Part shown: positions 1 through 41,940 of the stretch, in pieces | Layout of the letters: the number at the start of each line of letters is the position of its first letter | Position numbering within the stretch: position 1 is the stretch's first letter | Assembly (NCBI GenBank): GCA_051652765.1 | Contig: JBOFUV010000077.1 | Span: 1 to 41,940, forward strand | Direction: 5' to 3' | Source of the DNA: Microcoleaceae cyanobacterium | GTDB lineage: Bacteria > Cyanobacteriota > Cyanobacteriia > Cyanobacteriales > Microcoleaceae | Length of the DNA stretch: 41,940 bases | Notes under the pieces: generated by a model | What the model was told of the DNA's origin: nothing | Database searches by the model: none | What the model saw: the letters and a program-made list of their open reading frames with translations, nothing else | Position numbers and translations under genes: made by a program

Positions 1-132
1 AAACACGCTCGCTAGAGTCGATAGTTTGACCTGGCGAAAGCTTTGGATCATCAATATCAACAGTTGAACTGTTAGGTACTGCTTCTCGTTCAGGTGCTTT
101 TCCAGGACTCTGTGATAGGATTGAGGTAACAT
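1..132 (-). CDS. IS4-family transposase, N-terminal 44 aa (runs off window edge; not in ORF track)
   Basis: Manual translation from ATG at 132: MLPQSYHRVLEKHLNEKQYLTVQLLILMIQSFRQVKLSTLASVF, open to position 1. Resembles the MLP-x-x-Y...Y-L-T...Q-V-K/R-L N-terminus of cyanobacterial IS4 transposases. Confidence 0.8.
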   Translation of the reverse strand, partial: MLPQSYHRVLEKHLNEKQYLTVQLLILMIQSFRQVKLSTLASVF

Positions 133-235
133 TTTTTGAATTTTGGGTGGTCATCAACCACCCTATTCTTTTTTGGGTGCTTTTGGCTAGACCTTCCTCT
201 GGCACAGCTTTTTAACACCCTTGTCACCTTTTAAG
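1..235 (-). mobile_element. Upstream end of an IS4-family insertion sequence
   Basis: Transposase start at 132, a GGGTGGT-N5-ACCACCC hairpin at 145-163, and a candidate terminal repeat CTTGTCACCTTTTAAG at 220-235 resembling recalled cyanobacterial IS4 ends. The partner end is outside the window. Confidence 0.6.
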
Positions 236-318
236 GAACCTTGTCTACAAGAAAAGTGATCTGTCAATGATTTCTATCAAGGTTTTATCAAAAATTTACT
301 TTCCTTAATTTATTCTCC

Positions 319-1167
319 TTAACCTTTTACTCCAGTTGCCGCATCTGTTGGCACCAGATAACGTTGCAACAGCAGAAACAGGAACAAGACAGGAATGATT
401 GAGATCACTGAACCCGCTGCCACCAAACGCCAATCCAGAGAAAACGTTCCGGCGAGTTTGGCCACGCCTAAGGGCAAGGTGTAATATTCTGGCTGATCCA
501 GAATCAGTAACGGCCAGAGAAAGTCACTCCAAGAGCCAATAAACACAAAAATTCCTAGGGTGATTAACGCGGGTCGTACCGCTGGCAACATCACATGCCA
601 CCAAATTCCCAGCTCAGAACAGCCATCCATCCGGGCCGCTTCTTCCAACTCCTTAGGAACGCCCTGAAAAGCTTGACGCAGCAGAAAAATCCCAAAGGCA
701 GAGGCCAAACTCGGCAAAATCAATCCGAAGTAGCTATTTCTCAGCCCCAGTTGAACCGCAAGTACATACAGGGGAATCATCACAATTTGGAAGGGAATCA
801 TAATCGTGGCAATCATTCCCGTAAAAATCCACTCCCGCCCCTGAAAGTTGAGTCGTGCTAGGGGATAGGCGGCCAGGGAACAAAACAGTAAATTACATCC
901 GACGGTTAACCCCGCAACCAAAGTACTATTCCAGAGGTAGCGCCCGAAAGGGTTCGTTTGCCAAACTTTCACAAAGTTCTCAATCGTGGGTTTAGCCGGA
1001 ATCAGTTGCGGCGGAAACTGAAAAATATTTTCTGTAGGGGACTTAAATGCTGTACTCACCAGCCACAGTAACGGAAACAGCATCAGCAGAGCGATCGCAC
1101 TCAGCAACCCATAGGTTAATCCAGCGTTTAAAATCGGTTGAGCTTTCAATCGTTTCATTGTGATCAT
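319..1167 (-). CDS. Carbohydrate ABC transporter permease (MalG/LacG-type)
   Basis: Multiple TM segments; EAA loop ELEEAARMDGCS; FIGSWSDFLWPL motif. Confidence 0.93.
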   Translation of the reverse strand: MITMKRLKAQPILNAGLTYGLLSAIALLMLFPLLWLVSTAFKSPTENIFQFPPQLIPAKPTIENFVKVWQTNPFGRYLWNSTLVAGLTVGCNLLFCSLAAYPLARLNFQGREWIFTGMIATIMIPFQIVMIPLYVLAVQLGLRNSYFGLILPSLASAFGIFLLRQAFQGVPKELEEAARMDGCSELGIWWHVMLPAVRPALITLGIFVFIGSWSDFLWPLLILDQPEYYTLPLGVAKLAGTFSLDWRLVAAGSVISIIPVLFLFLLLQRYLVPTDAATGVKG

Positions 1168-1287
1168 CCATATTGCAATCCGATTTGAATTGTAAATGTG
1201 GAGTGGGCATCTTGCCCGCGCAGACTAGAAGCCTGCTCCACAGACATCTGACAAATAATTTAGGACTGTTATGAACGTTAATCAAGC

Positions 1288-1845
1288 TCAAATCCAAACA
1301 AACTGCTCCTCCGTACAAATCCCCGTCATCGGCTGATCCCAAGGTTCGGTTGGAAGTTCCGCTACATACGCAAACTCAAAAACAATCCCAAGGGTTGGCA
1401 CAGACCGCCACTCCGGTAGACTCAACATTCTGTCATAAAATCCACCTCCATACCCTAACCGATAGCCTCGGCGATCGCAGGCAACCGCTGGAACGAGAAC
1501 TAAATCCACAGTTGCCGGAGTGAGAACGGGAGCTGAAGCCCTCGGTTCTAAAATACCAAAGGCTCCTGATTCCAATCCTTCTCCGGGTTGCCAATGATGC
1601 CAGTCTAAAGACTGACCAACACAGCGAGGCAGTCCCCAGCGTTTCAGGGATCTTTGCCACAAAAAATGGAGATTTGGCTCCTGACGAAAACTGACGTAGG
1701 CCAAGACTGTCTTAGCGTTCTGAAAGAGGGTTGAGTGCTCTAGGTGATGACAGAGGCGATCGCTCTTCGCATCCCACGCTTGAGTCGATAAAGCTCGACG
1801 TACCTTGAGCAAAGAACGCCGCAAATTTGCCTTCTCATCAATCAT
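1288..1845 (-). CDS. 5-formyltetrahydrofolate cyclo-ligase
   Basis: EKANLRR N-terminus; DLVLVPAVACDRRGYRLGYGGGFYDR signature; C-terminal E-P-W-D...TE. Confidence 0.95.
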   Translation of the reverse strand: MIDEKANLRRSLLKVRRALSTQAWDAKSDRLCHHLEHSTLFQNAKTVLAYVSFRQEPNLHFLWQRSLKRWGLPRCVGQSLDWHHWQPGEGLESGAFGILEPRASAPVLTPATVDLVLVPAVACDRRGYRLGYGGGFYDRMLSLPEWRSVPTLGIVFEFAYVAELPTEPWDQPMTGICTEEQFVWI

Positions 1846-1864
1846 TCGTGATTGCTATACGAAA

Positions 1865-2983
1865 CTATTCATTACCAATAATGTGCAAGTCTATATCTTT
1901 TAAATGTTGCATGAGATGCTGAACGGTAGAACCCTGTAATAGCAACCGCCAGCGCGATCGCTGAGTCTGTCCGATCACAACTTGAGTAATATGATGCTGA
2001 TGGGCAACAGTGGAAATTGCCCGAGCAATGTTTGAATCAGCAACCCGAATGAATTCACCCCCTAATTCTTTACAAAGGTTTTCACACATTTCCACATAAA
2101 GTGCTTCTTCCTTGGTGAGAAAAGAATCGGGATGATCAACAAACAGCACATAGAGCCGAGCCTTCATTTGACTGGCCAATCTAGCGCCCCGTCGTAGGAG
2201 TCGGGCTGAATAGGGGTTCGTTGAAAGGCAAGCTAAGACCCGTTCTTGAATACTACAAAAGTGTCCATTTGCCCCATTTGAATCATTGGTTTCTTCAAGA
2301 TTATCAGCGACTTCTCGGAGGGCAAGCTCTCGAAGGGCAACTAAGTTTCGCCGTTGAAAAAAGTTTTGGAGGGATTGTTCAATTTTTTCTGGGGCGTAGA
2401 TTTTGCCCTCTGACAATCGTTCTTGCAGGGTTTCCGGTGTGACATCTACAACAATGACTTCATCCGCTTCTTCGAGTAATCGGTCAGGAATTCTTTCCCT
2501 GACTACAACGCCAGTAATTTTAGTAACTAGATCATTTAAGCTTTCAAAATGCTGAATATTAACCGTGGAAAATACATCAATTCCAGCATTGCGTAAGATT
2601 TCAACATCTTGATAACGTTTTTCTCGCACTGAGCCTGGAATATTGGTGTGGGCAAGTTCATCAACGAGTACCAACTGAGGCTGACGCTTGATAATCGCCT
2701 CTACATTTAGCTCCCTAAGAACTTTACCCTGATAGAGAATCTCTAACAGGGGAATCCGTTCCAAGCTCTGTAACTGTTCTGCGGTTCCTTCACGGCCATG
2801 GGTTTCTAGCACACCAATCACAACATCAACGCCTTCTTTTTTCAAGGCATTGGCTTCTTGCAACATGCGATAGGTTTTCCCAACCCCAGGGGCCATGCCA
2901 ATGTAGATTCGGTGTTGACCTGCCTGAGTTTGACGCTTGATTTCGGTTGCAACGGGGTTAATCAACTCATGACCATTGATCAT
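1865..2983 (-). CDS. kdpD: Truncated KdpD (KdpD N-terminal domain + USP domain; no TM or kinase)
   Basis: YIGMAPGVGKTY Walker A, LVDELAHTN, STVNIQHFESLND, LRELALR motifs, then USP-like C-terminus; follows kdpC. Confidence 0.92.
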   Translation of the reverse strand: MINGHELINPVATEIKRQTQAGQHRIYIGMAPGVGKTYRMLQEANALKKEGVDVVIGVLETHGREGTAEQLQSLERIPLLEILYQGKVLRELNVEAIIKRQPQLVLVDELAHTNIPGSVREKRYQDVEILRNAGIDVFSTVNIQHFESLNDLVTKITGVVVRERIPDRLLEEADEVIVVDVTPETLQERLSEGKIYAPEKIEQSLQNFFQRRNLVALRELALREVADNLEETNDSNGANGHFCSIQERVLACLSTNPYSARLLRRGARLASQMKARLYVLFVDHPDSFLTKEEALYVEMCENLCKELGGEFIRVADSNIARAISTVAHQHHITQVVIGQTQRSRWRLLLQGSTVQHLMQHLKDIDLHIIGNE

Positions 2984-3064
2984 AAAATGATAGAAAAGTT
3001 TAGGTTTGTTAATCTTAGATTCTATTTTAGAGGAAGATGTTTAGGGAGTTACGAACCCTACGAC

Positions 3065-3110
3065 TTGAGTTGCTAAACCTGAGATAGATATTTTAGGTTT
3101 AGCAACTCAA
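3065..3110. repeat. Perfect 16-bp inverted repeat between kdpC and kdpD
   Basis: TTGAGTTGCTAAACCT (3065-3080), 14-nt spacer, AGGTTTAGCAACTCAA (3095-3110). Confidence 0.85.
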
Positions 3111-3291
3111 ACCTTTGATGACAGATGTTTTGACTGGTTTGAACCCGTTCTCTACACCCTACTTCTGGCCTCTCATTTCATTGGAGTATTCATCTGAAAA
3201 TTACTTGAAAATTACTGTCGGGGCAAGGCACCCCTGCTCCACAGAAGTAGCGCTGCCCTAACTCCTAGCCATTACAATTCTTGATAACCCC

Positions 3292-3879
3292 TTAAGCTGG
3301 GGGATTTTGCAGAGCATCAACGGCGAGATTCAACTTCAGGACATTCACTCCGGGCTCTCCAAAAATTCCCAGAAAGCGCCTTTCAGTGTTTTTAACAATC
3401 AACAATTCAAGTTGATTGGGGTCAAGGGAGCGAGTGGTTGCTATCCGTTGTATTTGGGCCTGAGCTGCCTCCGGACTAATGTGGGGATCTAGTCCTGAGC
3501 CGGAGCTATAAACTAAATCTGCCTGGGGCTGAATTCCAGCTTGTTTGAGTTTAGCAACGGTTTCCTGTACCCGCTCCAGCAAGGCAGGATTATTTGGGGC
3601 GAGATTGCTAGCACCAGAGAGTCCGGTGGGTTGAGCATCGGCTCCTTCACTGTAGTTCACTGCGCTGGGACGGGAACGAAAGTATTGAGGAGAGGTAAAG
3701 GTTTGGCCAATTAGGGCAGAACCAACAATCTGTCCTTGAGAATTTGTGATTAGACTACCATTGGCTTGATTTGAAAACATCACCTGACCCAAAAATATCA
3801 TGAAAAATGGATAAACCAGAGCCGTTAAAACCCACAACGCTAGGGTGCTACGAAATCCAACAATCAATTCGCGAAGCAT
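3292..3879 (-). CDS. kdpC: K+-transporting ATPase subunit C
   Basis: QANGSL, GSALIGQ, YFRSRPSA, SGASNL, SGSGLDPHIS, VNVLKLNLA motifs. Confidence 0.97.
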   Translation of the reverse strand: MLRELIVGFRSTLALWVLTALVYPFFMIFLGQVMFSNQANGSLITNSQGQIVGSALIGQTFTSPQYFRSRPSAVNYSEGADAQPTGLSGASNLAPNNPALLERVQETVAKLKQAGIQPQADLVYSSGSGLDPHISPEAAQAQIQRIATTRSLDPNQLELLIVKNTERRFLGIFGEPGVNVLKLNLAVDALQNPPA

Positions 3880-3920
3880 AGTTTTTTTCCTGCTAAGTTT
3901 TTTGCTAACTAAGTTTTTTG

Positions 3921-4187
3921 CTAGAAGCGTTCGGGTTGAAAGATGACAACAAAGAGATAAACTGACAACGCTACCACAACTAACAAAAGAATTCCCAAAG
4001 CATAGGCGGCTTTTCGAGTCAAATCTTCTCCGGTGGCGGCATAGATCACCGGAGCAATCACTAAGTTAAAGCACAGGGAAAAGAACAAGGCAAAAGCCAT
4101 TGGGTTAAAGCGTTTCTGCTGCTGTAAGGGTTGAATCAGTTGATTCCAGGTAAGGGATAGAGAGGAGGTAATTGTTGTGAGTTTCAT
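3921..4187 (-). CDS. kdpG: KdpG / extended KdpF-like small membrane subunit
   Basis: Two hydrophobic helices ending YLFVVIFQPERF (KdpF-like PERF C-terminus); lies between kdpB and kdpC. ATG at 4187 preferred over TTG at 4223. Confidence 0.8.
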   Translation of the reverse strand: MKLTTITSSLSLTWNQLIQPLQQQKRFNPMAFALFFSLCFNLVIAPVIYAATGEDLTRKAAYALGILLLVVVALSVYLFVVIFQPERF

Positions 4188-4223
4188 CGTGTATTTTTTG
4201 TCGGTGTATTTTTTGCAAACCAA

Positions 4224-6329
4224 CTAGGCTAATCCGATTGCTGAAATGGCTACATCAATAATTTTGATGCCAATAAATGGGGCAATAATTCCCCCCAAAC
4301 CGTAAATTAAGATATTGCGTCGCAGTAATTGATTGGCCGTTAAAGGTCTAAATTCCACCCCTTTTAAAGCCAAAGGAATCAACATTGGAATAATGATCGC
4401 ATTGTAAATTAATGCGGAGAGAATCGCCGATTGGCTACTCACTAAACCCATCACATTCAGGCTCCCAATCCCAGCGGCGGCAAACATCGCCGGAATAATT
4501 GCAAAATATTTGGCAATATCATTGGCAAGGGAAAAGGTGGTTAATGCGCCTCGGGTAATCAATAACTGCTTCCCAATGGTGACTAGGTCAATTAACTTTG
4601 TCGGATCAGAATCCAAGTCAACCATGTTGGCTGCTTCTTTTGCCGCTTGAGTCCCGGAGTTCATGGCTACCCCGACATTCGCTTGAGCAAGAGCGGGAGC
4701 ATCGTTGGTGCCGTCTCCAGTCATCGCCACTAATTTACCTTTGGCCTGTTCTTGCTGAATCACGGCAATCTTATCTTCTGGAGTCGCTTCAGCAATGAAG
4801 TCGTCAACCCCCGCTTCCTTGGCAATCACCGATGCCGTAATGCGGTTGTCCCCAGTGAGCATGACGCTCCGCACCCCCATCCGACGCAGTTGGTCAAACC
4901 GTTCTCGGATGCCGGGTTTGATAATATCCTTCAGGTAAATCACCCCATAGACTTCACTATCCAAGGCAACCGCTAGGGGAGTGCCTCCCAATTGAGAGAC
5001 CCGTTCGTAGGCAGCAGTTAAATCAGGATTGAAGTTTCCTCCCCGTGAACGGACGAATCCTTTAATTGCATCGACTGCTCCTTTCCGGGCTTTAACTCCG
5101 TTGGGCAAATCCGTGCCACTCATGCGGGTTCTAGCGGAAAATTCGAGACCCTCAGCTTGATCTAGATCAAAGTCCACAGAGGCTCCTAGTGTTTTCGCCA
5201 ACTTCACAATGGATTTTCCTTCAGGGGTTTCATCAAATACGCTGGCAGCCAAGGCCGCTTCCGCGAGTTTTGCTGCTGGGTGACCGTTCACTGGGATAAA
5301 CTCCTCTGCCAATCGATTCCCTAAGGTAATCGTTCCAGTTTTGTCCAAAACTAGGGTGTTAATATCACCGCAGGCTTCTACCGCCCGTCCTGAAGTGGCG
5401 ACCACGTTGAACTGAGCTACCCGATCCATCCCAGCAATCCCAATGGCACTGAGCAACCCGCCAATCGTTGTTGGAATCAAAGCTACCAGCAAGGCAATTA
5501 ACGTCACCACACCGACGGGGCTTCCGACATAGTTGGCAATGGGAGGAATCGTCGCAACAACCACTAGAAACACTTGGGTCAATACGGCTAGCAACACCGT
5601 CAGGGCAATTTCATTCGGGGTTTTCGTCCGTTCTGCTCCTTCTACCAAAGCAATCATCCGCTCTAGAAATCCCTTACCGGGATCGGCAGTCACTTTGATC
5701 ACCAGTTCATCCGAGATAATTCGAGTCCCCCCAGTAACAGAGCTAGCTACGTCTGACCCAGGTTCCTTCAAAACAGGAGCAGATTCTCCTGTAATGGCCG
5801 ATTCATCGACGGAGGCAACCCCTGCCAACACTTCCCCATCGGCTGGAATAATATCCCCAGAGACTACCTTAATGCGATCGCCCTTTTGCAGTTGAGTTGA
5901 ACTGACTTCTTCTACTTGATCGTCTGCCAGCAGTCGGCGGGCAATGGTATCAGCTTTAGTACTGCGTAAAGAATCAGCCTGAGCCTTCCCTCGGCCCTCG
6001 GCGATCGCCTCAGCAAAGTTGGCAAATAGCAGGGTGAGGAACAAAATCACCGTGACTAGACCATTGAACACTCGCTGATTGTCCCCAGGGGCAGTGCCGA
6101 ATAGGTTTGGGTCAAGGGTGAGCAGGGCAGTAATGATCGTTCCCACCCAGACCACAAACATGACCGGGTTTTTCAGCATCACCCTGGGATGCAGTTTGGC
6201 AAAAGCATCCCGAAAAGCCCGCTGATAAAGTCCCTGGAAACTCACCTGTTGTTGTTTCTTCTGCTGCCGATGTTGGGAACGTTCAGCTTTGTAGGGTTGT
6301 TTACGAGAAGATGGAGGTTGTCTATTCAT
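4224..6329 (-). CDS. kdpB: K+-transporting P-type ATPase subunit B
   Basis: TGES, DKTGT phosphorylation motif, [23 protein letters not shown]. Confidence 0.98.
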
Positions 6330-6366
6330 GACAGGGCATTAGTTAACTGAATTGATGAAAATATAA

Positions 6367-6420
6367 AATCCTGAACTTAGTCTTGAACTTAATCCTGAAC
6401 TTAATCCTGAACCTAATCTT
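6367..6420. repeat. 12-bp tandem repeat, about 4.5 copies, in kdpA-kdpB spacer
   Basis: AATCCTGAACTT / AGTCTTGAACTT / AATCCTGAACTT / AATCCTGAACCT / AATCTT. Confidence 0.85.
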
Positions 6421-6481
6421 GTGGAGTAGCTGGGATGAAGTTGGGCAAACTGTGCGAGTCAGGCAAGAGACCTAATCCACT

Positions 6482-8167
6482 TCACAATTTGGCGGCAATG
6501 TCAAAAGCTTCGGCGATGGGGCCAAGGGCTAGAATTGGTAAAAAGGTCAATGCCCCCAGAATTAGAATCACCCCTGCGGTTACCGTCGTAAACAGCCCCG
6601 TATCTGTCCGTAGCGTTCCCGTTGTTTCAGGCACAGGTTGTTTTTGGCGCATTCTATCAGCGAGTAACAGGAGAGCAATAATGGGTAAATAGCGACCGAG
6701 CAACAGCACAACGCTAGTACTGAGATTCCACCAGAGGGTGTTATCTCCCAATCCTTCAAACCCCGAACCATTGTTGGCAGCGGCAGAGGCATATTCATAA
6801 ACGACCTGAGACAGGCCGTGAAATCCGGGATTACTAATGCCAGCCAGACCCTCGGCAAATCCCAAAGTAATTGCACTCGGAATTAAAACTGCAAAGGGAT
6901 GTACCAACAAAATCACGCTGGCTAAAACAATCTCGGGCTTTTCGATCTTGCGGCCTAGAAACTCTGGGGTACGACCCACCATGAGTCCAGTCAGAAACAC
7001 GGTCAAAATCAGGAATACAAAAATGTAAGCTGTTCCCGTCCCCTGACCGCCCCAAACCACTTGTAAGAACAGATTAAACAGCGTTGAAAACCCGCCCGGT
7101 GGCATCAAGGAATCGTGCATTCCATTCACAGCCCCGCACATAGTTCCGGTCGTTGTCACTGCCCAAAGGGCAGTCTGGGCCCAACCAAAGCGAATTTCCT
7201 TGCCTTCCAAATTGGCAGAGGCTTCGCCTGTTAGGGAGCTCACCAAGGGATTCCCTTCAAACTCCCCAATCGCCGTGATCGAAATCAGAGTCGCGTAAAT
7301 GATCAACACCATGCCAAAAATCAGCCATCCCTGTTTCTTGTTGTTAGCCATGCTCCCGTAGGTGTAGATCAAGGAAGCAGGAATAATCACCATCAAAATC
7401 GTTTCAACTAAATTGGTAAAAGCACTCGGATTTTCAAAAGGATGGGCTGAGTTGATCCCAAAAAAACCACCGCCATTTTCTCCCAACTGCTTGATCACTT
7501 CAAAATGAGCAACTGGCCCTCTGGCAATCGTTTGGGTTGCTCCTTCTAAAGTAGTTGCAGTTGCTGGCCCTGCTAAGGTTTCAGGAACGCCTGCAATCAT
7601 TAACAGAATTCCAAAAATTATTGAAATAGGCAACAAAATTCGGGTAATTGAGCGGGTTAAATCTACATAAAAATTTCCTAAAGATTGCCCTGTTAGCCCC
7701 CGAATAAAAGCAATGGCAACGGCCAATCCAGTGGCTGCTGAAGTGAACATCAAAAACCCTAAAGCCAACATCTGACTGGCATAACTGAATGTTGTTTCTC
7801 CAGAATAATGTTGCTGATCTGTATTAGTAACAAATGAGATCATGGTGTGGAGCGCCAAGTGCCAACTGGGGGATGAAAGTTCAGTTGGGTTCAGGGGTAA
7901 ACTCCCTTGCAGCACAAAAACTGCAAAGACAAAAATCCCCATCATTAAGTTACTAAACAGGACTGCCCTAGCATATGGCCATCCGGTCATTTCCCGTTGA
8001 ACTCGAACACCACTGGCTCCATAAATTACCTTTTCCAAAGGAAGGAAAACAGAATCGAGAGCCGTGACTTGACTGGAATAAACCTTGACAATGTAACCGC
8101 CAAAGAGAGGGGAAAGAATGACCAAAATTAACAAGGTCAGGACTATTTGAAAAAATTCTTCTATCAT
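6482..8167 (-). CDS. kdpA: K+-transporting ATPase subunit A
   Basis: [56 protein letters not shown] motifs. Confidence 0.98.
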
Positions 8168-8318
8168 CGTTGCGTGAATTTTTAGAAGTTTGACTAGAGA
8201 AAAATCTAACTTAGGACGTTCTAGGAATTTCTAGCCTGGGAATCACCCAGAATTATTGCTGATCCTCCATGTTTCGTAAATCCATCAACAGATATATAGC
8301 AATCAGTCATCATTGATG

Positions 8319-8355
8319 AATCCTCGTGGGAAGGGCTTTAGCCCCCATGAGGATT
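8319..8355. other. GC-rich hairpin in the divergent kdpA / kinase promoter region
   Basis: AATCCTCGTGG...GGGC-TTTA-GCCC-CCATGAGGATT; nested stem with one G-U pair and a small bulge. Confidence 0.6.
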
Positions 8356-8563
8356 TGATTTAACCAGGAGGATATTGAAATTGGATCGCCCTATGATATT
8401 CAGGACTATCTATACTTTGGGATATATGGCGATCATTAGGTTGGGGATTGATTGGGGTAGGCTAAGGTCAGTGCTATAAACCTCCACCATTGATTGAGTT
8501 AAGATGAGTTTGAGTTGGGCGATCGCTATCAAATTTATCCTCAACCCTGGCGCAGCTAAAAAA

Positions 8564-9661
8564 ATGACAAAACGCTCCTTACAAGCCTTGGCCAAACCTA
8601 GTTTTCGGTTTTATGGATTGCTCACCGCAATTTTTTTATTGACAATTCTGATGGAATATACAACGCCTTCTGCTTTTGTTTTTAGTTATCTCTACATTGG
8701 TGCGATCTTACTCGCCAACTACAAGTTGAGTCGTCAGTCTGTGATGCCGATTGCCCTGATAGCTGCTGCATTAACTCTCATTAATTTAGTTTTTCCCACT
8801 TCAAAAATTGATCAATTTTCTATCATTAGTAATCGAGTGATTGCATCAATTTCTCTGGTTATTACTGGATGGTTATGTGTTCGCAATCGAATTTATGAAG
8901 AACAAATTATCCTGCAACGGGCTCAGATTTATGCTCAAGAAAACCTCTCTAGAATTCGAGAAGATTTTGTTTCAACTTTGACCCATGATCTAAAAACTCC
9001 ATTGCTTGGTGCCATCGAAACTCTAAAATATTTTCAGTCGGGCCACTTTGGTTTGGTGACTCCAATGCAGCAAAAAGTTTTAGATATGATGTGTCGTTCC
9101 CATCAATCAACGCTCCAACTTGTAGAAACTGTCCTTGATATTTATCGAATTGATGCGGAAGGATTACAACTCCACTGGGAATCTGTCAATTTAACGACCT
9201 TGCTCGAAGAAATTGTCACAACTCTAACAGATTTAGCACAATCTCGTCGGGTTTATATTCGACTTTCTCACTCGCCGCCGGACACTCGGAAAAACCTTTG
9301 GATTAAAGGGGACTCCCTCCAACTCAAACGGGTATTTTTAAATCTCTTGAGTAATGCGATTAACCACTCTCCCCGAGGCAGTAGTGTAGAAATTATCCTG
9401 ACTTCAAAAGACAATCAACAATATGTTTCGATCTTGGATCAGGGGCTTGGAATTACTGATAGTGAACTGCCTCAAATTTTTGAACGATTTTATCAGGGAC
9501 ATAGCAACCGTCAGGCTAAAGGATCGGGTTTGGGGCTTTATCTCAGTCGTCAGATTGTTGAGGCACATGATGGTAAAATTTGGGCTAGAAATCGTTCTAC
9601 TGGAGGGGCGATTTTTGGTTGCTGCCTACCTGCCTGTTGGATAAATGCTGATGAGTCTTAA
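8564..9661 (+). CDS. Membrane sensor histidine kinase (about 4 TM + HisKA + HATPase), kdp-associated
   Basis: Hydrophobic N-terminus; H-box THDLKTPL; N-box NLLSNAINHS; G-boxes DQGLGI and GSGLGLY. Alternative ATG at 8504. Confidence 0.9.
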   Translation: MTKRSLQALAKPSFRFYGLLTAIFLLTILMEYTTPSAFVFSYLYIGAILLANYKLSRQSVMPIALIAAALTLINLVFPTSKIDQFSIISNRVIASISLVITGWLCVRNRIYEEQIILQRAQIYAQENLSRIREDFVSTLTHDLKTPLLGAIETLKYFQSGHFGLVTPMQQKVLDMMCRSHQSTLQLVETVLDIYRIDAEGLQLHWESVNLTTLLEEIVTTLTDLAQSRRVYIRLSHSPPDTRKNLWIKGDSLQLKRVFLNLLSNAINHSPRGSSVEIILTSKDNQQYVSILDQGLGITDSELPQIFERFYQGHSNRQAKGSGLGLYLSRQIVEAHDGKIWARNRSTGGAIFGCCLPACWINADES

Positions 9662-10316
9662 CGCTTCCCTACGGATTCTTCTAGTCGAAGATGATGAACT
9701 TTTTCGACTCGGGTTATCGACTCGTTTACAACGAGAATCAGGTTTTGAAATCGTTGCAGAAACAGGTGATGGAGATGTTGCCATTGAATTGACCAATCAA
9801 TACCGACCCGATGTGGTTTTACTCGATATTGGCTTGCCAGGAATTGGGGGTATTGAAGCTTGTGTACAGATTAAACAGCGACATCCTCATTTGGCTGTTT
9901 TAGTCCTGACTTCCCATTCGCAAAAACAACTGATTGAACGCTTGATTGCAGCCGGAGCCGATGGCTATTGCCTCAAAGGCATTGATGCGGAGAACCTAGT
10001 GCTGGCTTTGCGTTCAGTTGTTTCAGGGGCATCTTGGTGGGATCAGCGGAGCACAACGGAAATTCGGGCAGTGTTTGCCAGAAAATCGATAAATTCTGCC
10101 CCTCAACTTCAGCCATTAGAAACACCTTTAACCCACAGAGAACAAGAGGTTTTAGCTCTAATTGCCTGCGGCAAAGCCAACCAAGAAATTGCTCAAGAAC
10201 TATCAATTTCAGTCGGAACAGTGCGGGTTCATGTTCATGTGATTTTACAAAAACTAGATGTCCGCGATCGCACTCAAGCTGCAATTATTGCGATTCAGCG
10301 AGGCATAATCTCCTAG
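9645..10316 (+). CDS. NarL/FixJ-family response regulator
   Basis: REC domain (LVEDD, LLDIGLP, YCLK) plus LuxR HTH (LTHREQEVL...TVRVHV...DRTQA); overlaps the kinase stop. Confidence 0.93.
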   Translation: MLMSLNASLRILLVEDDELFRLGLSTRLQRESGFEIVAETGDGDVAIELTNQYRPDVVLLDIGLPGIGGIEACVQIKQRHPHLAVLVLTSHSQKQLIERLIAAGADGYCLKGIDAENLVLALRSVVSGASWWDQRSTTEIRAVFARKSINSAPQLQPLETPLTHREQEVLALIACGKANQEIAQELSISVGTVRVHVHVILQKLDVRDRTQAAIIAIQRGIIS

Positions 10317-10322
10317 AAAAGT

Positions 10323-11384
10323 TCAATTGGATTTGGAATTCAAATGACGCTGTAGATCTTTAACCGCTTGTTGAATTTCAGGCAAATGCTTGAAAATTGT
10401 AATGCTTTTCAAAAAGAGTTTATGAGGAATTGCGGGAGTCCCAGAAACCACTTCCCCAGCTTTAATGGTGCTGTGAACCCCTGATTTTGCGGTAATAATT
10501 GCCCCATCTCCGACCTTGGCTTGATTCGCAACCCCAACTTGACCTGCTAAGACGACTTGATTTCCTATAGTCACCCCTCCAGCCAAGCCGACATGACCTG
10601 CAAAAACACAATTCTGACCCACTTGACACCCATGACCGATGTGAACCAAGTTATCCAGCTTGGTATTTTTGCCAATGCGAGTTTCTCCCACCGCCGGACG
10701 ATCAATAGTGCTATTACAGCCAACTTCAACGCCATCTTCCAAAACAGCAATGCCCGATTGTTCCATCTTGAACCAGCCCTGAGGAGTTGGGACAAACCCA
10801 AATCCCTCTGACCCGATCACGGCACCGCTATGAATCACGCAATCTTTGCCCAGGCGAGTGCGCTCATGAATCGTACAGTTTGCGTGGAGAACTGTGCGAT
10901 CGCCAATTTCGACTTCTGGATAAACCACAACATTGGGATGAAGACAAACCTGATTGCCAATCTGAGCATGGGCTTGAATCACGACATGGGGCCCAATATA
11001 AACCGCTGTTCCAATCTGAGCGCTCGGATCAATCACAGCGGTCGGATGAATTTGAGGTTGGGGTTGATAGGGTTGATAAAATAAGGCGATCGCCTGAGCA
11101 AACAACAACCGAGGGTCAGGGGAGGCGATCCAGGCAATATTACGTTCCAGGGCTTGATGTTGAAGGGTTTCGTCGAGGGGAAGGACAAGAATGCTGGCAG
11201 CAGTAGTTTGAACGAACCCAGCAAACTTTGCCCCTTCAATGTAGCTCAGGGTTCCGGCTTGAGCCCGCTCAATTGCTTCTACGCCCCAAACTTCGGGATC
11301 TAACTCTGGCGCAACGGTTAGGCTCTGGGACACAATGCCGTCAGCCAATCGGTTGACTAATTCACTCAATTTCAATGCTTGCAT
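10323..11384 (-). CDS. lpxD: UDP-3-O-acylglucosamine N-acyltransferase
   Basis: IHPTAVI, hexapeptide repeats, GSEGFGF, IDR, KLDNLVHIGHG. Start ATG 11384 or GTG 11405. Confidence 0.95.
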   Translation of the reverse strand: MQALKLSELVNRLADGIVSQSLTVAPELDPEVWGVEAIERAQAGTLSYIEGAKFAGFVQTTAASILVLPLDETLQHQALERNIAWIASPDPRLLFAQAIALFYQPYQPQPQIHPTAVIDPSAQIGTAVYIGPHVVIQAHAQIGNQVCLHPNVVVYPEVEIGDRTVLHANCTIHERTRLGKDCVIHSGAVIGSEGFGFVPTPQGWFKMEQSGIAVLEDGVEVGCNSTIDRPAVGETRIGKNTKLDNLVHIGHGCQVGQNCVFAGHVGLAGGVTIGNQVVLAGQVGVANQAKVGDGAIITAKSGVHSTIKAGEVVSGTPAIPHKLFLKSITIFKHLPEIQQAVKDLQRHLNSKSN

Positions 11385-11468
11385 CAACGGTTTGACCCCT
11401 CTCACAACACCCCTATTAAAGCGTTAAAGCGTTCCTATAGAAACATTTAAGGTTCATCTCGGGAACCC

Positions 11469-12830
11469 TTAGAGCAAGTCTGCTGCTTCGTACAGTCTTT
11501 GAACGAGAGCTAAAATGCGATCGCCATACCGTAAATCGGCTGACCAGCGTCCTCCCAACTGTAAAACCGAAGGCGCAACTCCCCGTTGAATGTCAGAAAA
11601 CCGAGGATCAACGACTGCTTGAACCAAGGGTTCAGTACTGGCGTAAGCTTTGAGATGTTGAATATGGGCACGAACTCCTGTTTTAGGGTTAGGGAAAGTA
11701 GCAGTTCCTGCTTCAACTCGGGCTGCACCTAAACTAGCAAAATTATTTTGTGAGGCTTTGGTTTCTGGATTAAATCTGAGAAATTCTGTCTCCAGGCACA
11801 TCTGACAGAAGGCAATATCATGATTGACCCCCTCAATTCCAGCTTCCCGAACATAATGCTGGGTAATCTCAGGAAACTGGATTAACCCTGCCGGATGTTC
11901 AGATTTCAAAAACAGCACTAGTTGAGCCTCTGCCACATTGCCTCGCCCCATAATCTGGTCAATTTGGCTGGAGAACAGTCGGGAAACGGAGCGCAAGATT
12001 ACAGTGCGATTGGGATTGTCCCAAGTGACCGATACACCAAAATTTCTCAGGTCAATGGCTCTAGCATAAACAACATTTCGATAGCGAATTCGTTGGATTT
12101 GTTGCAATTCCACAGCATCAATTCCAACTTTATCCACTAAGTCAACTGGAATGTGAGCATTGCCATTCACCAAAATGCCCAGATTGCCATAGTACTGACC
12201 ATTAATCTGCACGCCAATCGAGTCATACACAGGGGTTCCCGGCGGCAGAGGGGGCGTTGGATTGATGGATTCACTGCCAACCCAAGCAATCAGCCCATCT
12301 GCTAAACCCCTAGCAATATCTTGATAACGGGTCTGAATCAAGGCCCGATCTTGAGGATTCGTCAGGTAGCCGATTTCAACATACAGGGACGGGATGATCA
12401 CCCAGCGACAAAAAATTAAACGGCCTAGTCCTGAGTCTGTATCAGGTTTCACACCGCGATTGGGAAATTGAGGCACTTGCCGCAGCAGCAACTTTAATAC
12501 CAACTGAGCATCGGCTCGCCGTTGCGTGTTGTTGGCAATGTGAAACATCGTTACCCCTCGAACTGAAGGATTCGGTGACCCCCCAGTTTGTAGCTCAATA
12601 GCCACATCACCCTGGCGACCATAGTAGTTAATCCAGTCAATCGTTTGGACTTGGTTGTAAGTATCAGGGATAGAATAGGCGGTATGACCCCTGGAACGCA
12701 ACTCAACGGCAAGCCACTCGCGAATCCGAATCATTTCTTGAGCTTCTGTCGTGCCTCCAGCGACCACTCCCGGATCTCTGATGCCATTCTCAAGTCCCCC
12801 GTGCCCGGCGGAGAGAAAAATTCGTCCCAT
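11469..12830 (-). CDS. Amidase_3 + glucosaminidase peptidoglycan hydrolase (TftA-like)
   Basis: MGRIFLSAGHGG...GGTTEA amidase N-terminus, NRGVKPD; C-terminal AFCQMCLET, NNF, HIQHLKAYA glucosaminidase. Architecture matches recalled Nostoc TftA. Confidence 0.8.
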   Translation of the reverse strand: MGRIFLSAGHGGLENGIRDPGVVAGGTTEAQEMIRIREWLAVELRSRGHTAYSIPDTYNQVQTIDWINYYGRQGDVAIELQTGGSPNPSVRGVTMFHIANNTQRRADAQLVLKLLLRQVPQFPNRGVKPDTDSGLGRLIFCRWVIIPSLYVEIGYLTNPQDRALIQTRYQDIARGLADGLIAWVGSESINPTPPLPPGTPVYDSIGVQINGQYYGNLGILVNGNAHIPVDLVDKVGIDAVELQQIQRIRYRNVVYARAIDLRNFGVSVTWDNPNRTVILRSVSRLFSSQIDQIMGRGNVAEAQLVLFLKSEHPAGLIQFPEITQHYVREAGIEGVNHDIAFCQMCLETEFLRFNPETKASQNNFASLGAARVEAGTATFPNPKTGVRAHIQHLKAYASTEPLVQAVVDPRFSDIQRGVAPSVLQLGGRWSADLRYGDRILALVQRLYEAADLL

Positions 12831-12851
12831 GCTTTAGCCCTAAACTTAAAT

Positions 12852-12889
12852 GAATCACCCCAATGAATCACCCCGTCGTCGAATCACCC
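12852..12889. repeat. Triple direct repeat GAATCACCC in divergent intergenic region
   Basis: Copies at 12852, 12865 and 12881. Confidence 0.75.
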
Positions 12890-12916
12890 TAACATTAAAT
12901 CTCAACATTCAAAACA

Positions 12917-13303
12917 ATGGCTTTAAATTGTCAGAGTGCTTTTGTCACGATTGCCAGCCTTGAGATTGAGCCGTTGGTAGGATTTTACTGCCAATTGCTG
13001 GGGATTCAACCTCAAATTTACCAGGCGCAAGCTTATGCTGAATTTCACCTGGGTGGCTTCCGCTTAGGAATTTTCAAGCCAAAAGAGACCAACGCTGACG
13101 AGTTTGCCCACCACCAGAAAACATCGATCAGCTTGTGTCTGGAAGTGGAGAATTTAGAACAAGCGATCGCTCACTTGCACCATCTTGGCTATCCTCCGTC
13201 TGGAGCCATTATCACTGCGGCCCACGGCCAAGAAATTTATGCCTACGATCCCCTAGGAAACCGCTTGATTGTGCATCAGTCTTGGCACAAATCAGTCTGG
13301 TAA
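12917..13303 (+). CDS. VOC/glyoxalase-family protein
   Basis: 128 aa; FY..LLG, SLCLEVENLE, YAYDPLGNRL motifs. Confidence 0.88.
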   Translation: MALNCQSAFVTIASLEIEPLVGFYCQLLGIQPQIYQAQAYAEFHLGGFRLGIFKPKETNADEFAHHQKTSISLCLEVENLEQAIAHLHHLGYPPSGAIITAAHGQEIYAYDPLGNRLIVHQSWHKSVW

Positions 13304-13305
13304 GG

Positions 13306-16300
13306 CTAGATTTTAGTCAGCTCCATGATTCGGTCAAAGCGGAAGTTGTCTACCAAATCCCGAAGTGCTGCGTTCAGGTCTGTGTGCTCCGGCGGAATTT
13401 GTTCAATCAGTTGAGAGGTCAGCAAATCACTACACTGAGACGCAGCATTGTGCAATTCCTCGAGCCACCCTTGGGGCATCACCCATAAGGACTCAGGATT
13501 CAGCACGAACGCTGATGAATTCCGGCGGGCTGCAGCCACACTGGACAGAGCCGGATCTTCCACTTCATAGAGATACTCGATGCCTAAGTGCTGACCAATC
13601 GTTGCCAGCAGTCCTGTCTCTTGATAAGGCTTCCGCACAAAGTCATCACAACCAATTGATAAGATCAACTGTCGCTCCTCTTCAAACGCACTAGCAGTCA
13701 AAGCAATGATCACTGTTTTCTCGGATTCATCCAGGGCTTTGATCCGTTTTGTTGCTTCGTAGCCATCCATGACAGGCATTCGCATATCCATCAAAATCAA
13801 GTCAGGATGCCAGTCTATCCAAATATCGATCGCCTCTTGCCCATTCTCTGCCTGTTTCACTTTGAATCCTAACCCTTCTAGCAGTTTGACTAACAGCAGG
13901 CGGTTCGTGAACTTATCTTCCACTACGAGGATGCGGGGGATTGGCTGTTGGGGGAGGAGCCCAATGACTTTTTGTGGAAACAACCCAGATTGAGTCGCCT
14001 GTACGTCTGACAATTCAGCCTGAATATCAAACTTAAACAGACTACCCACGCCCAACTGCGAATACACCTGGATTTCCCCACCCATCAGTTGGACAAACTT
14101 TTGGCTAATGGGCAACCCTAAACCCGTTCCTTCCCCTGATTTGATCCCGACTTCGGTCTGATTAAAGGCTTCAAACAGTTGATCCAATTCTTGGTTTGCA
14201 ATTCCTGGCCCTGTATCTTCTATTTCAAAGGAAATTGTTAGAGGTTTTCCTTCAGAATCTGAAGCTTGACCCAGAGCTAATGACACTCTCAGGGTCACTA
14301 GCCCCCGTTGGGTGAACTTAATGGCGTTGCCCAGGAGGTTGATTAAAACTTGACGCAGTTTGTTCTCATCTGTTTTAACGTACTGGGAAACATCAGCACT
14401 CCAGTCGAAGATCAGGTCTAAACCTTTTGATTTGGCTTTGAGGTGGAGCATTTCATATAAACTCTGCAAGAGGCGATGCAGATCAAAGTCTGAGGGATTG
14501 AGGAGAATTCGTCCGGCTTCGATTTTTGACATCTCCAAAATGTCGTTGATCAGACTCAGGAGATGTTCCCCAGAACGGGCAATAATGCCGACATACTGTT
14601 GATGCTCTTCGGACAAACCAGAGTCATGGTTCATCAGTTGAGTAAAGCCCAGGATCGCATTCAGGGGAGTGCGAAGTTCATGGCTCATGTTAGCCAAAAA
14701 TTCACTCTTAGAACGATTGGCGGCATCGGCAGACTCCTTCGCCTGTTTTAATTCTTCTGCCTGTTGCTGGGTTTTAGCCAAGAGTTCTGCTTGCTGTACC
14801 GCCACACCTAACTGGGTTCCGACCTGAACCACCATCTGAATTTCGACTTCCTGCCACTGCCGGGGACTGGAATTTTGATAGGTTGCCAGCAATCCCCAGA
14901 GTTGAGTACCACAAAAGATGGGTACGGTAATGTAGGCTTTGGCCTGGAACTGCTCTAGGAGTTCAACGTAGCAGAGTTCAAAGTTTGCCTGGTAAATATC
15001 GTGAACACAGAGATAACTCGCTCCCTGACGATAGGCTCCTCCTTGAGTTTCTTGGAGATAGGTATCCTGGAGGGTTTTCTTCTCTACTTGAACCAATTTT
15101 TGGACGACACAATCATCTGCCTGAATAGCTTGCTGAGTCACAATCGAGGACTGTTCTTGATCCTGAGTTTGCAGTTGCATCAGGGAAGTCCAATCCTCAG
15201 TCACAGACTCTGCAACAAATTTGCCACTCCAGTCGGGATTGAATTGGTAGATCACGACCCGGTCGCTCTTCGTTGCCGCCCTTAACTCCTGCACTGTGCA
15301 TCTAAAGATTGTCTCCAGTTCGAGCGATCGCCGCATTTGCTGAATGATATTGGAGAGGGCCTTTTCTCGCTCTGCCATCTGCCGTACCTTGCCTTCTGAG
15401 TGCTTGCGTTCGGTGATATCGAGGGCTGTTCCCAGGGCGCGAATCATTCTCCCCTGACTATCATAGAGACCTTCTCCCCTCGCTTCGATGTGGTGCACTG
15501 AACCATCTGGATGCACAATCCGACAGTCAAACTCAGCAAATTGACCCACATCCAAGACCTGCTTCACATTCCTCCGCCAGAGTTCCCGATCCTCAGGATG
15601 AATTTGCCGGATCAATTGAGCATAGCCAGGTTCCCCCTGGTTTGGGTGTTGTCCGAAAATCCTAAACATTTCCTCTGACCAGGTGACTTTTTGAGTCAAG
15701 ATCTCCCAGTCCCAATTCCCAACATGGGCAACCCGCTGGGCTGTTGCTAGACTGGATTCACTGGATCGCAGCTTGTCTTCAGCCTGTTTGCGGTCGATGC
15801 CCAAGGCAATACTGCTGGCAATAGAAGCAACTTCTTCCAGCAAAATTTCAGGCAATGGATGGGGGGAAAAAATGGCCATAACTCCTAAGAGTTCATCCTT
15901 GATCACCAGGGAATATCCTGCAAAAGCAACAATCTGCTCTTGAACAATCCAATCATGGCCTAAAAATTCTTTGTCTTGGTGCAGGGTGTTGGTGAGATAG
16001 GGTTGGTGATCGTGAACAATCTCCCTGAACCGAGATTGATCAACCGAAATCCGATCGTAGCTGTTGCCCCAAAGACGGGACTCTTTCACGCCAACATCGG
16101 CTTCAAGCTGAAGCCATTGCTGATCTGGATCGAGCAGCCAAATACAGGCAAGAGTGGCATCTAGATGTGCCTGAAGGGCGATCGCACAGCGCTCCAGCAT
16201 ATCCTGCAAGGACTCTACTTCGGTGAGAGCTGTGCCAATATCTGCTCGCAGGGCAGAGATCTGAACTTGCTGTCGCAGGGTTGCTTCTGTGCGCTTGCGT

Positions 16301-18675
16301 TCTGTGATGTCATGGACAACGCCCACCAAGGCTGGATTGCCAGACAAATCGGTAAACCCAATTTTTTTTGTAATTAACGTATGGGTAATGTTCTGAGCAT
16401 CAATAAAGGTTTCTTCCTGCTCCACCTCAGTCTTAGAAGCCAGTACTTGATCGTCGCTGTCGGCAAAGACTTGAGCTTGAGTCAAGGGCATGGTCTCGGT
16501 ATCAAGATAACCCAGCAGTGCCTGTCGAGGACGCCCCACCAACTGACAAAATGCTTCATTCACCATTGTCCAGCGATGATCCTGATCTTTGACAAAAATG
16601 GGATCGGCGACGGCATTGATGACCCGATTGAGAAAGGCTTCGCTGGCTTTCAAGGCGGTTTCGGCCTGCTTGATTTCCGTAATGTCGCTGGCAGTGCCTA
16701 AAATTTGTTGAGGGAGGCCAGATTTTGCCTTACTAAACACCGTGTCTCGACTCACCAGCCATAACCAATGACCATGCTGGTGCTGCATCCGATACTCAAC
16801 CTCGAAGATATCTCCCTCATATCCAATGGCCATCTGGGCATAGTAGTCCTCCATCCGAGCCAGATCCTCAGGACACATTAGAGCCTGCATCAGGGTTTGA
16901 TCCATTGCCTGAATTTCTGCGGCGGTGTAGCCCAAAATGTCAACCACAGTTGGGTTGATGTAGAGGTTTTTCTGTGCTTCTAGATCGTACAAATAGAGAA
17001 TACTGGGACTAGCATCGGCAATCCGCTGAACCCAGAGCTGACTGGCCCGCAATGCTTCTTCCGCTTGCTTGTGTTCCTGAGATTCTATGGCCAAAGCCGC
17101 CATGTAAGCGAGGTAGCTGGCGAAGTTCTGTTCTTCAATCACCCATTCATGCTGAGATTGGAGTTGTTCTAACCAGATTGCCCCCTGAACTTGTCCCTTC
17201 AGTTGGATCGGCACAATCAAAACAGAGGTGACTTTTCCGGGGGCCCAGTAAACATCAGTGAGTTCTTGAGTGCGAGGATCAGTCTGAACGCTCACAGCAC
17301 TGATCATCCGCTCGGAGTCCATGACCTGAAAATAACAGGGATAGTCTGCACGCTCTAGCTTGTCGGTCAAATAGTCAGGGAACTCCTTTGTTGAAACAGG
17401 GATCTCTAGATTGTCATAGCGGTAAGTCCGACGGAGGTGAGTGCGATCGCTGCTGTAGAGCCAAATACTTGCCCCTTCAACACTCAGGGTGCGAGCCGCA
17501 ACTCCAGCAATTTCCTGCAACGCCTCTTCCAGATTCCCCTCATAAATCTGTTGACTTTGAGCCAGTTCTAGCAATCCTCCCTGTTGCTTTCTCAGTCGAA
17601 TTCCACTGGTTAACAAGCTAAACTCGGCCACAACCCGATCCTGAACCTCTCGTTCCAGGGCGACATTGGCCAGTTCTAAATCCATCGTTCGTTGCTGTAG
17701 GGCTTTGGTGGCCGCTTGAACTCGCATGGCCAACTGACCGTGAGTCTCTTGAAGCGCTTTCTCTGTCTGTAGGCGTTGTAGTTCAGCCGCCGCTCTCGCC
17801 GCAAAGATTGTGAGTACCGCTTGGGGAATTGCTTCATCCTTGAGGGGACGATCACTGACAATGCACAGCACCCCAATCGGAGACTGAGACTGATCGCACA
17901 AGGGTAATCCTAGATAGCACTCCGCCTTCAAATGTTGTAAATCAAGACTTTCTGGAAACAATTCCCTCACTCCAGATTGAAAGAACTGGAGCTGGCCAGA
18001 TTGAATCACTTGCTCACAAGGCTGCCCCGCCAGACACTCTCGATTCTCCTGAAGCTGCCCTCCAGACCAAAATGCTAGGGTTTTGAAGGTGAGAGGTTTC
18101 TGGATTAGGACTTCGGCTAAAACAACATGGGGAACATCTAGAACAAGGGCCAATTGTTGAACCAGGGTTGCAAAAAAAGGCTGCCCAGTCACGGAGGCTG
18201 TTTCGTTGACCAGATGCCCCAAGAGCGTTGCGAACGTTTTACTTTGTTCGCAGGTGAGACTGGAATGATCGGGCTGCTCTAGGGATGCTTGCACTGTTCT
18301 GGACAGAGCTGGTTTCCTCAGTTGATATGTTAACCAAAACGCTAGGGTTCCTATCGCAAGAGTCAGCAATCCTTCCAGCCAATCTAGAGGACTGGCAGAT
18401 CTCCAAAAATTCAGTTCGATCATCTGTTCGAGCAGATGCAGAATACTGCTGAATAGTCCCAATCCACCCCAGACGATTAGAAGTTGTTTAAAAAAGGTTT
18501 GAGGGCGAGCGGTTAGCCATTGAGGATGCTTGTGGAACAGATGAATACATGAACCATAGGCCAACAAAAGCGCTAAGTCGCTGACTAGGTTCTGTAACTG
18601 AGTTAAGAATTGACCCTGGAATAAACCGAGGTAACTGTTTGTCTCTGACAAGATAATGCCTAAAATTTCTCCCAT
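13306..18675 (-). CDS. Multi-sensor hybrid histidine kinase (TM-GAF-GAF-PAS-PAS-GAF-PAS-CBCR GAF-HisKA-HATPase-REC)
   Basis: FLANMSHELRTPLN H-box; NLLGNAIKFT; DTGPGI and GTGLGL; REC DLILMDMRMP; three PAS/PAC ending DIT; last GAF with DRVVIY, DTYLQ, CY, LWGLL. Confidence 0.92.
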   Translation of the reverse strand: MGEILGIILSETNSYLGLFQGQFLTQLQNLVSDLALLLAYGSCIHLFHKHPQWLTARPQTFFKQLLIVWGGLGLFSSILHLLEQMIELNFWRSASPLDWLEGLLTLAIGTLAFWLTYQLRKPALSRTVQASLEQPDHSSLTCEQSKTFATLLGHLVNETASVTGQPFFATLVQQLALVLDVPHVVLAEVLIQKPLTFKTLAFWSGGQLQENRECLAGQPCEQVIQSGQLQFFQSGVRELFPESLDLQHLKAECYLGLPLCDQSQSPIGVLCIVSDRPLKDEAIPQAVLTIFAARAAAELQRLQTEKALQETHGQLAMRVQAATKALQQRTMDLELANVALEREVQDRVVAEFSLLTSGIRLRKQQGGLLELAQSQQIYEGNLEEALQEIAGVAARTLSVEGASIWLYSSDRTHLRRTYRYDNLEIPVSTKEFPDYLTDKLERADYPCYFQVMDSERMISAVSVQTDPRTQELTDVYWAPGKVTSVLIVPIQLKGQVQGAIWLEQLQSQHEWVIEEQNFASYLAYMAALAIESQEHKQAEEALRASQLWVQRIADASPSILYLYDLEAQKNLYINPTVVDILGYTAAEIQAMDQTLMQALMCPEDLARMEDYYAQMAIGYEGDIFEVEYRMQHQHGHWLWLVSRDTVFSKAKSGLPQQILGTASDITEIKQAETALKASEAFLNRVINAVADPIFVKDQDHRWTMVNEAFCQLVGRPRQALLGYLDTETMPLTQAQVFADSDDQVLASKTEVEQEETFIDAQNITHTLITKKIGFTDLSGNPALVGVVHDITERKRTEATLRQQVQISALRADIGTALTEVESLQDMLERCAIALQAHLDATLACIWLLDPDQQWLQLEADVGVKESRLWGNSYDRISVDQSRFREIVHDHQPYLTNTLHQDKEFLGHDWIVQEQIVAFAGYSLVIKDELLGVMAIFSPHPLPEILLEEVASIASSIALGIDRKQAEDKLRSSESSLATAQRVAHVGNWDWEILTQKVTWSEEMFRIFGQHPNQGEPGYAQLIRQIHPEDRELWRRNVKQVLDVGQFAEFDCRIVHPDGSVHHIEARGEGLYDSQGRMIRALGTALDITERKHSEGKVRQMAEREKALSNIIQQMRRSLELETIFRCTVQELRAATKSDRVVIYQFNPDWSGKFVAESVTEDWTSLMQLQTQDQEQSSIVTQQAIQADDCVVQKLVQVEKKTLQDTYLQETQGGAYRQGASYLCVHDIYQANFELCYVELLEQFQAKAYITVPIFCGTQLWGLLATYQNSSPRQWQEVEIQMVVQVGTQLGVAVQQAELLAKTQQQAEELKQAKESADAANRSKSEFLANMSHELRTPLNAILGFTQLMNHDSGLSEEHQQYVGIIARSGEHLLSLINDILEMSKIEAGRILLNPSDFDLHRLLQSLYEMLHLKAKSKGLDLIFDWSADVSQYVKTDENKLRQVLINLLGNAIKFTQRGLVTLRVSLALGQASDSEGKPLTISFEIEDTGPGIANQELDQLFEAFNQTEVGIKSGEGTGLGLPISQKFVQLMGGEIQVYSQLGVGSLFKFDIQAELSDVQATQSGLFPQKVIGLLPQQPIPRILVVEDKFTNRLLLVKLLEGLGFKVKQAENGQEAIDIWIDWHPDLILMDMRMPVMDGYEATKRIKALDESEKTVIIALTASAFEEERQLILSIGCDDFVRKPYQETGLLATIGQHLGIEYLYEVEDPALSSVAAARRNSSAFVLNPESLWVMPQGWLEELHNAASQCSDLLTSQLIEQIPPEHTDLNAALRDLVDNFRFDRIMELTKI

Positions 18676-19384
18676 ATTTCTTGCACAACACGTAACCTCA
18701 TTCAGAGGATTGCTGCTAAATATTAGCTATTTTAGCCGTTAAATCTAATCGGTCTAAGTAGTTAAATCTTAGCTTTGAGCCACAACTTTTGAAGAGTTGT
18801 GAAATATTAGAATGCCAGCCTGACCTGATTCGACTAGCCCGCAAGTGGTTTGCCTAGATCAACTGTGTAGACTGGATTGACGCTAGGAAACCCAATCAGC
18901 CTTTGAGAGCGTTGGTTTTGAGCTTTAGTCTCGCAACCTCGACACCAGCAGACACAACCCAAGATCAGCTTGACAAAGCACCCGTTCTAACTAAGGCCAA
19001 ACAGACAGAATAAACTCCTCTTACCCCTTTGGTTTGGGGTGCAAGCAACGGCCCTAGAACAAGCTTACGACGGCAAGCTCGCTAGATGTCGGCGACTTGG
19101 AGATGAACTACTCAATCCTGATGCTGTGGGAGACTTGACTCTGAATTCGAATAATATGAACGATATTCAACTTCTCTACTAGTATAGAGTGTAGCTAGAG
19201 TTCTATCCAAAGCAGTAAAAAACGGAGATAGAACTGGCAGAGAGGGTGTGCCGATTCCAGAAATGCACTATGGACATTATGAAGATGCATTGAAAACGGG
19301 GTTAGCATCTCATCTGTCATATCGAGTAACATAGCTAACATCAAGTGTCTTACTCGTAAAGTTCCTCCAGCCACTTTAAATCCC

Positions 19385-21463
19385 ATGACCATTGATGAAT
19401 TGATCCAGTTACTCAATGCTAGTCAGCCCAGTCCTCTGACTGCCCTCCAGGAACTTATTCTGCGTCATGCTTGGGACGGCAAAACCTATACGGTGATTGC
19501 CCAAGAAGCATTTTATGGAGCAGAACGGGTTCGGAAAGTTGCAGCCGGACTATGGTTATTGGCCAGTGAGGTTTTGGGAGAGCCGATTAGCAAAGCGAAT
19601 TTTCGCAAGCTGCTAGAACCTCGACCCCTGAGTCCAGCTCAACAACAGTCGATTCGAAGTCGCTCAAGCCTCAGTTCTATTCCAAATCTGGAATTTCCTG
19701 ACAGTCCCTTGGCTCCTGACTCTGAGTTCTATATTCCGCGCCCCCCCATTGAAGATTTAGCCCATGCAAAGCTGCTAGAACCGGGCAGCTTAATCCGGAT
19801 CAAGGCTCCTCGCAAAATGGGCAAAAGTTCGCTGATTCTGCATATTCTGGATCGGGCGAGTCAAGAGAACTATCAGATTATTCATCTCGACTTGGGTCAG
19901 GCTGACAGTGCGGTCTTTTCGAGTTTGGATCGGTTCCTGCGGTGGTTCTGTGCCAATATGAGCCGAGAGCTAAACCAGGTTCCCAATTTAAATGAATACT
20001 GGGATGAGGATATTGGCAGCAAGGTAAGCTGTACCATTTATGTTCAAACGTGTTTGCTCGCTCAATTGTCCGCACCTTTAGTGCTTGCCTTGACTGAGAT
20101 TGATCGAGTCTTTGAATATCCTGAAATTGCCAAAGAGTTCCTACCGTTGTTGCGCTTTTGGCATGAACAGGCTCGCAAAACTGAAATCTGGCAAAAGCTC
20201 CGCTTAATCGTATCCTATTCTACAGAGGTTTACATTCCCCTGAGTTTGAACCAGTCTCCTTTCAATATTGGGCTGCCTTTGACTCTGCCTCCCTTCACCC
20301 CTGAGCAGGTGTTAGAGCTGGCTCGACGCTATGGTTTAACTTGGTGCAGTCAGGTTGATATTGACCAATTGATGGGAATTGTGGGTGGACATCCCTACTT
20401 GATTCAACTCGCGCTCCACCACTTGACATTTCCCCAACATTCTCTCAATCCAATGTCAGCCCTGTTTATGCCACCCGCTAGAGATCGCACAGAAACCTGG
20501 GAACAACAACGACAACGACTACAAGACTTGCTGCGTCAGGCTCCTACAGAAGCAGGGATTTACAATGATCATTTGCGCCGGATGCTATCTATGGTGCAAT
20601 CTGATTCCCATCTGCGGCTAGCCCTCCAACAGGTTGTTTCGAGTGATCAGGGGGTTTCTCTTGAGCCGACCCTAGCCTACAAACTCAACAGTTTGGGACT
20701 GGTCAATTTGGATGGGGATTACACGACTCCGAGTTGCCAACTCTATGCCGTCTATTTCCGACATCAACTCATACAGTCTGACCGGGTGAGTGCACTGGTG
20801 GAAGCCGAGGTTGACCAAGGGTCTGACTTTTTGGGTAACGCTAACCCAACCTTAAAGTTACTGGGCAAACCCGAACAGCTCAAAAAAGAAAACCTGGAGT
20901 TACAGCAACTTTGTAATCTCGATGAACTCACGCAACTCGCCAACAAGCGCTACTTCGACAGCTATCTCAAGCTCGAATGGCAGCGATCGCTCCGAGATCA
21001 AACTCATCTTTCAGTTGTCCTAGCGGATATAGACTTTTTTAAGATTTTTAATGCGATCTATGGCTACTCTGCCGGGGATAGCTGTCTTCAGCAAATTGCC
21101 CAAACCATTCGAGACTGTATCAATCGGCCTGATGACTTGGTGGCTCGCTATGGCGGAGAGGAATTCATGGTGCTGTTACCGCGAACCGATGTGTCTGGGG
21201 CGGTCTGTGTGGCAGAGAGAATTCGTGAGCAGATCAAGGCCCTAGGAATTGATATTAAGAGCTACAAATTTGGCGGGTTTCCTGAAGAATTTGTGACGGT
21301 GAGTGTGGGCGTGGCGAGCACCATTCCTAACGCAAGTGAGTCTCACCATGCCTTGATTCAAGGGGCTGAACGGGCGCTGCATGAATCAAAGCGCAAGGGC
21401 CGCAACCGAGTTACCGTAAGTCACTTTCAAGTGAGCCAAGAGCAACTCAAGGTTCAAGGTTAA
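19385..21463 (+). CDS. HTH + AAA_35 (STAND) ATPase + GGDEF diguanylate cyclase
   Basis: N-terminal LQELILR.AW.GKTY..IA HTH; FYIPRPP; Walker A APRKMGKSS; SPFNIG; GGHPYL; C-terminal DELTQLAN, DIDFFK, RPDDLVARYGGEEF, GRNRV. Confidence 0.88.
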   Translation: MTIDELIQLLNASQPSPLTALQELILRHAWDGKTYTVIAQEAFYGAERVRKVAAGLWLLASEVLGEPISKANFRKLLEPRPLSPAQQQSIRSRSSLSSIPNLEFPDSPLAPDSEFYIPRPPIEDLAHAKLLEPGSLIRIKAPRKMGKSSLILHILDRASQENYQIIHLDLGQADSAVFSSLDRFLRWFCANMSRELNQVPNLNEYWDEDIGSKVSCTIYVQTCLLAQLSAPLVLALTEIDRVFEYPEIAKEFLPLLRFWHEQARKTEIWQKLRLIVSYSTEVYIPLSLNQSPFNIGLPLTLPPFTPEQVLELARRYGLTWCSQVDIDQLMGIVGGHPYLIQLALHHLTFPQHSLNPMSALFMPPARDRTETWEQQRQRLQDLLRQAPTEAGIYNDHLRRMLSMVQSDSHLRLALQQVVSSDQGVSLEPTLAYKLNSLGLVNLDGDYTTPSCQLYAVYFRHQLIQSDRVSALVEAEVDQGSDFLGNANPTLKLLGKPEQLKKENLELQQLCNLDELTQLANKRYFDSYLKLEWQRSLRDQTHLSVVLADIDFFKIFNAIYGYSAGDSCLQQIAQTIRDCINRPDDLVARYGGEEFMVLLPRTDVSGAVCVAERIREQIKALGIDIKSYKFGGFPEEFVTVSVGVASTIPNASESHHALIQGAERALHESKRKGRNRVTVSHFQVSQEQLKVQG

Positions 21464-21469
21464 GTTAAC

Positions 21470-21652
21470 TGGGTCAGCATTGACCTTACGCTCGCTTTTA
21501 CCTGAATCGATAAAGGACAAATTTAGGAGGAGCGGCATTATTCCTCTGGCTAGGACTAAAATGTCCAGAGCCTTTATTGTTCCGCAGGTAGCAGCGCGAT
21601 AAAGAGAGTTCATTGTTTCTTTAACCGAGAGTTTTGGGTTTTGGGTCAGCAT
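21470..21652. other. Structured intergenic element flanked by 11-bp direct repeats TGGGTCAGCAT
   Basis: Repeats at 21470-21480 and 21642-21652; nested helices TACCTG/CAGGTA, CGATAAAGG/CCTTTATTG, GAGGAG/TTCCTC, GGAC/GTCC. Confidence 0.5.
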
Positions 21653-24600
21653 GGTTGCTCGCAGGTATCAAGTTGGGGGATGTTTATCAAATGACAATCC
21701 TCACTATGTAGAACGAGATGCAGATGTACAGCTTCACACCGCACTTCGACAGGGGGAGTTCTGTTATGTGTTGAATTCCCGACAAATGGGAAAGTCTTCC
21801 CTGTTAGTTCGGATCAAGCGCCGCTTAGAACAACAAGGTTATGTCTGTGCGACCCTAGACATGACCAGTTTGGTGAGTGAAGAAACCACTTCAGCCCAGT
21901 GGTATAAAGGCATTGTTGCTCAACTCTGGCTAGAGCTGAATCTGCTGGGAACCTTTAATGTGAAATCCTGGTGGCAGTCGGAAGCAGAATTTTCAGCGTT
22001 ACAGCGTCTAGGTCGATTTTTTGCTGAGTTATTACTGACTCACTTTCCGCAGCAAAACCTATTTATCTTAATCGATGAAATTGATAGCATCCTGCGGCTA
22101 CCGTTCAAGGCTGACGATTTTTTTTCTTTGATTCGTTACTGTTACAATCAGCGCGCGATTAACCCTGAGTATCACCGAATTAACTTTGCTGTATTCGGCG
22201 TAGCTGCCCCTGCTGATCTGATTCAAAATCGCACCCTGAACCCGTTTAATATCGGCCAATCGATTGAACTTCACGGCTTTCGCGAGACTGAAGTTGCTCC
22301 GTTGGCCCAGGGATTGGCAGAGTATGTGCAAAAGCCAGAAGCCCTATTGCAAGAAATTTTAAACTGGACGCAGGGGCAACCGTTTCTCACCCAAAAACTC
22401 TGTCAGATTGTCTGGCAACTCAGTCAGAGCAAGATCAGTGACGGTAAATTAGCGCTCCCGCCAGGGACAGAGCCCTTCTGGATTGAACAAGTCATCCGTT
22501 CTCACATGATTGATCGCTGGGAAACCCAAGATGAACCGGAACACCTACGCACCATTCGCGATCGCCTCTTGGATCAGAAGAGTCCTTACATGGGACGCAT
22601 CCTCGCCCTTTACCAACACATGCTCTATGGGCTTGACGTTGAGGTAGATGACAGCCGAGAACAAATTGAGTTGTTGCTGAGTGGCTTAGTCGTCAGACAT
22701 CAGGGCCGACTCCAGGTTAAAAATCCGATCTATCAAGAAGTGTTCAACCTGGAGTGGGTCAAGCGTCAACTGGCCAAGCTCCGTCCCTATTCCCAAACCT
22801 TCGATGCTTGGATCGTCTCCAATCAACGGGATCACTCTCGCCTCCTCCGGGGGCAAGCCCTTCAAGATGCCCAATACTGGGCCCAAGGCAAAAGCTTAAG
22901 TGATTTAGATTATCAATTTATTGTGGCGAGCCAAGAACTCGACTGGCAGGAGAAGCAAACCGCCCTGGAAGCAGAACGCACAAAAGAAGTTCTGGCCCGG
23001 TTGAGACAAGAACAGAAAGTCAGTCGGTTACAGCGATCGCTCTTGGGGATGATCAGTACGGCCTTCGTGATTGTGGGCGGACTGGGTTTGACGATCTTTT
23101 ACCAGTATCGCAACGCTCAGTTGAGTGAAATTCAAGCCATTGCCTTGTCTTCAGAGGCATTACTCGCGTCTGGTCAGAAATTAGAAGCCTTAGTTGAAGC
23201 CCTGAAGGCCAAACAAAAACTAGACAAGTTACCGAATGTTGATCCCAAAGTCCAGGCTTCTGTCACGGTGACCCTCCGGAAGGCCCTTTACCAAACGGAA
23301 GAATCCAACCGTTTAATCGGCCATCAGAAAGCAGTTTGGGATGTTGCCTTCAGTCCAGATGGGCGCTACATTGCTACCGCAGGCGGGGACAACATGGTTA
23401 AGCTATGGCAGTCCAATGGCAAATTTTTAAGAACCCTTAAAGCTCATCAAGGCCCGGTTTGGGGCGTGGTCTTCAGTCCTGACAGCCAAACCCTGGCTTC
23501 TGGGAGTTGGGACAACACCGTGAAACTCTGGACAATTGACGGACAGCTCGAACGGACTTTGTCGGGTCATACGGCCGGGGTTTGGAGCGTGGCCTTTAGT
23601 CCAGATGGTCAATTCCTGGTCTCTGCCAGTGAAGACAAAACCCTCAAACTCTGGAACCGTTCTGGTCAACTCCAGAACACCTTGACAGGCCACACCGCCG
23701 GGATTTGGCGGGTTGCGTTTCGCCCTGACAGTCAACAAATTGCCTCTGCGAGTGAAGATGGTACAGTTAGACTTTGGAGCCTTAAGGGCAATTTGGAGCA
23801 AACCCTACAAGGTCATCAAGGCCCTGTTTGGGGAGTTGCCTATTCTCCCCGGTCGAGTTCTGACCTCCTGAATCGTTATCCGTTAGTCTCAGTGGGGGAT
23901 GATAAAACGATCAGGCTCTGGGAACAGGGTCAGTTGAAGCGCACCCTAACCGGACATCAGGCTGCAATCTGGAGTGCAGTTTTTAGTCCTGACGGTAAAA
24001 CCATCGCAACCGCAAGCTGGGATCGCACCGTGAAATTCTGGTCGTTGGATGGAACGCTGTTGAGAACTTTAGAGGGCCATCAGGAAAGACTCCGGGGGCT
24101 CGCTTTCAGTCCAAATGGAGAATTCATTGCGTCCTCCAGTGAAGATAAAACGGTGAAACTCTGGCAACTCCAGCATCCTCTGATAACAACCCTCAGAGGT
24201 CATACGGCTGGGGTAATTGCCCTCGCCGTGAATTCCAAAACTCAGCAAATTATTTCAGGGAGTGATGACCAGACGCTCAAACTGTGGAAGTTTGATGGCA
24301 CCTTGCTCGCAACCCTCAGGGGGCACACAGCAGGTGTTTTAGGGGTTGGGTTTAGCGTCGATGGGCAGCAAATCGTCTCGGCCAGTTGGGACAAAACAGT
24401 TAAACTCTGGACTGCCGAGGGAAAACTCCAACAAACTCTAGTCGGTCATAATGGCCCCGTCTGGGATGCCCAGTTTAGTCCCGACGGTCGCTTGATTGCT
24501 TCCGCCGACCGAGATGGCCTGATCAAGCTTTGGCAGATCGATCCCCAAGGCAAGTTTCAGAATACCAAAACCTTCAAAGGTCATCAGAATGAAATCAGGG

Positions 24601-25160
24601 CGATCGCCTTCAGCCCCGACGGACAGTTGTTTGCCTCAGCCAGCCTCGATCGAGCCCTCAAAATTTGGACCCGATCGGGAACCTTGCTGCATACCTTGAC
24701 CGGACATCGAGACGGGGTTGCTGATGTTGCCTTTAATCCACGCGGGGATTTAATTGCCTCAGCTAGTTTGGATGGCACAATTCGTCTATGGAGTCGCACA
24801 GGACTGATGCGAGAAACCTTTATTGGCCATCGGGATGGGACTTTAGGCGTTGCTTTCAGTCCTGATGGCCAAATGCTGGTCTCAGCAGGTTTAGATCGAA
24901 CCCTTAAACTTTGGAGTCGATCTGGAACCTTGCTAAAAACGCTTTACCGCCATGAAAGCGCGATTTGGCAGGTCAAGTTTGATCGAACCGGAAACGTACT
25001 CGCCTCAGCCGGAGAGGATCAAAGCATTCACCTCTGGAACCTGAAACAAATTTTATCCTCAGATGAATCCAGCGATGCCTGTGTCTGGCTAAGAAACTAT
25101 CTGGCTTCATCAAACGCTGAACAGGTCAGTCAGACTTGCCCACGTCAACTTCTAAATTAG
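21651..25160 (+). CDS. AAA_35 (STAND) ATPase + TM helix + 14 WD40 repeats
   Basis: YVERDAD, Walker A NSRQMGKSS, Walker B ILIDEID, PFNIG, GQPFLTQ; TM LLGMISTAFVIVGGLGLTIFY; 14 GH...AFSPDG...W-type repeats counted. Confidence 0.92.
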   Translation: MVARRYQVGGCLSNDNPHYVERDADVQLHTALRQGEFCYVLNSRQMGKSSLLVRIKRRLEQQGYVCATLDMTSLVSEETTSAQWYKGIVAQLWLELNLLGTFNVKSWWQSEAEFSALQRLGRFFAELLLTHFPQQNLFILIDEIDSILRLPFKADDFFSLIRYCYNQRAINPEYHRINFAVFGVAAPADLIQNRTLNPFNIGQSIELHGFRETEVAPLAQGLAEYVQKPEALLQEILNWTQGQPFLTQKLCQIVWQLSQSKISDGKLALPPGTEPFWIEQVIRSHMIDRWETQDEPEHLRTIRDRLLDQKSPYMGRILALYQHMLYGLDVEVDDSREQIELLLSGLVVRHQGRLQVKNPIYQEVFNLEWVKRQLAKLRPYSQTFDAWIVSNQRDHSRLLRGQALQDAQYWAQGKSLSDLDYQFIVASQELDWQEKQTALEAERTKEVLARLRQEQKVSRLQRSLLGMISTAFVIVGGLGLTIFYQYRNAQLSEIQAIALSSEALLASGQKLEALVEALKAKQKLDKLPNVDPKVQASVTVTLRKALYQTEESNRLIGHQKAVWDVAFSPDGRYIATAGGDNMVKLWQSNGKFLRTLKAHQGPVWGVVFSPDSQTLASGSWDNTVKLWTIDGQLERTLSGHTAGVWSVAFSPDGQFLVSASEDKTLKLWNRSGQLQNTLTGHTAGIWRVAFRPDSQQIASASEDGTVRLWSLKGNLEQTLQGHQGPVWGVAYSPRSSSDLLNRYPLVSVGDDKTIRLWEQGQLKRTLTGHQAAIWSAVFSPDGKTIATASWDRTVKFWSLDGTLLRTLEGHQERLRGLAFSPNGEFIASSSEDKTVKLWQLQHPLITTLRGHTAGVIALAVNSKTQQIISGSDDQTLKLWKFDGTLLATLRGHTAGVLGVGFSVDGQQIVSASWDKTVKLWTAEGKLQQTLVGHNGPVWDAQFSPDGRLIASADRDGLIKLWQIDPQGKFQNTKTFKGHQNEIRAIAFSPDGQLFASASLDRALKIWTRSGTLLHTLTGHRDGVADVAFNPRGDLIASASLDGTIRLWSRTGLMRETFIGHRDGTLGVAFSPDGQMLVSAGLDRTLKLWSRSGTLLKTLYRHESAIWQVKFDRTGNVLASAGEDQSIHLWNLKQILSSDESSDACVWLRNYLASSNAEQVSQTCPRQLLN

Positions 25161-25880
25161 GCAAATCAGTATACAAATCCTGAACAGAATACAGGGGTCA
25201 AGGTCAGAGATCGAATCCTCAAGGTTAGGAGTTAGATCGCTATCGGGATTGAAAATCTCTCTACAAATAGGCTCCGTAGCTCACGGTTACAGATGTTGCC
25301 GTTACAAAAAGCAGAAAATCATTTTGCCAGCATCTTCAGTCTGGTATAAATTGAGACCTTGAGACCTAAAGCTCACAATGTATTGCTGTACAATAACGAT
25401 GCTCTACTTAGGCAGTGAGCACGGTTTTACTTAGGGTTACAGGGTTTTTGTGTTCGGGCCTTTTGCGACTAATGCTAGTTATGGTGCATATTATTTGAGA
25501 GTCTGAGTTGCGAGAAGGGCACAGGTTTGTTGACGGGTATGGTCTTTTTTGATGCTTACTGAGTTGAGTGTAGCTTAGTTGCGGATAGGGTAGCATCGGA
25601 TTTTCTAGTTATTAAAGTCCATATTGATCCTTAAAATTTTTATGAGTTAAACCCTTCATGGAATCTTTACAGAGTTCTCATCAATTCTCGGTAAGTTTTT
25701 ACAAAACTGCCATGACTTTTAATAGGGCAGGATTATAGGATCTAGATAGGTTAGGAGTTTTCAAGTTTCTTCCTAGGCGCAGGAATACCAGGGGGGAGCT
25801 TATGTGTGAGGGGAAACATCAAAGATTAACTCTTGGAGTGGAGAGCAACATTTCACAAGGATTCATTAAGGGGGAAACCA

Positions 25881-27170
25881 ATGATTTCGCAAGCCCAAGG
25901 TTCACACGGAAAGGGATATGTCAACTCTCAGGTCAAACACTCCAGAGACATCTTTTGGCGTGCTGAATCACCTAGAGGAGAAAAGCTCAGAATTTTATTT
26001 TTAGCACCTCATCCCTTCTATCAAGATCGGGGAACTCCGATCAACAGCAGTATTTTTCTCAAAGCTCTGTCTGAGGATCAGCATCAAGTTGATGTTCTGG
26101 CTTACCCAGAGGGTCGGGACATTGAATATGAGAACGTCACGATTCACCGCACCGTCAAATGTCCTTTTGTATCCAATGTGCGGCCTGGGTTCTCTTGGAA
26201 AAAGCTAGTTTACGATGCTTTGATGGTCATCAAGGCAGCTCAACTGGTTTCCAAGAAACAATATGACATGGTTCAGGCCATTGAAGAGTCGGTGTTTATT
26301 GCCCTCTTGTTCAAAGTGCTGTTGAATATTCCCTATGTCTATGACATGGATTCCTCAATTGCTCAACAAATGATTGAACAGCTTCCCTGGCTGTCTCCCT
26401 TGGCCCCAGTTTTGAACTGGTTGGAAGGGCTAGCTGTAAAGCGAGCAAAAGCTGTTATTCCTGTGTGTGATGCGATCGCCGAAGACATTGCCCAATACAA
26501 CCCTGAAAAGGTGACGATTTTGCCTGATATTTCATTGCTGCAGGAAGAAGGGCATCCTGAGGTTGATGAAGATTTGCGGTCTGACCTCAAGCTTGGCGGC
26601 ACGATGTTAATGTATGTCGGCAATCTAGAAGGATATCAGGGTATTGACCTGATGTTGGAGGGGTTTGCCATGGCCTTGCGCCAAGACAGCACCCTTGACC
26701 TCGTGATTATTGGAGGAGAACCAGACAGCATTGCCCACTACCGCCAGAAAGCTGCACAACTAGGAGCAGGTCACAAGGTTCATTTTATGGGGCCTCGTCC
26801 TGCCAAACACTTGAGTAGCTACCTATCGCAGGCTGACATCTTGGTGTCTCCCCGCACGAAGGGCAAGAATACGCCGATGAAAATTTATTCCTATCTCGAC
26901 AGTGGCAAAGCGGTGCTAGCAACAAACCTGTTGACCCATACCCAGGTTCTGAACGACCAGGTGTCTCAGTTGGCTGAGCCCAGCCCAGAAAGCTTTGCAT
27001 CAGGTATGGTCACCCTAGCTCAAGATGTAGCTCTCCGCCAGGAGTTGGGATTAGCAGGTCAACAGCTTGTGCAAGAAAAGCACAGCTATCGGGCCTTCCA
27101 CAAAACTGTTAGCGAGCTTTATGACTGGTTGGCCAGTGAGTTGCTTCCTCCTCAGTATCAAGTGAGATAG
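25881..27170 (+). CDS. GT4-family glycosyltransferase
   Basis: LAPHPFYQDRGTP N-terminus; YVGNLEGYQG; ADILVSPR..NTPMKIYSY. ATG 25881 with AAGGGGG upstream preferred over TTG 25833. Confidence 0.88.
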   Translation: MISQAQGSHGKGYVNSQVKHSRDIFWRAESPRGEKLRILFLAPHPFYQDRGTPINSSIFLKALSEDQHQVDVLAYPEGRDIEYENVTIHRTVKCPFVSNVRPGFSWKKLVYDALMVIKAAQLVSKKQYDMVQAIEESVFIALLFKVLLNIPYVYDMDSSIAQQMIEQLPWLSPLAPVLNWLEGLAVKRAKAVIPVCDAIAEDIAQYNPEKVTILPDISLLQEEGHPEVDEDLRSDLKLGGTMLMYVGNLEGYQGIDLMLEGFAMALRQDSTLDLVIIGGEPDSIAHYRQKAAQLGAGHKVHFMGPRPAKHLSSYLSQADILVSPRTKGKNTPMKIYSYLDSGKAVLATNLLTHTQVLNDQVSQLAEPSPESFASGMVTLAQDVALRQELGLAGQQLVQEKHSYRAFHKTVSELYDWLASELLPPQYQVR

Positions 27171-27190
27171 TTGATTGCAATGATGAAAAT

Positions 27191-28861
27191 GTGATGATGA
27201 AAAGAAGTCTAGTTGCGCTGACTCGTCAGGTCTATGACATTCTGGTGATCGGTGGAGGGATCTATGGCGCTTGTGTGGCATGGGAAGCAAGTCTGCAAGG
27301 ATTGTCTGTAGCGTTGGTTGAACAGGCTGATTTTGGGGGTGCCACCTCAGCCAATAGTTTGAAAACCATTCATGGTGGATTCCGCTATCTGCAGAATGCC
27401 GATATCAAACGGATGCGAGAATCTATCTATGAGCGCAGAGCCCTGATGCAGATTGCGCCCCATTTAGTTCATCCTTTACCCGTGTTAGTGCCAACCTATG
27501 GTCATGGCATGAAAGGGAAAGAAATTCTCAAAATCGCTTTGGCCCTGAATGATATCATTAGCTTTGATCGCAATCGGCTGTCTGATGAGCAAAAGCATAT
27601 TCCCAGGGGTCGAGTCATTTCCAGGCAGCACTGTCAATCGGCGCTCCCTGGAATTCGGCCTGAAGGGCTCACAGGGGGGGCAATGTTTTATGATGGCCAA
27701 GTTTACAACTCTGAACGACTCACCTTGGCGTTTCTTCACTCCGCCAGTCAGGCCGGAGCTAACGTTGCCAACTACGTGAAAGTCACCGGGTTACTCCGTC
27801 AGGGCAATCAGGTGATTGGGGTTCAGGCCCAGGATGAACTGGAGGGGAACCAATTTGAGATCCAGGCCAAAATAGTGATTAATACCAGTGGCCCTTGGTT
27901 GGATCAGGTCGCTGGGTTACTAGACAAACAGTCGGCCAAACCTTCCCCTGTGCTAGCTCAAGCAATGAACTTGGTGACGACGCGACCCTTGTTTGAAACC
28001 TATGCGGTAGGTCTACCGGGTTCGAGTGAAGTGGGCAGTCGCTTTCTGTTTATTGCGCCTTGGCGGGGTCGATCGATTGTTGGCACTTGGTATGGGGTCT
28101 ATCGAGGTGACCCTGACCAGTTTAAGCTGACAGAGGTTCAGATTCAGGAATTTATTGACCAAGTCAATCTAACGTATCCGGGAGCTAGGCTAAATCGCGA
28201 GGATGTTGCCTGGGTGCATGGGGGGTTATTGCCTTGTGATGGGGTTGAGTCTGATACGGGAGAGCCAAAATTAGCGAAGCACTATCGGATTCACGATCAT
28301 GCCAAGGATGGGTGTCCTGGACTGATCTCGGTTGTCGGGGTTAAGTATACAACGGCTCGGGATGTGGCCCAGAAAGTCGTCCAGCAGATCTACAAGTCTT
28401 GGGGACAGTCGATGCCTACCTCAACGTCTGCCGTCACCCCCGTGTATGGTGGACAAATTACGGACTTTAATGGGTTCTTGCAGAAGGCGATCGCGTCTGA
28501 GTGTTTTTCTGCAGAGACCACTCGCCGTTTGGTCTACAACTATGGTTCCAACTATCCAATTGTGCTGTCGTATCTAAATCAAACCTCAGATGCTGCCCAG
28601 TTGCCGCCCGACAACCTGGCTGTTGCCCAAGCAGAAGTGCGACATGCGGTAGAAGAAGAAATGGCCCAAACCTTAAGTGATGTATTCTTCCGACGAACTG
28701 AACTCGGAAGCGCTGGATATCCAGGGGAAGAGATCTTACGAATGGGGGCTGAGACAATGGCTCAAGCCCTGGGTTGGCATCAAGCTCGGCTGGAGCAAGA
28801 GTTACAAACGGTTTGTCAGCGCTATTCTGTCCAGATGCCTACAGTTTCGGCCTGTAATTAA
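27191..28861 (+). CDS. FAD-dependent glycerol-3-phosphate dehydrogenase/oxidase-like protein (atypical)
   Basis: IGGGIYG FAD motif; GATSANSLKTIHGGFRYL; APHLVHPL; KYTTAR; C-terminal LSDVFFRRT. Confidence 0.85.
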   Translation: MMMKRSLVALTRQVYDILVIGGGIYGACVAWEASLQGLSVALVEQADFGGATSANSLKTIHGGFRYLQNADIKRMRESIYERRALMQIAPHLVHPLPVLVPTYGHGMKGKEILKIALALNDIISFDRNRLSDEQKHIPRGRVISRQHCQSALPGIRPEGLTGGAMFYDGQVYNSERLTLAFLHSASQAGANVANYVKVTGLLRQGNQVIGVQAQDELEGNQFEIQAKIVINTSGPWLDQVAGLLDKQSAKPSPVLAQAMNLVTTRPLFETYAVGLPGSSEVGSRFLFIAPWRGRSIVGTWYGVYRGDPDQFKLTEVQIQEFIDQVNLTYPGARLNREDVAWVHGGLLPCDGVESDTGEPKLAKHYRIHDHAKDGCPGLISVVGVKYTTARDVAQKVVQQIYKSWGQSMPTSTSAVTPVYGGQITDFNGFLQKAIASECFSAETTRRLVYNYGSNYPIVLSYLNQTSDAAQLPPDNLAVAQAEVRHAVEEEMAQTLSDVFFRRTELGSAGYPGEEILRMGAETMAQALGWHQARLEQELQTVCQRYSVQMPTVSACN

Positions 28862-28919
28862 GTATTAGTTACCGTCGCCTAATTTTTGTTGCCTTAAATT
28901 CTGTCTTTCTCAGGAACCT

Positions 28920-29462
28920 ATGCCCTCACCCATTGCCCACGCCGTTTCTGGCTATGTGCTGTCTCGGCTCCTGCCTATAAATTCAACTCCAGATCGGCCT
29001 CAGCTGAATATTTCAGTCCAAGACTATTACGCTATATTTGTGGCGATCGCTGCTGATTTTGACTTTATTCCCCAAGTGTTGACCGGGGCAGACTTTCACC
29101 GAGGGATCACCCACACGCTCATTTTTGCCCTTGGTTTCAGTTTGCTCTGGGCTTGGCCCATCGGTCGTTGCTTGAAAGTCTCTTACGGACAAATGGTGAA
29201 GTTCACCTTCATTCTCTATAGTTCTCATCTGGTTCTAGACTGGCTAACGGCTGGAGGTTTGGGGATGCAGCTCTTGTGGCCCATGACAACGACTTATTTC
29301 AAATCTCCCCTATCTTTGTTTCCGCCCGTACATCACTCCCGAGGGCTGTTAGATTTGAGTCATCTGGTGTTTGTCAGTTGGGAGTTATGCTACGCCTTGC
29401 TCATCTTAGTTGGGTTGAGGCTGTGGCAAACGACAAAACAATCCAAGCATCTTTCTGAATAA
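28920..29462 (+). CDS. Membrane metal-dependent hydrolase (YdjM-like)
   Basis: MPSPIAH, D-x-D, HRGITH, SHLVLD, LLWP motifs with TM segments. Confidence 0.82.
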   Translation: MPSPIAHAVSGYVLSRLLPINSTPDRPQLNISVQDYYAIFVAIAADFDFIPQVLTGADFHRGITHTLIFALGFSLLWAWPIGRCLKVSYGQMVKFTFILYSSHLVLDWLTAGGLGMQLLWPMTTTYFKSPLSLFPPVHHSRGLLDLSHLVFVSWELCYALLILVGLRLWQTTKQSKHLSE

Positions 29463-29538
29463 ACGCTCTGAATGAATGCCTGGAATGAAAGGGCACACTA
29501 GAGACCGTTAGACTTTTGGGGATTGAAGGGACTGAAAT

Positions 29539-31224
29539 ATGATCACTGAATGTTCTGCTGAAACTAAACCTGGAACATCAATTGTTCTGGTTGATTCTCA
29601 TGTTCACATCCATGACTGCTTTCAACTGGATCGATTTTTGAATTCGGCCTTAGGGAATTTTAAAAGAAATGCTCTAGCTGTATTGGCAAAGTTAGACACA
29701 GCAAAATCAAAGACAGTTGCGAATGCAACGCCAGGAACAGCAACCGTAGAAACAACAAAGTTCTTGATGTGTTTGACCGAGATTGCTCCAACCCATTACT
29801 TTGCCCAGTTTATTAAGGACGCAGGCAAGACTAGTCCTGTTCCGGGTTGGACATTTCACAGTACCGCAGAACCAGAATCGGTTTATGCCCAACATTTATC
29901 TGGCGAGGGGATTTTTTTAATTGCAGGTCGTCAGGTCGTAACTACAGAACGACTTGAGGTCTTGGCCCTGGGCACTCCAGAACAGATTTCGGATGATTTA
30001 TCCCTGGATCAGACCCTCCAACAGATTGAGCAAGTCGGCGCAATTCCGGTGCTGCCTTGGGCTGTGGGCAAATGGGTGGGGCCACGGGGAAAGCGAATTG
30101 CAGCGGTCATGGGTTCCAAGGTCTCATCTAGAGTGTTCTTGGGAGATAATAGCGGGCGACCTGGGTTTTGGCCCTACTCTCCTTATTTCAAACTCGCGGA
30201 AGCTCAAGGTCGGCCTGTTTTACCTGGAACTGATCCGCTTTCGATTGACTCAGAAGCGGATCGTCCCGGTAGTTTTGGTTTTTGGATTGTTGGAGAATTT
30301 GATCAACAGCAACCAGGAAAGAGCCTGAAGCAGTGGTTGTTAAACTCTCAGGCAACCATTCACCCCTATGGTTCCCTAGAAAACCCCTGGCGATTTGTGC
30401 AGAATCAAGTTTCACTGCGAGCCCAAAAACCAAAACAAAGTCAAACTTCTGCCGCAAGTCTACAACAGAAAAATATGCAACCAGACTTAACCCATCCATT
30501 GGAATCAAGTCATCAATTTCCTGAAACTGCGGACATTGAAACGTCTTCTGATGACTATGCCAGTCGTTTTTCGGGGGAGACTGGACTGTGGTTATTAAAG
30601 GTTCAAGAACAGGCAACCTTAAAATTGTTAAAACCCTATCCCAAGGCAACGGTTTTGGATGTGGGAGGCGGCCATGGACAAACCTTAGAACCTTTACTTC
30701 AACAGGGTTATCAAGTAACAATTCTCGGGAGTGACGAGAGTTGCAAGACCCGGATTCAGAGTTTTGTAGATGCGAATCTCTGTACTTTTCAAGTGGGAAA
30801 TGTGTTGGCTTTACCCTATGCTGATAATGCCTTTGATGTGGTGATTAGCTATCGATTTCTTGCCCATGTTACCCAATGGCAACAATTCGTCTCGGAACTT
30901 GCCAGGGTAGCAAAAAAAGCCGTAATTGTTGATTATCCAACGGTTCGGAGTGTCAATTCAATTGCTCCTTATTTGTTTAAGTTTAAAAAGGGTTTAGAAG
31001 GCAATACAAGAACTTATATCTCCTATCAAGAACCCGAACTGGTAGAGTTTTTCAAGTCCCTAGGACTCAAACAAACAGAACGCTGCCCTCAGTTTTTTGT
31101 GCCGATGGTGTTGCATCGAGCCTTGAAATCACCTAAAGCTTCATCTGTCTTGGAAATTCCATTTCACTTAGTTGGACTAACCCATTTTTTGGGATCACCT
31201 GTCATTGCTAAATTCACGAAATAA
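29539..31224 (+). CDS. PHP-like metallo-domain fused to class I SAM-dependent methyltransferase
   Basis: N-terminal VDSHVH, GTDPL; Q/S/K-rich linker; C-terminal VLDVGGGHGQ, LPYADNAFDVVIS, ELARVA. Confidence 0.72.
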   Translation: MITECSAETKPGTSIVLVDSHVHIHDCFQLDRFLNSALGNFKRNALAVLAKLDTAKSKTVANATPGTATVETTKFLMCLTEIAPTHYFAQFIKDAGKTSPVPGWTFHSTAEPESVYAQHLSGEGIFLIAGRQVVTTERLEVLALGTPEQISDDLSLDQTLQQIEQVGAIPVLPWAVGKWVGPRGKRIAAVMGSKVSSRVFLGDNSGRPGFWPYSPYFKLAEAQGRPVLPGTDPLSIDSEADRPGSFGFWIVGEFDQQQPGKSLKQWLLNSQATIHPYGSLENPWRFVQNQVSLRAQKPKQSQTSAASLQQKNMQPDLTHPLESSHQFPETADIETSSDDYASRFSGETGLWLLKVQEQATLKLLKPYPKATVLDVGGGHGQTLEPLLQQGYQVTILGSDESCKTRIQSFVDANLCTFQVGNVLALPYADNAFDVVISYRFLAHVTQWQQFVSELARVAKKAVIVDYPTVRSVNSIAPYLFKFKKGLEGNTRTYISYQEPELVEFFKSLGLKQTERCPQFFVPMVLHRALKSPKASSVLEIPFHLVGLTHFLGSPVIAKFTK

Positions 31225-31383
31225 TCTACTTCAATGAACGAGTTGAGTCATTAAAAAACCTTGCCGTTCTTAGTTGCGTCAGTTATGCTAGGGTTAACAG
31301 GAAATAGCTTGACAAATCCTGTTAGTATAAAACCCAACATACTGTAAAGTTCACAGCCAATTTTCTGAGGAGAGGAGAGTAAG

Positions 31384-32370
31384 ATGAAGATTTTTGTTAC
31401 AGGGGGAACAGGTTTTACGGGGAGCCATCTGACCCGTCGCCTACTTGAAAAAGGACATCATGTTGTTGCCTTAGATAACCAGCCTGGATTATTTTTCGAT
31501 GAATTGAAACAGCTTGGAGCAGAGCTTCATATTGGGAGTGTTACGGATAAAGAACTCGTCAATAAATTGACTGAAGGGTGTGAGGTTGTTCACCACCTGG
31601 CAGCAGCATTTCGTCAAGTAAGTCTACCAGAGTCCGTTTATTGGAATGTGAATGTAGAGGGAACTCGATACTTATTAGAGGCTGCTCTCAACCATGGTGT
31701 ACAAAAGTTTGTGTACTGCAGCACCTGTGGAGTTCATGGGAATGTGAAGGAGTTTCCGGCAGATGAAACTGCACCTATCGCCCCCGCAGATTATTATCAA
31801 TATACAAAACACGAAGGGGAAAAGGTGATCCCTGAATATGTCGAAAAAGGCTTAAAAGTTGTGACCTTGAGACCCGCAGCAATTTATGGGCCTGGAGATC
31901 CAGAGCGATTTTCAATCCTATTTAAGCGTGTAAAAGGTGGAAGGTTTCTGATGTTTGGGGATGGAAAATGCTGTTATCATCCCCTCTATATTGAAAACTT
32001 AGTTGATGCCCTCGAACTGGCTGCCGCCTCGGATAAATGCCATGGAGAAGCCTACTTGATTGCCGATGAAAAATACTACGCCTTAAACGATCTGGTGACT
32101 GCGATCGCCAAGTCCATGGAGATCGATCTCAAAATTCAACATCTTCCCTTTGGGCCTTTATGGCTCGCAGCTTTTTTAACTGAAATGGCTTACAAGCCTT
32201 TTCCAAATGTTGATCCGCCGTTGTTCCGTCGCCGCGTGGACTGGTTCCGGCAAAATCGGGCCTTTAGTATTGAAAAAGCCAGGAAAGAACTGGGTTATCA
32301 GCCCCGCGTGAACTTAGAGGATGGGCTATCTGCAACAGCCAAATGGTATCGCGAAAAAGGAATTATTTAA
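31384..32370 (+). CDS. NAD-dependent epimerase/dehydratase (extended SDR)
   Basis: VTGGTGFTG, HLAA, NVEGT, YQYTK (YxxxK), RPAAIYGPG; GAGGAG upstream. Confidence 0.92.
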   Translation: MKIFVTGGTGFTGSHLTRRLLEKGHHVVALDNQPGLFFDELKQLGAELHIGSVTDKELVNKLTEGCEVVHHLAAAFRQVSLPESVYWNVNVEGTRYLLEAALNHGVQKFVYCSTCGVHGNVKEFPADETAPIAPADYYQYTKHEGEKVIPEYVEKGLKVVTLRPAAIYGPGDPERFSILFKRVKGGRFLMFGDGKCCYHPLYIENLVDALELAAASDKCHGEAYLIADEKYYALNDLVTAIAKSMEIDLKIQHLPFGPLWLAAFLTEMAYKPFPNVDPPLFRRRVDWFRQNRAFSIEKARKELGYQPRVNLEDGLSATAKWYREKGII

Positions 32371-32438
32371 GGGAATTATTTAATTGTTAATTCACAAATA
32401 CCCACTTCAGCCAGCCCTTTAGCAAACCCATTTCAGTT

Positions 32439-33236
32439 ATGAGTCAGAAAAAAGCCCACGCTCAAATCTCGGATGAATCCCAACCCGCCCTTAAGCGCTA
32501 TCAGAGTCTTGTGGTTGGTTCTGATAGCCTAACCTTTACCCTGCAATATGAACTTCTGCTAGGACTATTGGGGGGATTGCCTGGTGCCTTAGGGTTGGTG
32601 CTGCGCCAGAAATTCTATAAGCCCTTGTTTAAAAGTCTCGGACGCAAAGCTTTATTTGGCAGTCGCGTTATGTTCCGCCATCCCAAAAAAATTGCATTGG
32701 GAGATACGGTAGTAATTACAGATGGATGTGTCCTGGATGCCCGAGGTGAAAACAACACTGGAATTGTCGTTGGCAACAGTGTGATTTTCTCCCAGAATGC
32801 CATGATCATCTGTAAAGATGGTGACATTCGGATTGGAAATAACGTCAACATTGGTGCGAATACTGGTATTTATGCGGTCGCAGGCAACCAGGTTGATATT
32901 GCCGACAACGTTCTGATTGGACACTACACCTATATTGGTGGGCACAGTTACCACTTTGACCAAATCGACATTCCCATTGCGGCCCAGGGAATTAACCCTC
33001 GCGGGGGAACTCGCATTGAAGAGGGGGCTTGGATTGGCGCTAGGGCAACGCTCATGGATGGCATAACGATTGGTCAGGGAGCAATTGTTGCTGCCGGTGC
33101 AGTGGTAACAAAAGACGTTCCTGCCTATGCCATTGTTGCTGGAGTCCCAGCACGGGTGGTGCGTTACCGAACCGCAACAGAAGCAGAAGCTCCAGTAGAA
33201 ACCCCTGTGGAAGTTCCTGTTACCAACCATGCTTGA
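32439..33236 (+). CDS. Hexapeptide-repeat (LbH) acyltransferase
   Basis: IGNNVNIG repeats; WIGARA...[18 protein letters not shown]...GVPAR. Confidence 0.9.
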   Translation: MSQKKAHAQISDESQPALKRYQSLVVGSDSLTFTLQYELLLGLLGGLPGALGLVLRQKFYKPLFKSLGRKALFGSRVMFRHPKKIALGDTVVITDGCVLDARGENNTGIVVGNSVIFSQNAMIICKDGDIRIGNNVNIGANTGIYAVAGNQVDIADNVLIGHYTYIGGHSYHFDQIDIPIAAQGINPRGGTRIEEGAWIGARATLMDGITIGQGAIVAAGAVVTKDVPAYAIVAGVPARVVRYRTATEAEAPVETPVEVPVTNHA

Positions 33237-33543
33237 CGTTAATAATTCCTGTGTACACGACGGTTTGTTAAATGTTAAAAGGGAAAATCCTTAAGTTCCC
33301 TTGCTAGGAGATTTTATAGACAACTCCCAGCAAGATTAGCCACCAAACATCCTCTGTTAAGCCAAAAAAACCAAAGTTTCATCCTGCCTATTACCCCTGC
33401 CTATACTTATGAGTGGGGGTTAATAGGTTTTTCGAATGATCTGTGACTTTTGAAGGTCATGTGAGTATAGTAGGGAATAAAGGTGCAAAGCGTTGGGTTC
33501 ATTAATCACTTCATGGGTTTTTAGCTTAGCAGGAGTATTAAAA

Positions 33544-34593
33544 ATGGAAGAGCCTCAGTATACACTTCCCTCAGGTTCTCGTGTTCTTGTCACGGGCGGT
33601 ACGGGATTTACAGGGTCGGCTTTACTGAAGAAACTCATTGATCAAGGGGTCAATATTACTGCGATCGCCCGTCCAACTTCTAATCTGGAACCCTTTAGCA
33701 GAATGCCGATTGAGTGGCTCCGAGGTCATGTCTTTGATGAAAACCTGATTAATCAGGCCATGAAAAATGTTAACTACGTTTTTCATATGGCAACTCCATT
33801 TCGGGAGGCCAAATCTCCTGATAGTGTTTATCACAATGTTCATGTTTTAAGTACCCAACACTTAGCAAAAGCAGCTCTGAATCAGCCTGACTTTAGAAGA
33901 TTTGTCCATGTTTCAACGATTGGTGTTCACAGTCATGTTGCGAATCCCCCTGGCGATGAAAACTCTCCGATGGAACCAGGGGACATCTATCAAAGCACAA
34001 AACTCGAAGGGGAGCGTTGGATTCGGGAGTTTGCAGAGCAATCAGGACTTCCAGTCACTGTTGTTCGTCCGACTGGAATCTATGGCCCAGGAGAGAAACG
34101 CCTGCTCAAAATTTACAAATGGGTTGCCAAGCAAAGAGTTCCTGTGATTGGAAATGGCAGCAACTTACTGCACTTCATCCATGTGGAAGATTTGACCAAC
34201 TTTTTGCTGTTAGCGGCGACCCATCCAACAGCAGTTGGCGAAGCGTTTATTTGTGGTAGCCATCAAGCAATTACATTCAAGCAGATGGTGGAGTTGGTAG
34301 CGAGTTATTATCGAGTTAAGCCTAAATTAATGCAGTTTCCTGCGGCTCCGATATTTGCCCTCGGGGATATGCTGGAATTTATTTGTCGCCCTTTTGGCAT
34401 TGAACCACCAATTTATCGCCGTCGTTTAGCGTTCTATACTAAAGACCGCTCCTTTGATATCTCAAAAATGCAAGATTTGCTGGGATTTACTCCGGTTTAT
34501 TCCAATCAAGATGGACTACAAGAACTGGCACAATGGTATCTTGAGCAGGGCTGGATTACTGTTCAGAAGCCAATCCCTGATCCTGTGATCTAA
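33544..34593 (+). CDS. NAD-dependent epimerase/dehydratase (extended SDR), second copy
   Basis: VTGGTGFTG, YQSTK, RPTGIYGPG. ATG 33544 with AGGAG at 33531. Confidence 0.9.
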   Translation: MEEPQYTLPSGSRVLVTGGTGFTGSALLKKLIDQGVNITAIARPTSNLEPFSRMPIEWLRGHVFDENLINQAMKNVNYVFHMATPFREAKSPDSVYHNVHVLSTQHLAKAALNQPDFRRFVHVSTIGVHSHVANPPGDENSPMEPGDIYQSTKLEGERWIREFAEQSGLPVTVVRPTGIYGPGEKRLLKIYKWVAKQRVPVIGNGSNLLHFIHVEDLTNFLLLAATHPTAVGEAFICGSHQAITFKQMVELVASYYRVKPKLMQFPAAPIFALGDMLEFICRPFGIEPPIYRRRLAFYTKDRSFDISKMQDLLGFTPVYSNQDGLQELAQWYLEQGWITVQKPIPDPVI

Positions 34594-34700
34594 AAGACTG
34601 AAGTTAGGACTTCAAGTTGGGGTCTGAAGTTAAGCATTAAAGCTTAAATCGTTGAGCAGATCAATTAGCCAGTAATTAAGCAAGCAGGCAAGCAATAATT

Positions 34701-35480
34701 GTGTCACCCGATCAAAAGTATGATGAAATCTTCATTGCTAAAGTTCCCCTCTCGGAACAGTTAACTCAAGCGCAAGTTTCTCCCCTCAAACGCTACCAGG
34801 ATAAAGTTCTAGGCACATCTGAATGGATGCCGTTTTTACAGTATGAATTGATCACGGTGCTGTGTAGCGGGTTACCGGGTAGCTTAGGGTATCTGTTGAG
34901 AAAATTCCTGTACCCCAGACTGTTGAAGCAGGTGGGCTCAGGAGTGATTTTAGGGCAAGGTTTAGTGTTGCGCCATCCTGGAAAAATCAGCTTGGGCGAT
35001 CGCGTTGCAATTGATGACTATGGATTAATTGATGGCAGTGGGGCGGGTGAAGAAGGAATCTATTTAGGAGATAATGTAATTGTCTCGAAGAATTGTGTGA
35101 TTCAGGGGAAAACAGGCCCAGTGATCATTGGGGATAAAACTGACCTCGGGTGCAATGTTGTTTTGACCTCAAGCTCTGGAATTTACATCGGCAAATCGGT
35201 TTTGATTGCATCCAATTGCTATCTCGGTGGCGGACGTTATGGAACAGACCGTTTAGATATTCCGATGATGGAGCAAGGAATCTACACAAAAGGCCCAGTC
35301 GTGATTGAAGATGATGTTTGGTTAGGGGCAGGGGCAACGGTTTTGGATGGGGTAACGATTGGCAAAGGCTCGATTATTGGGGCGGGAGCCGTTGTCACAA
35401 AAGACTTACCCGCTTACAGTGTCGCCGCTGGGGTTCCAGCAAAGGTCTTGCGATCGCGTCTTTCTGAACACCAAGATTAG
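34701..35480 (+). CDS. Hexapeptide-repeat (LbH) acyltransferase, second copy
   Basis: [11 protein letters not shown]...[12 protein letters not shown]...GVPAK. Confidence 0.9.
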
Positions 35481-35628
35481 CCTGGGTCTCACGTTATTTT
35501 ATGTCTGGTTTGTAATGTCTGGTTTGTAAGTTCTAAGTTGTTTGAAACAAGCTAAATTTTACCCGCTAATCTTACTCGCTAATTGTGCACAAATTTAAAG
35601 GATTTATTCTCAATAACAAGGGGTTGTT

Positions 35629-36798
35629 ATGGCCATACTCCAAAAAGTTGTTAAGGCATTTCAGGAAGTTCCGATTGAGTTACAACGGTTTTTGCAGCAG
35701 AAATATCCCAAATTTGTAACGGGGGGAGGACTTGAAACGTTAAAGCATGAAGTTCCAGTTTTCATGTTTCACACGGTTCACCACTCAACCTTTCAAAGTC
35801 AGTTAGAGTTCCTACACGTCAATGGCTATCGAACCCTAAACCTAACGACATTTATGGCATTTCTGCGGGGAGAAATTCAGTTAGAAGCACCTTCAGTTTT
35901 GTTAACGTTTGATGATGGTGAGAAAAGTTGGTATGACACTGCTTATCCGTTGTTAAAACAATATGGGTTTCATGCAGTCGGTTTTGTTGTTCCTTACTAC
36001 ATTCAAGAACAACCCATTCAAGAGCAACACCTTCAAGAAAAATCTACTTCAAAAACTTCAGAAAAAAGTTGGCTGTCTTGGCCTGAATTAGTTGAATTGG
36101 ATCAGAGCGGTGTGATTGAAATTGAGTCTCACAGTCAATACCATGCGCGGATTTTTATCGAACCCAAACTCATAGATTTTTTTAATCCACAAGTGCCTGA
36201 TACTTTGGGTTTAGATGTACCTTGGATTGGCAATAACGGTTCCTATACCAATCAGTTAAAATGGGGTACGCCAATTTATAGTTATGCCCCTCGGCTTGAA
36301 GGTCACTTGAGATATGTGGATGATGCCGGGGTTAGGGAGGCTTGTATTACTTGGGTTGAATCTCAGGGCGGCGTTGAATTTTTTCAGAAAAGTACCTGGC
36401 GGCAGGAACTCACTCAGTACTATCAAACGGCGAAAAAGACTGTCCTTCTGCCTCAATATGAAACTGTACAACAACAGCAAGAACAGATGTTAGAAGATTT
36501 AATCCAATCTAAATCTGTTTTATCAAGTCGCTTGAATAAACCGATTCAACATCTTTGTTACCCCTGGGGTGTCGGCAGTCAGAAAGCGATTGAGCTAAGT
36601 CAAAAGGTTGGCTATCAGAGTAATTTCTGGGTTTCGTTAGATCATCGCAATACCAATCGATCTGGAGATTCCCCTTTCCATATTCCCCGCCTAAAAGACG
36701 ACTATTTATTCCGATTACCAGGGGAAGGTCGGCAATCTTTATTGCAAATCTTTCAGTCTAAACTCCGTCGCCGAGCGACAACTATAGATATTTACTAA
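35629..36798 (+). CDS. Polysaccharide deacetylase (CE4, IcaB/PgaB-like)
   Basis: VFMFH, LLTFDDG, IESHSQYH, CYPWG, IPRL motifs. Confidence 0.87.
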   Translation: MAILQKVVKAFQEVPIELQRFLQQKYPKFVTGGGLETLKHEVPVFMFHTVHHSTFQSQLEFLHVNGYRTLNLTTFMAFLRGEIQLEAPSVLLTFDDGEKSWYDTAYPLLKQYGFHAVGFVVPYYIQEQPIQEQHLQEKSTSKTSEKSWLSWPELVELDQSGVIEIESHSQYHARIFIEPKLIDFFNPQVPDTLGLDVPWIGNNGSYTNQLKWGTPIYSYAPRLEGHLRYVDDAGVREACITWVESQGGVEFFQKSTWRQELTQYYQTAKKTVLLPQYETVQQQQEQMLEDLIQSKSVLSSRLNKPIQHLCYPWGVGSQKAIELSQKVGYQSNFWVSLDHRNTNRSGDSPFHIPRLKDDYLFRLPGEGRQSLLQIFQSKLRRRATTIDIY

Positions 36799-36832
36799 CT
36801 ATTCACTAACCCTCTATTAACTATCTACTAAT

Positions 36833-37855
36833 ATGGAAAAAGTTACGATTGGAATTGTTAACTACAACGGCAAGGCTACCCTACCTCAAACGATAGAATC
36901 AATTCAGCGGTTGAAATACTCAGATTTTACAGTTGTTGTCGCGGATAATTTTTCTACAGACGGCAGTCGAGAGTGGCTCACAGAAAACTATCCCGATGTG
37001 CAACGTCTCTGTTTGGCAGAAAATCGAGGCCCTGCCGGAGGTCGCAATGCCATTCTTCAAGCATCCACAAGCAATTATATTTTGTTCTTAGATAATGATA
37101 TTACCCTGGAAGCTGATACCTTAATCTATCTCATGAATGTGATGCAAACTGTGCCAAATGTTGCAGTTTGCCACCCTGAAATCTGTGATCCAACAGATCC
37201 AATGGTTTATCACTATAACGGGGGATGGATTCATTATTTGGGGGCTTATATCTCTAGAAATAATGATAAAGGAGAGCGACCAGAATACGAAATTTTTGAT
37301 GTTGTTTCTGGGGCAGCGATGTTAGTTGATCGTAAAGCTGCTTTAATGATTGGAGGATTTGATGAAGATTACTTTTTTAACTGGGAAGATGGTGATTTTG
37401 TGATTCGGTTCACCTTAACTGGGTATCACTGTGTAAACGTTCCTCAGGCAATTGTTTATCACTTAGGAAAACCTAGGGGAGCTTCAAAAGCATTTTATAT
37501 GGTACGGAATCGCTGGTACTTCATGCTCAAGATTTACAGTTGGAGAACATTAATTTTGTCTTTCCCCGTCTTGTTGTTATTTGAAATTGCCCAAGCGTTG
37601 TTATTGATCGTTCAAGGACATTGGCAAGACTATTGGAAAGCCAACTACGAAGTTTTACAGCACATCCCAGATATTTTGCAGAAAAGACAGCAATTTCAAG
37701 CCCTCAAAATCAAGCGCGATCGTGACTGGCTAAAAGCTGGAGAACTTTATGTCTCTACCAGCATTGTTGCCTCAAAATCATCATTTTCTCGACTTAAAGA
37801 AGTCATCAGTCGTTGTCTCAATTTGTACTGGCAGCTTGTTCGTCTAGCTTGTTAA
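36833..37855 (+). CDS. GT2-family glycosyltransferase
   Basis: IVNYNG, DNFSTDG, GRN, FLDND (DxD), GGFDEDYF..WEDGD. Confidence 0.92.
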   Translation: MEKVTIGIVNYNGKATLPQTIESIQRLKYSDFTVVVADNFSTDGSREWLTENYPDVQRLCLAENRGPAGGRNAILQASTSNYILFLDNDITLEADTLIYLMNVMQTVPNVAVCHPEICDPTDPMVYHYNGGWIHYLGAYISRNNDKGERPEYEIFDVVSGAAMLVDRKAALMIGGFDEDYFFNWEDGDFVIRFTLTGYHCVNVPQAIVYHLGKPRGASKAFYMVRNRWYFMLKIYSWRTLILSFPVLLLFEIAQALLLIVQGHWQDYWKANYEVLQHIPDILQKRQQFQALKIKRDRDWLKAGELYVSTSIVASKSSFSRLKEVISRCLNLYWQLVRLAC

Positions 37856-37953
37856 GCTATAGCCATCCTACATGTACATGACAGGTGAAATGGGGTAAAG
37901 GAGCGTTGCCCTTTAAAACTTCAAAATAAACCTACAATTTCAAGGCAACAGCA

Positions 37954-39183
37954 ATGACCCAATATACTGAACATCACCCTCAGCAAACCTTAGCCTTATC
38001 AGAAGATTACCGTATCTCAATTCTGGGCTGGTATGGCAATGACAACTGTGGTGATGAAGCGATCCTGACCGTCATGTTATCCTCCCTCCGCCAGTCTTTT
38101 CCACAGGCAAAATATTGGGTTTTTTCAGCTAATCCCAAGAAAACGTCTGCCATGTATCAAGTTTCAGCAATTCCAAAAAAATTGACAAAAGGTTTCTTTC
38201 AGATTGTTCAGACTATTCAACAGTCAGATTTATTCATCATTGGTGGAGGCACTTTAACGGCGGATAATCCTGTAGCGATGCTGCCAATTTGGTTTTGTAT
38301 GGGGGTTGCAATTCTCTATCGTGTCCCTGTATTTTTTTATGCTCAAGGGGTAGAAAAGTTAGAAACAAAACTCACTCGATGGATCACCAGATTTTTGGTC
38401 AATCGAGTCAGCTTGATCACCTTGCGAGATAGCAACTCAAAGGAAAATTTGTTAGATATTGGAGTTACTCAACCTCAGATTGTTGTGACTGGAGATCCTG
38501 GAATTAACCTCCCAAGTTCTCCAATTCATTTGGCTTCAGTGCTTCAAGAAATAAAACCTCCTGAAGAGATTGAAATTTTTCTAAATAGACCTGTAATTGG
38601 CATTTGCCCGAAAGCAAATATTCATACGGCGACTCGTTCTGCTGCTGAAATTGAGTTGGAGCTGTCTCAGTTGGCTGATGAATTAGTAATGAAGTTGGGC
38701 GTTAGTATTCTATTTGTTCCTATGCAGAATACTGGTGTAGATAATGATGTTCTCAGTTCCGAGCGAATTATTAGTAAAATGCAATATTCCCAGTCTGCAC
38801 TCACTCTTGCTAGGACTATTTCTGGGAATGTTTCTGAGAATATTTCTGGGAATTATAGTCCGGCTGAACTAAAAGGAATCTTAGGTCAACTTGACTTAGT
38901 AATTGGGGTTAGACTTCATGCTTTAATCTTTGCAGCCGCTGCTTATATTCCTGTCATTGGGATTGCCTATGCCGAAAAAATTCCCTATTTTCTAAGGGCA
39001 ATTGGTCAGGAAGAATGGATGTTGGATTTAGACCAGTTTTTCTCTAAAACTCTCAGTGAAAAAGTTTGTAGTCTCTGGCAGCAGCGACATGTTGTTCAAA
39101 ATTCCTTGAAGCTAAAGGTGACTCACTATCAGGAAAAGGCTGCGACAACGATTGATTATATCGAGCAGATCCTACAAAATTGA
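37954..39183 (+). CDS. Polysaccharide pyruvyl transferase (CsaB-like)
   Basis: GWYGNDNCGDEAI, IIGGG, ITLRD..S, GVRLHALIFA, IAY..K. Confidence 0.88.
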   Translation: MTQYTEHHPQQTLALSEDYRISILGWYGNDNCGDEAILTVMLSSLRQSFPQAKYWVFSANPKKTSAMYQVSAIPKKLTKGFFQIVQTIQQSDLFIIGGGTLTADNPVAMLPIWFCMGVAILYRVPVFFYAQGVEKLETKLTRWITRFLVNRVSLITLRDSNSKENLLDIGVTQPQIVVTGDPGINLPSSPIHLASVLQEIKPPEEIEIFLNRPVIGICPKANIHTATRSAAEIELELSQLADELVMKLGVSILFVPMQNTGVDNDVLSSERIISKMQYSQSALTLARTISGNVSENISGNYSPAELKGILGQLDLVIGVRLHALIFAAAAYIPVIGIAYAEKIPYFLRAIGQEEWMLDLDQFFSKTLSEKVCSLWQQRHVVQNSLKLKVTHYQEKAATTIDYIEQILQN

Positions 39184-39813
39184 CCCTGCTTGAACTTGAG
39201 CGATCGCCCCCACAATAATCTGATGTTCCTCGACCTGAATTCGAGCATGTAAGGTTTCAGGCGTATCATTGGGTAAGACGGGAACTGCTGATTGGATTAA
39301 AACCGGGCCCCGATCAACGGCAAGTTCAACCAGATGTACGGTGCAACCTGTGATTTTAACCCCTGCGGCTAAAGCTTGCTCGACAGCGTGAATCCCTGGA
39401 AAACTAGGTAACAAACTAGGGTGGACGTTGATGATTTTTTGAGGGAATGCATTAATTAAAACTTGAGTCACAATTCGCATCCAACCTGCCATGATTACCC
39501 ACTCGACTTGGTTTTGGTTGAGCACTTCAACAATTGTATGATCCAGATCTTCTCGAGTCCGATAATTCCGATGGTTCAGTAGATAGGTGGGAATGCCGAA
39601 TTTTTTAGCTCGTTCAACGACTTTGGCTTCAGGATTATTGTAGATTACCACTTGAATTTCGGCGTTGAGCTTTCCTTCTTGAATGGCTTGGGCGATCGCC
39701 TCAAAGTTACTGCCGCTCCCTGACGCGAGTACACCTAGCTTCAACGGTTCCCCTGTTACAAATAGTGAGGCGAGCAGGGGTGGCGAAATTAAACTGATTT
39801 CTGGATAGCTCAC
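39172..39813 (-). CDS. purN: Phosphoribosylglycinamide formyltransferase
   Basis: LASGSGSNF, AGWMR, INVHPSLLPSFPG, GCTVH, VDRGP, EH. Confidence 0.96.
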   Translation of the reverse strand: MSYPEISLISPPLLASLFVTGEPLKLGVLASGSGSNFEAIAQAIQEGKLNAEIQVVIYNNPEAKVVERAKKFGIPTYLLNHRNYRTREDLDHTIVEVLNQNQVEWVIMAGWMRIVTQVLINAFPQKIINVHPSLLPSFPGIHAVEQALAAGVKITGCTVHLVELAVDRGPVLIQSAVPVLPNDTPETLHARIQVEEHQIIVGAIAQVQAGSIL

Positions 39814-39839
39814 GTTAAAATCCTTGGGATTGGTCTTAC

Positions 39840-39895
39840 TTTTAAACCTTTAGTTTTAAACCTTCAGTTTTAAACCTTTAGTTTTAAACTGTCAG
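39840..39895. repeat. 14-bp tandem repeat x4 (TTTTAAACCTTTAG)
   Basis: Units at 39840, 39854, 39868 and 39882 (last degenerate). Confidence 0.9.
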
Positions 39896-39923
39896 TAGAA
39901 TAATTCTATGCTGAGTTGATCAG

Positions 39924-39964
39924 AAGTTAATCTACTAAAGTTAATCTACTAAAGTTAATCTACT
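39924..39964. repeat. 14-bp tandem repeat x3 (AAGTTAATCTACTA)
   Basis: Units at 39924, 39938 and 39952, ending just before ATG 39967. Confidence 0.9.
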
Positions 39965-39966
39965 GG

Positions 39967-40860
39967 ATGATCCCGCGACAGACTTCTTCGGCTCACTGGC
40001 TTGACAATGAAGGGGTTGCAGCCTGGATATTCTTGGCTCCTGCCCTGATCCTGCTGGCAATCTTTGTATTGTGGCCGATCCTGTATCTCTGCTATCTCAG
40101 TTTCACGACAGGTAGTTTCACCTTGGCGGGGATGCAGTGGGTTGGCTTGAAAAACTATTGGCGTTTATTCAGCAGCCCTGATTTTTGGCAGGTGATCGGC
40201 AATACAATTTACTTTACCGTTGCCACCGTGATTCCAAGTCTGGTGATTCCTTTAGGACTAGCGGTGCTTCTGAATCAAAGTTTGGCTCTACGAGGATTCC
40301 TGCGAACAGCTTATTTTATTCCTTCGATTACGTCTCTGGTTGCGGTGGGTTTAGGATGGCGCTGGCTATTTCAAACTGATGGCCCGGTGAATGCAGCATT
40401 AACTCACCTGGGAGTAAATCCGATTCCCTGGTTGAGTAGTACTGTCTGGGCCATGCCTGTCTTAATTTTGCTCAGTATTTGGAAGCAAATTGGCTTTAAC
40501 ATGGTTGTCTTTCTGTCTGGATTACAAGCGATTCCAGCCAGTCGTTATGAAGCTGCCGAACTGGATGGGGCAGGGCCGTGGCAGCAATTTTGGTATATTA
40601 CGTTACCAGGATTGCAGCCAACCTTGGTCTTTGCTGCCGTGACAACGATCATTTTCACCCTACGCAGTTTTGAACAGGTCTATATCATTACTGGAGGTGG
40701 CCCCTTAAATACAACAAACCTGCTTGTTTACTTCATTTATGAACAAGCATTTGCTCAGTTTGACTTTGGCTATGCTGCAGCCGGAGCAACTCTTTTACTT
40801 GCCGTTGCATTAGTTCTCGTTTACTTTCAGCTTCAGGGATTTAAAGATGATCAAGGATGA
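39967..40860 (+). CDS. Carbohydrate ABC transporter permease (MalF/LacF-type)
   Basis: FLAPALI, VGLKNY, WKQIGFNM, YEAAELDGA, TGGGP. Confidence 0.93.
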   Translation: MIPRQTSSAHWLDNEGVAAWIFLAPALILLAIFVLWPILYLCYLSFTTGSFTLAGMQWVGLKNYWRLFSSPDFWQVIGNTIYFTVATVIPSLVIPLGLAVLLNQSLALRGFLRTAYFIPSITSLVAVGLGWRWLFQTDGPVNAALTHLGVNPIPWLSSTVWAMPVLILLSIWKQIGFNMVVFLSGLQAIPASRYEAAELDGAGPWQQFWYITLPGLQPTLVFAAVTTIIFTLRSFEQVYIITGGGPLNTTNLLVYFIYEQAFAQFDFGYAAAGATLLLAVALVLVYFQLQGFKDDQG

Positions 40861-40966
40861 GATTTTTTTCAGAACCTCAACAAAATTCCAGAGAAATTCC
40901 AGAACTGCTTTACAATGACAGTTTAGGATTAGAGAATAGTGTGCAAATGCTTCTACCTAATTAATT

Positions 40967-41662
40967 ATGTTCATTGCACCTCATGAGCTGGCTATCTTAA
41001 TTGCTAAGATCTTTCCAGATGGATTATTTTCTAAAGAAACTACTAAATCCGTAGTAGCCCTAACAATAGATGATGTCGGAGATCCTTCAACTGAGACACT
41101 TTTAGAGATTATTTCTCAACATAATCAACAGGTTAATAATCCCACAGAACAGGCAACAGCCACCTTCTTTATCACCACTAGTTTTCTCCAGGAAGATGAT
41201 AGTATTCTGGAAAAACTGCTCAAGCAAAACCACGAACTCGGGAACCATGGAGTCTACGATCATACCCATGCCGCCTTGAGTCCTGAAGAGTTTGAGCGAG
41301 AATTTCATCAAGCTCACGAGACTTTAGTTCAGCAGACAAATGCCAAACCAAAGTGGTTTAGACCAGGGCGAGGACGCTACAACAAAACGATGCTAGATAC
41401 CCTGAAGTTAATGCCGGGATATTACCCTCAATTTGCCCTGGCTTCGATGATTCCTCTGGATACCTATGAGCTAACCAATCATCCTGATTTTACGATGCGT
41501 TATATTTCCAAGTTTGTCTTTCCGGGAGCAATTTTAGTCTTTCATGGGGGCTCAGCAGAACGAGTCAAAAATACGGCGATTGCTCTGCGACAAGCCCTAG
41601 CCTATCTCAGGGCGCATCAGTATCGGGTGGTAACTTTAACTGAGCTGATTGAACAGTTCTAA
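40967..41662 (+). CDS. Polysaccharide deacetylase (NodB-type CE4)
   Basis: VALTIDD, ATFF, ELGNHG..DHTH, WFRPG, GAILVFH, VVTLTEL. Confidence 0.87.
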   Translation: MFIAPHELAILIAKIFPDGLFSKETTKSVVALTIDDVGDPSTETLLEIISQHNQQVNNPTEQATATFFITTSFLQEDDSILEKLLKQNHELGNHGVYDHTHAALSPEEFEREFHQAHETLVQQTNAKPKWFRPGRGRYNKTMLDTLKLMPGYYPQFALASMIPLDTYELTNHPDFTMRYISKFVFPGAILVFHGGSAERVKNTAIALRQALAYLRAHQYRVVTLTELIEQF

Positions 41663-41682
41663 GGTAATTCTGTATCGCAGCT

Positions 41683-41710
41683 CAAAAGCACGGTCGGAAC
41701 CGTGCTTTTG
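41683..41710. terminator. Bidirectional intrinsic terminator between convergent genes
   Basis: CAAAAGCACGGT-CGGA-ACCGTGCTTTTG, a perfect 12-bp stem with short A/T runs on both arms. Confidence 0.8.
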
Positions 41711-41756
41711 GAAGAATGAACAGACGATGAGGACGCTAGCTTTCCTTCGACTTAGA

Positions 41757-41939
41757 CTAGACCTTGTTCGCTTTGTGCTTTGCAGCAAACATGCCACCCA
41801 AGGCGAGCAGACCCAAAACCATTCCAGGCTCAGGAACGCTCTTGTTGGTTTCAGGGTTAAAACCGCTGTCGCTCAGCAAGAAGGAGTGGTTGTCGGTCTC
41901 AAAGCCACCGCCTTTGCCAGAAACCTGGGTCAGTACAAC
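41757..41939 (-). CDS. PEP-CTERM surface protein, C-terminal 60 aa (starts outside window; not in ORF track)
   Basis: Manual translation: VVLTQVSGKGGGFETDNHSFLLSDSGFNPETNKSVPEPGMVLGLLALGGMFAAKHKANKV*. VPEP + hydrophobic helix + basic tail. Confidence 0.88.
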   Translation of the reverse strand, partial: VVLTQVSGKGGGFETDNHSFLLSDSGFNPETNKSVPEPGMVLGLLALGGMFAAKHKANKV

Positions 41940-41940
41940 C

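What the first reader, a model, noticed from the sequence alone, without database searches (positions are those of the whole stretch)
19385..25160. Paired STAND (AAA_35) ATPases: membrane WD40 receptor plus HTH-STAND-diguanylate cyclase, a candidate NLR-like sensor/effector system with c-di-GMP output
Seen: two adjacent co-oriented AAA_35 proteins. One ends in a TM helix and exactly 14 WD40 repeats (two 7-blade propellers, on the far side of a membrane from the ATPase). The other has an N-terminal HTH and a C-terminal GGEEF domain. Known: STAND ATPases oligomerise on ligand binding, and GGDEF domains need dimerisation to work. Inference: ligand binding by the propellers drives hetero-oligomerisation that switches on c-di-GMP synthesis. 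AAA_35 pairs are common in filamentous cyanobacteria, but I know of no characterised one with this output.
Basis: partly seen in the sequence, partly recalled or inferred. Interest (0 to 1): 0.72.

Follow-up and report, generated by a model that had tools for sequence, protein, structure and literature searches.

The report
Paired ATPase sensor and c-di-GMP cyclase
Two neighbouring cyanobacterial genes encode related switch-type ATPases, one with a membrane helix and 14 WD40 repeats and one with a c-di-GMP-synthesis domain; they likely dock to relay an outside signal into c-di-GMP, a predicted and untested signalling route, although most close relatives of this cyclase gene have no such neighbour.

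Summary
Gene A (19385-21463) is HTH–AAA_35–coiled coil–GGEEF with an RxxD site; gene B (21651-25160) is AAA_35–TM–14 WD40. They are distant paralogues of a cyanobacterial STAND family in two co-diversifying types. B-types carry sensor domains and an invariant Walker B. A-types carry outputs (HTH, TIR, kinase, cyclases, caspase); none of 84 GGDEF-bearing ones keeps the Walker B aspartate. A and B cores are fused in three proteins, and a predicted A:B complex got weak support (0.57, control 0.00). GGDEF-A lies directly before B-WD40 in 20 of 32 HTH-less homologues but only 2 of 53 HTH-bearing ones. The pair is split in a same-genus genome, and three genomes hold HTH-A-GGDEF with no intact B found. 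Best reading (0.45): a modular, phosphotransfer-free sensor/output pair in which membrane-anchored B docks A and likely turns on c-di-GMP synthesis. Ligand, binding and direction are unshown, and NLR-like immunity is not supported. The family is named in print (Npun2340/2341, MNS clade; membership shown only indirectly); nine literature searches found no study of this pair. This scan found the same kind before on other DNA (e1-3076314).

The parts
19385..21463 (+). Gene A: HTH–STAND (A-type AAA_35)–coiled coil–GGDEF, 692 aa
19385..19660 (+). N-terminal helical HTH-like domain (PF26355), NarL/LuxR-like fold at middling Z
19685..20779 (+). A-type STAND core: Walker A APRKMGKS (19805-19828) intact; Walker B LVLALTEID (20078-20104) lacks the Asp; GxP motif GGHP (20384-20395)
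20870..20920 (+). Short predicted coiled coil leading into the DELT turn before the GGDEF domain (typical cyclase dimerisation linker; recalled)
20915..21421 (+). GGDEF domain: D548, K553, N556, D565 and GGEEF (21152-21166) present; RxxD inhibitory site (21125-21136)
21464..21650 (+). 187-bp gap; no terminator-like site found by the consensus scan
21651..25160 (+). Gene B: STAND (B-type AAA_35)–helical linker–TM–14 WD40–Cys pair, 1169 aa; the only B-type gene found in this genome
21651..22784 (+). B-type STAND core: Walker A NSRQMGKS (21774-21797), intact Walker B LFILIDEID (22059-22085), GQP motif (22374-22382), winged helix
22785..23039 (+). Conserved helical region ending in a ~40-residue helix to the membrane; no Pfam match
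23040..23096 (+). Predicted transmembrane helix, N-in/C-out by charge bias
23319..25043 (+). 14 WD40 repeats (two 7-blade propellers inferred); mean pairwise identity of repeat cores 47%
25080..25139 (+). C1144 and C1163, a conserved C-terminal cysteine pair, likely a disulfide outside the cytoplasm
13306..18675 (-). Divergent GAF/PAS hybrid histidine kinase; a divergent gene sharing its domains lies upstream of 23 of 46 HTH-A-GGDEF homologues (context, possibly linked)

Best explanation
Two adjacent genes encode paralogous STAND-type NTPases, B with a membrane helix and 14 WD40 repeats and A with an HTH and an intact GGEEF domain; B is likely a membrane-anchored sensor with a working ATPase, and it likely docks the probably hydrolysis-impaired A through core-to-core contact, which would bring A's GGDEF domains together and turn on c-di-GMP synthesis. 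Shown: domains, motifs, the family-wide split into sensor-bearing B-types and output-bearing A-types, gene adjacency, fusions, co-diversification. Inferred: extracytoplasmic propellers, A:B binding (weak prediction), loss of hydrolysis in A, activation rather than restraint, DNA binding by the HTH. Unknown: the ligand. The device would work like a two-component system that uses nucleotide-switch assembly in place of phosphotransfer. The coupling looks facultative: A-types can also stand alone.
For: (1) Division of labour (45 of the 53 flanking segments scanned). A cores carry TIR, LuxR-HTH+TIR, Ser/Thr kinase, adenylate/guanylate cyclase or caspase. B cores carry CHASE2, GAF, 7TMR-HD, peptidoglycan-binding, trypsin+COP23, or sit at the end of kinase–AAA_16–GAF(–PAS) proteins, the slot normally held by a histidine kinase (recalled). 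(2) Walker B D-E-x-D scores 1.00 in an alignment of 92 B cores. 0 of 84 GGDEF-bearing A cores keep the Asp, while Walker A G-K is kept in 84 of 84; 26 of 26 TIR, kinase, cyclase and caspase A cores keep the Asp. (3) GGDEF-A directly precedes B-WD40 in 20 of 32 HTH-less and 2 of 53 HTH-bearing homologues, and a propeller-less B in 9 more. (4) A and B cores are fused in L114, L115 and L209, in both orders. (5) A and B distances correlate over 49 pairs (r 0.66; 0 of 5000 permutations reach it). Read by eye, 22 of 22 pairs with A in the Walker-B-eroded clade have B in one clade, and 30 of 31 other pairs have B in the other. The propeller-less Bs paired with close homologues of A (L012, L013, L021) group near window B (7 rows, support 88), so the adjacency here looks ancestral. 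(6) Complex prediction: weak support, score 0.57, best of 3 controls 0.00, runs agree in at least 79% of contacts, partner pLDDT at least 83. The mark was reached by 116 of 157 solved complexes and 2 of 215 mismatches, but at 0.60 or under by only 18 of the 157 and by both mismatches. (7) Topology: 44 of 52 TM-bearing B-WD40 show positive-inside bias; 51 of 52 keep two C-terminal Cys against 3 of 8 TM-less ones.
Against: 44 of 53 HTH-A-GGDEF homologues have no adjacent B; 30 of the 44 are one orthologue clade in family f7, seen only 1.5 kb each side. None of the 9 other rows in A's nearest starred clade lies beside a B-WD40. In same-genus G002 the orthologues (83% and 77%) lie on different contigs with internal flanks, and B is broken after its TM. 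G031, G455 (one contig) and G493 hold HTH-A-GGDEF and no intact B was found (10 genomes examined, not drawn at random). The GGDEF catalytic set is degenerate in 22 of 53 HTH forms. Linked genes co-diversify by inheritance alone. The cores are paralogues resembling solved AAA+/STAND oligomers, so the complex score may reflect likeness. The five TM-less, Cys-less proteins are one clade.
Confidence: 0.45

Rival explanations
1. A is a self-sufficient one-component regulator: its own nucleotide-bound core oligomerises and controls the cyclase and the HTH, perhaps with input from the divergent GAF/PAS kinase. The adjacency to B is an inherited leftover with little function here.
For: 44 of 53 HTH forms have no adjacent B. 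Pair split and B broken in G002. No intact B found in three genomes with HTH-A-GGDEF. A divergent gene sharing domains with the window's kinase lies upstream in 23 of 46 loci, more often than B does. PF26355–PF14516–PF00990 occurs in 118 of the 120 best hits.
Against: This genome has a single B-type gene and it lies directly behind A, intact. HTH-less forms pair in 22 of 32 cases; fusions exist. Most genomes with a lone A hold B-types elsewhere (4 of 5), so pairing in trans is open.
Confidence: 0.28
2. B binds A but restrains it: the membrane-anchored B sequesters A, and a signal releases A to dimerise, as MalK and MalY restrain the STAND protein MalT (recalled).
For: Six pairs have a short B with a TM and no propeller, three a bare B, which suits an anchor or inhibitor. 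Lone A genes are common. The weak complex score fits binding of either sign.
Against: B, not A, keeps the full ATPase signature, which suits an active driver. B occupies transmitter-like slots behind sensor domains.
Confidence: 0.15
3. An NLR-like immune pair: the propellers detect a phage, predator or competitor molecule at the envelope, and c-di-GMP or the HTH triggers a defence response.
For: STAND plus 14 WD40 resembles Apaf-1-like receptors. Sister A-types carry TIR and caspase domains. Tandem arrays of up to four B-WD40 genes follow one A (L026). PMC8195603 places the Npun2340/2341 family in counter-invader architectures (one passage).
Against: No PADLOC match for A or for B residues 1-550. 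Window neighbours are Kdp, two-component and polysaccharide genes. The WD40 cores average 47% identity, not the near-identity recalled for fungal allorecognition receptors. GGDEF is not a killing effector (general knowledge).
Confidence: 0.12

Closest known systems
MNS-clade STAND NTPases, Npun2340/2341 family (Leipe et al. 2004, not held, recalled; named in PMC8195603)
   Same: B's core is closest in fold to archaeal PAB2304 (2qen, Z 20.6, rmsd 4.2, 317 aligned) and SSO1545 (2fna, Z 19.7, rmsd 4.2, 315 aligned), above NLR cores (Z 16.1 and lower). Cyanobacterial expansion with two paralogous types.
   Different: No reference Npun2340/2341 sequence could be compared. No GGDEF output, TM-WD40 partner or mechanism turned up in the passages and searches seen.
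MalT and other STAND transcription regulators
   Same: STAND core with a LuxR-like HTH; MalT is controlled by partner proteins (recalled); MalT core aligned at Z 13.9 (8bob).
   Different: HTH is N-terminal, A has no sensor repeats, a cyclase is attached, and the sensor is on a second, membrane-bound STAND.
Apaf-1-like, Avs and other NLR-like receptors; paired plant NLRs
   Same: STAND core, 14 WD40 blades, a two-gene pair with one eroded nucleotide motif.
   Different: TM helix between ATPase and sensor; effector C-terminal and on the partner; the eroded motif is in the effector-bearing chain; no defence-library match.
Two-component systems with GGDEF response regulators (PleD, WspR; recalled)
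   Same: Membrane sensor plus soluble output protein, swappable inputs and outputs, coiled coil before GGDEF, RxxD feedback site.
   Different: No histidine kinase or receiver domain; coupling is predicted to run through STAND-STAND contact.
iSTAND ternary systems (PMC7159879)
   Same: A STAND domain with eroded catalysis carrying effectors, in cyanobacteria.
   Different: No MoxR or vWA gene among the 28 window proteins scanned; A keeps its Walker A.

Membership tests
STAND NTPases | P-loop Walker A | tested here: met
   APRKMGKS in A, NSRQMGKS in B; G-K conserved
STAND NTPases | Walker B acidic residues, protein B | tested here: met
   LIDEID; D142, E143, D145 at 1.00 in 92 rows
STAND NTPases (catalytically active) | Walker B Asp, protein A | tested here: not met
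   T237; 0 of 84 GGDEF-bearing A cores have Asp. Bears on catalysis, not on fold.
STAND NTPases | Helical domain with GxP motif followed by a winged helix (feature recalled) | tested here: met
   GHP in A, GQP in B; helix-helix-hairpin at 314-364 in B's model; A aligned to B over 329 columns, probability 99.8. A's core was not modelled alone.
MNS clade, Npun2340/2341 family | Closer to archaeal MJ/SSO-type STANDs than to NACHT or AP-ATPases | tested here: met
   2qen Z 20.6 and 2fna Z 19.7 head the list; next 16.1; also ranks 1 and 3 in Foldseek. That these two are MNS-type is recalled.
MNS clade, Npun2340/2341 family | Direct homology to the founding Npun2340 and Npun2341 proteins | not testable with these tools
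   Founding paper not held; no reference sequence returned by any search
NLR-like/Avs immune receptors | N-terminal effector, central NTPase and C-terminal sensor in one chain | tested here: not met
   Domain scans: sensor and output are on separate ORFs
NLR-like/Avs immune receptors | Sensor in the cytoplasm | tested here: inconclusive
   TM, charge bias and Cys pair predict an outside location; not measured
NLR-like/Avs immune receptors | Match to known defence models or defence neighbourhood | tested here: inconclusive
   No PADLOC match to the cores, one WD40-driven hit (2023 library); no defence families among 28 window proteins
NLR-like/Avs immune receptors | Ligand-induced oligomerisation and anti-phage activity | not testable with these tools
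   Needs experiments
Active diguanylate cyclases | GG(D/E)EF plus metal- and guanine-binding Asp, Lys, Asn, Asp (set recalled) | tested here: met
   D548, K553, N556, D565, GGEEF; TIGR00254 above cut-off. The usual ND..GH reads NA..GY, effect unknown.
Active diguanylate cyclases | c-di-GMP synthesis | not testable with these tools
   Needs an assay
iSTAND ternary systems | MoxR and vWA genes in the same neighbourhood | tested here: not met
   None among the 28 window proteins scanned
Two-component systems | Histidine kinase and receiver domains | tested here: not met
   Neither A nor B has HisKA, HATPase or Response_reg matches among the families shown

The most novel reading that the evidence does not exclude
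Cyanobacteria run a widespread, unstudied signalling class parallel to two-component systems: a sensor-linked active STAND ATPase (B) switches a cognate output-linked STAND (A) by hetero-assembly, with interchangeable inputs (periplasmic WD40, CHASE2, GAF, 7TM-HD, kinase-AAA-GAF) and outputs (c-di-GMP, cNMP, TIR, kinase, transcription). This locus would be its transmembrane, c-di-GMP-producing member with a pseudo-ATPase receiver.
Probability: 0.35. Interest if true: 0.75.

Novelty: new variant of a known kind. Interest (0 to 1): 0.5.

Why it matters
A-type cores matched in 254 of 401 genomes searched across the class, and some relatives hold dozens of family members, yet none of nine literature searches found a functional study. 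If the cores couple as inferred, STAND ATPases, best known as intracellular immune receptors, would also carry signals across a membrane, and cyanobacterial c-di-GMP control of motility and biofilm would gain an input route without phosphotransfer. The GGDEF output gives an easy read-out, so this pair makes the whole family testable. If they do not couple, the locus is a common HTH–STAND–GGDEF gene beside a common STAND–WD40 gene.

Tried and rejected
The collection scan with protein A returned mostly plain GGDEF genes: L036-L110 were left out of the counts, as was one duplicate locus; L032-L035 entered the A tree only. Profile searches of solved sequences gave only P-loop-level matches. A search for long fused forms found no protein listing GGDEF among 22 hits (two domain lists were cut off; weak evidence). 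G008:C42 (L121) looked like an A-B fusion from its open-frame figure but has two in-frame stops. Sequencing runs: none was listed, no evidence either way. Promoter and terminator scan at chance level. A GCTACA box upstream of 25 of 30 f7 orthologues occurs once upstream of the window's A, at chance level (354 of 2297 genes here), so it was not claimed as an operator. Literature searches found no study of the pair; some searches returned mostly unrelated papers. Leipe 2004 is not held. The large supplementary files of PMC13581612, which likely list its 589 STAND clades, could not be read and may already cover this family; file 13 of PMC8195603 was not searched. Rejected: chance adjacency after a rearrangement (one B gene in a 5-Mb genome, concordant trees); an obligate two-gene system.
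Full report
Observation. The window (G000:C77) has two co-oriented ORFs at the stated coordinates, 692 and 1169 aa, 187 bp apart. A has AAA_35 and GGDEF matches, B has AAA_35 and 14 WD40 stretches, and I listed all 14 repeats. B has one strongly hydrophobic helix at 464-482. A's N-terminal domain carries PF26355 (the family name, an HTH of vWA-MoxR-associated proteins, is recalled). Its model resembles NarL/LuxR HTH domains at Z 7.1, a middling score, and Pfam gave only weak HTH hits across 62 homologues. The genome has three AAA_35 genes: A, B and an orphan HTH-core gene on C27. The closest named homologues of A come from Oscillatoriales and Microcoleaceae cyanobacteria; a filamentous habit is inferred.

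The cores. A and B cores are distant paralogues (20% identity, 329 columns, probability 99.8). B's model (pLDDT 91.0) is closest to archaeal PAB2304 (Z 20.6) and SSO1545 (Z 19.7), then plant NLRs (16.1, 16.0) and Orc1/Cdc6 (15.2) (Foldseek agrees). Both have the P-loop and GxP motif. This fits the MNS clade of STANDs, whose Npun2340/2341 family is named in PMC8195603 (one passage seen; supplement rows). I could not test membership directly. B's Walker B is invariant in 92 B cores. A's lacks the first Asp, as do all 84 full-length GGDEF-bearing A cores, while Walker A is intact in all. TIR, kinase, cyclase and caspase A-types keep the Asp (26 of 26). I infer that B hydrolyses ATP and that A binds nucleotide but hydrolyses poorly.

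The cyclase. D548, K553, N556, D565, GGEEF and an RxxD site are present, behind a short coiled coil. The usual ND..GH reads NA..GY, much as in the nearest homologues; its effect is unknown. Among homologues this catalytic set is intact in 31 of 53 HTH forms and 21 of 31 HTH-less forms, so many have decayed or become binders.

Topology. Of 60 B-WD40 proteins over 850 aa, 52 have the TM helix. Of these, 44 show positive-inside bias and 51 keep two C-terminal cysteines (the exception is a split gene); 3 of the 8 TM-less proteins keep them. The five that lack both are one clade, so this is close to a single event. An extracytoplasmic propeller is likely, not shown; periplasm and thylakoid lumen cannot be told apart.

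Neighbourhood survey. I fetched loci for 100 of the 150 listed A-type rows, 50 of the 150 listed B-type rows, 8 long-frame B loci, 12 rows picked by frame length, the 30 best loci, and 20 rows picked by length and coverage. The sample is biased to close relatives and kin are not independent. Of 85 GGDEF-bearing A homologues: HTH-less, 32: 20 directly upstream of B-WD40, 2 of a short B with TM, 10 with none (one at a contig edge). HTH-bearing, 53: 2 upstream of B-WD40 (L220, L221), 4 of a short B with TM, 3 of a bare B, 44 with none; 30 of the 44 are one orthologue clade in family f7 seen only 1.5 kb each side. So the cyclase/WD40 pair recurs across several families, but the window's exact architecture is the rare case. 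In same-genus G002, A keeps its upstream kinase and B its downstream glycosyltransferase cluster, but the break falls between them and B is interrupted after the TM. In G001, B starts at a contig end and no A was found. No intact B was found in G031, G455 or G493, which hold HTH-A-GGDEF. A divergent gene sharing domains with the window's kinase lies upstream in 23 of 46 HTH-form loci.

Evidence that the types work together. Effector swapping is real (45 of 53 flanking segments scanned): A-types carry TIR, LuxR+TIR, kinase, cyclase and caspase domains; B-types carry WD40, CHASE2, GAF, 7TMR-HD, peptidoglycan-binding or trypsin+COP23 domains, or terminate kinase–AAA_16–GAF(–PAS) proteins. Three proteins fuse both cores, one with a nucleotide cyclase between them. 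Distances correlate across 49 pairs (r 0.66, 0 of 5000 permutations; 0.47 among distant comparisons). All 36 GGDEF-bearing A rows of the tree and the window fall in one 51-row clade (support 91, quick method), and their partners in one B clade (support 98). Co-inheritance of linked genes can produce this without contact. The complex prediction gave weak support: 0.57 against a best control of 0.00, contacts agreeing at 79% or more, partner pLDDT 83 or more. The mark was reached by 116 of 157 solved complexes and 2 of 215 mismatches, but at 0.60 or under by only 18 of the 157 and by both mismatches. Paralogy to solved AAA+ oligomers may contribute.

Mechanism. I commit, at 0.45, to B as a membrane sensor ATPase that docks A and promotes GGDEF dimerisation, with RxxD feedback and possibly HTH-mediated transcription. 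Every step after the anatomy is inferred. Rivals: A independent (0.28), B as restraint (0.15), immune pair (0.12). Immunity is weak here: no PADLOC match to the cores, neighbours are Kdp, signalling and polysaccharide genes, and the repeats are not near-identical.

What is in print. PMC7159879 (passages) mentions rare GGDEF effectors in MoxR-vWA systems and inactive STANDs, a different context. PMC13581612 (passages, one section, 7 supplement files searched) maps 589 STAND clades including MNS, with no occurrence of GGDEF or Npun in what I could read; its large tables were unreadable here. PMC11119718 (one passage) lists AAA_35 as an accessory domain of sigma factors. PMC3501461 was seen as a search listing only. 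Searches found no study of this pair; subscription journals are mostly not covered. This scan reported the same kind in another genome (e1-3076314), an unchecked note that is not independent support.

Verdict. Real, well-formed and uncharacterised; a new variant of a named STAND family. The family-wide sensor/output logic is the interesting part. Coupling at this locus is plausible but facultative and unproven. Interest 0.5.

Noticed in passing
L264-L293, 400 bp upstream of HTH-A-GGDEF: A GCTACA box, often in two or three copies in the divergent promoter region, in 25 of 30 f7 orthologues against 72 of 400 other genes; candidate operator. The window has one copy (19190-19195), at chance level.
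   Followed up: partly
L113:8660-14710, L117:3496-9204, L119:8195-14293 (similar lengths in L114, L116, L118, L120, L205): 1900-2090 aa proteins, kinase–AAA_16–GAF(–PAS) in the three scanned, that end in a B-type STAND core where a histidine kinase is usual (recalled).
   Followed up: partly
L114:16340-19000, L115:12759-15038, L209:827-4687: A and B cores fused in one chain, in both orders; L114 has an adenylate/guanylate cyclase between them.
   Followed up: yes
L298, L299, L302, L305, L306: B genes of 513-531 aa ending just after the TM helix, with no propeller, directly behind GGDEF-bearing A genes.
   Followed up: partly
L026:1586-18277: One HTH-A gene followed by four tandem B-TM-WD40 genes; two-gene B arrays in L122, L136, L171, L202.
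   Followed up: no
L222-L224, L226, L227: Ser/Thr kinase–A genes paired with B-WD40 proteins that lack both the TM helix and the C-terminal cysteines: an apparently all-cytoplasmic version.
   Followed up: partly
L252, L254 (similar starts in L256, L258, L259): A-type genes of ~460 aa butt directly against a co-oriented gene, dCache-HAMP in the one scanned (L252), rather than a B gene.
   Followed up: no
G000:C27:7295-8680 (-): Orphan HTH–A-type core without effector or adjacent B; a possible second partner for B in trans. C114:18059-19213 shares the HTH region only.
   Followed up: no
window 25833-39183: Polysaccharide or glycoconjugate cluster (GT4, FAD oxidase, YdjM, methyltransferase, epimerases, hexapeptide transferases, deacetylase, GT2, pyruvyl transferase) downstream of B; its first four genes also follow B in G002 but not in G001.
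   Followed up: partly
window 1865-10316: kdpA-kdpB-kdpC and a short kdpD (sensor and Usp domains only) on the minus strand, with a divergent histidine kinase and LuxR-type response regulator.
   Followed up: no
window 11469-12830 (-): Fused N-acetylmuramoyl-L-alanine amidase and glucosaminidase domains.
   Followed up: no
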